Assembly (NCBI GenBank): GCA_977020255.1
Contig: CDROCS010000715.1
Span: forward strand, 558,001-622,000
DNA from: Obrimoposthia wandeli
Lineage: Eukaryota
Direction: 5' to 3'
DNA length: 64,000 bases
Shown here: positions 1 to 64,000 of the stretch, piece after piece
Position numbering within the stretch: position 1 is the first letter of the stretch
Layout of the letters: each line of letters begins with the position of its first letter
Program-made: the position numbers and the translations under genes
The notes under the pieces: model-generated
What the model saw: only the letters and a program-made list of their open reading frames with translations
Told to the model about the DNA's origin: nothing
The model's database searches: none

Positions 1-23
1 CACGGATGGACATGAGAGATGAT

Positions 24-146
24 AGTAGTATGTGGATGTGTTTGGTCTAATCCACTCCCCGGGAGGCTAACACTGTCCTTTAAAACTGTGCATGTGTGTG
101 GAGTGAAATTTCATGCACGTGTGTGGAGTGAAAAAATCTATACATG
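24..146 (+). repeat. Terminal inverted repeat of Polinton A with two 25-bp sub-repeats
   Basis: AGT-repeat terminus. Units aaa(t/c)t(t/g)(c/t)(a/g)tgca(t/c)gtgtgtggagtg at 81-105 and 106-130, the same unit as at 26721-26820. Confidence 0.8.
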
Positions 147-595
147 TCCTGAAACGTGTATACACCTTTTAGCAGCACAAGAACAGTTTACTGGTTAAGG
201 TAGGGACATGATATTGGAAAATTAAGCGCATATGATACTTGAATTCTGTCAAAAGCGGTGACCCGTCGAGAAATATAAATACAGGGTCGAATTATTTGAA
301 TAATACGCTCTCATTGGTCGTTGAACTCAATCAACAAAATATTATGAAAATAGTACTATTTTCGAATAAAATATATTTTTATCCAATGACATTCTCGCAT
401 TCAAACGTAGTTAAAAAATTGAGAAAGGCCTATCAATTTTCAAATAAATGATTTGAACAAGACGCTCTCATTGGACGACAAAAATAGGATTAGTCTGATG
501 TTTGTGTATATAAGGAGACCTATTTTCATTATTTTTCATAAATCAAAATCAAAACCAAGAATGTATTTTTTAACAAGGTTGACCTAGACAAAGAT

Positions 596-2782
596 ATGGA
601 GGTTGAGTTGTATGGGATCTCTCTCCATTACAGCAGCGAAAGTCACCACCGTCGCAGTACATTGACTTACTTAGTCAAGACTCGTCGGAGGTGAGCGAAG
701 AAGAAGAAAACGAAGAAAAAGAAGCAGCAAGAGCGGAGCTGATAAAAGAAGAAGCTCCATTGGCCAGCTCAACTCCGAGAGAAGAACCAATGGGTGCGAG
801 GAGTGGAGTACAGATATCCCACTATAATGACATGACAAGTCAGAATTCGATTGAGAATTGGGAAGACTGTACTTCCTGATGGAGAACAGAAGCTCGTCCA
901 TAAACTTCGGCAGAAGCAGCAAGGAGATCATCCAATATCTTCGACAATTTTGAGACGGCAATCAAACTCCCCTGAAAAATGATCCCGCTGTCTCAGCCGA
1001 GATAGTCCTCGCACCGGACTCTGATGACGAGCTAATCAGTGATGAGGTATCGGCGGATCAGGAAGAGGATTTGACTCCATTCATCGATGAATGGATCCAG
1101 CCAAGTCACGGAGCCATTGATAATGCACCAACCGCAAATGAGTCAATGGTGTCAGAATTGGACGATGACGAGTGGCGGCTGTTCACGGATGAATAGGATG
1201 GTCTCTCTCCCACTGCTTCTCCAACTCCGGTAGCAGACAATACCGTGCCTGAACCATTCAGAAGGCCAGAATAAAGGCAACTAATGAGGTTAGACTATTC
1301 ATTTATTTCAAATGTTTTTAAATTTCATTTTCAGAAATTTTAATTCGATGTGGCAGCGTCGGTAACCATGACGGAGAGGCTGATAGAACTCCAATATTTG
1401 GCGAGTCAATGCAGCCAGGAGGTGCCAAGGAGTAAGCACCCGGATAATCTTAGCTACTCCGGATAATCTTAAGGTAAATTATTTTAAATGAGATAATAAT
1501 TTTAACTATTAACATAGGGAGCCGACTTGATGGAGGAAGTTCTGAAGGAGGCAACGCTCAAACTACCCGTGGATAGGAAGCAAGCCATGGTTAGGAAACC
1601 GCAAAGATATCGGTTGAAAACATCGACATTCCATCAGAAGAAGGCCCAGTTGGTGAAACAGCCAAAACTGTCTGTTATTGAGATAATTTATTTATATATT
1701 TAAATTTTATTGATGTTTCTTTGCAGGAACCTGCAACACTTATTGAAAAATGACTGAGAATGGCCACTACAATTCCATGGAGGTGGAAGCAGAAAGCAGT
1801 AGTATGCAAAACCAAACGCGTTAAAATGTGAAAACCAGTATTTTTCAGTTTACAAGGGTTTAAATGGAGCATCAGGATAAACTTTCTTATCCTATTATTG
1901 AGGTAAATTTAAAAAAAATGTAATGATATTTTTTTAAATAAATATTTTATAAAATGTTATTAATGTTTTTTATGCATGAACCGGTACAGATAACTGAGGA
2001 GACGTCGGGAGAAATTTATCCTTTCTGTGTAGACGGATAAAGCGAACAAAGGTGCAGAAGTCAAAGCGCTCCCGAACATATAGCACTTCAATGCTCAATT
2101 TTGCAGAGGCAGAGATTGGCCGACAGGATATTCTCCCATCCCCAGTTGACAACGGGCCAATTTATACGAGAAGATTCCAGTCTTTCCGATCGAGATTAGT
2201 CCGCATCCCAGTCAACGACATCTACAGGAGACTTCAATGGTACCGGCTCCATTAAGTATCAGCCAAAATTTGGCCAGAGCTTGGGCGACTGCTTCTCCAC
2301 TGCCAACAGTATCTACCAGCCAGAACTTGAAGATGGTCTGAGATGAAGCTGGATTGGACGAATTGCTAACAGAACTGGAGACCCCGCAACCGGCAATGCT
2401 TCCAGATTCACGAGGGCAGCATGATGCAGTCTCACGCCAGCTTCAGTGTGAGAAGGAGGAGAAAAAGAAAATAGCTTCGCGGAAGAAGAAACCTGCAAAA
2501 TCGACAACTTCTTCGACATGGTCATCTACATCGGCTGCACCTTCTCCCAAAAAATTGCGACAACTCCTGCCAAAACCTCAGGGAACGGCAATTGCTGCAC
2601 AACAACCCGTGCAGCCGAAAAAGAAACCAGGCCGACCAAAGAAGAAGGAGTCGGTGCCGCTTACTCTTATACCACTCAGTCGGAGGGATATCAATGATAA
2701 TGATCCCAATGATGACTTTGTGAAGTGTTTTATGAATAATATAATTCATAAAAATAATTGTACGTGTTTTGTTTTTATTTAA
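596..2782 (+). pseudogene. Multi-exon Polinton accessory gene A: acidic N-terminus, basic C-terminus with AT-hook-like KKKPGRPKKK
   Basis: GT-AG introns at 1289-1334 (46 bp), 1474-1517 (44 bp) and 1674-1726 (53 bp), plus a donor at 1903. Exons are GC-richer than introns. In-frame stops and a 19-bp frameshifting duplication near 1440. The last exon is homologous to 37392-37619. Start codon uncertain. Confidence 0.65.
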
Positions 2783-3009
2783 ATTTTTTTAATCTTTTAT
2801 TTCAAAAAGATAACTTTAAATTTACAGATTTTTTTACGAAATTTAGTTATATTAAAATGCAATAATAAATTATAGATTTTTAACAATATAAACTCTCATT
2901 TGATAAATAAAAATATATAATTTGGGTTTAGATTAAAAATATTTCAAATTTATATAAATAGGTTCAGATTTATTTACCTCTTCATTATTAAAAAAAGGAA
3001 TTTACTAAA

Positions 3010-3300
3010 TTGCAAAGTCTCGTGACGAAAATAGAAGAGAACATCAGAAGAAATGCAAAGAAAGGAGATATAAGAAAGAGGGTCCTGAATCAAAATTTGT
3101 ATGCTGCTGTCGTGGCCAAGAGGAATCGACAGATGAAGATTCAAGGCAGACAGTTAGCTGAGCGACGAAGGATCCCGGACTGGAATGGGAAGGTAGAATT
3201 ACAGCAAAAGCAACTGGCTGAAACAAGAAGAGTGGAGATGGAGGACAATCGCCGAGCTGCAAGAAAGAGAATTCTCTAGATCAAACCTGAAAAGGGTCCA
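3010..3300 (+). pseudogene. Basic coiled-coil Polinton protein B (unknown function)
   Basis: SLVTKIEENIRRN.KKGD.RKRVL.QN and MEDNRRAARKR are shared with the copy at 36775-37066. ATG->TTG and CAG->TAG relative to that copy. The upstream TATA region is conserved between the copies. Confidence 0.7.
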
Positions 3301-6300
3301 TCGACTAAAATTTTTTTTTGATTTTATTGGTTATTTATAGCGTTATATTTTACATAACCGAACTAAATATAAACCATTTTCTTTTCTTTCTTCTGAATAA
3401 CTGACCAAAGTAATATACTGAATGAAAGTTAAAAAAAATAATTTTAAAATAAAAAAATAAAAAAAACATTTGAAACTAACTTATTTTAGAATATTTTTTG
3501 AGAAATGAAATCCCTTTAAAATAAAGGTAGATTAATTTTTATGTAAATCAATTAATCAATCAATAACATTTTGTATTGATTGGTTCGTTTATTATTATTA
3601 TTTGTGGCGTGAGTTTCATTCTCTACTAATCTGGAGAAAGTCATTGTTAGAATTATTTTAAAAAGATACGATAAAACAAATTACAAGATTTGAGATTTAT
3701 AAACAATATGATTTTTCATAATTCTAGTGTATGAGAAAATATTATAATTAGGCTGTCATTTAATCAGTTGATTTTATTTCATCTTTCTGAATATATTCTT
3801 ATCAATTTTCAAACAGTTATTCTGAAATATTAACTTAAATATTTTGTTTATTTTCATGCGCTTGATATTTTATTTTATTAATTTACAATGTATATTTTTA
3901 AATAATTATTTTTCATATTGATTCATTTTTTAGAACCTCTATTACAGTAAATACAGATGAATTGAATAAATTTTAGAATTCTTTTATGTTTAAATTAAAT
4001 AATCCGTGAATTTGGATGTTTTAAAACGGTACAGTATTTCGTAGGTTTAAAAAATTCTGAAATTCACTAAAAAGTTTCTGAATAAATTAATTATATATCC
4101 TAAACTATTGGTCTAAATTATTGATGTCATTAATATGCAGAACAAGTGATAAGGAAATTATATCAAGAATACCGTGAAAAAACCAATGATATATCCAATA
4201 AATTCAAAAATAGGCCAATGAATTATTTCTATTACAAAAAAATACCCAAGTAAAAGTTAACCAGAAGATAAGAAAATATTTAATAAAATAAATGCTAAAA
4301 TAGCTCAAGAAAACGGTTTGTAAAAAAAAGAACTATTGAATTTATTTATTTTCAAAATGTGTGTTATGACTGCGGGTAACTTATTACACCTATCACATTA
4401 AACAGTTAGAAGAAACAATAAAGTTGAGAGACAAAAATAATACACATCCATTTTTATGGCAAAAATATTAGTAAAGATAAATTATTTGTTAAATAACTAC
4501 GAAAAACAATTTGAAGTCGTTTTAAATTTAGATTTTATTGTTAATGGTACGAGTAGATCAAATTCGGTCTAAGAGTATCTTGTTAAGTTGACAAAGTTAC
4601 TTGAATTTGTTTTGATACGTTTTCAGTAATTACGGGAAATAAAAGTGAATCTGCTATTGCATTAGAAAATATGATGCTTTACAAATATTTAGAAGTCGAT
4701 TGTCGGGGTCGTGTATTTGAATTATTTATGGGTTATGTTTTGAAGCAATATTTTATAAAGTAGAAACGCCCGATGTTTTGAGTTAATCATTAGGAAAAAA
4801 TGCATAAATACGTATTATAATTATTACAATATTTAAATCTGTAGTCAATATTGTACAGTGAATTACATTGATACAGATTGAATTAATTTAAACAATATTT
4901 TTGACATGGTGGAGAAAGCATCTAACTTTCATTCTTATTTGGAATATATAACATTGACTTAAGTTTTAATTAATAAAGGAGCAATCAAGTAGAATAAAAT
5001 ACAAGTACTTGCGAAGATTATATATTGTCTAGAATGAAATATGTTAAATTTTATATCGAAAACAAAATTTAAAAGATTTTATTTTATTTTATGGATACTT
5101 ACCATTTAGTATAAAAGCTTCACATAACAACAATGTGAAAGGAAATTATGTAAAATGTTAAATATCTGAATAAGATTAGTTCTGCAAATATTTCAATTTT
5201 CTGACTTCTTTTTAATTTCGACTGATCTTCTTTGCGGATGTTTTCACACTGTTTTAACCCATCCTTTATACATTTCTACACGACCTCATCAAGGTCTTAA
5301 TTTACTTTAATTTACTTAAATTTTTTTTCAATATTAAATTTATTTTAACCTTGGACTTTAAGGTAGAGTTTTTATTAAAAATAATAATAATTATTTATTT
5401 TATTTTTAGTTTCCTAATTCTAACAATATTACAATCAAGTTTCAGAAACAATGAATGACTAAGAATTTTAAAAAATTTTCAGAGTTGCAGTTGATATAAA
5501 TTTACGACAAAAATCAAATGATGAAAATTAAATTTTAAAGATGGTCAATATTTATATGAACCTTTTTTATAATTAAATTGCAATTGAAGAAAGAAAATGG
5601 TTCTTCCTGAAATTCTATACATTAGTTTGTCAGTAGCAATAAGAAAATCAAATAACATTAAAAAACAGAAAACACATCAAACTGCGGCTGTTTAGAAAAT
5701 ACAACTTAAACTTTTTTTATTTCGATTTTTTATATTGACAGTGTCTATATCCGATATATTTGACCTTGATTAAACAAATTTAAAAAAATCAAAACATAAT
5801 GCGTCTAAATTTTTTATTGATTTCTTTTTAACTTTTTAAAATACAAACTTTTCTTGTCAACATTATCTTTTAAGTTACCTTGGTAAAACACATGTAAATT
5901 CATATAAAAAACTTTTATAAAAAAGAACCTTCATTACTACTTTCACTACCCACCCATCATCGTAATCTCACTGCCCACTATTTAATTTCTTTACTAATAA
6001 TATTTTAATGTATTTAATTCTATTCCATTAACATTCTTCAACACTATGTGTGCTTATAAAAAATAAATGGTGCGTATTTAATTTATTTAATTTCGGTTCT
6101 ATTAACATTTTAAATCCGTTAAAAATATTTTGAGATAATGTTAAATACATAGATGATCTTATCAAAATCATACGTTTTTCTGTATTTTGTATTATTTATT
6201 TTAATTTCACATGTAGCTCCAAAACTAAAATTTTGAATTTTGAAATATTTTCATAATTTTTATATAGAAAATTCTTTATCTGAAATTATACAACTTCGAA

Positions 6301-6699
6301 GTTTTAGAATTTTTTTTTATTTGAAAACAGAGCAATTTGAAAATTCAAAATTTTGATTGTTGAATATCTCAAAATGTACGTCACAGCTAAATGATTTGTA
6401 TACTATTTAAATGATAAAAGCCTAGTCTAATTCATACAGATTTAAATAGAATGCTCAAACAATGAATACAATGTGTATATAACAATAACAAAAATATATT
6501 TCATGCAGTGGTAATATCTAATATATTTATGATTTATTACTCAAAAGTGATTTATGTTTTCTATTTTTCTTCATATTTTCTAAATAGTAAAGTCTTCAGT
6601 TGTTTTTTTGATTTTTTTCAACATTGTTACACTTTCTTGTACTGTAAATTGATGTCGAAATTCGTAGCATAAATTTCAAATATACCATCACAATTATAG

Positions 6700-6810
6700 T
6701 TTCCCGAGAATTTCTTAACCTATCCGCAGTCGTTATCGTTGCTCTTAAACTGCATATATTTCATCACTGTTCCAGGCTCTAGCGTATCACACAAAGTGGT
6801 GTGCAAAATT
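6700..6810 (+). pseudogene. CUB-domain-like exon remnant (mirrored at about 25075-25185)
   Basis: Translates FPENFLTYPQSLSLLLNCIYFITVPGS, resembling the CUB motif SPxYPxxYxxxxxCxYxIxxPxG. Preceded by an in-frame stop. Confidence 0.4.
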
Positions 6811-7015
6811 TTAAAATATGTATGATATTAAAATAAATTCTGGAATTCACTTACACAACCAATGTTCCTTAATTTAAATAAAAACGGCCTTGTTTAAATT
6901 GTTTTGCAATCGATATAATTGTTAAATTAAAATATTAAACTGTAAATAATTTAAAATATCAAGTCTTATAATCGCATGCATTAGCAATGTATAAATCTCA
7001 GTAGTACGGTATTTT

Positions 7016-7169
7016 CTTTTAAAATAAATATTTTTTGATGACTGTTGCATGTTTTTATCACTTTCCTACTTTGACATTTTATTGTTATGGTTCTTTTAAA
7101 ATAAATATTTTTTGATGACTGTTGCATGTTTTTATCACTTTCCTACTTTGACATTTTATTGTTATGGTT
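7016..7169 (+). repeat. 77-bp tandem duplication present only in the left arm
   Basis: cttttaaaataaata...gttatggtt occurs twice with period 77. Single copy in the right arm near 24791-24870. Confidence 0.95.
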
Positions 7170-10065
7170 TCTTTCTTAAAACTATTGATAAATTTTAACA
7201 GTTAATTCTGAATGTTTAAAGTATGTTCAATTTTTATATAACTTACGCAAAATTTCTAAATTGCAACTTAACCATTTTGAAATATCTCGCACGACAGTTT
7301 GTCTAGACAGTGTATTAAAGCATTATCTGAAAATAAAATTTTTATTTTTTTCGTATTACTGTGGAGAATAAACGTAAATTAAGATTAAAACTTGAATGTT
7401 AAACTTTATTGGACTGTATCAAGTTTATCAAAGAACAATTAAAAATCACATAAAAGAGACACGCAACGATAAACAAAAGTTAACATTTCTTATAAGATTC
7501 ATCCTCCAGGACTTCCGCTTTTCTGAAATGAAAAATGAAATGAAGTTATCAAAAATAAAAAAGAGACTGCTAAGAGTTGCATAGTTAATTGTGTTTTTAT
7601 TTTTCTAAATATAATTAAATTTTTGCTATTTTCTTTGTGATTATAATATGACAGTTAATGTTTATTGAAAGACAGTTTTTAATAGGGTTCAGTTTAACTT
7701 TGTTAAAAAACTAATATTACATTTCACAAATTAAATCATGCCAAAAATATTTCCATATGAAATATTTTAACGGAAATTAAACGAAAAACAAAATTTAACA
7801 CTTAAACAGAATAAAATCGAATTAAATCATAAATGATTCATTACTTTCCTCTAGCTTCAATATTCGTTCTGGAGAGTTTTGTATAGTTATTTTATGATAT
7901 TTTCCAACAACGTAGAATGCGGTTTAGAGGTTCTCGGGGCCGTATTCATGAACCTACGGGGAATAATTTGAAAATGTTAAGGATTTTTTTACCTTTGGTA
8001 TTAAAAACTGTTTTTATCTAAGAAAGGTATTTTAGAAAAAAACACTTTTAGAGAATAGATTAAGGCAATACAATGGAGGTTTGTTTTACATTTATTTTAC
8101 ACACAAAAAAATTAGAGATTGATAAATAACTTGAATACCGTTTTTCAATTTGAATTTCTTTCAAATAGTTTAATTAAAAGTTGATATGAAAATATTTTCC
8201 ACGAAATCAATAAAAATGTTAGAAAATATGAAAATTACAGCTGTGGCCAAAAGTTAGTTTTCAACTTTATCAAAAGATCTAAGTTCTAAACTAAGAAAGA
8301 TAATTTATAATTAAATAATAATTTACTTAAAATATTTAATTAAAAATAATTTAAAATTAAAGATAAGTTCAATAAATATTTAAAATATTTATATTTATTG
8401 AAAACTTACGTTTGTCTAACCTAATATTTGACAATGGAATAAAGTTTACCTTTAGTTAATAATTAATCTATATTAATATGAAAACATTTAGAAAAACATT
8501 TTTAGAGTTTACATTGCATTTATATAATTTAAACAAATGGTATTTAATATAACAATTTCGTAAAAATTGAATGATTCATAAATATATATTTGAAAACAAC
8601 TGAATATCCTAACACAAATTTCAAAAACAAAATGAAATTATTAAAATTTTGTCAATGTGATCAACGTTTCGAGCAGATTTCTTTACATGTTCATCAAAAC
8701 AATTTAATTATGTTTGTTTCCAATTTTTTATACTTCTTGACATTTATTTTCTTCCTAATCTGATTTTTTAGGTTTTGAAATTTCTATTTTAATATAATTT
8801 TATTCTTGAATTTAGTTTATGGTTGTTAATATTTTGGATTTTCTTTTTGTTTGTTGAAATTTGATGTTTAATTTTCCATGAATCATTTTAGTATTTCAAT
8901 TTTTGTTGAAAATTTAAAATGTGTAAACTTAAATAAAATATTTAAAATATTTTGTCCTTTTATTTTTATTAGCTAAGAAAATGCAAATTTTATTTATAAT
9001 TGAACTAATAGAAAAAGCTAAAGAACTCTTTGCTAAGGAAATAATTTCAGTTTGTGATCCCTAAAGGTAAGGAACATTCTTGAATATGGCTATTAACGTA
9101 CCGATAATTATAATTATTCATGTAATAGAACATAGAAAGGTAAAGCTATTTAAGCAGTATTATTTTCATTAAAATTTATATTGTTTAACAAACTTTGTAA
9201 TTCATGCTACTTGTTTCAATGTAGTTAAAATTTAGGAAAGTTTAGAAAATTTATAAATGATATTGTTTTAATGCAATTTTAACTTTACAATATATTAATA
9301 TCATAATTGATAGACTTAAACAAAATGTCAATAAATTGTATTACTCTATTCAATTTATAATTATTTTAAATTTTAAGTTATGAAATAATTTCTTTAAAAC
9401 GTTTAATGTAACAATGTAGATATATATATATATTTGGGAGGCACTGTACTGATACTATATAATTTTAAAAAATTATTAATACTTTGCTGTGTATTAAAAT
9501 ATTTTAAATTACCCTACTTTAATTTATGTTATTGTTTTATCTATGGGTATATACTGTTTTAATACAGATATATTTAACTAATTTAAAAAAATCATAAGTA
9601 ATTGATATAATCTACATCCTTTTTAAAATACTATATAGAAAATAATCTATTATTAAATAACAGACGCTAAATAAACAGATCCAAAGATTAATATTTCGAT
9701 AAAATAGGAACATCTGTTCTTTTCTTCAATTTAGTTTTGTGTAAGAATTTCTCAGATGTTTCGATAATTTTAATTAGATTTGTGAATAAAATGACTGGAG
9801 ATTAGATTTCCAATAATCTCCTCAGAGAAAATTGGTATTTCTCTTCTAAAATACTCTTATCAGCTTTATATAGATATATGATTTATGGCTTAGTATTTAT
9901 TGATTTCATTGTATATAATTTCCGTTTTATGAAATAAATTGTATAATTTTTAGATTCATCAAAATATCCCCATATTTCTTTTGTCAACATTTTTTTTTTA
10001 AAAAGAAATATTACCGATGTTTGATTTATACCTTGAAGGAAAATATATTTCAACTTTCATATATT

Positions 10066-10640
10066 TATGATTTGCTACAAATTTCATCGGGAGATGAAGC
10101 ATCATCAGTAACAACTGTTTAAAAGCATTTTAATAGCCAATATACAAGTTTCGCGGATGCAAAAAGGGTTACGCAATCTCGAACATATTTGACTGATGAA
10201 AACGTATCGAATATACAAAATTTAGTAATAGAAAATGCTTGATTAACAATTAATAAAATTGTTGAAGAAAAAATATTTGGTAAGATACAAGTTTCACATA
10301 TACAGGAATGATTTTTAATAGTACATGTAAACTAATAAAAGATATATATTTATTACTGATTACTATGTAGAAATGAAAAAATATGGATTGTATAGTAAAG
10401 GCTTTTAATTTCGAAGATTATTAGTTTATATTGCGTGCTAATATTTCGGACATATATTAAACTATAGTTTTCTGTATTTATTTGATTCGTTTAAAGTTTA
10501 ATAAAACCAACTTACACTGCATCCCAATATGATGAGACTCAGACCCATCTGAACGTGGTCAATGTAGCAAAAAATAGAAAGTGCCTACCACGACATAAAT
10601 AAGAAATGGAGTCCATGATTGCATTCTATACAATGCTTCT
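10066..10640 (+). pseudogene. CUB-like (YDLLQISSGDEASS) and LDLa-like (KCLPRHK.RNGVHDC) remnants
   Basis: 10066-10110 resembles CUB YDxLxIxDG. About 10560-10630 resembles LDL-A CIPxxxxCDGxxDC after frameshift correction. Confidence 0.3.
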
Positions 10641-11364
10641 CGGTTGGCAATTTCCTTATTTTCCTTCATGATTATTTGAAAATGGTAAATAGTAAATAAC
10701 ACTGTTTATATAATATTCCAGTAAAACACGTTCCTATCCAATAGAATTCATTTAGTAGAAAATCACTCAGATAGGCTTATAACCATTTTCTAAATTTATT
10801 TTGAATAATTTGAAATTAGTTTTACAACAAAATTTTAAATAAAATAAGTTTCACTACAATTGAATAAACTGAAAATTTTGTTAAAAACTGTAACTTTGAA
10901 ATAGTAAATACAATTATATAATCTTATTAAAAGAAACTACCATCATGTTCATGAATGCTTTTTTCATCTCTAGGTTAGATTTATGCAACTCAATATCGTA
11001 CAACCTTCCAAATATTTATCTAAATATATTACAAATAAATATAAACAAAGCATTAAGAATTATTTTCAAATATTGTATAAAATAAGAAGTGTCCAAGAAC
11101 TATATATATTTAACTACATTGTTTGTCGATAAATGCTCGCATACATTCAAATTTGTTTAGTTTCAAAGTCACAAATATGTCTGTATAAACATCTTTAAAT
11201 TGAAATTCCAAGTGTAACTAACTTAAGAAGAAATGACAATAAAAGAAGACTGGTTAATCAAAGTTTTAAATTGAAGAAATAAGAAAGGCTTTCCAAGTAT
11301 ATGCATACAAGCTTTACTTTAGTTTGTCATACTTTTATTAATTCTTCGTAATTGTTGTTGTAAT

Positions 11365-12480
11365 GTAATTCAGTTGGCTCCATTTGCAGAGTTTGCAGTA
11401 TATATTTTAACTGTATATATTTTAAGAGTTCTGAGAAATGGTGGGTGAATGACAGCAAGATGTTTTATTTCATCCGCATATTTTGTAGAATTCCTATAAT
11501 GACTATTTTTGAAATCATTGACCAATTGAAAATGTTGAGCTATGTCCTTTGAAAGTTGACGCTCAAGTAATATCAGTTTCATTTAGAATGTTTTGATGTG
11601 ATCACAAGCTTCGGCAATCAAATTATTCTATCCTTGCTACGCCTTATTTAGATGGAAAATTGTTTCAGTTTCTACTTAAAAAATGTCAGAAAAAAATGTC
11701 AGATAATTTAAATCATAAAAATTCCAATTTCTCCCAATCCTCTAACTCTGCAAATTGTTTTAAGCATTGTATACGACTGATCCATCTTACATTGGTGAAA
11801 AACACAATATCATCATATTCGGAACATAATTCGCTTAGATAGGCCTTGGCCGTGCGATGTCAGAGCGAATGCGATCGAATGTAATTTACATTTTTATGAG
11901 CAAATTCATAATATGGTTCATAGATAAAAACTTGAGAATTTGTTAATTGTACAAGCCCGTTACTGACGTCGATGTTTTTGTCTCCACCTCATTCATAATA
12001 AACTTTATCCCTTCTTTGTCTTACCGACCATAGCCTGATCTGCATAATTTGCTAAACCTGAAAGCGTTCCGATTTACAAATTTTTAACAGCTAAACATTT
12101 AAAAAATAATTTTCAAGCTTAAAAAAAGTGATTATTATTTGAGTCACATAAATACAGCTAAAGATTAGACTTTCAATTCCTTAATCCGATCTCGTAATAC
12201 CCCTTTCATGTCATCTGACAAATCTTTAATGTGACGCTATACTGTTTGATGCGACAGACTTATGCTTGAACTCACTTTACTTATATCTTTTATAACGGCT
12301 TCCATACATTCGTTCATCAATTTCTCTTCTTTGCTATAAGCAACACAACATAATAGCTTCTTTGACAATATAAGCTGATTGCAAAACATATTTTGCTGAC
12401 TATTTAGTTCAAATTTTGACGTATTCAACTTATATATTTTTCAATTCGTTTTTACATTTTGTTTCAAAAGACCTTTAAAC
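11365..12480 (-). mobile_element. Decayed hAT transposase (GTF2IRD2/Spin-Buster-like), left-arm copy
   Basis: Fragments ISLSHQTV, YDDIVFFTNVRWISR and MKLILLERQLSK. A roughly 42-bp deletion removes the first catalytic-Asp region relative to the right-arm copy. Confidence 0.85.
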
Positions 12481-13308
12481 AATGTATTTCTTAAATGCAG
12501 TTTTTGTTTCCCTATTAATCAAAGTTGTGAATTTTGAGTATTGTATTATGAAAAAGTTAACCACTTTCTAATAATTTCAGAAGTTTCTGTGTCTTCCGAT
12601 TTTTTTTTGCATTTATAATTTTTCTAAAAATCGTTTATACAATTTCAATACTCAACTGACCTGATAGATGATTTTTTGTAGTACTTTTTAACGTTTTTGT
12701 GTCCATTGATATTTTTTAATTCCCGAAATTTTTTTAAAAAAATTCCATTGTTTGAGCATATATTTGCAAAAGTCAATTTAGCTTAAAAAATAAAATTCAA
12801 GGCAGGTTTATTTCTGGGTTAGAAAATGTCAAAATAATATTTTTATTTAACAAATCAAACAATTATCTTGCAGACCACATCGATCCGCGGTCATTGAGGA
12901 TGGCTGCTTTAAATAAATACTTATGAAAATATAGAATTAACAATGAAAATATATTTAAGCTTCTAAATTAAATGAAATTTTCAGTGAATTCAAATTATTT
13001 TCAAAACGTTACAATTATTTCGGCATTTCATTTAATCGTCATAGCTTAAGAAACTGTGTACCAAATGTTATATCGAAGTCTAAAATTGAAATAATGTACG
13101 AACATAATTCCAGACCTCCACAGCAAGATATATTCCATCTAATTAACTCTAAATACGCCACTCTGTAAATCTTGGTTCACCCTCTAAGTTAATCTCAATT
13201 CAACTCTACTGTCGATTCATATGGTAAATATGATAAAGTTAAATATAAAAATACATTTATAAATCAAACATCGCGTATTTTACCAACTTTTCTTTGAATT
13301 AACTACAA

Positions 13309-14299
13309 TGGGAGTGTCAAACATGCAGCCCTCCAAAGGTTTTATGTATGACCTGCGATCGATTACATCTAAAGTATTAAGAAGGTCATGAAATGCTCTT
13401 GATTTTGTCGTGAATAAAACTGGACAGTTCTCATATCTGAACGAAGGCACAATACACAAACGAAGAAATTGCTGAATTACAAGATTATATCAAATGATTC
13501 GTTGTCAAAATAATTTTATAGAATTGTCAAATGAAAGTGAAAATTTAGTTCATTTTGCTCATAGCTAAGAACTGAAATCTGAACGATCAGATATGTAAGC
13601 TAAAAGAACTGGCAGAAGATTTAATGAAATGTTCAGAGATTTTTCGTCCTATGAAGAAGATTTTGCTCTATTTATGGTATAATTTTCTTATGCTACTGCA
13701 AATACAAAACATTTCATATTTATATGAAATGTTAAGAGATGAAGTAAGATTCAGTAACCTAAGCAAAGTTCAATGAAGTAGGATCTCCAAAGATATTTGC
13801 TTATCTCCCACAGGAATTTGAAAATATTTATAAAAATTCTATTGAAATTCAAACAATGTTGCTTCAACATATGTGTGTGAACAGTTTTTTCTTTAATGAA
13901 GCAACTAAAACAAACGAGATGCTTACTGCTATACATTTTTCATCGGTAGTAAAAGTGAGAACAAGCCGAAATCTTCAACCTGATATTGAGACACTTGTGT
14001 TCAAAAGGCATTGTCAGGAATCTTGCCAACATAATAATGAATGTGTAGATGAATAAATATAATTTTGGTATTATTAGTTGGTTTGTAGTCTTTGAATAAA
14101 TACAGGACATCGTTAGTAGTCACACACAATGTCATCGAGTTCAATATATGGATACTTATGACACAAAATATTCACAATGCAGACTATAAGCCCTGCTGTT
14201 GATTTTAAAATAAATGGATTTTTGATTTTTATATGCAACCCAATGAATGTTTAGACTGGCTATTACGACCCTAATTACCATTTGAGTTTGACACCCCTG
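13309..14299 (+). mobile_element. Internally deleted non-autonomous hAT element (about 1 kb)
   Basis: Right TIR reads CAGGGGTGTCAAAC on the minus strand (ends 14299), with a degenerate left TIR tgggagtgtcaaac at 13309. Flanks aactacaa / atctaaaa match 6/8 as a TSD. The interior encodes hAT dimerisation-domain MFASTYVCEQFFSLMK and LQPDIETLV. Confidence 0.75.
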
Positions 14300-17200
14300 A
14301 TCTAAAAGAATCATTTTTCACTATTAGTTGTGGTTTCTATGAATTAAAGAGATATAATCTTAAACTGTGATTTTGTAAATGTTCACACAAATTTTATTCC
14401 AATCACAGCTAATATTTTTACACAATTCAACATCTTTTTGATATTAACAATTCAAAACTCTAGATTCCCTCATTTTGATTCATATGGTCCTTGGTTAAAA
14501 AGAGTAATCGGTAAAAGAGTATATATACATATATATCGTCGTTCTGAATTTTCTGTTGTATGTAACAATTCAAATGAAATATTAACTTTATTTAAATAGA
14601 ATAAAATCGCTCCTCCAGATAGTTTATTTTCAGAAATAATTGATTGTGAAAAAGGCGAATGTTTAGTGGTAAGTTTATAAAGCAACACCCTTCAGCACAA
14701 ACTAGGTTGGATTGGAAAAAATCGTTTTTATTCATTTTGTCAGTGCTTTTGCAAAAGATTAGGAGAATATAGTGAATTTTTCTTTACAGAGGATTTAACA
14801 GATCTCAATGTAAAGTAAGCCAAGGAATCTTTTTATGTATTTCATATGTTAACAAATTATTGCATTAAACAAGTATGAAGCTATGGCAAATGATGACTGT
14901 GTAAGAATGATTGGTAGACAATTATACAAAACACGTAAACGTTTCTCAACGGCCATACTAAGGTGGGTATGCCAGAAATCGTCTCCTCCCTAAAGCCAAG
15001 CTCCGGCTGGTTGCCGTAGTACTTTCTTTAGCAAAGTGGATAAATATGGGAATTGCTGCGATTTATTACAGGAATTAGCCGTTGACACCCCGAAATCCCG
15101 GGACACTCTAGTTATGATGGTGATCAATGGTGTAAAAACTGGCGACTTACACCTCGTCATGGGTTCGAACTGACGATTAACTGCCATTTATAATTAGACG
15201 TGCTTATGGTGAAAAGGTCAACAATGCTGCTAGAACCTTCTTTCTTGAAGACGAAAGTGGTGTGTTTGTGGTTTGGTGTGGAATGTTGGTCTAATAAAGA
15301 CCGGTCACCTTGGTGACTTTTCCCAACAAAAAATAGCAAATAACGCAATAAGTTATTATTTTAAAATTAAAGCATCAATTTTAGCACTGTTTCATTTAAA
15401 TGCCCATGTTAATATACACAATAGAAAAACCATCAAAATTCCCATCAATTACGTAACCTCTCCAGTTGACGAATTACCTGGCTCGACATGTAAGAGGCAG
15501 CAAATAATATATAATAAAGCAAAATCAAACTAACAAATGCTACTTTTTGTTCTACTTCACAAAAAATCAAAAAATAATTTCTTCAACAAGATTGAGTCTT
15601 TTTCCTACTAATACTTGAAATGTAGAATTTGCATCTACTTAATAGAAGGAATGAGTGGTATCAATTTATCAATGAATTGTGTGGGACCATTTATTTGTAA
15701 AGTAAATAATCACATTTCTTCTTTAAGTTCTCAAGATCTTTTTAATTGAATAAAAAAGTCTGGTAACAATTCCTGTTCTGTAACAATTAGGCATAGAATA
15801 AAAATGTTAATTCAATCAATTTTCAACGTGAATTGGATTTTATTTTGTAATCACTTAACGTCTTAGAAACGCAATTGGTTAGTACGTCTGCATAGATTTC
15901 GTACTTTGGAATTTCCAGAACTGTGTATCAGCAAAGACGCATATAATCTACCCAGGAGTCTTATTGAGTGTGTCATAACATTGATTGATCTTCATCACAA
16001 TTTATTTATAATGTTCACAGAAGTGATTTTTGATGGCGTCTTATTACTGGTCTAGTTTTACTTTACAAGTTGGCTAACGTAATTATTGCTTTCTTAATCC
16101 TGCTTAATTCATTGCTATCCTAGAAGAGAGAAGAACCTGAGTGATGACTTGGAAATGACAAGAATAAAGATTAGTTTTTTCCGTGTGCCGGAAATTTAGA
16201 AATACTGGTTTTATGTGATGAAGATAGATAAAATCTTTATTAGATAATTATATTGGCAAATATTTTGATACATAAAAAAATTTAGATTATGTTAAGTTCT
16301 CATTAATTTTTCTTTCGATTTATATTCCAATTTATCTGTTCAGTATTTAAATTAATTCTTTCATCCATGTATTCGTAGACATATAAGGCTGGAAGCAAGT
16401 AAGAGCTCCAAACTTGAACACATAAAATATCTATTAGATTAGATTATTAATTTGATTAAGTCCAATTTGAAAATCAACATCAAAGAAATTGAAACTTTAT
16501 TTGTACATTTATTTTTACATAATATTTCAATAGCCTCATTTAGTTTTTGATGTAAATAGATCGGCACATTTATTCTTTTCAATGTGTTTTAAATTATTAT
16601 TATGATATGAATATTCTTTTTTTTTTATTAACTTTTATAGTTAAAACATTTTTTATATACTTTTAGAATTTTAGCAGTGTTCATTTTTAGTTGATTTGCG
16701 TCACTTTGTATGCTGTAAAAAGTTTCAAAACTTAAACTGAAAACTTTTATTTTTTAACATTTTTTAATCGGTTTTATAAAACTTGTATGATAATTTGAAA
16801 TTTGGAGACTAAGTATTCTTATTTTTTCATTTATGTTCAATGATTAAGATTTTTTGACTTTTTCACTGTAGGTTCTGTCTATTATGAAATAAAATAATAC
16901 AAAAGCTTCATGAAAAGTACATTTAATTCAATGTTAGCCAATTCAAATTTTCTTCTTTAAATATTTTTTTGTAAATTTTCCATAAACTTTCAAAAAAAAT
17001 TATTTGAACTAAATACATATTTTAAAAAATTTACAATGACTATAAACAATAAAAAGTATATCAAATTAATTTTATGTTACATTATATAAATAAACGTTTC
17101 AAGAATTTAATTTTTTGTAATTAAAAATGATCTAAATTTATGTAACTTAAATATAAAACTAATTGATTTATACTTTTGGTTGTGTAACAATTTATGAAAT

Positions 17201-17553
17201 AAAAATAAATGAAAAAGTTCAACTAAACAGATATTTGATAAAATAGCCAAATAAATTTTGATGATAATTTTGGTCAATTCGATCTGCTATAAGATTGATT
17301 TAAAGAATTTATGTAAAATATCAAGTTTTTTAATGTAACTTAATATATTAACTTGTTTTTCTTGTTAAATATTTCAATAATATTAAAATTGATTTTACAT
17401 TATTTTAATTTTAGGGTTTGAAAAGTAAAATATGTTATATCAGCTTACAAATCTGTAACTTTAAGTTGTTAATTGTAGCAATAATTTTTAAATAAGAAAG
17501 TCTTTATGGGTCACATGAATTCTTAAATATTATTATATTTTCTTACTCCCCAG

Positions 17554-17937
17554 GATAACTATTGTAAAGCTTATATGACAATACCCGGAAAACAAGGCCT
17601 GATTCTTCGATTTAGATATTTGGATTGTTAGTTTGATATTATTGCAATTTCTTCTCAAAATGAATGAACTTGGAATTTCAGTTTCAAGAAGTTTATTCAA
17701 ATATGGAAGTAACTATAAAACTAAGTATTATTGAATGAATATGAGCAATATATTTTCCATACAAATCATAATATTTGATTTTTTCCGTATCTAAACCGAG
17801 AAAATTTTAATTGAACCGTTTTTCTTTTATACTTAAATTGTAAATAATCTTCACTGCTGTGTTCATAATTTCGTTTTGTCTATTTAGATCAATTTGAGGT
17901 AGATTGCGCAATAATAAATTATGATAATCTAGTCTAA
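17554..17937 (+). pseudogene. Two spliced CUB-like exons in the spacer of the inverted repeat
   Basis: Exon 17554-17626 (cag|...|gttagt) encodes DNYCKAYMTIPGKQGLILRFRYLD. It joins in phase 1 to the exon at 17888, YQFEVDCAIINYDNLV*, followed by NGDSS in a shifted frame. Confidence 0.45.
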
Positions 17938-18433
17938 TGGTGATTCCAGTGTGAACTTTATTTTGCTTAGTATTTGTTTGACAGATTTTTTTATCTACGT
18001 TTCAGACTGTAATGGATTAATGGAAATTTGCGTGTTTCTTTCATTTGGAACAGAATAAAAAATACTTTGATGAAAAGGATATTAATTTAAACACATCGAA
18101 AGAATTTATGTCAAATTATGTATTAAATAGAAAAAATATATTTTGATTCAAATTTGTTGAGCCACATTTTATAGGAAAATTATTTCATTTCAGAAATACT
18201 ATTAAAGACTTTATTAAAATAAATTAATGTATAATTCAAATATTTAATATTTAATTTCCAAAGCTGTTGCATAACTATTTAAGTTGGTCAGGAGATTGAA
18301 GACAGCATAATATTTACTGACTGTAAAATAATCTAGTTGCACAAATGCGCTAAATTGAGAAATGTACCTTAAAAATCTGTGCCAGACGTTTTTGAATTTC
18401 TACAAAACAAGTATATATATAAATATATTTAAT

Positions 18434-21400
18434 TAACGTTTTGAAAATAATTTGAATTCACTGAAAATTTCATTTAATTTAGAAGCTTAAATATATTTTC
18501 ATTGTTAATTCTATATTTTCATAAGTATTTATTTAAAGCAGCCATCCTCAATGACCGCGGATCGATGTGGTCTGCAAGATAATTGTTTGATTTGTTAAAT
18601 AAAAATATTATTTTGACATTTTCTAACCCAGAAATAAACCTGTCTTGAATTTTATTTTTTAAGCTAAATTGACTTTTGCAAATATATGATCAAACAATGG
18701 AATTTTTTTAAAAAAATTTCGGGAATTAAAAAATATCAATGGACACAAAAACGTTAAAAAGTACTACAAAAAATCATCTATCAGGTCAGTTGAGTATTGA
18801 AATTGTATAAACGATTTTTAGAAAAATTATAAATGCAAAAAAAAATCGGAAGACACAGAAACTTCTGAAATTATTAGAAAGTGGTTAACTTTTTCATAAT
18901 ACAATACTCAAAATTCACAACTTTGATAAATAGGGAAACAAAAACTGTATTTAAGAAATACATTGTTTAAAGGTCTTTTGAAACAAAATGTAAAAACGAA
19001 TTGAAAAATATATAAGTTGGATACGTCAAAATTTGAACTAAATAGTCAGCAAAATATGTTTTTCAATCAGCTTATATTGTCAAAGAAGCTATTATGTTGT
19101 GTTGCTTATAGCAAAGAAGAGAAATTGATGAACGAATGTATGGAAGCCGTTATAAAAGATATTAGTAAAGTGAGTTCAAGCATAAGTCTGTCGCATCAAA
19201 CAGTATAGCGTCACATCAAAGATTTTTCAGATGACATGAAAGGGGTATTACGAGATCGGAGTAAGGAATTCAAAGTGTAATCTTTAGCTTTTAGTGAAAA
19301 CACATATATTTCTGACAGTTCACAATTTACTGTATTTATGTGACTCAAATAATAATCACTTTTTTTAAGCTTGAAAATTATTTTTTAAATGTTTAACTGT
19401 TAAAAATTTGTAAATCGAAACGCTTTCAGGTTTAGCAAATTATGCAGATCAGGCTATGGTCGGTAAGACAAAGAAGGGATAAAGTGTATTATGAATGAGG
19501 TGGAGACAAAAACATCGACGTCAGTAACGGGCTTGTACAATTAACAAATTCTCAAGTTTTTATCTATGAACCATATTATGAATTTGCTCATAAAAATGTA
19601 AATTACATTCGATCGCATTCGCTCTGACATCGCACGGCCAAGGCCTATCTAAGCGAATTATGTACCGAATATGATGATATTGTGTTTTTCACCAATGTAA
19701 GATGGATCAGTCGTATACAATACTTAAAACAATTTTCAGAGTTAGAGGATTGGGAGAAATTGGAATTTTTATGATTTAAATTATCTGACTTTTTTTTCTG
19801 ACATTTTTTAAGTAGAAACTGAAACAATTTTCCATCTAAATAAGGCGTAGCAAGGATAGAATAATTTGATTGCCGAAGCTTGTGATCACATCAAAACATT
19901 CTAAATGAAACTGATATTACTTGAGCGTCAACTTTCAAAGGACATAGCTCAACATTTTCAATTGGTCAATGATTTCAAAAATAGTCATTATAGGAATTCT
20001 ACAAAATATGCGGATGAAATAAAACATCTTGCTGTCATTCACCCACCATTTCTCAGAACTCTTAAAATATATACAGTTTTTAAGATATTTTGTTCATCAT
20101 TGCACTGCAAACTCTGCAAATGGAGCCAACTGAATTACATTACAACAACAATTACGAAGAATTAATAAAAGTATGACAAACTAAAGTAAAGCTTGTATGC
20201 ATATACTTGGAAAGCCTTTCTTATTTCTTCAATTTAAAACTTTGATTAACCAGTCTTCTTTTATTGTCATTTCTTCTTAAGTTAGTTACACTTGGAATTT
20301 CAATTTAAAGATGTTTATACAGACATATTTGTGACTTTGAAACTAAACAAATTTGAATGTATGCGAGCATTTATCGACAAACAATGTAGTTAAATATATA
20401 TAGTTCTTGGACACTTCTTATTTTATACAATATTTGAAAATAATTCTTAATGCTTTGTTTATATTTATTTGTAATATATTTAGATAAATATTTGGAAGGT
20501 TGTACGATATTGAGTTGCATAAATCTAACCTAGAGATGAAAAAAGCATTCATGAACATGATGGTAGTTTCTTTTAATAAGATTATATAATTGTATTTACT
20601 ATTTCAAAGTTACAGTTTTTAACAAAATTTTCAGTTTATTCAATTGTAGTGAAACTTATTTTATTTAAAATTTTGTTGTAAAACTAATTTCAAATTATTC
20701 AAAATAAATTTAGAAAATGGTTATAAGCCTATCTGAGTGATTTTCTACTAAATGAATTCTATTGGATAGGAACGTGTTTTACTGGAATATTATATAAACA
20801 GTGTTATTTACTATTTACCATTTTCAAATAACCATAAAGGAAAATAAGGAAATTGCCAACCGAGAAGCATTGTATAGAATGCAATCATGGACTCCATTTC
20901 TTATTTATGTCGTGGTAGGCACCTTCTATTTTTTGCTACATTGACCACGTTCAGATGGGTCTGAGTCTCATCATATTGGGATGCAGTGTAAGTTGGTTTT
21001 ATTAAACTTTAAACGAATCAATTAAATACAGAAAACTATAGTTTAATATAAGTCCGAAATATTAGCACGCAATATAAACTAATAATCTTCGAAATTAAAA
21101 GCCTTTACTATACAATCCATATTTTTTCATTTCTACATAGTAATCAGTAATAAATATATATCTTTTATTAGTTTACATGTACTATTAAAAATCATTCCTG
21201 TATATGTGAAACTTGTATCTTACCAAATATTTTTTCTTCAACAATTTTATTAATTGTTAATCAAGCATTTTCTATTACTTAATTTTGTATATTCGATACG
21301 TTTTCATCAGTCAAATATGTTCGAGATTGCGTAACCCTTTTTGCATCCGCGAAACTTGTATATTGGCTATTAAAATGCTTTTAAACAGTTGTTACTGATG

Positions 21401-24400
21401 ATGCTTCATCTCCCGATGAAATTTGTAGCAAATCATAAATATATGAAAGTTGAAATATATTTTCCTTCAAGGTATAAATCAAACATCGGTAATATTTCTT
21501 TTTAATTCCAAACGTCCTTCAAACAAAACAGTTATTAAATATAAATAAAGATAAGTACTTTTCAATTTACCTACAAAGCTGTTATTTCAGATACAGTATT
21601 GCTAAGCTTATTTTAAAATGCAAAATGGCTTTGTCAGATATAGCTTATTAAAATATTAAATAGGTTTTTTCATACCTTTTTACTGATCTAAGTACATTAA
21701 ACTTTTAGATTATTTTAAATATTTCGAGTAATGATTTAAAATATTAGTTAATGTATTTAGAATACGTTATTAATGCTCTTTATAAAATATCTAAGACTAC
21801 AAGCGACAGAATAATAAAAACGACAAATCTACTGATATAAACTGGAATAAATTATGCTATCAAACAAAACCTTGTTATAATAATATGGAGCTGCTTAATC
21901 AAGAACTTTGGTTATTTTTTTGTGTAAAAGAAGCAATAAAAAAATTGTTTATCAAATTAAATGCTTTAAAAATGTTGACAAAATAAATATGGGGATATTT
22001 TGATGAATCTAAAAATTATACAATTTATTTCATAAAACGGAAATTATATACAATGAAATCAATAAATACTAAGCCATAAATCATATATCTATATAAAGCT
22101 GATAAGAGTATTTTAGAAGAGAAATACCAATTTTCTCTGAGGAGATTATTGGAAATCTAATCTCCAGTCATTTTATTCACAAATCTAATTAAAATTATCG
22201 AAACATCTGAGAAATTCTTACACAAAACTAAATTGAAGAAAAGAACAGATGTTCCTATTTTATCGAAATATTAATCTATGGATCTGTTTATTTAGCGTCT
22301 GTTATTTAATAATAGATTATTTTCTATATAGTATTTTAAAAAGGATGTAGATTATATCAATTACTTATGATTTTTTTAAATTAGTTAAATATATCTGTAT
22401 TAAAACAGTATATACCCATAGATAAAACAATAACATAAATTAAAGTAGGGTAATTTAAAATATTTTAATACACAGCAAAGTATTAATAATTTTTTAAAAT
22501 TATATAGTATCAGTACAGTGCCTCCCAAATATATATATATATCTACATTGTTACATTAAACGTTTTAAAGAAATTATTTCATAACTTAAAATTTAAAATA
22601 ATTATAAATTGAATAGAGTAATACAATTTATTGACATTTTGTTTAAGTCTATCAATTATGATATTAATATATTGTAAAGTTAAAATTGCATTAAAACAAT
22701 ATCATTTATAAATTTACTAAACTTTCCTAAATTTTAACTACATTGAAACAAGTAGCATGAATTACAAAGTTTGTTAAACAATATAAATTTTAATGAAAAT
22801 AATACTGCTTAAATAGCTTTACCTTTCTATGTTCTATTACATGAATAATTATAATTATCGGTACGTTAATAGCCATATTCAAGAATGTTCCTTACCTTTA
22901 GGGATCACAAACTGAAATTATTTCCTTAGCAAAGAGTTCTTTAGCTTTTTCTATTAGTTCAATTATAAATAAAATTTGCATTTTCTTAGCTAATAAAAAT
23001 AAAAGGACAAAATATTTTAAATATTTTATTTAAGTTTACACATTTTAAATTTTCAACAAAAATTGAAATACTAATATGATTCATGGAAAATTAAACATCA
23101 AATTTCAACAAACAAAAAGAAAATCCAAAATATTAACAACCATAAACTAAATTCAAGAATAAAATTATATTAAAATAGAAATTTCAAAACCTAAAAAATC
23201 AGATTAGGAAGAAAATAAATGTCAAGAAGTATAAAAAATTGGAAACAAACATAATTAAATTGTTTTGATGAACATGTAAAGAAATCTGCTCAAAACGTTG
23301 ATCACATTGACAAAATTTTAATAATTTCATTTTGTTTTTGAAATTTGTGTTAGGATATTCAGTTGTTTTCAAATATATATTTATGAATCATTCAATTTTT
23401 ACGAAATTGTTATATTAAATACCATTTGTTTAAATTATATAAATGCAATGTAAACTCTAAAAATGTTTTTCTAAATGTTTTCATATTAATATAGATTAAT
23501 TATTAACTAAAGGTAAGCTTTATTTCATTGTCAAATATTAGGTTAGACAAACGTAAGTTTTCAATAAATATAAATATTTTAAATATTTATTGAACTTATC
23601 TTTAATTTTAAATTATTTTTAATTAGATATTTTAAGTAAATTATTATTTAATTATAAATTATCTTTCTTAATTTAGAACTTAGATCTTTTGATATAGTTG
23701 AAAACTAACTTTTGGCCACAGCTGTAATTTTCATATTTTCTAACATTTTTATTGATTTCGTGGAAAATATTTTCATATCAACTTTTAATAAAACTATTTG
23801 AAAGAAATTCAAATTGAAAAACGGTATTCAAGTTATTTATCAATCTCTAATTTTTTTGTGTGTAAAATAAATGTAAAACAAACCTCCATTGTATTGCCTT
23901 AATCTATTCTCTAAAAGAGTTTTTTCTAAAATACTTTTCTTAGATAAAGACAGTTTTTAATACCAAGGGTAAACAAATCCTTAACATTTTCAAATTATTC
24001 CCTGTAGGTTCATGAATACGGCCCCGAGAACCTCTGAACCGCATTCTACGTTGTTGGAAAATATCATAAAATAACTATACAAAACTCTCCAGAACGAATA
24101 TTGAAGCTAGTGGAAAGTAATGAATCATTTATGATTTAATTCGATTTTATTCTGTTTAAGTGTTAAATTTTGTTTTTCGTTTAATTTCCGTTAAAATATT
24201 TCATATGGAAATATTTTTGGCATGATTTAATTTGTGAAATGTAATATTAGTTTTTTAACAAAGTTAAACTGAACCCTATTTAAAACTGTCTTTCAATAAA
24301 CATTAACTGTCATATTATAATCACAAAGAAAATAGCAAAAATTTAATTATATTTAGAAAAATAAAAACACAATTAACTATGCAACTCTTAGCAGTCTCTT

Positions 24401-25392
24401 TTTTTATTTTTGATAACTTCATTTCATTTTTCATTTCAGAAAAGCGGAAGTCCTGGAGGATGAATCTTATAAGAAATGTTAACTTTTGTTTATCGTTGCG
24501 TGTCTCTTTTATATGATTTTTAATTGTTCTTTGATAAACTTGATACAGTCCAATAAAGTTTAACATTCAAGTTTTAATCTTAATTTACGTTTATTCTCCA
24601 CAGTAATACGAAACAATAAAAATGTATTTTCAGATAATGCTTTAATACACTGTCTAGACAAACTGTCGTGCAAGATATTTCAAAATGGTTAAGTTGCAAT
24701 TTAGAAATTTTGCGTAAGTTATATAAAAATTGAACATACTTTAAATATTTAGAATTAACAGTTAAAATTTATCAATAGTTTTAAGAAAGAAACCATAACA
24801 ATAAAATGTCAAAGTAGGAAAGTGATAAAAACATGCAACAGTCATCAAAAAATATTTATTTTAAAAGAAAATACCGTACTACTGAGATTTATACAATGCT
24901 AATGCATGCGATTATAAGACTTGATATTTTAAATTATTTACAGTTTAATATTTTAATTTAACAATTATATCGATTGCAAAACAATTTAAACAATGCGGTT
25001 TTTATTTAAATTAAGGAACATTGGTTGTGTAAGTGAATTCCAGAATTTATTTTAAGATCCTACATATTATAAAATTTTGCACACCACTTTGTGTGATACG
25101 CTAGAGCCTGGAACAGTGATGAAATATATGCAGTTTAAGAGCAACGATAACGACTGCGGATAGGTTAAGAAATTCTCGGGAAACTATAATTGTGATGGTA
25201 TATTTGAAATTTATGCTACGAATTTCGACATCAATTTACAGTACAAGAAAGTGTAACAATGTTGAAAAAAATCAAATAAACAACTGAAGACTTTACTATT
25301 TAGAAAATATGAAGAAAAATAGAAAACGTAAATCACTTTTGAGTAATAAATCATAAATTTATTAGATATTACCACTGCATGAAATATATTTT
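18434..25392 (-). repeat. Right arm of giant inverted repeat (about 6.96 kb)
   Basis: Reverse complement of 6491-13011, with an extra roughly 463-bp segment (about 21505-21967) absent from the left arm. Confidence 0.97.
18960..20170 (+). mobile_element. Decayed hAT transposase (GTF2IRD2/Spin-Buster-like), right-arm copy
   Basis: ISLSHQTV; SLAFSENTYISDSSQF (degenerate SLALDESTDISDTSQL); EYDDIVFFTNVRWISR; MKLILLERQLSKDIAQHF. Many stops and frameshifts. Confidence 0.85.
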
Positions 25393-26399
25393 AAATATAA
25401 CAACAAAATGAGGCCAAATGTATAATAACTGATTAACCAGCAAAATTTCTATTTGCCACAAATTGAGAAAAATCGTATTATTTTAGCGTATCTTTTGATG
25501 CATTGTATATCTTTTTATAATTTTATAATCGTAATTAGATTTTTATCCTGTAACAGGTTATCTTTTTAACTTTTTATATTATAAAATTAACTTATAAATA
25601 TTTCCAGAGTGGAATATTTGATCGATTAATTTTAGTACATTTTGTTATAGATATAAATTACTAACTATCAGTTTAGTTTCTAGAAAGTAGTTGAAAACTT
25701 GTTTCAATCGACGGTTGTGTGGGAATCGTCAAAATCGACACATAGCTGAAGTTAAATAGATTCTGTCAACACGATTCTCGATTTGTAATCCTCTTTTGTA
25801 GCATTCCTAAAGTAGTTTGGCTCTTTTGGCTCAAGTCTAATTATTAATGAACAAATACCATCCAGATTCCGTTGGTAAACTGTTAATACACTCGTAGCAT
25901 CAATCTGAAATGTGATATGATGTGAATATTGACTAACAATACCGGTATACAGTTTTATCAAATTTGTTGCATTGCGATATTTCTGAAATATGACTTGTGT
26001 ATTACACTGTAATTATTCCCTCGTGGAATTTAGTGTGAATAATTTATTACTTTCCCCAGTTAGTTTCAATAATTTAATTAGCAAATGATCGAATTCATGT
26101 GCCCTAGTTTTTAAACGCTGTGGAAACTAACATAAAATTAATATCAATGAACAACTTTAAAAAACGAATCTAAGACGTTTCGAACTTTTAAGAATTTGTA
26201 TCTTCTAATTTTAAGATTAATAAGATATTTTGTGTCAATTAAAATTAGTTGGAAATGGTATTCGTTCTACGAAATTTTTATAAGATTTATAAGATTTCAA
26301 TTTTATCGTGTCATTGGGTCTTACTAATCTGTATGAAACTTATAATGACTTTCGTTTATTTTTGAGATAAAATAAATGCACTTGGCTTTCTTCCTACAT

Positions 26400-26673
26400 A
26401 TCAGGTCACCTCAGAGGTATGAGTCACCTCAGAGATTCAGTCCAAGAAGAAACTGTTCGACTTCTTGATTACTTTGACACAACGTATGTAACCGGTAAAC
26501 TTCGATCCCATGTACAAGCAAATTGTTCGAACTCACATTTCACTGCATACCTTTCATATTCCTATGAGAACGATGGAACATACACGATGTCACTCTCGCA
26601 GGATAGCCCTGTACCAACAACGCTTCGGAAGGATAGAACAACAAGTTTCAATCACTTGTTAGACATAATCATC
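26400..26673 (+). mobile_element. Mutator/MULE transposase C-terminal remnant interrupted by Polinton B
   Basis: LLDYFDTTYV, then in another frame WNIHDVTLAG*PCTNNASEG*NNKFQSLVRHNH, matching the MULE motif RTNNxxEGWNNxFxxL...HP. Ends exactly at the Polinton TIR. Confidence 0.65.
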
Positions 26674-26820
26674 ATTAGGTGGATGTGTCCGGTCTAATCC
26701 ACATCCCCCTCCCCCCTGACAAAAATCGTGCATATGTGTGGAGTGAAAATTCGTGCATGTGTGTGGAGTGAAATTTCGTGTATGTGTGTGAAGGGAAAAT
26801 TCGTGCATGTGTGTAGAGGA
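26674..26820 (+). repeat. Left TIR of Polinton B with four 25-bp tandem units
   Basis: Units start at 26721, 26746, 26771 and 26796 (aaaattcgtgcatgtgtgtggagtg consensus). Confidence 0.9.
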
Positions 26821-27091
26821 AAAAATTGAAAAAGCATCGAATAGGAGGGAGCGGGGGTCCCCCCATATTTTTTATTTTACTGGGAAATTTACCACGAAAG
26901 TGGTTAGAGAAGACCACGGGAATCCATATTGGACCCGGTGGCTTATCGCAGACGAGATTTCAAATATATTGCTACTATTTTTAAGAAAGATTACTACGTG
27001 TTAAATATTTAGGTCAGAGAGAAAAATAGATCTATTTAATTTAGAGGAGAAAAACAAAATACGAGTCAAAATTAGTCTTTCAAAACATTTA

Positions 27092-27553
27092 TTAAACATA
27101 AAACAACATAGTGGCTTCACTCAAAGTCCAGAGAGGCTGCATTTTCCCGTCATCAGCAAAATATCCATTTAGACGTATTGAGATATTCCATAGTTCTTCA
27201 TCTAGAATTAGAGCAATCAAATATCCTAGATCATCTTTAAAATCCAGACTGGGATCAGTTTCAAGCTGGAAACAATTTCCTTCATATACATAATCAGGAA
27301 TGTAAAATCCCAAAATATTTTTCAATTGATCAAAATCAGATGTTGTTAAAATTTCGATGAGATATTTATTCTCCACTTTTGATATTTTCACAGGATTCAT
27401 AACTCGTATAATTTGATGCTTCTTTAATATATTACATAGTTTTCCTTTTGAAATTCTCTCTGGATAATAAAAGTTTCCTACACATCTCTTATCCATTCTA
27501 AAATAAGGAAACTGATTAAAATCAATGTTTATAAAAAAATACATATAAGACAC
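27092..27553 (-). CDS. Polinton accessory protein, paralogue 1 (putative OB-fold ssDNA-binding-like)
   Basis: Open 153-aa ORF. Shares NPVxI, DFxxLK, FxDDxG and WxIxIRLxGY with 27656-28114. C-terminal IRLNGY...GK..PLWTL resembles viral T7-type SSB strands (inference). Confidence 0.5.
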   Translation of the reverse strand: MSYMYFFINIDFNQFPYFRMDKRCVGNFYYPERISKGKLCNILKKHQIIRVMNPVKISKVENKYLIEILTTSDFDQLKNILGFYIPDYVYEGNCFQLETDPSLDFKDDLGYLIALILDEELWNISIRLNGYFADDGKMQPLWTLSEATMLFYV

Positions 27554-27619
27554 AAATATTTAAAAAATAAAACTGATTATTAAATGAAAGAAACATAGTA
27601 AACCCGATTACAATTTATT

Positions 27620-28114
27620 ACACGCAAAAGTTAAAACATAGAATTATGAGCACGTTCAATTTTCCACATAGGCAACTTTGTCTCCTTTTTCATCTTTCTT
27701 GTAACCATAAAGTCGAATTGTTACAGTCCATTGCTTCTTTTTCGGAAACACATCATTATCAACATATCTTCCATAGTCATCTAGAAATGCTTCATCGGGT
27801 CCTCGGATATAAAATTCGTTCTTATTGAAAGTAAAATTCGGAACTGCCTTTTCAACTTTCTGTTTAAGATATTGAAAATCTGGTTTTTGAATATTTGATA
27901 GATAGTAGCTGAACTTTCTTCTTTCAATTGTCACAGGATTTACTAAAGCAATCAGTTGAGCCTTCTTCAAGAATCTGACTTTGTTTTTGAAATATTGTTT
28001 CACTTCTTCATACATATCCTTATCCGATTCTTCAAACATTTCTATATCTTCCTCATCGCTAAATACCCGTTGGCTATCATCCATCGTTGATAATTGTCTT
28101 TGATATGAATGCAT
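27620..28114 (-). pseudogene. Polinton accessory protein, paralogue 2 (acidic N-terminus; frameshift near C-terminus)
   Basis: 152-aa ORF. A frame change after GDK gives LPMWKIERAHNSMF, which aligns with QPLWTLSEATMLF of paralogue 1. Confidence 0.55.
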
Positions 28115-28363
28115 TTACTATGATTTGTCCTCCAATGACGCATTCTTTTATACTAATTTCTAACAAAGACATGAATCTCATTGGTTAATATAACTAAAGC
28201 ATTGAATTTGATTGGACTAAAACCATATTAAAAATCCAATTTTATTGGAAGAAATATATCATCCAATTATAATAGATTTGCAAGATAATTACAAGAAACG
28301 TGCAATAAAAAGGTAGGTTCAGACATATATAAAGAAGATTTTACAGAATACAATTTTAGTCTA

Positions 28364-28865
28364 ATGAAACTCGTAAATATAAATTATAAAGGTAGAACAG
28401 AAGATGATGTTTCGTACTTACCATTCAATGAATGGAAGCCGAGACAATATGTGGAAAAGTTTGACAATTTCACAGTTGTTATTTTTCCTACAGGTTAGTT
28501 TTTTTATTTTATTTTCATATTGAATTCTTTTAAGAAATTGTCGTGTTATGGGATGCAAAATATTAATGCTTGGGTTCAATTTACCATTTGTAATTCGAAT
28601 CACTGCAATACAATCAATCACATTTTCGGCTAATTTTGGGACACAGATAAATCTTTTTAAAACTGCAGAGAAAATGAAAGAAGAATGCATGTTTGAACCA
28701 GAAATCTTTCCTGCTCTCAGTTATTTGAAGTTTAAACCGCTATGTGTAAATATATTTTCCAGTGGTAAAGTTATGATATTGGGATTGAAAAATTTTGATT
28801 ATCCAGACATTGTTGATTTGATTTTAGAAAATATATCTTATTACATGTTATTATCTTTTTTCTAA
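28364..28865 (+). pseudogene. TATA-binding-protein (TBP)-like gene with one 40-bp intron (acceptor mutated)
   Basis: Exon 28364-28493 ends VVIFPT|G. Intron gttagt... 28494-28533 ends in AA instead of AG. Exon 2 gives GNCRVMGCK...FEPEIFPAL...VNIFSSGKVMILGLK, i.e. both TBP repeats (IFxxGKxxxxGxK; YEPExFPxL). Confidence 0.8.
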
Positions 28866-28893
28866 ACAAACCCGTTTAAACTTATTGTTTCAA

Positions 28894-29165
28894 ATGAATA
28901 ATACTATAAATAGAGACAATGGAGTGAATCGACTTGCCGACAAATTTTTTCTGGAAAAATTAGGGTTAAAGAAATTTTATCAGAATTAAATAATAATGAT
29001 ATAACAAGAGATAACATTGAAATATTGGTTAGATCACACGTTATTCGAGAAATTAGAAATCGTACACAAATAAATAAAATTATAGCCAAATCATCATTAA
29101 TTAATTTTTGTATTTCATCTACAATAGCTCTAACATTGTACATTTCAATAAGGAAACTTCTATGA
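28894..29165 (+). pseudogene. Small frameshifted ORF with C-terminal hydrophobic segment
   Basis: MNNTINRDNG... then a frameshift to ...SSLINFCISSTIALTLYISIRKLL*. It lies between the TBP-like and ATPase genes on the same strand. Confidence 0.3.
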
Positions 29166-29199
29166 TAATATAAACAATATTAAAAATGAAAGAGTATAT

Positions 29200-29834
29200 G
29201 CAATGGAGCTAAATAATAATGCTGTATTTCAAATAGTTGGTCCCAGTGGAAGTATGTAAATTGTTGCAAAATGAATCTCTTTTCAAATCTAGTTTCAAAA
29301 ATATTTATTGACATCATGGTGGAGAAGGGTAAAGCGGATTAACCAAAACAGAAGTTTGCAAGTTGAAGGGAATACAATTTATTGAAGGATTTGATGCAAA
29401 TTGGTGTGAAAGATTGAAAAAAGAAGATGTAATAATAATTGATGATTTGTATCAGGAAGCTAACAAGGAATCAGACTTTAATAATTTATTTACGAAGATT
29501 GCAAGACATCGTGAAGTAACAGTTATATTTATCACTCAAAATCTTTTTCACCAAGGAGGTCACCATAGAACTAGAAATCTTAATGTGCATTACTTAGATT
29601 TTATTTAAAAATCCTAGAGATCAAACAGTTGTTGATTTCGTGGCCAGACAGGCATTTCCCCAAAATAAGAACTTTTTAGTTGATTCATTCCACGATGCTG
29701 CTAAACAAGCACATGGGTATATATTTATTGACTTTACACAAGCTTGCCCAGATGATTTACGTGTTTTAACCGACATATTTAGTTCTAAGGGAGTAACTGT
29801 TTATAAACAAATAGAGAACAATCATAAAAGATAA
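29200..29834 (+). pseudogene. Polinton genome-packaging ATPase (A32/FtsK-HerA-like)
   Basis: VFQIVGPSGS (Walker A with GKT deleted), VIIIDDL (Walker B), LFTKIARHREVTVIFITQNLF, FKNPRD, GYIFIDF. Frameshifted. Confidence 0.92.
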
Positions 29835-29841
29835 ATTTATA

Positions 29842-29982
29842 ATGCCTTTTAAGAAGTTGATAGTAAAACGTAAAGCAAAGCCTAAGAAATCAAAAAAAAT
29901 AATCATTAAGAAAAAAGAAGTAAAAAAATTAATCAAATCTGTAGTTAGAAATAAAAAAAAACTTAAATGGCTTCGAATATAA
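29842..29982 (+). CDS. 46-aa lysine-rich micro-protein (candidate virion core/DNA-condensing protein)
   Basis: MPFKKLIVKRKAKPKKSKKIIIKKKEVKKLIKSVVRNKKKLKWLRI*. Intact ATG-to-stop ORF within the morphogenesis gene run, too short for the supplied ORF track. Confidence 0.5.
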   Translation: MPFKKLIVKRKAKPKKSKKIIIKKKEVKKLIKSVVRNKKKLKWLRI

Positions 29983-30013
29983 AAAATATTTAAATTGAAC
30001 CTTTTTTATTAAA

Positions 30014-30335
30014 ATGAAGAAAATACAAAGAAGCATACCCTATTCTAAAGCTTTAGTCAAAGCCTCTTCACATAAGAGAATGATTATTCTTAAAGCATTT
30101 CCATCTTTTGTTGTAGATGATTTATTGGAAGTTTTGTATAATATAATTTATGGTCGAGTAAAAGTTGGAAAACGGAAAAATTGTATTAAAGAAATATAGC
30201 AATAACTCTTCTAGATATTGCTAATGAAAAGAGTAAAATAAAGAAACGAAATATTATTCTTTGACATAATGGTGGTTTCATAGGGTCTGTTATTCCAGTT
30301 GTTGCTTCAATTATCAGTAGTATTATAGCTGCGAC
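30014..30335 (+). pseudogene. Conserved small Polinton protein ending in GGF(I) plus amphipathic helix
   Basis: ...DLLEVLYNIIYGRV..., then after stop/frameshift KKRNIIL*HNGGFIGSVIPVVASIISSIIAA, typical of the small Polinton gene upstream of integrase. Confidence 0.6.
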
Positions 30336-31080
30336 ACGTACATAAACAATTATTTCAAAAATCAGCTAAAGATATGGGTGCTAACTCTTCTTTACCTAAA
30401 TTTAAACTTTCTATATATTCAAATTGTTGTAATGGAGAAGATATAGTTCAATCCAAATGGATTTGATGGAGATGATCCCATATTCTTCAATTAATAAGGG
30501 ATATCGATATATTTTAACATGTATTGATGTGTTTAGCAGGTTTGCTCTTGCAATTCCAGTTAAAGCAAAGTCTTCAATAGCTATGCTTGAAGCCATTAAA
30601 GAAATATTAAAAGAGGACATTCCACAAAATGTCCAAACTGATTTAGGAAAAGTATTTTATAATAAGCTAGTTCAATCTTTATTTAAACAAAATAATATAA
30701 ATCACTACTCTGTGTTTTCACTGTATAAAGCAGCAGTAGTAGAAAGATTTAATCGTACTTTAAGAGATCGAATAAAAAGTATTTCACAAAAGAAGGAAAT
30801 AAAAAATGGATCCAAGTTTTACCTAAAATAATACATGCCTATAATCACTCGGAACATAGAAGTCTCATGGGAATGAGACCCGTTGATGTTACTAATAAAA
30901 ATTCTATGGATATTTGGATGAACAGGAATAAAAAAGAAAATATTAAAAAAGCTAAATATAAGAAAAACGAATATGTTCGAATTTCGAAAATTAGCTCTAC
31001 TCCATTTATTAAAAGCTTTGATCAGAATTAGAGCGATGAAATATTTTGTTTAAGTAAAATTGATCAAAAGAGTAATCCAA
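30330..31080 (+). pseudogene. Polinton retroviral-like (DDE) integrase
   Basis: QMDLMEM, YILTCIDVFSRFALAIPVK, VQTDLGKVF, AAVVERFNRTLR, then WIQVLPKII.AYNHS.HRSL.GMRPVDV and EYVRISK in a shifted frame. Confidence 0.95.
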
Positions 31081-31082
31081 AA

Positions 31083-31804
31083 ATGAGAAGACTAAAACAT
31101 TTTTTAAAACCTATTCAAATTATATTTGGATCTGATAGAGAAGCTCTTCAATTCGGTTTTGACAGTGGACATGTAGTAGGTATGAAGAGATCTGATATAG
31201 CCTCATCTAAAATGTTTAAAAATGTTCCTAGTAGAGTAGTAAGAGTGTTGTTAGTTGAAACGAGACCAAAGACTGTAGTGGAACTGAAAATGTTTTCAAA
31301 AGATTATAAATTAGATAGTGAAGTGAATTTCTGTAAATTAATACAGAAGGAATGTTAAAAGATGGTAAAATAACGTTTACAGTAAAGAGCAATATAATAC
31401 GAGTTTTATTTGATGATAAACTCGTTAAAAACCTTGGTTTAAACATAAATACCTTTGAAACCCATACAATAAAAACCAAAAAAGCTAAAAATAAGGCAAA
31501 ACTTTTAAATGCTGTTAATCATTTATATATTTATACTAATTTAATAGAACCAACGCTTGTAGGAGGACAGCGAGTTCCACTTTTGAGAACAATATGGATA
31601 TCTAAAAATGAAACTAGAGATGGGGACGCTGTCGGTATGTGTATAGATCAACCAATGTATATTCCAGTTTCTCTCTTTTCTATAAACAATATTGAAGTAA
31701 ATATTAGAGATGATTCCGGACAACTAATAGATTTCACGTACGGGGCCAAGACAAGTTTAACAATACATTTAAGAAAACAAAATGGCGAATCCAGCAATAA
31801 TTGA
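31083..31804 (+). pseudogene. Polinton minor capsid (penton) protein, 5'-truncated and frameshifted
   Basis: LYIYTNLIEPTLVGGQRVPLLRTI, YIPV...INNIEVNIRDDSGQLIDF...LTIHLRK. Confidence 0.85.
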
Positions 31805-32155
31805 AGCTTATAGTCAAAGCCAACAAGGTGGAGAATTACCATATTTTGTTGGTAAACAATATGGATCTGGCTGGCTTAGAACATTAGGTAGATTTGCCTT
31901 TCCTCTTTTAAAGAGACTCGGGCGATTTATATCAAAATTAGGAAAGGACAATAAACTAAGGACAATAAACTAATACCAACTTTTAAGAAGCATGCGCTTG
32001 ATGAACTTGATAATGTTTTACCTGAAGTTGCTAATTTGATTAGAAAATGTAAATCAAATGAAAGCCAAGGAGGTAGTGGATTTAAAAGTAAAAAGAAGCA
32101 AAAAATCAATATAAACAAACGTAAGAATGTTGAAGGAACAATATTTGCAAAATAA
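31782..32155 (+). pseudogene. Polinton PZ-like protein with QGG/GSG motifs and amphipathic helix
   Basis: QQGGELPYFVGKQYGSGWLRTLGRFAFPLLKRLG, lying between penton and major capsid. Homologue at about 51010-51351. Confidence 0.75.
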
Positions 32156-32159
32156 GTTG

Positions 32160-32915
32160 CGCCAAAACTGAATTATGTATTTTTGATAAACCGCTTCCAC
32201 ATGTTGTTGTAGATAATGCTTCCTTTGAAGAAATATTTCTAGTTAACTCAGTTTCAGGAACCACTTTAACCGATTTAGAATTTAATATTAATGGTTCCAA
32301 TAGTGAGTATTTAGATTTGAATGATTTTCAAATAAAAGTATTAAATCGGGATGGTATTAATTTAGATGAAAATGCAGATATAACACCTGTAAATTATCTC
32401 TTTAATTCTTTATTTAGTGATGCCATTGTTACTCTTAATAATGTCAAAATTGAAGGTGGAAATTCTTCCTATGCTCATAAAGCTTTGATTGAAAGTATTT
32501 TGAACTATAGTACTGATACTCAAAATACTAATTTGGCAACCATTGGTTATGATAAAACGGTCGCAACTCGCAAAAATGGATTGCGGGTTCTAAAGCTTAC
32601 AAAATGTGTGGGTCTTTGAGATTGAATTTTTTTGAACAACCGAAATATTTAATTTCCGGTGTTAATGTACATCTTCGTTTGAAACGTAAGAAATGGAATT
32701 TTTCTTTGATAAGCACAGACATTCTAAAACCTAGACTTGATATTTTGGATGCAAAATTGTATGTCCGAAGAGTTAAAACCGAGCAATCAGTTTTAATGGC
32801 ACATAATATAGGAATGGAAAAAAACAATGCTTGTTATCCTATTAGAGAAACTAAACTTATATCCTATTCTTTAGGAACGGGTACACAAGCTTTTAATAAG
32901 GATCACGTTTTTTAG
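32160..32915 (+). pseudogene. Polinton major capsid protein (double jelly-roll), C-terminal half deleted
   Basis: LEFNINGSNSEYLDLND, TPVNYLFNSLFSD, YAHKALIESILNY, QPKYLISGVNVHLRLKR, LYVRRVK, YPIRETK. Confidence 0.9.
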
Positions 32916-35653
32916 AATTCTTCTCAATATAGTCTTTAAACACAAAGTTTTGACTGAAGCTTATAGCACGATGAATTCGAGTAACTTTTGCTCCCAACTT
33001 TAAGTAGAATTGAAGAAGCCGCCAATGCACAACATAATTCAACTTGTCTTCATGTGTTAACAATAATTTCTTAACCTTTGAATTAGGTGGGCATTGATGA
33101 ACAGGCGCTACTGGAAGATCATCTAATTTATCATGCACATTGGAAGGGATTGTTAAGTCATCCTCAACCAAATAGCCGATGTCTGATGAAACTGTATCGA
33201 CAGTAGCTAAATATGTCATAAACTTATTCAACTCTTCCTCATCATAAACCCACTTAAAGTTGGCATGAGATAGAGGTTGAGTAAGCGCCCACCCATACAA
33301 ATTAATAATGTCGATGAACAGAATATCCGTGCATTGATTTTTGACAACATGATGTTTGTTGACAAAGGTCATTCCACCGCGTATACCATAATCATACATT
33401 TGATACATCGCGAGATCTTGCAGTAACTCGATATCAATTTTAAGAGTTTTTATTGCTGTTGCCAATGAAAGACCAGGTAAAATAAAGAAATGCATGCAGT
33501 CTAGCCCATCTTCTGCTAAAGATTTTACATGAAAGGACTCAAAAACATCAGCTAAAAGATAAATATCTAACTTCATATAATAAAGCATATATTTTAGAAG
33601 ATTTCGACAATTATTCGCCTAAAATGTACGGGCCTCATTATAGTCTTGAAGACTTACACCCTCAAATTCAGTTATGAGAGGGATTTCTGTAGTATTTTCT
33701 AAATCTGCAAAGGTTTTCGCAAATTTATACTGAAAAATCCCTTTATCGTTAACCGAAGCTGGGAACATTGACTGTGTGATTGGCCATGCATTTAAAGATC
33801 CCGTTAAATTTTTTAAAGACCCGCTCAAAAACTGCAGAGAATCTATGAATCTTAAACTACAGAATTCAGTATATGCAGTTAAAGATAAATATTTCTCTGA
33901 ATTTTGAGGTATATATGAAATTTCCCAAGAGTTTATATTTGAATACATTAATACTCAAGTTATTAAGGTGTTAAAATCTTGAAATCGCAGTTATTTTAAC
34001 AGGAAAATTTATTCCATGATACTGCAATTCATTTTAAAAAGGGGTATATTTACTGACACGCTCTCTATGCTCAGTAATTACATCCCTTTTGAGGATGACC
34101 AATACGCTATACAAAAAGCAAAAGTTATCACTGTATTGTACGTTAACAATGTAACGTGAAAGTTGAAGAGATCTAGGTGAAGGAATGTATGAACTCCCCG
34201 AAAGATATATCATGTCAGTGAACTTTGTTAGAACAAAGCTAACATCGTGAATTCTATCTAGAATCCATCCACTACTTAACTCGCTATAATTAGCAATTTT
34301 TTCATCTAGGTTTCTTCCAATTTCAGTTACAAAATTATCATAGAAAACAGTTGCTTTATGTAAAATTACCTAAGTTTTAGTCTCCTCATTGACATTTTTA
34401 AACTGCACTGTTGCACAAAATTGAACTTTAGCCTGTCCTAATTTAGTCACTTCTGATTTTAAAAGACTTACAATATTTGAATCTTTACCTACGTTTAATA
34501 AAATTTCATTTCCTAATGGCACCTTAACAATAACATATTTATTATTTAGGTGATACTCTATAGTAACACCGTTTCTCTACATTTTTTGGTGTGACCTTAT
34601 TAAGAAATTGGCCACACCTCTTTCTTCCTACAGTCGCTGACAAACGTCCCCCTAATTGAACGGAAGACAACTATTTATATTAAATGTTGATGTTGGTGCT
34701 GCCGATGTTGAGGCAATCGCAGCTGATGTGGACGATGCTGCTGTAGTAGATGATGCTGTAGTAGATGCTGATGTACTAAATGCTACCGCAGATGATGAGA
34801 CAGTAGATGCTGCATTTGAAATAGGAGTAGCAGACATTGTCGACGAAGAAGTGGCTGTTGTAGAGGATGATGCTGCTGAAATAAATATATTAAAAAATAT
34901 ATATATATATTTTTTTAATTATTACCTCTAAGACGTGCAAACATCGATGTAGGTACTCGCGATGGGGGAGGCATAGATGTCATAGCGGACGACGGCTGTT
35001 TCACGGTATTTCCTGAATAAAAAAAAATATATATAATTACAATTTTAAAAAATATTCAGAAAAATAATAATAAAAAAGTACTTAATGAAGGCAATTCAAC
35101 TGTAGCTGGTTGGAAGTCATCTTCATTGATGGAATCCATCCAGCTGTCATCTGTGAACTCGACGAAATCGGATTCCTCGATGGTCTTCAACCAGCTGTTG
35201 TCGCTCCACTGCTCCATCTCAAAATCTTCTTGGGAGATGCCGTTCATCCACTCATTGTTATTCATTTGAGTGGATGGGGCAGAATCAGGAGACGGGAGAC
35301 CAATTGCAGGACCGTAAACGGGTTGAATCACTGCAACTGGAATTGGAGAATGTGTTGGAGCGGCCTGCAAATCGCGCACCAATTGCACAATATCCCTCTT
35401 CTTGTTGTTGGTCGTGAAACAGGATAGATGAGCTCGATGTTCACCGAAGAAGTCTCGAAACTCCTTCTCCTCCATTGTTCTGCAGAAGGGGCAGACGAAG
35501 AATCCAGACGAATAGTAGCCGGACATTATCTCCATACAGGACTCTCCTCCATGCGGAGCCGAAGCACCACAATAGGCTGGAAAGAGGATACATGTATTCT
35601 AAAAAATAAATATTAATAATGAAATAATAAGTATAGATTCTTACCATAGTCAT
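32893..35653 (-). pseudogene. Protein-primed DNA polymerase B with spliced N-terminal extension; model join(35653-35645, 35598-35082, 35012-34926, 34875-~32905)
   Basis: GT-AG introns of 46, 69 and 50 bp join in frame. Exons encode a CPFC-x14-H-x2-H-x2-C motif, acidic Trp repeats and a S/T/A linker. The frame runs (through TAG stops) into SSGWILDRI, GSSYIP, FCFLYSVL, FIDSLQFL, YMKLDIYLLADVFE, YGIRGG and DIINLYGWA. About 1 kb is deleted internally and the C-terminus is lost. Confidence 0.9.
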
Positions 35654-35871
35654 TATTTCAAATAGTCGGGGATTTAAATAAAGAAAGTGTTTGCTTATAT
35701 ACTAAAATTTATGCTCACATGCTCTTTTCCTATTGGATGAAAATATTGAATTGAAACTGAGAAGGATTGTTTATCTATTATTGGTTGACAATATTATTTT
35801 TTATTCCTCCAATTAAAAGGCTTATTTGTAATTGGATGAAAATTTTGTAAATTTTGAATTAGAAGAATTGT

Positions 35872-36361
35872 TTATCTACATGTCAAGTAATAATAAGATA
35901 GACTTAAACATTTTTTATATGCGCAATGGTCACCATGATCACGATATGGACAGCAAATATTTCGTGGAATTTTTAATAGATGATCACGTGAAATATTTAA
36001 AGTATTCAATCTCAAATTTGGAAAATATTTCTTTTAAGTTTTATACTTTTTGCCATCCATTTCATATAAAACATAAAAAATTCCATTTTCAATATCAAAA
36101 TTAGATTTTATTTTATCGAAAATACATATTTCACAAAAAGCCTTATGTCCTTCTTTCCATTTTAATAAATGAAAGTAATTAGTTAGATATAAATTAATAA
36201 ATTTTTTCTTATAATCTAAACTTCTAAATGGGATATTTATTTGAAATGTGAAACGCAAAGGATAAAAAAACGTCGCATATATCCATAATACATAATTCTT
36301 TTATAATATAATCACCATTTTTGTTAACGAAAGTCTCAAAATCTATGATATATTCCTGCAT
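35872..36361 (-). pseudogene. DEDD/DnaQ-like exonuclease-type Polinton accessory protein
   Basis: MQEYIIDFETFVNKNGDYIIKELCIMD (ExoI-like IDxE), YLTNYFHLLKWKEG, C-terminal CPYRDHGDHCAYKKC. One homopolymer frameshift and one stop. Confidence 0.55.
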
Positions 36362-36449
36362 AATTACCCAAATTTGTAGCAAATCCCTTTGTTTATAACG
36401 AAAAAAATCATTAATCAAAATTTTATTAAAATAACAAAGTACTCAGGAT

Positions 36450-36672
36450 TCAGTCTTTCATGTTAAAATTGGTATATATTGTCAATTCTCCTATGAATAT
36501 TAAAATAAATTATATTAAATATAAACATACCTAAATATTTCGAAATTAAATTACATATTTTATCTCCTACAATTTCTGGAGTATCATTTACTGAAAAGTA
36601 ATTTTTTTTATAATCTTCCATTAAATCTGGAGATAAATTTATGTATAATTTATTCCGATTTTTATTATCCAT
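36450..36672 (-). CDS. Small spliced Polinton gene (60 aa), 40-bp intron 36530-36491
   Basis: tag|gtatgt donor and catag acceptor give an in-frame ...KICNLISKYL-G-ELTIYTNFNMKD*. TATA-like tatatataa lies just upstream. Confidence 0.55.
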
Positions 36673-36774
36673 TTAACAAAAAACATTATATATAAATTTG
36701 TTTATATTTAGACAAATATGTAACATAATCAATAAAGACAAAATAATATACAAAAAATTTATTCTTTTGTAGAA

Positions 36775-37066
36775 GGACCCTCTTCCGGTTTAATCTGGAG
36801 GAATCTCTTTCTTGCTGCTCGCCGATTATCCTCCATCTCTTCTATTCTTTTTTCATCCACCTTCATTTTTTACATTTCTATCTCCTTATTCCACTCCACG
36901 ATTCGTTGTCGTTCTGCTAGCCGCCTATCTTGTATCTCCACCCGGCGATTCCACTCGGTCGCGACAGCAGCATACTAATTTTGTTTGAGGACCCTCTTTC
37001 TTAAGTCTCCTTTCTTCTCATTTCTTCTGATGTTCTCTTCTATCTTCGTTACCAGACTCTTCATTT
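36775..37066 (-). pseudogene. Basic coiled-coil Polinton protein B (second copy)
   Basis: MKSLVTKIEENIRRNEKKGDLRKRVLKQN*Y...MEDNRRAARKRFLQIKPEEGPS, homologous to 3010-3300. Confidence 0.75.
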
Positions 37067-37391
37067 TAATGAATTCCATTATTTAATTATGAAGAGGTTA
37101 ATAAATTTGAACCTATATATATATAAATGTAAGTTACTTTTAATCCAATAACAGGCAATTAAATGAAATATTTATCAAATTAGAGTTTAATAAATAATTG
37201 CATTTATATTTAAACCAAAAAAATTTAAATGATTCCTTATTAATCCAATCACATTTGAATAAGTTAACTATTTTTTCATCTTGATATTTTAATAAACTTA
37301 AAGATGGTATTTTAATATTGCTAAATTTAAAATTTAACATTTTTTTAAAATAAATATTAAAAAGAAAACACATAAAATTAATTTTTATAAA

Positions 37392-37630
37392 TTATATTTT
37401 TAAAAATTTTACAAAGTTATCATTGAGATCATCCTCATCGAAATCCCTCCGACTGAGTATTATTGGAGAAAGCGGTACTGGCTTCTTCTTCTTTGGCCGG
37501 CCCGGTTTCTTTTTCAGCTTCACCGGTTGTTGTACAGCAATTGTCTTTTCCTCAGTTTTTGACAATAGTTGCCGCAACTTTTTGGGAGGAGGTGCAGCCG
37601 ATGTTGATGGCCCCGACATAGAAGCAGTGG
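37392..37630 (-). pseudogene. Last exon of accessory gene A (AT-hook-like) in Polinton B
   Basis: STSAAP.PKKLRQLL, KKKPGRPKKK and LSRRD are shared with 2354-2782. Upstream exons are replaced by the 350-bp repeat. Confidence 0.75.
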
Positions 37631-37633
37631 GCG

Positions 37634-37984
37634 GTGTTTCTAAAAAAAACTAGTCAATTAACATTTTTGTTTGTAAATATTTTATATTACTATATTTTAT
37701 ATATTCTATATTATTTGAATGATGACTGAATGTTGTCAAGAACACAGAGATATTATAGATGTTTTTTCTTTGCTTGTGAATAATCAATATATTAAATAAT
37801 ATTTATTTTACTTCTCTAACTTTATTTTTGTGATTTTAATGAAATGCGACATTGGAAGACTATAAACATAATAGCATATTGACTAAAAACATAAAAAACT
37901 GATTTTTCTTATATTACAACGTCAGAGATCTGCATTTATTTATCCCCATAGGATTGTTGGGATCAGGACTTAATTGAAATTAAT
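37634..37984 (+). repeat. About 350-bp direct repeat, copy 1 (inside Polinton B arm)
   Basis: About 95% identical by eye to 41792-42140, from gtgtttctaaaaaaa to aattgaaattaat. Confidence 0.92.
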
Positions 37985-38089
37985 CAGACGGTGGGGGGGA
38001 AAACTAGAATATAGTCCGCATCCCAAGGCGCGAACGGTAGGGGTTGAGCTTCGCCCCGGTAGGGGCGAAACATTTGTTGGGGTATGGAG

Positions 38090-38182
38090 ACACACGTGCA
38101 CGAAATTTCACTCCACACACATACACGATTTTAAATGACAGGGGGGAGGGGGTGTGGATTAGACCGGACACATCCACCTACT
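38090..38182 (-). repeat. Right TIR of Polinton B
   Basis: Reverse complement AGTAGGTGGATGTGTCCGGTCTAATCCACACCCCCTCCCCCCTGTC followed by about two 25-bp units. Confidence 0.92.
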
Positions 38183-38754
38183 TAACACGTACAATTATTA
38201 CATGAAAACTTGATTTTAAAAATTCTTTACTGTTTAAAATTCCAGCTTATCAATTAAATTTCTTTTAGAAAATCTTAAACAAAGCCATAAAAATTTTATT
38301 CAAATTAAAGAGAAGTTCTAATACAAGTGAAAATTTATAAAGTTATTTCTATGAATTATCTTAATATACTAATGTTGGATTTGATGTAACTAAATTCAAA
38401 ATTATTAAATAATACTTTATTAATTGAAGTGAAATTTTTTTAAATTTATCTAAAATGTGTTAAATAGAATTTAAAAAAAACAGTTGTCAAAAATTAAGAA
38501 AGCTAAAAAAATTATATTAGAAATAATTTTAGTACAAATAAGTTGCAAGACTAAAATAACACGCAAAGTAACCTTCGTTTTTTTGATTTTTCTTTCTTAT
38601 CAAAAATCACTCTCGGATTGACTTACCCAGATGTGAATGAAAGAACAAAAAGAATTGGTAAATTGAAGTGTATTTGTTCAAATTTAAATAAAAAGGGATT
38701 AAATAAAATAGCAGATAATATCTGCCGGCTCGACTTGTTGATTACCTTTCATTA

Positions 38755-39453
38755 TCAGCGCTGAACTTTCCTGTAGTACTTCGCCTTCTCCGTGGAACAC
38801 AATGCGTGCCACTTCTTGGACAGTTGCTTAACAAACTTGCACCACGACATGCCGGAGCGACTTTGGCTGTTGGACTTTACAAAGGCTGCATAAGGTGACA
38901 TTTTGTAGCGTGCACACTTACACTTCTTACAGGCCGCCTTGTCGCCGCAGACTGCCTCACAGCGACGTAATCGCTTGGCCTTCTTCTTACAACCACACAT
39001 ACCGGGTCGGCGTTTAGTTCGCTTAGTGCTGGATGAACGTCTACCCCGGTTGGAACCACACCGGGAACTCTTCGATTTACGCCGGCGGCGCATGGACCGA
39101 CACCGAGAGACTTTGCGAGGCCGTTTGCATTTCTTGTGACACCCAGGAGACCTTTTGGAGTCTGTGGGGGTGCCACCGCCGCTGAACATGGAGAGGAGTG
39201 GGCAGAAGTTGTTGTTGGCTGCCGGCACATTATCCGCGGACAGAGACCGGATGTTGCTACCGTTGCTGGCCCTACAAACGTTGACACTACCACCACCACC
39301 GGAATTGTTAACGGACGATGGCAGCTTTTCCTTCAGTGTCTGATAGTCGGTCCAGCTGGATGTATCGCGACCCAACAAATCCACCTTACCGCACTTCATT
39401 AAATACGCGTCCATTTCATTCTTCTTACACTGGTCTTGGTCGTAACCTATCAT
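38755..39453 (-). CDS. Arg/Lys/Cys-rich protein with C-terminal HMG-box (protamine-like candidate)
   Basis: Intact 232-aa GC-rich ORF. Central RSMRRRRKSKSSRCGSNRGRRSSSTKRTKRR block with many Cys. C-terminal MSPYAAFVK...LSKKWHALCSTEKAKY fits the HMG-box helix pattern. Confidence 0.75.
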   Translation of the reverse strand: MIGYDQDQCKKNEMDAYLMKCGKVDLLGRDTSSWTDYQTLKEKLPSSVNNSGGGGSVNVCRASNGSNIRSLSADNVPAANNNFCPLLSMFSGGGTPTDSKRSPGCHKKCKRPRKVSRCRSMRRRRKSKSSRCGSNRGRRSSSTKRTKRRPGMCGCKKKAKRLRRCEAVCGDKAACKKCKCARYKMSPYAAFVKSNSQSRSGMSWCKFVKQLSKKWHALCSTEKAKYYRKVQR

Positions 39454-40369
39454 GTTATTATGCTGCTACTTGCCGTCGCAGGGATCCGTTGTCAGAGAGT
39501 TTCAAGTTATCGATTTTTTATTGATCGACGATTAGATTCATTCAATACATTTCAATTGGTGAAGTGTCTAACAAACAAATGTCTGAAAATGAAAATCTGT
39601 ATCGATTACTACTACTATTGTAACTGACTTTCATGACCAAACAGTGCTAAAGATTCAAAATATAGATAGTTTCTAACATAAAAAGTTATAATAGGACGTA
39701 TAACTTTGTTAATGATTTTAATTTTATATAAACTTTATACCATAGACAAATATAAGATGACTGGATTTACAAGGGACTAATCCTGGACAATATTTTCTAT
39801 TATTAATCATTTTAAATTGTAGGTTAATAAAATTTAATTGACAAATACCTGTTTAAAAATTGGTAAATATATTCTTAAAAGAGAAAAAGTTATAAAAACG
39901 AGTAGAGTATGCATTATTAAAAATTATATTCTTTTTTAAGTTATTGAAACATGTAAATATAAATAGGTTAAATGTAATGTTGAGTTTGAACATAAAATAA
40001 ACTACTTTGAAATTTACGATATTTAAAAATAAAGTGTAACACAAATTAATATATAATTCCGAATAATTAAAATATTATTAACTTAAATTTTGAATACCAT
40101 TGAACCTACATAAAGCAGTTATAATTGACGGAGAGCTTCCCAGAAAAGAAGAAAATAGAATATGGAGTTCCTTAGTATTTCTTTTTAGACTTAATTTTTT
40201 ATTTTTTGCAAGAATTTATTTGACAAATTTTGAATTTAGTATCATTTATATGTTGATTATTGATTATATGTAGATTTATATTGGCTGAGATTGTGAATGT
40301 AATTAACTGAATTTAAATTTATTGGAACCAAAAGCCCACAATCGGTACAGTGCAAATAGACGATGACAG

Positions 40370-41240
40370 TTAACATTTTAAAATGTTTAGCCTTGCAATG
40401 AGCTCATCATGTGTTCAGCAGATTGTGTTATCTCTGACCTCGCGGTTGGCGAATACTCGCAATGTCATATCTGTGATCTGTGTAGGTGATGAAAGTTTTG
40501 TCGATTATTTGGTGTTCGAAGTGTTGATGGCTTGATATATACCTAGTAGTTCGCTGTTGTATGTTGAATACTTAGTTTGTTGAGTCTTAAGTATTTTGGA
40601 GAAAAAAGCTAATGGTGATATTATTTTGTTGATTATCTGATTTAATACAGCTCCGATTGCTAAGTTGGATGCGTCGGTAGTTAAAGTTATATCCGCATTG
40701 TGTCCCTAGTGTGTTTTGGTAAATGTTTTAAGAATTTTCCAAAATTATGTTGGTTCTCTTGTGATTTATATGAGTGTCTAAATGCTTAAAGGTATTTTTG
40801 AGTCTTTTTAATATATCTGATGGTTTTGTTTCATCAGTGACATTTGGGTTGATAATATTTTGTAATATTCTGTGTTGTTTGTGTCTGTTTTTCGTTCATG
40901 GGTGTTGTGCGTTCTGCTATGGATGTGTCTGAAATGAGGATGTCGTTGATTTCCTCAGCTATTTCTTTAAAGGTTTCTGTAGGTAGTTTTGAGAGTATTT
41001 TTTGCAAAATTTCATGTTCTGGTAGGTTATAATTTTGTTCCAGGGTACTGTGTGTGAGGTTTATTCATTTATTAGGTGTGTTGTTGTGGTCGGTGAAGTA
41101 TGTTGGAATTGTGATGTGTTGATTGTTGTATGGTTTTGTATTACAGTTTGTGTTTGTGAGTGTGTTTGGGAAAGTATATTTATGTGTCGGTGTGTTTATT
41201 TTTGCACGAATTCTAACACTTTTTATTTTTACTTTTAACT
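40370..41240 (-). mobile_element. Ty3/Gypsy LTR retrotransposon remnant (gag joined to RNase H by deletion)
   Basis: LTTDASNLAIGAVLNQ, PLAFFSK.L, KYSTYNSELLGIYQAI, YTDH (RNase H). Upstream gag-like EIAEEINDIL and KPSDILKRLK. Confidence 0.85.
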
Positions 41241-41389
41241 ATGTACCCTACAGATGTAAAATCAAAAAACAAATCCCAGGATTAACTGGCACGCTCTTTT
41301 TAGGACTAAGTGAGAAACAAGCCCAAATAAGCACATAAAAACCAAAAATGACAATTTTGGCAATCTTTCTATACTGGAAAATAAGACAA

Positions 41390-41750
41390 TTGGCCACCCG
41401 TTAATGTATCCATGATGGATTTAAAAATATATATAATCTTAGATACACTATGTACAAGTGGAGACAGAATTCTACAATATTGCATGCTACTGAAGTTTTA
41501 AGAAACAACCAAAAATATTAAGAGGGAATATATTGGTAGGTGCCGGATTAGCAAACGACTTAAAAGTGCTAATCCTACAAAGGAACGAATTTATTTCTAT
41601 CGTCAGCATACGTGCAGCATTCAGGAAGAATTCAAGCAGAGGTTGCAAGTAGGACTTGCTAGAATGGTAAAATATTACTTAGGGCAAGTAATACAAAAAA
41701 TCTGCACTCACTTGTCCGAGGTGATAGACCTATACTCCTCTGATTTCAAT
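41390..41750 (+). pseudogene. REX4/ISG20-like DEDDh exonuclease remnant
   Basis: KILRGNILVGAGLANDLKVL (41512-41571, ExoII-like ILxGxILVGHxLxNDLKVL), then VGLARMVKYYLGQVIQK..H (41649-41712) in another frame. Confidence 0.55.
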
Positions 41751-41791
41751 GAAGATTAATAGTAGTAATACTAAAAAATTTGCGTACGAAC

Positions 41792-42140
41792 GTGTTTCTA
41801 AAAAAATCCAGTCAAGTAACATTTTTGTTTGTAAATATTTTATATTACTATATTCTATGTATTCTATATTATTTGAATGATGACTGAATGTTGTCGAGAA
41901 CACAGAAATATTATAGATGTTTTTTCTTTGCTTGTGAATAATCAATGTATTAAATAATATTTATTTTACTTCTCAATTTTTTTTTGTGATTTTAATGAAA
42001 TGCGACATTTGAAGACTATAAACATAATAGCATATTGACTAAAAACATAAAAAACTGATTTTTCTTATATTACAACGTCAGAGATCTGCATTTATTTACC
42101 CCCATAGGATTGTTGGGATCAGGACTTAATTGAAATTAAT
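41792..42140 (+). repeat. About 350-bp direct repeat, copy 2
   Basis: Matches 37634-37984. Confidence 0.92.
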
Positions 42141-42218
42141 TAGAACTGTAATAAACTCATATAAACTGACATTTTTTAAAATCTGAAATTCCTGCAATAG
42201 AGAGTAATTATCAGTTTA

Positions 42219-42271
42219 GCCTCCGAGATGGGAAAAAACCTGTTTCGCCTTGCTATGCTCGTCAGGAAGGC
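42219..42271 (-). ncRNA. Type I hammerhead ribozyme, degenerate stem III
   Basis: Minus strand: gccttc CTGACGA gcat-agca-aggc GAAA cagg-tttttt-cccatc TC ggaggc. Core intact, stem I 6 bp, stem II 3/4 pairs, stem III mismatched. Confidence 0.6.
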
Positions 42272-44495
42272 GGCTTTATATAAAAAGCTTGTTTTTAACC
42301 ACCAAAGTTTCCGCCCAGCTCCTACTCTCCAGTCAGCATCATAGGCAACGGCACTGACCGACTACCGATTTCGGCCACACTCAGCGAACATCCCTCTATC
42401 TCTCCCAGCGCTGCTGATCATCTTCCCGGCTACCCACTCTGCTGCAGCAAGGATCTCCTCTCACAGACGAATCTGTCTCTCGGACAATTTCCACAGATTT
42501 TCATGTCACTGCTTCAGCTGACATCCATGTTTCATCATCGCTGGCCAGTGACAGACCTTTACCAGACGGTTTCTCCTTATCGATCTTCTTCTCCCTCGAC
42601 ACTATCTACTTGCAACAAGCAGACAGAATGACAAACTGAAAAGCCCTCTCTCCCTATGCGTCTCCTTTGCTGTTGTTCCTGGCTCGATAAATCTGTCTTC
42701 CCTGTCGCAGCGCAGTGTCCTCTACATCCCTCTCACTTGCTGTTGATATCGGTCACACTGATTACCAACTGCAAGCATCCGGTTTCACACACACAACAGC
42801 GCAATCTGCCGTGCCCAAAGACATGACAGTGTCGGGATTGCCGACATCGCAGTGGATCAGTCTGCTGTGGATGCATTTTTGTATGTGTGTCTTGACGAGT
42901 CTCGATGCGAATGTATGTGCTATTAAATAACTAGTGATTCGAAAAAAGGTAACAAAAAAATTGAGATGTTATTTTCAGCTGTTATAATATTTGAGGAAGA
43001 TATAAAAATAAAAAAGAGGAAAAAAGAATGATATCAATATTGATCGGACCAGTTACAATTTGAAAATATATCAGAATTTTGAACCACATCATTGAACAAA
43101 ATATAAAAATTGATTCTACTTTCAGTTACAATTTAAAATTGAACGATTATTATAAGCCTACGAATATAATTTGTTAACAAGCGACTTTATTTGAGTTCCT
43201 TGAGTTAGCATTACACCTCTATCCAGACAGTAGCGACAACACAACAATAACTCTACCAGTCTACCTGCCGATCTGCTACTGATTTTTTCTCACTGACCAG
43301 ATTTCATATCAGTTTATCCGCTGGGTCTTCTCAATTTGCTCTATCTTCTCTTGCCAGTGCAGTGTGATAATTCCAGATAGGACTGTCCCAGATTCATCCA
43401 ATATCTTCCCCATCATATCCATATGCTTACCGTCAGTCGTCACCAACCACTCCATATTATCCTATGTCAGTAGCAACAACAACTGATGCATGACTTGCCG
43501 CGGTCTCTCTTTGACCACAGACGTTGCCTCCATGCTACATGTCAGCTAGTGCCCCCGCTACAGTTTCCCATTCTCCCGCCGCTTCTCCAAAACTAACTCT
43601 CTTGCTGTTGCTGCTGTCTTCCGCCTTCGCATTCCCCCTGTCGTCGTGACAATATTTCACCCATCACTGCTGCCGGCTGTCAGATAACAATATGAGGCTT
43701 CTTCTGGTTCTGGAAAAAACAACAAGATTTTTGAAGCATTTGTACTTGTTAATATATCTTTAAATTGTAAAAAAAATGTTGATAGAATCTATATCTCTTT
43801 CTCTCAAACACATAATTTCCCATAAATGAATATAGCAGCATTGCAACAAGTGCTGTATCACAAGAAATTATACTTAAAACAATTTTATTTATCGCAAGTT
43901 TGAAATTTTTAATTTGAAAATACAGTTTGACAATTCTATTAAATTTCATTAGAAGATATAATTTAACAACTTTATGAAATTTGATTAACATAATACAGTT
44001 TTGTCAATTTATTGAATTTAACATTTCAAAACCATTAACCAACATATTTTTTAAATTGTTTTATTAATTATTTATTTTGTTATATTAAATTTTTTGAAGA
44101 CATAAATTAAGAAATGATAGTTCAACATACCTTTTTATACATATTTCGGTTTAAAATAATTTTGTGATATTTAATACCTCTTAACAAAAATAATTCAAAA
44201 TCCAGATTTCTCGTTTTACGTTGTTTCACATTACGTCCTGTCTCACTAGAACATATTTCCAATGTAAAACGAGGAATACCTTTATTTGTATTTTAATATC
44301 GGTTAAGAAAATATATTTAAATCATACAACAATTTTAGACTAGCAATAGATATATACGTGTATATTAAAATGTTTAATATAAGTAAACTTTCCAAATCCT
44401 GAAATAAAATAAGAAACATATGATAAATTACTTTATCATATTAATTTTTATGTGACCGATTTCAGATAAAATAGTGACTGTTAAATCTCGAAATC

Positions 44496-47400
44496 ATGTT
44501 TGTATTTCGAAAATTGACACCCTGCCCGTTAAATCCTTTATTTAATTTTATAAACCGTTCAATACGCATTAAAGCAGAAACGGAAACTTATTATGATATG
44601 AAAACAAAACCAAACTCATTATACAGGCCATTTCAATCGAAAAAGACTGTGCCATCTCAGTGGTTAAAATACAATGATATAATATATTCTCCGCGACCTA
44701 CCGGACCCGATAGACCTGCAGAAATTACAGGTGAAGAAAGATTCGCTTTATCAAGTTATAAGAATATATTTCCGTTTGTAGCAATGGTAAGCTTGATATT
44801 GTTTTTGTTTTATCATCATTTAGATTAGAGGACTGTCGGTGGAAGAAGCACTGAAGCAGCTTCAATTTAGACCCGAAAATGCTGCTAGTCAAGTGAAAGT
44901 GGTTCGATTTGATCTCTAAAATTTATTTGTGATTTTATTCACATAAAATTTCATTAACTAAATGAAAGATGATATGCACTTTTTCCCTGGACTTTTTTGA
45001 TAGTAGAGATAAATAATATTGCTTGTAAATTTCATATAACGTCTTTAAACATTTATTAAAATTTTAACCACTCTAAATAGAAAATATTTTCATTATTTTA
45101 TCAATCCAGAACTTTAATCTTTCTATTTTAGTCTTCTGTGTGGTGATCATACAACGAATGATTATTACAGTTGTCTTCCTAAAATCGTATTGGATTTCTT
45201 TTTCAATCATATTACTTGTTCTATATATTTGTTCCTTCTAATTTAAATTGTCCTTAATTTATTACTCAATGATTTTTCAAATGTATTTATCCATCATTTA
45301 CTAAATAAACAATCGATGTGCCCAATCTTATTCTACATGAAGCTAAATTTCAATTTAATAGAGAAAATGTACACCAATCAAATTGATTATCACTGGTTTA
45401 AATTTGGTTATCAACGAAGCTACCAATTTGTGTTCAAATATGGAATAGATAAGCTGGAAAATTGACAAATTTAGACTAGATAATTATAATGAAAAATTAC
45501 AACAACAAAAATTAAAAGACAAAGTGAGTATTTTTATGTTAGTTAAATTCAAAACGTACTTTTCTCCAACTTTTGTAGATTTTTCATAGGTCTTCCACAA
45601 TTTGTGCCATGTTCTCGATTTTCAGTAGTTTTATCAATCACTCTTCTTTCTAATGTATCTACTAGCCTCTAGAGATATCGTAAAATATCAAATTGGGCAA
45701 CAACTAAAATTCTACAACGCACTCTTCGAATTCTTTCACAAAGTTAAATGGTATCTATAGTAGTTTGAGTCTCAATTTTCTCTTTTCTACCATATAAAAA
45801 TGAATAAGTATTACTTAATTTACCTTGTGTCAATATATGCGTCAAATATTTTGGATAGAACGTATATAAAGGCGTTTTCATTATTTTTCATTATGGTATC
45901 TATTTTGGTTCTCTGTCTTATACTTATATTTTACATAAATTATAATAAAATTACATACACAGAAATGTTCTACCCTTGCATGTAAGTGTGTGTGTCCATA
46001 TATTTATGGGATTGAATTTTATTTACGGAATTAATTTATGTTGAATTGTAAGATTATATTAGTGTGTGTATTTATTGTTAATTTCATTTTATTATATGTG
46101 ATGGAATTCAGTTTTTTATCCATGACAGTGAGTTTTAAAGAGTGTAACATTTTTTCTTAGAAAAGTAATCTTATTCAGATTTTTTTTTAGTATTCATAAA
46201 AGCATAGAAAATAAGAAACCAAATAATTGAAAGATAAATTAAATTATGTCCCTGAGACCTGTAAACTCAACAACTATTAGTAAAAGCAGACGACAAAACT
46301 CGACAGAATATTTGAAATTTACGGTACAAAGTTACATACATTTGGAAGGAATTTTTGATACTTTCCGATTAATGAAGCATTTTGAAGAATTCCTGTGTCA
46401 TCAAGCCACAATCTGAAAGATTGTGAATAATTGTTTAAAGTCGTCTTTTAATAATGCATGATAATTATATTCTGGTGTTATATAAGTATATTTTGTTTTA
46501 TCTTAAAACATTCAAAGTGTGAATTTTAATTATTGAAAATGTATCTTTACAGCTGCTGAAGACTCTTATTGACGAAGCGGTAGATGAACAATATGTGGAG
46601 TTCTGGACAAACATGTGGGTTGGTGAGTAATTTTCTGTTTACATACCTGTTGGCTCACCTGTTATAAAAATGTATATGAAGATAATAATCTAATTTGGTT
46701 AAGAATTGTGATAAAAATATATTCGTGAATAAGTTTACTATGGTTTTGATTAGGCTCTTATTTTTCTTAGGGCCTGTGAAATTCTGTGCCATGTCAATTT
46801 ATTTGTGTTGCTATTTTTCTATTTTACATCGATAGCGTGTAATTATTTATTTGGAAATGTATCTCTTTTGATTAATATTTATTAGCCTTAATCCATAAAA
46901 CCTATGTCGCGGAAAATCATAAACTCTAGTTATGATATATAACTTTATTTTCAATAACTTTTTGAAAATATTTTCTTTTTTAATAAAATTGGCCTTACTA
47001 CTGAGATAACTACAATGAGTCTAATGCAATTATTATATCAAGACTTGATTTTCAAAATTGTGCTGATTTATATTTCAGCTTATCAATTGAATCGTTTGTA
47101 AAATTTTTAAACAAAGTCGTCAGAATAATATTCAAATTAAAGAAAAGGTCTAGTACAAGTGAACACTCAATGAAGCTTCATTGGCTACCGATTAACACCA
47201 GAATAGGATTCAAAATCCTACTTATTATCAAAATGTATTTTCTCACAAAAGCCCACATTTATATGACCTTCTCCAGCCTGGTGCATTATGTTTATGCATC
47301 TTTGGAGCAACGATGACTGCAGATTGGTTAATAAATTCTCAAAAAAAACAGTGACAAAATATTTGAAATTTACGCATTGAATCTATGAAATAATAATGGA

Positions 47401-48707
47401 AAACCGGAAGCGCTTTTAAGTAATAAACCGTAGATTTAATAGATATTAGCGCTGTGTTAAAAATATTATATTTATTGTTATTTTGTCAATGATAAAATTT
47501 ATTATTATTTTTTTTAATTATATTTTTATTATCTATATCTTAATTTAATTCCGAATCAGGAACCGATAATATCTAATAAACTAAGAAAATTATGTTTGCA
47601 TGCTAACTAAAATTCATTATTAACAACGTTTAAAGTGAGCAGATGCTTCATCTGGAAAGTTAACTAAACGTTTCTCTATGAACATTTTGATATATATATA
47701 TATATAAATCGATATTGGCACGTCATTTGGTGTAAACTTCTGAATAGAATCCGCGATCGCATATAAACTCATTTCCATTATCCATCACAAAGAATAGAGC
47801 ATTCGATGGCGTGAAATCATTTCGTTGCAGTATTGTCCACCTTCTCCGTATTCGTTCAACAACCTCTCATTTAGGAATATGTGTTCTTTTTGAAATATTG
47901 CAATTTTCAATGTCTTAATAATGTACGATTGACACACGTTAAAGTGCTTAGCAGCCTTTATGTGAGATGCAACGATTTTGCATTCATCAATTTGAAGAAA
48001 ATCAACATTTATTCATCGGGAATTTTTACAGCATTTTCAGTTAAAACTTTTCGGTGTAAAGGCTGACCTTCGGAAACTTGCCTAAGAATTCGATATATGA
48101 GGTTTCTTTTATCTTCTTTTATCCACAAAATGTCTTACTGTGTTTGGTTTTCCGAGGTTTAAATGTTGCGCATAGACATTTTTCACGACACTGTTTCTGT
48201 CCATTGGATTCATGAATCATGTTGGAAATAAATATATTAGAAATGCAAATATTGATTGTCAAATGTTCTGAAATGTTTTTGTTGTAAAAATGAATCATTT
48301 AGAAGAAGTTTTTATACTTTTTATTATTAAATCTTATTATTTAATTGGTCAGAAATTTGTCGCATTTTCTACTGATATAACCTTACATTCAGTAATCTGA
48401 TTATTTTAGGGTATCTACAAATGGAAAAGTATTTCTCTCCTTTATCGTGGCACTGTGAAGTGTTTCAATACACCGTATTCGCACAGAAAATGCACATGTG
48501 ATTCGCTCGGTTGGGCTGCCGCGGATTCGACATGGAGTGAAGCGCCGGATCACTAAAGACAACTTCCACTTCTCGCTGATCCAGATCCGGCTACAGGAAG
48601 GAAGTCCACCGGCGGTCTATCATCCTAACAATGCCTGGAATGGTTATGAGCAACTCGACGAAGATATGAAAGCTCTGCGCCAACGCCGAATTTTCATGGG
48701 TCTCTGA
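44496..48707 (+). CDS. mrpl22: Mitochondrial ribosomal protein uL22m; join(44496-44786, 44824-44901, 46553-46622, 48487-48707), 219 aa
   Basis: All three introns are GT-AG and phase-compatible (first intron 37 bp). Motifs WLKYNDIIYSP...RPA, IRGLSVEEALKQLQF, VEFWTNMWV, IRLQEGSPP and LRQRRIFMGL* match animal MRPL22. AATAAA follows the stop. Confidence 0.85.
47080..47400 (+). mobile_element. L2/CR1-group LINE 3' fragment in mrpl22 intron 3
   Basis: NKVVRIIF...SEHSMKLHWLPINTRIGFKILLI, the conserved LHWLP motif downstream of L2-type RT. Confidence 0.75.
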
Positions 48708-50479
48708 GGCAGCTGTGTAAATATACACCTACCAGAAGTGACTTCTATTTCTAATACACAATAAATAAACTCACCCATTAAATCCATTGACGCTCGATGA
48801 TCGTATGTACGAATTTAAATTGACTTGATTATAGAAATTACTTTCATATTTTATCAATACTGATATTGGATGCGGACTATGCTTCTAACACAGTTATACA
48901 TATAAGGTGGCCCTCTGATTGGTTATTTTTATTTGATCTTAATTCACGTAATTGACATTAGGAAGGAAACGTCGTTTATATTCAATAATGACTTTCGCCT
49001 TATAAATGGGGAAAACGTGTTCGACTAATATTTAGCGGTATTGGGTAAGTTATATTTAAAATGTTACGTTACTTAGATACTATTGAAATATAGCAATATC
49101 GTTTTATTATCTATTATTTTACTACACACGTGACAAATAATTAGTTTTAGTCAAAAATTATTTTTTAAATTAACATTATTTCAATATTTATTATGAAAGT
49201 TACATTAAAATATAAAGAAAATATCAATGTTGTATCGTAAAAGTTGTAATTTCAGGAATGTGTCATTGCGTATTCTATTTCTTCATGGTGAATAAACGAT
49301 GGATCCTTGATAGGAGCACCTGAAGTTAGTATAACATTATATTTTCTGAAAAATATTTCACTGGTAGTTAGCGCTTCAACGTAAAACATTTGAATTTAAG
49401 AAATTATACACTTGTAGTTCTAAGCTATTGCTGATATTGTAAACAACAACATCACTCTAATACATTTTTCGGGTGGAAGTTATTCAACTGACCGCACTTG
49501 TTCTGACTGATTTTAATCGTATTTTTTATATGAACGTTAGTGTTAACTAATTCACCTTATTAACATCTTACCCCAATCGAACTGTAAAATAGGGATGCGA
49601 GTTTGTCATCGTTTCAGTTAATGAATTTGTGAATTTTATAATCTACTTAGTTAATAATAAATTCACTAAAAGTTGTAAAAGTATTACTCAGAGGTACCTA
49701 AATATATTTTTGAAGCATGGATAAAATTGTTTAAAAAATATTAGCAAAAGTAATATAGTTATATTACTTTGTCATAAATAATAATATAACTACCCTACAC
49801 TGCATTTTAGTAAAAAACAACACCATTTTAATCCATTCTAGTTTGCGCAAAAAGTTATTTAAAAAATATTGTTCTCATAGAATTGTTTTTTTGACTAATG
49901 TCAGGTAAAACATACAGATTAAAAAATACCATACAGTTAAATTCCTTCATATTTCTATTCTTCACATTTTCTATATAATGGTACGGTATGTTTACCCCAA
50001 AATAGTCCACACATCTATAACACTGATTTTGTGCGATTTCTGTTTTACTTCATTGTGTATAATGATAAGGTTAAAAATTAGGCTAAGTCGTTGTCAATAG
50101 TAACCATTTCTTTTTTTCAACTTTCTGTTTTTTTATTTCAGAGTTTACTTATATCACTACACCTGTCATCTTACATAAAAACGGAATAATAAAGCATACT
50201 GGAAAGAAAATGATAGATAAGGGTACAAATACAATTCAATTAAAATCCCAAGTAGTAACACTACCTCAACCTAATGTACATAATGATTCAAAAGATAAAC
50301 CTTCCATAAAAACTAAAATACAAAATATATCTCATCTGAAAGTATTATCAAGTAAAAATATAGCTAAAATCGATGTTTACCTAACTACATATGGCGAAGG
50401 TATAAATAATAAAGAAAATAATATTATTTTCAAATCAGATAATATTAAAAAATTCGAAATTATGATGTCATGAAAAGCG

Positions 50480-50970
50480 TTAAATCAAATGGGTTTTATG
50501 TTTAATACTGTAAATAATGATGGTTTCTTAGAATCTGATGATAATGGGGTTTTACAAGCTCAAACATAAATTCTTCATACTTGTCAACCAACGACTTTTG
50601 ATTATTATCATTATAAAATCACTCATTTAAAAAATTAATTAGTATTGCTGATTATTTTAATAATGGTAATGTATATTTGTTATTAAAATACATTAAATCT
50701 GAGTGCGAAGTGATATTAGAATTTTTTAAGATTATAAGCTTTTTAAATTCAAATTAAAACCCAATATAGTTAATGTGAATATTTTTTAATGAGGGATAAA
50801 GTAAAGCCCAAATGCATCACCAGTTTGATCACCTGTACGTGTATACTAGTCTCACAGAACCTATTTACGTTGGCGGTTCTAAACTTCCTTTATTAAAATC
50901 TATAATACCAATAAACTTTAGCCATAATGCTAAAACCAATTTAACACTACATATCCGTCAACACGTATAA
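50480..50970 (+). pseudogene. Minor capsid (penton) remnant, Polinton C
   Basis: FDHLYVYTSLTEPIYVGGSKLPLLKSI and TNLTLHIRQ, homologous to 31352-31804. Confidence 0.75.
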
Positions 50971-51009
50971 AGAATATCATCATCATTTTCAAACATACAA
51001 TTTAATCAA

Positions 51010-51351
51010 TTCAAATAGTGGACTGCAAACTAGTGGTGAACTACCTTATTTTCAAGGCAAACATGATGGTTGAGAACTCTGGTCGTATATATTTCCCAAT
51101 TCTCAAAAGGTTGGGACATATAGGTGTAAATACAGCTTCTGATATTATAATGAATAAAAAAATATATAATACCTTCATTGAAACAGCATGGTATTAATGA
51201 AATTTCCGGACTTTTACCAGTAGCAACAATATCATTCAACGAAGAAGTAACAGTAGTTAAAAAGAAACGCGCATCTAATAGACCATCACAAGAGGAAAGT
51301 AAGCAAGAATGTAGTGGTAGCATAAATAAAAGATGGAACAAATTTGAGTAA
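51010..51351 (+). pseudogene. PZ-like remnant, Polinton C
   Basis: SGELPYFQGK..GWLRTL..YFPILKRLG after frameshift correction, homologous to 31782-32155. Confidence 0.7.
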
Positions 51352-51353
51352 AA

Positions 51354-51960
51354 ATGATAACTGCATATGGTAAATCTGAATTGTATTTGTTTGATAGATC
51401 AGCACCTCAAATTGTAGTTGAGAATGGATGCTTTGAAGATATTTATCCTATTAATACAATTAATACAAAACTATCTGCAATTGAATTTAAAATTTCAGGT
51501 TCTGATGTAGAATATCTTGATTTGAATGATACATTGTTACATATAAAATAAAATTCGTTAAAAAGGAGGGTACACTACTAAGTGAAGCTGATAATATTAC
51601 ACCAAGTAATTTAATTTTTCACAAACTATTTAAAAACTTGAAAGTTTTATTGAATTCTGAGAAAATAGAAAGTAGTTATGATATGTATGTTGTAAACTCA
51701 ATTATAGAAACCATTCTTAATTATGGTACGATACTAAAGAAAGATTCCTTTCATGTATTGGATATGACTCTGATGCAGATGAACGTAAAAAGTGAATTTC
51801 TCGATCATGTAAGTTTGAAATATGTGATTCAATTCTTCAGATTTCTTTGGGCAGCTTAAATATATTTTACCAGGTATCAATGAGATTAAAATTTATAATT
51901 AATAATCCTCAATTAAGCCTTACATCTAAAAATGTAGAAGCTAGAATTCAGTCAATTTTC
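51354..51960 (+). pseudogene. Major capsid protein N-terminal part, Polinton C
   Basis: MITAYGKSELYLFD...QIVVENGCFEDIYP...IEFKISGSDVEYLDLNDT, ITPSNLIFHKLF, IIETILNY. Confidence 0.85.
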
Positions 51961-52225
51961 AATCAATCAAACAAGAAAAAGTTTCCAATCAGACAGAATC
52001 AAATGACCATTTAAACAGATTCAATCAAACATATTCAGACATAAGTTTGTAATATATTCAGGTAGAATCAAACAGAAATTACCACCCAAACAGATTCAGT
52101 CAAACATATTCAGACATAATCAAATTACCATTCAAACAGAAGTTATTAAACATAAGTTGGTAATATAATTCAAACAGAAATTACCATTCAAACAGATTCA
52201 ATCAACATAATCATTCAATCATTTG
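51960..52225 (+). repeat. Degenerate minisatellite (aaacagattcaatcaaacat-like units) interrupting Polinton C
   Basis: Recurrent aaacaga(tt/aa), tcaaacata, ttaccattcaaacaga and cagacataa words. Confidence 0.75.
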
Positions 52226-52629
52226 TTAACCTTTTTTAAATATTGTCTACATGTGTCTTTATTTATGAAATTAATTTAAACTTATTTCGAGGAAGTGGTC
52301 CGGTCCAAAAGGATGCAGAGTGGTCTAGCTGCGAAAACAGACCTCGATATCTTTTAAATAACAGCAACAATTTTATAAAATTTAATAATCATAAACGTAG
52401 TGTAACTCCGCCATTTAAAGATTCAACATTAGTTTCTAACTATCCAACAAATCATTTTGCCGTCAATACAGACGATGGGTATGCTACTAAATCAGTTAAA
52501 AAATATTTGAAAGATTTGAAAAAATTAAACTTGTTTTTAGAAACATTAAATAAAATTAAATTTAAAAGCCGCAAATGCAAAGATATTAAAAAAAAATTAA
52601 ATCAAAAAGCAAGAAGTCTCAAACTATTT

Positions 52630-53960
52630 CACAATATTAAATCACTTAAACATAAAGTTGAATTTCTCCATGATCCAGAAATGTATAACATATGTGAATT
52701 TGGCATTCATGGGTGTATTAAATTTATTAATAAACATTTTTGCAAAAACATCTTCTGATACATCACTACTTTACATATATATTAATAATTTATATGGTTG
52801 GGCATTGAGTCAGAATTAACCACATGCAGACCTCTCGTAGGTTGAAAGTACTTACTTTGTCGAGTTAATTAAATATACTGGATCTAAAACGATATCCGGT
52901 GAAATGATTGATTTGAGTAAATAAGTATCTGGGTTTTTGCTTGAAATTAACCTACATATTCCTAATCACTTGCATGATTTTCTTGATGAATTTCTTATTA
53001 CACCAATTAAACAGTGTCCTCAAAGTTCTAAAGTTAAGAAGGTTACTATTAACTCATGAGGATAAGAAAAACTATATAATACATTTTTAATTATTACAAT
53101 TTCATATGTTACTTGGAGTTAAAGTTACTCAAGTATATAGAATAATTAAATTTCATCAAACACCAATATTTAAAGAATGTATTAATATGAATTCAGTGAA
53201 ACGTGCTCAGTTTACAAATGCTTTTCAAAGCGCATATTATAATCTTAAAAATAATTCCATTTGCGGTAAAACAGCAGAGAACTTGAAAAACAAGGTTGAT
53301 ATTCGGCTTTGCAATAATGATAGGCAGTTTGTTAAAATCCATGGTTTCGTAAACACAGAAAATTTTGATTAATTTAACCTTATATATATATGAAAAAGAA
53401 GGAAGTTTGTCTTAATCGACTGTCATATATTGGTCAAGCTGTTCCTGATTTATCAAAATTGGGAATGTATCAGCTCCAATATATTCAACTTGTTAAATAT
53501 AGAAACCTATTTAATTTTATAAAAAAACACCGATTCATTTTTCTTTGAAGTTTATAATATAAATCAAGATATATTACTTAAGCATATGATTGATGATGAA
53601 TTGCTTGATATTAGTATTTACCCATCAGATCATTCATTATATACTGATAAATTTAAAGGCGTAATTGGGAGGTTTAAAGATGATAATGGCGGTATAGAAA
53701 GTTTTGATGAATGGATATTCTTAAAAACCTAAATGTTATTCATTATAGACTTATCAGAGAGCAAAGGGCATATCACAGAATTTAATCATGATAATTATCT
53801 AAAGTTTTACTTAGATGGTTTATCTGAGTATGTTAATCAATCTACAATTGGCTCTATTAACCACCAACTATACACAATAGACAAAAATAAGCTTGCTCTA
53901 TTTTGTTTTTGACAAAAAAGGAAATGGATTGATAAAAAACACTAATTTAGCTTTTAGTCA
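52630..53960 (+). pseudogene. pPolB C-terminal half, Polinton C
   Basis: EFLHDPEMY..CEFGIHG, INNLYGWALSQ, KVKKLLLTHEDK, LKNNSICGKTAEN, VIGRFKDD, FLKPKCYS, KNKLALFCF*QKRKWI. Colinear with 32893-33588 and extends beyond it. Confidence 0.9.
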
Positions 53961-54462
53961 TTATTGACTATATAATAACCTATAAATTTGTAAATATAAC
54001 ATTTGTAAATTTTTTTTTGTCATCACTTATTTGTCTTTCATTTGTATTTTTTAAGCGTTGTATACAATACATATTGTGACTTATACTGTCTTTTTCGTTA
54101 TATAGAATTGTTTTGGAATGGAAGTAATTTATGTAAATAATCACATGCTGAATAATAAAAATAAGCATGTGATTATCTAATCAAATAAAATTAAATAATA
54201 AAATATTATAAATAATAAAAAAATTAAATAGTAATAATTATAGTAATAATTAGGATGACGATGATGGGTGGGTAATAAAAGTAGCAAGGAAGGTTTATAA
54301 AAAGTTTTAATATGTTAAAAGAAAAAAGGAATTGTTTTAAATAATTTAAAAGAAATAAATGATCTTCATGAAAGCGGTTGTTAATGCTTGGTTTAAAAGT
54401 TTGAAGGTAAAAAGATTGATTAAAAGTTGTTAGGGAACAGTTTTTAAATAAAGTTAAAAGTT

Positions 54463-55434
54463 ATGGTGATGAAGATATATCAATTTATGGATATATTTTT
54501 TAGACTTATGAAAGTTTTTACATCGTATGTTATGGCTATAGGCAATGTTATGAAAATAAAGTTAAACGTTTTTATGACTTATAATTCGTCTTATATTATG
54601 TATTACGGGAATTTAACTATAGTTATATATCAAAAGAATTCAAACATGGTTGCAGAGCGTAACAGAATCTACGCAAGAATATACGTAACAAGATGGTTCC
54701 AGAACAATGTTCCTGCTAAGTTTGACGCTAATCTCCCAAGGTGCAATTATGCTGATTTGGTTCTACTTCCTGATAATGGTACATTGATTTTACCTTGTAT
54801 GGGATTAATGCAGTTTGATAATCAGAATACAGAGCGTACAAAGGATCAAGTGAAAAGAATTTCGTTTATTCTTTCTTGCAATGGTACAAAAGTAAAAGAA
54901 GTACAAGAAGGCAAAAGATTACGTATATATGCCAATTTGAGCCAAAGTATGAACCTCGGTGAAATATTCAAAGTGACCTGTGAAGATAAATGGAGATTTG
55001 TTTTGAAGATAAATGGAGCTACCAGCTGTAATGTGCAACGTCCAGAGGCCAATAAGACATATACAAGCTTCACAATGTTGGTTGGTTGGGTTTCAGAGCG
55101 TGAAATAATGCTGTCGAAGCACCGAATTGCAGCTGTGAATTATGCCCACATCAGTACGTACCTTTTTCTATATAAATTAGCCAACATTCTGCGGTTTTTC
55201 ACATCATCGATCTTTGATATCCAGAACGGGGAAATTAGACATAGCTTCTTTCAGCTCATCGAGAAAGTTCTATCAAGCAATATTAGGAGCACAACAATGT
55301 TCGTCAAGGACTGCAAAACCGCTGCAAATTCGTTGAATGGTCTCGATGTTCTCCATAGCATCAATGAGCCAACGGCTGCTGCAACTGCGTACAGACTAGA
55401 GGAAGGTGGAGTCGAAGAGGTTGGGCCTTTTTAA
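54463..55434 (+). CDS. Uncharacterised intronless ORF ending in an HSP70 ATPase-domain fragment
   Basis: 323 codons open (likely start M at about 54646). C-terminal [28 protein letters not shown] matches HSP70 [25 protein letters not shown]. The rest is not HSP70-like. Confidence 0.5.
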   Translation: [323 protein letters not shown]

Positions 55435-55949
55435 CTATTTTTATTACCAGGACCCACATTGTCATTTTCTAAATTTAATTTTAAAAGTAAAGAGTTCATT
55501 GTAAAGTTAAGATGTTAAATTTTTTAACGTTTCAACATTGTAAGTCCGTTTATATGTCAGGTTGATGAGGAGCGTCTAGCCAAAAAATGTATGCCAAATA
55601 TAAGATTTAATTTGGTGCATAAAAATTATCGGCGGGAAAGTTTAGAGGATTTTTTAGAATCTTTAGTAGTTATAAAGGAATTATGGGTTTTAGCGACCAT
55701 TTCTACTCTTATGTTTGATTTAGTAGATGAAATTTTTAAAAAAGAGTTACTAAAAAGGTTTAACATGAAGTATCTCGCAAAGAATCATGCGTTATCAGAG
55801 CTGACATCTGTCAAGTTAATGTTTCAGAATAAGATAAGATCTGGTTCGAGTACAAAAACATATTTAAGACCAGAAGCGGTTCAAGGGATTAATGGACAGA
55901 AGGTGTCCGGGGAAAAACTTACTTAGATATTTTACAAAATTGGATAAGC

Positions 55950-58230
55950 GATTATAAAGGATTCAAGGAGACCTTTGACTCATTACTTGACGATTCATAT
56001 GTGGAGATTTTCAGTAGATGGCAGGCACGATCCGTGAAACTATCTAAGCCGACATTGGTGGAGGTCTATAGACGAAGTTGAGGACGGGGACAGCGTGCAT
56101 CCAAACGCAAGGATGGTGGCCGTGGCCTTAGGAAAGGTGGTTATAACTTTTCAAGAAGAGCAGCAATGTCAAGAAAAGATAATTGTCGAAAGAATGACAG
56201 ATACGATAGCCAGCGATGTCGATGTTCGGATGCAGAGGAGAAACCAATAGAAATCAGATGCGTTTATGAAGATGGAATAGTGGAAGAATTATCATGGAGG
56301 TCGAGCGGTGAAGTCCGAAAGAGGAAGTGCGCGTTCAGCGGTGGTGATATGATTGGGGATCATGGGGCGACTGGAGAAGGTAGTGATGCGGTCAATACGT
56401 TTTATGCATAGGGGGACATATAAAGGTAGTGCCCTTGAAACAGAATTGTACAGGAAAGGACGCAATGGAGGAGATTCAGAAGCGATGTGGGTTGGAGGAG
56501 GAGAATTGCTGGTTACAAATCCAGGGAAGGAAAGTGGAGATGAGAGAGAGCATTGGTGAAGGCAGCAATATTGTCTTAATGATGAGTTTGAAAGGGGGAA
56601 TGTGAGAGGAAAACAACGAGAGCGCTGAGAGGGTTACAAGATTGGATATAATATTGATTGGGGATGAATGGACGGAAGCACGGAATACGAAAGAGGATTC
56701 ATACAAGATAAAAAGGTATAGTGATATCGTACGAAGATTCAGTGACCAGAAAAACATAGAGTTGGAACAGGCAGTGGAAAACAAAGACCAACTCAAGATA
56801 AAGGAAATAAAGAGTGATATTGCAAAAGCAGAAAAGGAATTTGAAAGTAGAACCACAAAAGAGGTTAAGAATATGAAAGACGAAACCAGAGAAAATAAGT
56901 CAGTCCAAAATGTGTTGAAGGGGCTAAAAAAGATTAGCATTCCATATTTCTTCGGGGACTATAAGGTATACGAAAGTTCGAGGGCAATATTCGGCACTGT
57001 GATAGATAAAACAAATGCTCCGAAACAAGAAAATATGTTACAATTGATGGAATACGTGAAACAGGAGCCTTACAAATTAATCAACAAGTTGCTGAGAAAA
57101 TTGCCAATGTTAGGAGTGATGGATTGGACAAAATTGATACAACAAAATAGAAGAAGAAAATGTATGTACGTTAAAGAGATGGGTGCAGCAAGAAATTGAA
57201 AATCTAAGGAGAGCAAACTAAGTTAACGGAAGTCAAAGGTACATGCAAAAAGTAAACATTATTCATGAAACCAATATGAGACGAACCGTCGAGTTTGAAA
57301 AAGGGGCGAGAAAATTCGTGAGAAATGCAAAAGCTAATATCAGAATTAGTTCTGGACAATTTCCAAGGAAGGGGAAAGAAATAAGATGTCTAAGGTGTAA
57401 TAAGGAGCACTATACGGATAAATGTGAAGAATTGAAAAAATTATCAGTAGCGGAACAAAGACAGTGGGTTTAAGACAAGGAACGTTTATGTCAAAATTGT
57501 TTTCGAAATAATCATGATGTAGCCAAATGTAAGGTGGATAAATTGAGTAGAAGGAATGAATGCACTAGCAAACATTAATGGATACTACATGTCAATGAAG
57601 AGCGAAATTATCAGACGCACCCAAATTCTTTTTTAAAGAGGAGCAAAAGAAGAGAATACATTCGTGGCGTTAAGAACAGTATCGGTTATAGTACGACATA
57701 AAGGTCAAGAATTGGTGGTTAACGCCTTGCGATAGTATGCGACCGAGCCATCGAGACGGTGTTAAATTAGCAAAAGAACTCACGATTGCGTTGGAGTTAC
57801 AGTTGAAAGAGGTAAAGTTTTGGTCAGACAGTATGAACGTACTGTGGTGGATACGCCAGCCAGGGCGTTATTATAATGCATTCGTGGCTAATCGAGTAAG
57901 CATTATACAGGAGGAGACGAGTATAAGTCAGTGGAGGCACGTACTCACAAAATTAAATCCGGCGGACATAATGTCAAGAGGAGCCGATGTTCAGCGATTG
58001 AGCCAAAACAAGTTATGGTGGGAAGGTCCCGAGTTTTTATTAGGTCAAGAGATAGGGTAGCCAAAACAATCAACACAAGAAGTGATGTCAACAGAAGTGG
58101 AAAAGAAGCGAAAAGTGATAGTGACACATTTTACGCAGAGGATCGTTGGATTCAACATAAGTAAGCATTCGACACTCGCAAGGTTACAAAGATGTATGGC
58201 GTGGATAATACGTTTCACAAACAACCAAGA
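55950..58230 (+). mobile_element. BEL/Pao LTR retrotransposon remnant (gag, zinc knuckles, protease start, RNase H end)
   Basis: CLRCNKEHYTDKC and CQNCFRNNHDVAKC knuckles; VALRTVSVIV...VVNAL protease start cut at the catalytic Asp; FWSDSMNVLWWI, FVANRVSIIQE, QWRHV...NPADIMSRG, LWWEGPEFL. Confidence 0.9.
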
Positions 58231-61200
58231 TTTCCCTAACTACCATGGAATTATCCTAACTACCATGTTATTTTCCTATCCTTAAACCACTCAACTACCA
58301 CGAGATTTACCTAACTACCACGATATTATCCTTTAATCATCTAAAATGACTTATAATAATCTCGTTCAAAATCATTGTTCTATGTATGAAATCTAGTCTA
58401 CATCCTAAGCAATCCGGGGGTACTTCTTTGGATAATGAGTTAAAAGGCCAATGGAATCCTCCTAAAACCTTCTAAATATATCAAATTGGGTGAACATATC
58501 AATAATTTCTCTAGAATCACATAAAAATCAAATATTTCCGGAAAATATAAATTATTTCTCTTATAGAACCACTTAAATATCATAATCTGTGAATCTCTAA
58601 TCTGTGAAAATTGGGATTATTAAAATATATTCACCCTCAGAGTTAATAATAGTGTTGATCAATAAATATCCTTCACCTGCGAATTATTCAAGCATCATCA
58701 CAGGAACAATTCCATAGTAGATCCTGCTGTAAGGACATGAAAGCGCACGCAATCCTATGATAATATCTTACCTGGAGAAGATATTGATAAGTTCAGTCAT
58801 TGGTAGTAGTCTTGTTGTAAGCACACCCGGATCCAATAAAGCCACATAAAGAGATTCATACTTTCTCCACCGTATTGATCACATTTTGCTGGAAGTTATT
58901 GATTAGTGAACATTCTCTGATATCATCATATGGGCTAAATTTTCATTAAGCCTACTAAACTGAATCAAATACACACTCCATCAATGTGTGCTGTTCCCTA
59001 AATGTCTTGAATCAACTGAAAAATTCCAAGCAATGCTAATAAATATTACTAAATCTCACATAATTTCTTCCCTAGAACGTGCTAAATATCATAGGATTCC
59101 TGGACATATTCTTAATTTCCTGAATACATCAATAGTTTTAGAACATAATATAGAACATATATTTGTTAAATATGATAAACAATATCGATATGGAATTGAA
59201 AAAGATAGAGATCTAGTGTTTTTTAATTAGAATTTTGTAAATACCTTTTATTTCTTGTAAATATTCAGACACACATGCACACACACAATAGCCTATATGT
59301 TCTATTTTTCTTGTTCTGTCAACTTGTAATTTTTTGTAAGTATTCACACACGCTCACACACAATATTAATATAGTCTATTCCCTGCTCAACCAATCTTCC
59401 AGCAATCAGAAGACATTCCAGTAGATTACTATACTCCAATTTCTCTCAGCTAAGTTTGCTATATGTGTTATATTTCCTTGCTCAATCAATCTTCCTGCAA
59501 TCAGAATACACTCCAGTGGATTACTATAGTCCATCCTTCTAGGTATGTTTACTATATTAGCTATACGTTGTTATAAATACCCCGTTGATATTTAGTATCT
59601 ACTTTAGCTATAATTTTCTAATGAAAGTAATACATAACACTTTGTAACCATGATAAAATCGATGAATATAAGTTATATTCTACATTAGAAATATTAATAC
59701 CTTAATTGAGATTGAATAACTGTAATCAATAACATGTAGAATATTGATATATTCTTAATTTTAGTTAAACATCTGAGATTTCATAGAATATTGATATATT
59801 CTTAATTTCAGTTAAACATCTGAGATTTCATAGTTTCTTTAGAAAACATAGTATGTTGAGATGAGGAGAGAAGATGAAGTTATGAAGAGATAAGATGAAG
59901 TGATAGCTACATTTTAGTAAATATATATATATCTTGTTATGATGCAGCAAAATCACAAATACTTGTAACCATAGCAAACATATATTTGAATTTGCGGGCA
60001 TTGAAATTGTTGCATTAAAACACATTTTTGATATGAAGTAGTAAAATCACTATACATGATCAGCTTTGCACATGTAATTAGATATCTGGTAATATACATA
60101 AGCTTTATTAAGCACATACAAACTTACACATACATATATGATTAAGCTTTACATATAAACATACACACACATACAATCATGATTAAGCTTTATTATATAT
60201 GTGCAAGGGATGTCATCTGATGTGTTTGTTAATCTACTAGTAATCAAATATGCTCACATACATACATTTAATTCTTAAAGTTATTTTATAAAATCAAAGT
60301 AAATCATGTGTAAATACTTATAGAACTTGATTTATTTTAGTTACTCATAAAATACAAGTAAACTATTTAAAGTAGTTTAAATTTTAATAAAATGTTTCCA
60401 AGTGTCAACATTTGTCTAATAATTTACACACACATGCCTGAGTGATGTAACCAAATGCCAACATCTGTCTAATTATTCACACACACATGCATGAGTGATG
60501 TAAGTAAGTGGAAAACATATTAAATGGAATTTACATCATCATTGATGTAGTAAAACAAATTTTAATTAACAATTGATAATAAAATTTTGAATTAAACACG
60601 TGATATATAATAACCTAGACACATTCACCTAATTTATATTAATTGACTTTAAATAATCTAAGTATGAAATTGATGTATTTAAACTAAGTGTCTTTATAAT
60701 GTCTTTATGATGAATTGTTCCAACACGTGCTAGAACGTTTAAATAAATTTATATAATACTTATCAGTAGATATCTTAATTTAGTTGAATAAACTTTGTAA
60801 AAGTTTTATTACTTTATTTAAAAGTAATTGATTTTGAAGTCATTAAGTTTTGAAGAAAATAAGTTTTTGAAGAAAATAATTTTTTATGAAAATGATGTAC
60901 AATTGATTTAAAAACTTTTTAATTTTAGCGCCAACATTTTTTAAAAATTTAAACAAAAATTTTTTAAAAAAAAATTTAAAACTTTTTGGAAAAATGTTTT
61001 TTTGAAAGTTTTTGACCCTTGAAGGTCCACCCTCGAAGGTCTAATCAAAGTCAGATCAACACTATTATATATAACTTTGAAAAGTAGAAAAATAAAAAAT
61101 TTGAAGGTTTGGACCCTTGAGGGTTCATCCTTGAAGGTTTTAGACCCTTTGAGAGAACCCTATTCGAATAACCATATTAAAGAATCAGCTCAAAGAACCA

Positions 61201-61800
61201 ACTCGAAGATTCAGCAATAAGAAGTATCTTAAAAGAAGCAACTCAAAGAATTTATTTAAAAGAAGCTACTCAAAGAACTTCCTTAAAAGAAGCAACTCAA
61301 ATATCCAGCTCAAAGAAGTACCATCAAGAGTGAGTAACCACGTGCTTATAGTCGTTGTGCTGAAAGACACATGTTCTCAATATGTGAAAGGGAAAAATTC
61401 ACAAAGGACAAAGCACATCACGTGTACTCATATTGCAAACAAGTGCAATTATTTGTAAATCACATAGTCACGTGACATTTTCATCATATCTGTGTGAGTG
61501 TGTGTTTTTCTCTTCCTTGTATTGAAGTGTGTGTGCGGTTAATGACAGCAGATGATGAAATAATCACATCACTCTGCCGCTGGATGGATTTGTTATAAAT
61601 AAATGTATCAAGCTGAAAACGACTTGAAATATATTGATGTCAAATTGAGTAAACTGAATATCAAATTGAGAAGACTGAATATAAAATTGTGAAAACAATT
61701 GTTATAAATAAATGTATCAAGCTGAAAACGACTTGAAATATATTGATGTCAAATTGAGAAAACTGAATATAAAATTGTTGAATTGCCAAAATCAAATGTT
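58230..61800. repeat. Cluster of short tandem/direct duplications
   Basis: ctaactacca units (58235-58325); 60-bp pair at 59379/59474; 47-bp tandem at 59737-59833; about 51-bp pair at 60400-60505; ttaaaagaagc(a/t)actcaaa x3 (61228-61300); about 80-bp pair at 61590/61699. Confidence 0.85.
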
Positions 61801-62694
61801 AAATTGTAATAATTAAATTGCTGAATCAACTGAAAAATTTTGTGTCACTTTGTAGTTTTATAAGACAGGTTAAGATGTGGTAAACACTGGCGACAACCAA
61901 ATCTATCAAACACACAGCGATCTAAAATGTTCAAAATATCAGTCACAAATTGTTCAAGCAGTCACCAGTAAGTCGTTATCTGTGTAACAGTTTTTTTAAT
62001 AATTTCCAAAAGCATGGACACAAATAAACATAATTTAGACATACACTAAGGACCGATTGAAAATCACTTAGATGTAGCAATCCGAGAGACAGAGTTTGTC
62101 GACATGGGAAAGCATGCATATTGTCAACCGTACTGTTGTTGAAAGAGTGGTGCAGATTTAAGTATCGACTGGTAGAGCGCTGGCCATGACGACATGGTCG
62201 AATTGTCGAAGCGGCCTGGAGAGAGGAGCGGTCAAGGAGAATACCAATTGTTATGTCCGGAGACAGGGAGACAGACCGTGGTATCTGTTGTGGGTCGAGG
62301 ATGGTAGCGAATGCCAACTCGATGGGCGCAACAGTCATCATCAACAGCGGGCTTTGGCAGGCGCTGGGATGTCGGAGCAGCTGGATAAGCGGCAGGCAGT
62401 ACAGAGGAAGATAGGGAGAGCCTCCGTGGTCGCCTGTCACAGCCGAGGGAGATTCCTGCTGCATATAGTTGTGCTGTTGTCGTTGCTGCTGGCGATGTTG
62501 TTGCCACATATCAGCCGGAGAGATGGCAGTGGCGGCAGATAACACCACTCTCTTGATCAGGCCAACATCAGGATAGTGGAGGGCGGCTCTGCACAACCTG
62601 GATGACTTTGTGCAGGTAAGTGCCTTTTATTTATTTTTTTCCTTTTTTATCTCTGACTTCGCGGGCATTTTGCAAAGCCAGATATTCATCTGGC

Positions 62695-62744
62695 GTTCCC
62701 CTGACGAGCCCGGCAGGGCAAAACCGGTTAAGCCGGTCGGGGAC
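62695..62744 (+). ncRNA. Type I hammerhead ribozyme with G12A core substitution
   Basis: gttccc CTGACGA gccc-ggca-gggc AAAA ccgg-ttaag-ccgg TC ggggac. All three stems pair. Predicted cleavage site GUC after 62738. GAAA is replaced by AAAA. An extra 7-bp hairpin lies at 62677-62694. Confidence 0.8.
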
Positions 62745-63084
62745 TGAAGGACAAGAAACAACAAAATGCCAAAATGTATCAAGATATAAAACTAAAAATT
62801 CCTTTAATCGCTTTTTTTTAATTAAGAAAACAATTAACCAATATTTTCTCACAAAATCAACCCAATATAATAATTCAATAATCCAAATTATCCAAAATAT
62901 ACCTTCTCATTCCCAACAGATTTATGCTGCAGTATCAGGTAAGTTTTTATTTATTTTATTCTGCTGCTGTGACAATCTTGAGTAAGTTTTAATTTTATTG
63001 ATTTAATTTCAAACATTATTGGAGTAAACATCCTATGTATTTTATACCTTTTAGCTGATATGATTATGTCTTTCAAGACAAAAG

Positions 63085-63300
63085 CATGAGCTCATAGTCG
63101 CCACATGGGCTCATGACCTAGAGCATAACCTTGAGCTCATGGTGAGCATATGGGCTTAAGTGACGAGTACACTATAAAAGAACGTGAGCTTGATATCATG
63201 ATAACCTAATGATAACCTTGGGCTCATGGTGGGCACATGAGCTCATAACCTTGACCTTACGATAACCTTGGGCTCATGGTGAGCACATGGGCTCAAGTAA
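63085..63300 (+). repeat. Degenerate minisatellite (ataaccttgggctcatggtgagcacatgggctca-like)
   Basis: Four or more imperfect copies. Confidence 0.8.
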
Positions 63301-63426
63301 TGAGTATAATAAAACAAAGGACATTAGTCATGATCTTGAAATGATCTTTAAAATCATGTATACTCAGTAGAAATTTGACATACATCCCATGACCTGGACC
63401 TCATGTGACTTCCTGAGGTCACGTGA

Positions 63427-63541
63427 TGAGTCATGTGTACTTTAGCAGAACAATGGATGTGAGTCATCGATGACGTCATCGATGAGCCATGGTCTTTGTT
63501 CGATGAGTCATCGATGAGTCATATCTTTGTTCGATGAGTCA
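63427..63541. promoter_or_regulatory. Cluster of five TGAGTCA (AP-1-type) and one TGACGTCA (CRE-type) motifs with a 22-bp palindrome
   Basis: TGAGTCA at 63427, 63460, 63504, 63515 and 63535. Perfect palindrome tcatcgatgacgtcatcgatga at 63464-63485. Function unproven. Confidence 0.4.
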
Positions 63542-64000
63542 CCTAAAAAGTAGAACAAATACATTTTGTCCTCAGGGGGGGCTTTGTTCCAGAAGTGCTA
63601 CATCTACCTACTGACACTTTAAACAGAAATAAATAACTTTTTAAAGGAAGATTTTATCTCAAAATCTGAACTACACATAAATTAGTAATGAAATATCAAC
63701 TTATTTCATGTATGCTCAAAAGTTATATTTATTTTTCGATATTTATTTCAGTAACTCTCATAATTGTTGGCTCTTTGGTCATTTTTTAATATAAAATAAA
63801 ATTGTATTGCAATATCTGATTGTTTTAATATTTAATAAAGTCGAACAGGAGATTAGTCAAATCATTCTTCGCAAAGAAAAACTGAAAGTTTTGGTTTAAA
63901 AATTGAAGATGGTCAAACACAGATTCTCTAGTTGCTACAGTTATTTTTCATCCCATACACTTGTCAAGGCACTATGCAGATGGGGAAATATACCAAAATA

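Follow-up and report, generated by a model that had tools for sequence, protein, structure and literature searches.

Animal Polintons, also called Mavericks (adintoviruses; PMC8502044, PMC8097293), are elements of about 16 kb with terminal inverted repeats (TIRs) as well as target-site duplications of 6 bp, and they carry pPolB, an rve integrase, an ATPase, an adenain-type protease and capsid genes. Vertebrate Polintons have been reported with eight intronless ORFs (PMC8097293). For nematode Mavericks, the account by Widen et al. (10.1101/2022.07.12.499685) calls the core genes intronless and places introns in the cargo; a study of dinoflagellate polinton-like elements (PMC11957031) describes introners as mostly recent transposon insertions that followed integration. 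The family described here, from Obrimoposthia wandeli, shares the TIRs, 6-bp duplications, size and gene set of animal Polintons, its capsid genes being putative, but differs from them in having putative introns in pPolB and in the protease gene, in its added TBP-like, SSB-like and Cys/His-domain genes, and in its termini (AGTAGG, as compared to (AGT)2 or (AG)3 motifs). The usual description of Polinton core genes as intronless, which is not a formal criterion, does not apply to it. As in nematode Mavericks, intron-containing genes lie near a terminus, but here the core genes have introns as well. As in the dinoflagellate elements, the introns are of spliceosomal type, but they are mutually unrelated and at positions shared across families. 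The literature surveyed, to the exclusion of supplements and Repbase, turned up neither a Polinton protease or pPolB gene described with conserved spliceosomal introns nor a gp2.5-type SSB in Polintons; the supplementary maps of Starrett may bear on TBP-like genes and gene joins.

Adenoviruses have a nuclear linear dsDNA genome, pPolB and adenain in common with the present family. Adenovirus polymerase and protease are made from spliced RNA. The present family differs in its integrase, its single introns of host size, where adenoviruses use long alternatively spliced units, and its predicted T7-type SSB fold.

The window, a stretch of 64,000 nucleotides, contains at 26674..38182 a decayed and deleted copy of a Polinton family that is present in high copy number in this animal genome (Table 1). 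That the element is bounded by TIRs was confirmed, with repeats found at both 26674 and 38182. A genome-wide TIR search returned 3024 first-look candidates, of which 40 were scored. The window copy measures 11.5 kb, as compared to about 16 kb in its sisters, and relative to them it has lost about 170, 515, 1900 and 820 bp; most genomic copies retrieved are broken. Target-site duplications of 6 bp surround four sisters (L019, L025, L035, L037), while none was detected between the ends of the window copy or in several other two-ended stretches. Two intron-like motifs (37690-37640 and 37899-37860) were dropped, both falling inside the foreign segment.

Table 1. Features of the Polinton copy and of the separate right arm, in window positions
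Feature	Position	Strand	Remarks
Separate, diverged right arm of same family	27..3309	+	five-exon acidic/AT-hook gene and coiled-coil gene
Acidic-gene introns of that arm	1289-1334, 1474-1517, 1683-1726, 1903-1977	+	third has lost its donor, fourth its acceptor
Left TIR	26674..26830	+	25-bp subrepeats
SSB-like paralogue 1	27092..27496	-	alignable with paralogue 2 and metagenomic homologues; family fold
SSB-like paralogue 2	27656..28114	-	predicted T7 gp2.5/Enc34/ASFV CP312R-type OB fold; C-terminus frameshifted
TBP-like gene, two exons	28364..28865	+	PF00352; collinear with intronless homologues
TBP-like intron, 40 nt	28494-28533	+	phase 1; acceptor lost in window copy
Small ORF	28894..29165	+	frameshifted in window copy
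Packaging ATPase	29203..29834	+	broken in window copy
K-rich micro-protein	29842..29982	+	has a counterpart in L082; joined with the following ORF in family B
Basic core-like protein	30014..30347	+	ends with GG site and hydrophobic tail; broken in window copy
rve integrase	30432..31085	+	two internal deletions; rve E 1e-9
Penton-like gene	31090..31804	+	5' part lost; assigned by position, no family match
PZ-like gene	31782..32155	+	kept in families B and C and in L082
Major capsid gene	32152..32912	+	3' part gone with protease gene and pPolB 3' end (about 1.9 kb)
pPolB gene, four exons	32902..35653	-	broken in window copy
pPolB intron 3, 50 nt	34925-34876	-	phase 1
pPolB intron 2, 69 nt	35081-35013	-	phase 1
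pPolB intron 1, 46 nt	35644-35599	-	phase 0; family D also has an intron right after an ATG
DEDD-like ORF	35872..36361	-	C-terminal Cys/His motif; intronless; broken in window copy
Small gene	36450..36672	-	40-nt intron candidate at 36530-36491, weakest of five
Coiled-coil-like protein	36762..37079	-	two stops in window copy
Last-exon remnant of five-exon acidic gene	37392..37628	-	AT-hook-like motif
Foreign segment	37629..38089		in place of about 2.5 kb of right arm; 96% repeat at 41792-42144
Right TIR	38090..38182	-	

The Polinton core named in the original prediction was recovered in part. Domain matches identified the ATPase (Pox_A32, E 1.5e-6 in a sister), the rve integrase and pPolB (PF03175, E 6e-10 in the window copy and 4e-15 in family D), whereas the penton, PZ-like and major capsid genes were placed only by position and by similarity between families. 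ORFs of 410 and 350 aa are conserved at the places expected of capsid genes; Pfam and PDB sequence searches with these candidates gave no match. A viral contig collection contained no relatives of the major capsid or TBP-like proteins and four weak matches to the protease. We take the basic core-like protein to be pX-like, and the product of the gene after the penton-like gene is presumably PZ-like. The family domain search also brought out an Endonuclease VII-like insert.

The most widely shared putative intron of these elements lies in the protease gene, which is deleted from the window copy and in the sisters directly follows the major capsid gene. It separates the start codon from the catalytic exon; because that codon has a five-base first exon to itself, splicing is likely needed before the protease can be made. 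In family A both intron ends were found in 20 of 22 rows and an in-frame stop in all 22 (reference copy counted). Families B, C and D have the intron too (27 of 30 loci in family C, with an upstream in-frame ATG in none of the 30), and the metagenomic Polinton L082 breaks off inside the equivalent donor; by sequence comparison, the candidate intron is common to four divergent families in the genome and to L082. The protease ORF of the sisters has 967 homologues, many with PF00770. Among the 120 listed, 28 have read-through-type N-termini, 10 of them with the donor peptide too, as called by regular expression on protein sequences without the DNA behind them; in 18, gene callers picked a downstream start. 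In a quick tree (117 columns, no bootstrap, 13 of the 120 homologues excluded as shorter than 95 aa), all 31 signature rows fell within one 56-row branch (SH-aLRT 90), together with 7 canonical-start rows.

The five introns proposed for the window copy, of 40, 46, 69, 50 and 40 nt, are present as predicted, and sister copies retain their GT-AG ends: both ends persist in 26 of 30 sister stretches for the TBP-like intron, in 20 of 22, 14 of 17 and 19 of 20 for pPolB introns 1, 2 and 3, and in 12 of 14 for the small-gene intron, for which no homology support was found. Copies that lack the introns or read through them would have spoken against this picture; in-frame read-through is possible in one sister stretch each for pPolB introns 2 and 3 and in none for the others, or 2 of 103 rows. 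A plain motif scan returned 8 hits against a shuffle mean of 3.6 and maximum of 11, which is not above chance, and the case for the introns is therefore based on homology, frame and selection.

The PF00352 match of the TBP-like gene (E 2.4e-12), which bears out the predicted TBP-like assignment, comes from one TBP repeat, the first repeat being shortened, and the join of the gene's exons falls exactly on six single-ORF homologues. L082 has an intron of different sequence at the identical site and in the identical phase. Of four metagenomic TBP-like loci, three are without the intron, as are families B and E, so gain and loss have been patchy. An accessory kit peculiar to this lineage was not upheld: TBP-like and SSB-like genes and the Cys/His-pPolB fusion also occur in sister families, where the TBP-like gene is intronless.

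The 46-, 69- and 50-nt introns, originally assigned to a non-core accessory gene, all belong to the 5' part of pPolB itself, and the idea that core genes are spared introns finds no support. The gene runs from a 3-codon exon through a Cys/His-domain exon and a short linker exon to a long exon that reaches into the polymerase. In one sister a 713-codon ORF starts at intron 3 and reaches the exonuclease domain; a single ORF encodes both Cys/His domain and polymerase in families B, D and E; and exon phases are compatible in 10 of 11 rows. A RING-finger identity for the Cys/His domain was dropped after a family search gave no support.

On the right side, the separate AT-hook protein of the earlier account proved to be the last exon of a five-exon gene in the sister arm, where all four further introns were located. 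The DEDD-like ORF has a DxE motif conserved across three families and no family match in domain searches; an ORF on the opposite strand (35832-36104, +) was dropped as its antisense. Selection was assessed from pN/pS, with small counts throughout. In the spliced frame, shared variants gave 0.23 for pPolB exon 2, 0.34 for exon 3 and 0.15-0.47 for the five right-arm exons; comparison frames for these exons gave 0.58-3.25. The coiled-coil-like gene gave 0.09 in frame versus 2.0 and 2.8 out of frame. No purifying signal was found where pPolB exon 4 begins in low-complexity sequence (0.93) or for the penton piece (1.2), both on small counts.

In what we consider the probable reading, the decayed element belongs to a high-copy Polinton family with short GT-AG introns in its pPolB, protease, TBP-like and acidic-protein genes, introns that the host spliceosome likely removes and that a clade in active propagation likely acquired early on. 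Three other explanations were weighed. The introns may have been inserted after integration, in the manner of introners, or have arrived in captured host cargo genes; both have published cases, in dinoflagellates (PMC11957031) and nematodes (10.1101/2022.07.12.499685), and cargo is a possible identity for the five-exon acidic gene. However, intron positions are common to copies, to families whose proteins are about 55-60% identical and to a metagenomic contig; the host's own TBP gene carries a 47-nt intron at another place and none at the TBP-like site; and pPolB and the protease are core genes. Seven introns were also compared pairwise, no pair was more alike than shuffles, and a common introner origin was dropped on that ground. 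Insertion or capture of this kind is improbable.

Very improbable is the regulatory design of the original prediction, in which a spliced early module is set against an unspliced late virion module. In the sisters no intron was seen in the ATPase, integrase, penton, PZ-like or major capsid gene, each of which is one unbroken ORF, and the majority of introns lie in pPolB and accessory genes. Against this, the best-conserved intron sits among the virion genes, in the protease gene, contradicting both the strict form of the design and the claim of an intron-free virion run; the SSB-like and DEDD-like genes, on the replication side, are intronless; and family B combines an intronless TBP-like gene with a spliced protease. 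Since the protease has the most widely shared intron, the early/late split is unsupported. It is highly improbable that the AT-rich gaps are artefacts of decay or assembly, or that read-through or downstream starts circumvent them. The heavy decay of the window copy, the chance-level motif count, the downstream starts called in protease homologues and four TBP-like copies with no stop across the intron region might suggest as much, but in those four the donor is lost or remnants of the intron persist, read-through is nearly absent from the sister rows, purifying selection appears in the spliced frame only, and the TBP-like homologues align collinearly across the intron.

The two predicted SSB-like paralogues were supported by structure modelling. 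A model of paralogue 2 from a sister copy (pLDDT 89; an earlier single-sequence model at pLDDT 50 was set aside) was compared with 48161 chains, and the top four matches had Z of 7.8, 7.8, 7.2 and 6.7, the next best 5.0; they superimpose at rmsd 2.8-4.5 over 105-131 residues with 8-12% identity, every Z lying under 8. A BFVD structure match (E 1.6e-5) was accompanied by many giant-virus look-alikes, while Foldseek against PDB gave nothing at E 0.001, atlas searches no usable match, and sequence-level searches no match. The predicted fold is thus the OB-fold variant of T7 gp2.5, Enc34 and ASFV CP312R, although these share no sequence match with the SSB-like proteins; likeness of fold to T7 gp2.5 and CP312R does not establish function. 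Both genes are intronless.

Under the preferred reading of an intron-bearing Polinton, host RNA polymerase II would transcribe the element inside the nucleus, and the host spliceosome would likely remove its introns. Spliced pPolB, to which a Cys/His domain is added at the N-terminus, would replicate the linear genome from the ends, likely assisted by the two T7-gp2.5-type proteins (a predicted function), and the integrase would insert new copies with the 6-bp duplications seen in sisters. The protease would likely be producible only after splicing. The TBP-like protein may well modulate transcription from the element's TATA-type promoters, a role about as probable as its absence. The introns would most likely be tolerated passengers, functional through selection, and not an early/late switch. 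Because intron positions in the pPolB, protease and TBP-like genes are shared with distant relatives, the lineage likely cannot do without host splicing. The proposal stands that this Polinton lineage bears introns, is adapted to the nucleus and would be mis-called by annotation from ORFs alone.

'Intact' Polintons have been defined by continuous ORFs, and with introns in the protease and pPolB genes, surveys of that kind overlook these genes or cut them short; among the 120 closest database proteases, at least 28 look as if their start had been misplaced. An intron position held in common offers a rare character for the tree of fast-evolving elements, and junction reads would be a simple test of whether Polintons express their virion module. 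The T7-type SSB and TBP-like genes would add predicted replication and transcription helpers with giant-virus counterparts. More tentatively, and on balance doubtfully, these elements may represent a widespread animal-type Polinton clade in which an ancient intron isolates the protease start codon, so that virions would mature only with the help of host splicing and possibly under its control. Such a clade would bring along a TBP mimic and SSBs of the giant-virus/T7 type, and would have a nuclear, spliced lifestyle, parallel to that of adenoviruses, which ORF-based surveys mis-annotate. The conserved introns themselves would imply that these elements are transcribed in the nucleus and spliced.

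The element is a true Polinton, bounded by inverted repeats. In the 1.35-Gb host genome the terminal repeat gave 3024 first-look candidates, and many loci match internal pieces at 84–97%; our sister sample, other copies of the same family (family A), comprised 30 stretches of 20 kb picked among the best matches. Full-length sisters measure about 15.4–15.9 kb. Compared with the sister stretches, the window copy is missing about 170, 515, 1900, and 820 bp, and foreign DNA takes the place of its right arm. Target duplications of 6 bp flank four of the fetched stretches. Because left arms differ between copies by a median of 3.4% and few copies retain whole ORFs, the family must have spread recently and has mostly decayed. 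Stretches L011/L012 and L025/L026 are snap-back copies, in which a second, inverted left arm comes after the first; L025 bears the flanking 6-bp duplication, and such defective forms therefore seem to be mobilised. At least four more Polinton families occur in the genome (L061–L080, L051, L018, L065), frequently nested within one another and variable in gene order, and TBP-like and SSB-like genes recur among them.

Features of the window, with the fraction of sister rows that retain both intron ends
Feature	Position	Retained	Remarks
Family A Polinton	26674-38182		
TBP-like intron	28494-28533	26/30	40 nt
pPolB intron 1	35644-35599	20/22	46 nt
pPolB intron 2	35081-35013	14/17	69 nt
pPolB intron 3	34925-34876	19/20	50 nt
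Small-gene intron	36530-36491	12/14	40 nt
Micro-ORF	30374 onward (+)		conserved; Met-Gly start, Cys-Cys pair; overlaps integrase start
ORF adjoining element	38758-39465 (-)		236 codons, Arg/Lys/Ser/Cys-rich; weak HMG-box match at end (E 0.007)
Giant inverted repeat	6491-13011, 18434-25392		about 6.5 kb per arm, 97-100% complementary; no ORF of at least 140 aa
Second, diverged Polinton remnant	51369-53936 (+)		major capsid and pPolB pieces, 32-57% identity

All five predicted introns were found, at the predicted sizes, when sister rows were compared; that this size is host-like is borne out by a single example, the 47-nt intron of the host TBP gene. Reading through would be possible in 2 of 103 sister rows over the five introns, these counts and those tabulated including some inverted duplicates from a single locus. 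A motif scan returned 8 intron candidates where chance gives 3.6 (maximum 11); in such DNA, therefore, motifs are no proof of an intron. The TBP-like intron is placed by homology: six single-ORF database proteins are continuous across the site, and a metagenomic Polinton (L082) carries a 40-nt intron of unrelated sequence at the identical site. No intron lies there in three other metagenomic stretches (L081, L083, L084) or in families B and E of this genome. Some intron-open TBP-like copies were considered as read-through forms; this reading was rejected, the copies being decayed remnants. The host TBP gene, which is animal-like, lacks an intron at this site; the TBP-like intron was therefore not inherited from it. 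In stretch L097 the exact TBP-like exon-exon junction adjoins an intron remnant, hinting at intron loss driven by microhomology. The host TBP gene occurs in two inverted copies (L089, L092, L093), alongside intronless TBP-related host genes. Between its TBP-like and ATPase genes, L082 holds an ORF (1660-2170) with a RING-like C-terminal part.

One correction to the original prediction concerns the 46-, 69-, and 50-nt introns: all three lie within the gene for pPolB, a core gene and not an accessory one. The sisters' exon past the third intron is open as far as the exonuclease domain, and in families B, D, and E the same Cys/His domain as in this gene forms a single ORF with the polymerase; in family D, too, an intron immediately follows an ATG. 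In 10 of 11 rows the exon lengths agree with the phases. Purification of shared variants is confined to the spliced frame (pN/pS 0.23 and 0.34 vs. 0.99–2.46), the low-complexity start of exon 4 giving no such signal (0.93). The fifth intron, in a 60-codon gene, is conserved, with no homology support. On the right arm, the AT-hook-like ORF proves to be the final exon of an acidic, Ser/Pro-rich gene with five exons. Both ends of the four introns in this gene are retained in 13/14, 7/15, 17/17, and 8/10 rows (reference copy included), the acceptor of the second intron being shifted in five rows; all five exons are whole codons, purified in frame. Anatomy, intron positions, the sharing of those positions, and selection in the spliced frame are demonstrated, and the introns are quite likely genuine and lineage-old.

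The SSB-like guess was supported at the level of predicted fold. A model from 14 rows (pLDDT 89) resembled, as the four best of 48161 chains, DUF2815, T7 gp2.5, Enc34 SSB, and ASFV CP312R (Z 6.7–7.8, next 5.0), and 25 viral models match at E 0.001 or better; the family has six metagenomic homologues and members in other Polinton families of the genome. Real ORFs underlie the coiled-coil and K-rich proteins. Three families share a conserved DEDD-like ORF, which family searches assigned to no class. The micro-ORF recurs in families A and B and in L082, its product possibly myristoylated.

The late virion module is not unspliced as had been proposed, because the protease start requires intron removal, even though the ORFs for ATPase, integrase, penton, PZ-like, and capsid proteins run without interruption. 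The adenain gene, which a 1.9-kb deletion removed from the window copy, follows the major capsid gene in sisters and gains an in-frame start only when a 42-nt intron behind its fifth base is excised. Families B, C, and D share the position, with differing intron sequences of 37–42 nt; L082 stops within the donor. When the best 120 of 967 database homologues were classed by N-terminus, 28 resembled intron read-through (27 in the top 59, 1 in the lower 61), 58 had a canonical start, 18 a short start, and 16 were unclassable. In a quick tree, a protein-level inference, all rows with the read-through signature fall in one branch with families A–C. The original observation was largely right, and its early/late interpretation wrong.

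Vertebrate Mavericks are described as intronless (PMC8097293), nematode Mavericks as having introns in their cargo and none in the core genes (10.1101/2022.07.12.499685), and dinoflagellate elements as carrying introners (PMC11957031); a figure of non-animal MELD viruses labels a TBP-like gene (PMC8502044 and preprint). Nothing further about spliceosomal introns came from passages of PMC10748475, PMC6431247, PMC12220804, and two preprints of 2026; the gene joins described here may already have been annotated, for instance in Repbase.

The element would be transcribed by host polymerase II and its transcripts spliced by the host, with the TBP-like protein perhaps modulating transcription. Going by the biology established for pPolB elements (10.1101/2024.03.18.585575), replication may proceed by protein-primed strand displacement with SSB help. 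Protease synthesis would depend on splicing. The most useful outcome is the apparently clade-wide protease intron; the bolder reading, that this intron is a marker of the entire clade and perhaps has a regulatory role, is put forward tentatively.

Follow-up and report, generated by a model that had tools for sequence, protein, structure and literature searches.

The closest described relatives of the gene studied here are the pPolB genes of Polinton/Maverick elements (eupolintoviruses and Alpha adintoviruses). In the accessible text of 10.1101/2024.03.18.585575, TP and vOTU are the only domains placed ahead of the polymerase of polintons; a Y-family-polymerase-like fold is reported there for Polinton TPs, and vOTU is proposed to make a cut between itself and TP, so that TP remains on the DNA ends. 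As far as the available parts of the sources go, Maverick core genes are intronless (PMC8097293; 10.1101/2022.07.12.499685); cargo genes of Mavericks are reported to have introns, and eupolintoviruses of dinoflagellates to have introners (10.1101/2022.07.12.499685; PMC12166617). Extra domains do occur at the front of related replication proteins: Tlr1-like helicases have variable N-terminal domains and OmPLV has a helicase-pPolB fusion (10.1101/2024.03.18.585575; PMC12721341, both in their accessible sections). A pPolB leader is not described in the accessible portions of 10.1101/2023.08.22.554363 or 10.1101/2024.03.25.586562. Among the titles listed by our literature searches, none deals with a pPolB leader that is spliced or carries a zinc module.

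We analysed a window of 64,000 nucleotides from Obrimoposthia wandeli (contig CDROCS010000715.1, positions 558,001 to 622,000), in which a decayed Polinton copy carries the 5' end of a pPolB gene (Table 1). The element is a Polinton by its polymerase, integrase, ATPase and TP. Pfam matches in the window copy are the rve integrase (PF00665, also matched in a sister) and PolB, the latter reaching E 1.1e-26 in a sister. The packaging ATPase (PF04665, Pox_A32) scored above the cut-off in sister L061, and fuller family A sisters also carry endonuclease VII inside polB. The match to an adenain-like cysteine protease was weak (PF00770, E 0.03 in two sisters), and this region is deleted in the window copy. 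ORFs that are, by their motifs, candidates for the major and minor jelly-roll capsid proteins had no Pfam match in the window or in sisters. No clear 6-bp target duplication was found at the ends of the window copy, which has two internal deletions. Described Polinton pPolB elements share with this one the terminal inverted repeats, integrase, ATPase and the PolB and endonuclease VII regions, and the weak adenain match would be in keeping with them. A TP with Ser-Gly before its last strand, the LF/PAD-like fold and an OTU-type Cys motif are shared as well. Unlike those polymerases, the one described here has an extra folded Cys/His module, to which families A and B add a low-complexity leader of about 250 aa, predicted to be spliced.

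Table 1. Features of the window copy and its pPolB 5' end (positions within the window)
Feature	Position	Strand	Remark
Decayed, internally deleted Polinton/Maverick copy (family A) holding the gene	26674..38182	-	inverted terminal repeats ~90% alike
TATA-like box, ~45 nt ahead of ATG	35695..35701	-	present in 77/79 sisters; promoter role inferred
Exon 1, 9 nt: start codon, 3 codons	35645..35653	-	gives Met before first conserved Cys
Predicted intron 1, 46 nt, GT-AG, phase 0	35599..35644	-	length multiple of 3 in only 6/81 sisters
Exon 2, 517 nt	35598-35082	-	phase kept in 52/79 sisters
Cys/His module, C-x6-C-x5-H-x4-C ... C-x2-C-x14-H-x2-H	35428..35592	-	likely two zinc sites
Pro-rich variable linker, exon 2	35265..35388	-	dN/dS 0.63-1.05
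Three Trp-acidic repeats	35107..35259	-	dN/dS 0.25-0.34
Predicted intron 2, 69 nt, GT-AG, phase 1	35013..35081	-	in-frame stop in 67/80 sisters if retained
Exon 3, 87 nt, Ser/Thr/Pro-rich	34926..35012	-	length multiple of 3 in 72/78 sisters
Predicted intron 3, 50 nt, GT-AG, phase 1	34876..34925	-	length multiple of 3 in 12/79
Exon 4 start: Ser/Thr/Ala linker, highly variable length	34664..34875	-	79% S+T+A
Stretch between two compensating frameshifts, with three TAGs	34570..34669	-	frameshifts ~34660-34669 and ~34570-34599
TP domain, Ser-Gly-Trp motif at 34273-34265	34220..34558	-	broken in window copy by stop at 34372
vOTU domain start, Cys motif at 34120, stop at 34036	33934..34200	-	cut by internal deletion ~33933
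pPolB catalytic region remnant	32896..33954	-	PF03175 E 6.4e-10; cut by second deletion ~32905

A first look at the 1.35 Gb genome gave 6,002 candidate copies, 40 of which were scored. Our comparisons used 86 family A and 19 family B loci, and each count below refers to the loci that cover the site in question. The family A set consists of L002-L060 and L074-L102, minus duplicates of the window and one repeat of L008; because L074-L102 were chosen by similarity to the module the set is biased towards intact copies, and the copies are also related to one another. Pairwise identity averages about 92% in family A. A third group, family C, is younger, with a pairwise identity of 98.8%.

Several other features of these elements and of the window were seen. 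The left end of a sister element of the more diverged family B lies at 27-3380 (+) of the window; it is 73% identical to the window copy over 36694-37612, and by eye its first gene seems to be split by several short AT-rich GT-AG introns. Between families A and B, pS is about 0.37-0.41 in the leader and about 0.11 in TP/vOTU (window 33940-36000 against L106-L125), and this far higher divergence in the leader suggests recombination between subfamilies. A TBP-like gene (PF00352) is present in both Polinton families, at window 28289-28865 (+), where it looks intron-split near 28498-28535, and at L158:1673-2224 (-); in family C it stands head to head with polB. An ORF with a forkhead domain (L063:9185-9994 (-), E 1.8e-14) adjoins a family A copy. 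The window also contains a very large inverted repeat at 6491-25392, with arms of about 6.5 kb and 97-100% identity, which is either a foldback-like element or an assembly feature. About 20 near full-length, stop-free chaperonin ORFs (CCT/TCP1-like, ~550 aa) lie on different contigs of G000, for example L167-L169, and these may possibly travel on a mobile element.

The exon boundaries and the phases 0, 1 and 1 that an earlier note on this DNA had drawn were borne out, with GT-AG introns throughout, and its CPFC motif, three Trp-acidic repeats and Ser/Thr/Ala linker are all present. The pattern of lengths among sisters points to splicing. In family A, phase was kept by exon 2 in 52/79 copies, by exon 3 in 72/78 and from exon 4 to TP in 53/78, even though these segments occur in 34, 12 and 48 distinct lengths. 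Intron 2 has a length that is a multiple of three in 33/81 copies; for introns 1 and 3 such lengths are rare (Table 1), so that unspliced read-through fails, as it does through the stop in retained intron 2. Exon 1 retains its start codon in 80/82 copies of family A and in 12/14 of family B, and without this exon the first Met would come behind the first four ligands of the module. The splice dinucleotides are retained in 91-99% of family A copies, which is about what an identity of ~92% would yield anyway. In the more diverged family B they are kept in 14/14, 13/15, 8/9, 10/11, 9/9 and 11/11 copies. The predicted introns have a GC content of 6-13% in the window copy and 8-14% on average in sisters, against 43-52% and 47-52% in the exons. 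The stretch from the exon 4 acceptor to TP was free of stops in 23/53 copies of a first family A set; the whole path from ATG to TP kept all phases and splice sites in 20/68 copies, and was also stop-free in 9/68.

That the layout goes beyond chance is indicated by the in-frame dN/dS of about 0.3 for module and repeats, with shifted frames mostly above 1, and by exons keeping phase where introns do not. Taken together, the alignments make it very likely that the polB genes of families A and B have three spliced introns. A host CCT gene has one AT-rich intron of about 85 nt in a similar style, and the introns of a second host gene are longer and less AT-rich than those predicted in polB. A strict scan of the element for the intron pattern returned five candidates and missed intron 2, and is not a census. 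Reads from four runs of a single study cover the introns and their flanks as genomic DNA would; among the 15 joints listed, with 256 more beyond the listing, none coincides with a predicted intron, and the reads give no evidence on splicing in either direction. If spliced as predicted, the introns would set these genes apart from the intronless core genes described for Mavericks; the coding region of family C has none. They resemble the introns of Maverick cargo genes, and introners, in being spliceosomal introns (here predicted) inside Polinton-type elements. They differ in that they interrupt the beginning of a core replication gene; by sequence, none is a copy of another.

The earlier note had carried one unshifted frame through three TAGs into the polymerase. 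This describes the window copy, but not its sisters. The three TAG triplets are at 34654, 34630 and 34579; two further stops in this frame, at 34372 and 34036, had not been listed. The window's frame differs from that of sisters at 34660-34669 in 79/80 comparisons and at 34570-34579 in 74/80, and there is a further offset of the window copy at 34580-34599. Aligned with the sisters, two frameshifts appear nearly private to the window copy, as mutations or as an assembly error. They cancel each other, and therefore off-frame TAG triplets are exposed in the window's frame before the frame is restored; the residues encoded from about 34660 to 34575 in the window are off-frame for the same reason. 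When frame is ignored the triplets are stop-type in 68/73, 66/80 and 77/80 sisters, but they lie off the polymerase frame in 63/73, 62/80 and 72/80, and in it in only 5, 4 and 5. They cannot be decayed sense codons, as had been suggested, since sisters keep stop-type triplets at these places, mostly off the polymerase frame. Nor does the alternative hold that the first TAG (34652 in that note) is a real stop, being in the polymerase frame in only 5/73 sisters. The proposed sister alignment did find the triplets conserved as stops; reading that conservation as evidence against a continuous polymerase would have misled, because the conserved triplets lie outside the polymerase frame. In sisters, the region corresponding to 34570..34669 leads from the linker through Leu-Gly-Gly to a bipartite basic motif resembling a nuclear localisation signal (NLS), present in 35/36 stop-free copies, and then to TP.

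Eight ligands are conserved in the module, in the order C, C, H, C and then C, C, H, H, and across families their spacing is C-x4/7-C-x3/6-H-x2/5-C and C-x2-C-x11/14-H-x2-H. It had been described as CPFC-x14-H-x2-H-x2-C. The CPFC half of that description stands, but the upstream C-x6-C-x5-H-x4-C was missed and the last Cys is not general: 75/80 family A copies have it, but neither family C nor any outside match with the full motif does. From its ligand pattern the module most probably binds zinc. Its model (pLDDT 71) has a helix, a hairpin, a short strand and a second helix. No match above cut-off covered the module in Pfam, NCBIfam, PHROGs or the PDB sequences, Foldseek with the module model gave none at E 0.001, and the best Z in the VIA fold search was 3.6; the module has no catalogued name in these profile libraries and fold searches, and no fold match in Foldseek or VIA identifies a function. 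We rejected the ARS2/SERRATE zinc finger, for which the scores were too low (Z 3.0-3.6, rmsd 3.0-4.6, 51-54 aligned residues). RING domains were rejected too, their ligand order being different; the ESM Atlas rows that suggested them (0.81-0.85) are leads only, and no row there exceeded 0.86.

Word-indexed homology searches returned nothing for exon 2, for the family C module among long proteins or for alignment A1 among longer proteins. An index-free search gave 17 matches, of which 13 contain the full module and three the C2H2 half; the remaining one, P0007, is a spurious repeat match and was rejected as a relative. IMG/VR gave two weak matches of 21 residues, and the JGI metagenomes no match to P0014. 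The profile used was built from whole proteins (A1) and not from single repeat modules, and may under-reach. All the outside relatives are unnamed assembly proteins, most of them short and without polymerase parts. In P0001-P0004, P0006, P0008, P0012 and P0013 the module is repeated two or three times in tandem, and some of these proteins also have classic C2H2 fingers; the combination in P0002, P0003 and P0008 is a context like that of transcription factors.

Family C, a diverged group found in L104, shows 27% identity in the module and 41% in TP/vOTU. Here the module, TP, vOTU and polymerase lie on one ORF of 1,221 aa with no coding intron, starting with a Met three residues ahead of the Cys that matches the first ligand; the Trp repeats and the Ser/Thr/Ala linker are both missing. 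The module, the Ser-Gly-Trp motif and the OTU Cys share one stop-free frame at 17/30 short family C loci. Outside the genome, P0014 has a full module ahead of its TP region, and P0018 (1,286 aa, a cluster mate of P0009) has two C2H2 halves in the same place. Splicing is thus not the sole basis for the fusion of module and polymerase. Neither P0018 nor the full-length protein of family C scores with PF03175; both score only with endonuclease VII. In the family C model, a folded module and a disordered linker precede TP (residues 111-225, pLDDT 77-91, 34% identity to family A), whose top Foldseek matches were mostly Y-family polymerases (best probability 1.00, E 2.5e-3); as modelled, the TP domain has the LF/PAD-like fold. 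The vOTU region is poorly modelled in family C, and we assigned vOTU by its Cys motif, which is present, and by position, following the accessible text of 10.1101/2024.03.18.585575. An intron-like AT-rich GT-AG tract (L104:7383-7437 (-)) lies about 50 nt ahead of the family C polB ATG, possibly in the 5' UTR. Fragments of family C that include the zinc module also form tandem arrays (G000:C5699:20088-33909 and C4059:356043-388782), with periods of about 680 and 2,410 nt.

The Trp repeats are found in families A and B. The block has 16 D/E, 1 K/R and 8 aromatic residues in 51 aa, a composition that fits an acidic activation domain, and a spacing of 15-18 aa. By a strict pattern, stop-free exon 2 sequences have three units in 17 copies, four in six, two in two and one in one. 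The earlier note had given the ancestral polymerase both a zinc finger and acidic-aromatic motifs. Both are on the family A polymerase, but the repeats are no ancestral trait of such polymerases as a whole: their number varies (mostly 3-4), and family C, P0018 and P0014 have none. As the younger family C lacks both the repeats and coding introns, the repeats are dispensable for Polinton spread. In pairwise comparisons, whose pairs are not independent, dN/dS is 0.31-0.39 for the module and similarly low for the repeats (Table 1), with 0.87-1.74 in shifted frames for both. The Pro linker and exon 3 together give 0.57-1.05, near neutral between families. The TP/vOTU control was also high (0.63-0.92, shifted frames 0.63-0.87), probably because the differences there are mostly decay after insertion. 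These substitution patterns indicate purifying selection on the module and the repeats, and argue that an N-terminal pPolB extension with an unnamed Cys/His domain is real and selected.

On balance we consider it probable that a decayed pPolB gene has its 5' end at this locus and that in its protein the module, acidic Trp repeats that are likely spliced in, and a Ser/Thr/Ala linker precede TP, vOTU and polymerase, with the leader likely serving as an arm on the genome ends that docks host factors. The vOTU would cut between TP and vOTU and leave TP at the genome ends; as the leader is N-terminal to TP, the published hypothesis implies that it stays there too. The module would bind nucleic acid or protein. 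Where acidic aromatic repeats are present, in families A and B, they would recruit host transcription or replication factors, most likely the transcription machinery. This activator-like role of the repeats is speculative, though quite possible. If intron 2 is retained, a free protein of about 185 aa, made up of module and repeats, may arise as well.

The precursor terminal protein of adenoviruses is trimmed by adenain. The leader resembles it in being an N-terminal extension on a genome-linked TP with, in family A, a Gly-Gly motif at the boundary, but it is unrelated in sequence. The motif, exactly Gln-Leu-Gly-Gly in 51/82 family A copies and in 1/10 family B copies, has no Leu-Gly-Gly-type counterpart in the leaders of family C, P0018 and P0014; Gln/Asn-Gly-Gly motifs do occur in other small ORFs of the element. 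By analogy, the family A motif fits both GG/X processing, shown for the mavirus protease in the accessible part of PMC6048507, and adenain-type processing, whose motifs are given in that of 10.1101/341131. It is equally a speculation, and a slightly more tentative one, that the adenain-like protease of the element later takes off the leader at Leu-Gly-Gly.

Two other readings of the leader are each unlikely. In the first, the main product is a separate short regulator like Oncoid or E1A, made by retaining intron 2, with the polymerase starting at a Met in the linker and the in-frame link a leftover. Conserved region 3 (CR3) of E1A has a Cys-rich zinc-type motif with acidic segments. Oncoid ORFs, which stand alone and are defined by LxCxE plus a CK2 site, typically lie upstream of PolB in adintoviruses, according to the accessible text of PMC8502044. 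The leader is similar to both in its Cys-rich zinc-type motif, its acidic segments and its place upstream of PolB. In its favour, intron 2 brings in a stop in 67/80 copies when retained, 25/36 stop-free copies have a Met on the way from the exon 4 acceptor to TP, and the outside relatives are for the most part short and lack polymerase parts. However, phase is kept by exon 3 and exon 4 despite their many lengths, AATAAA occurs between exon 2 and TP in only 9/77 copies, the linker Met is absent from 11/36 open copies and family C is an unambiguous fusion. By eye, no LxCxE was found in the exon 2 translations, and unlike the Oncoid ORFs and E1A the leader has other ligand spacing and is in frame with the polymerase.

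The second accepts the fusion but makes the leader an adaptor for trafficking or turnover, whose repeats bind Atg8, adaptors or motors and guide incoming genomes or set polymerase levels. The repeats are short, acidic and aromatic, are under purifying selection and adjoin the NLS-like motif, and by raw count a LIR-like pattern appears in 24/26 stop-free exon 2 translations. This pattern is degenerate and common in acidic sequence, however, and the reading leaves the Trp residues and the spacing of 15-18 aa unexplained. It is more improbable still that only the module matters, for example by binding terminal repeats or RNA, and that the spliced insert is a tolerated spacer gained in one lineage by tandem duplication and intron gain. 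The insert is absent from family C, P0018 and P0014, and its Pro linker, exon 3 and Ser/Thr/Ala linker vary freely, but constraint on the Trp repeats equals that on the module, and families A and B both keep them. Programmed read-through, recoding or true stops as the explanation of the three TAGs we reject as almost certainly wrong: stop-type triplets do persist in most sisters, but out of the polymerase frame, and the window's frame at the first site is unlike that of nearly all of them.

The docking arm can also be placed in a wider scheme, which as a whole is doubtful. An animal Polinton clade would carry an unnamed two-zinc domain on its precursor TP, to which one lineage added spliced activator repeats. 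The genome-linked protein would then activate the terminal promoters of its element, possibly together with the TBP-like protein that the element encodes. A free regulator of the E1A type would come from alternative splicing, and at maturation the arm would be cut off by the virion protease. Like the Tlr1-like helicases and OmPLV, these polymerases have extra domains at the front of a Polinton-related replication protein; the domains and element groups are different, and the accessible parts of that literature describe no spliced leader with two zinc sites and acidic repeats.

Compensating frameshifts in a single decayed copy can imitate read-through stops, and this locus is a warning against reading one copy on its own. 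Annotation based on ORFs cuts such polymerases short and overlooks a family of zinc-type domains. The leader, the extra domain on TP and a splice choice that may yield a short regulator offer handles on Polinton activation and on regulation of the polymerase, and the introns predicted in a core gene would link families A and B to nuclear expression spliced by the host.
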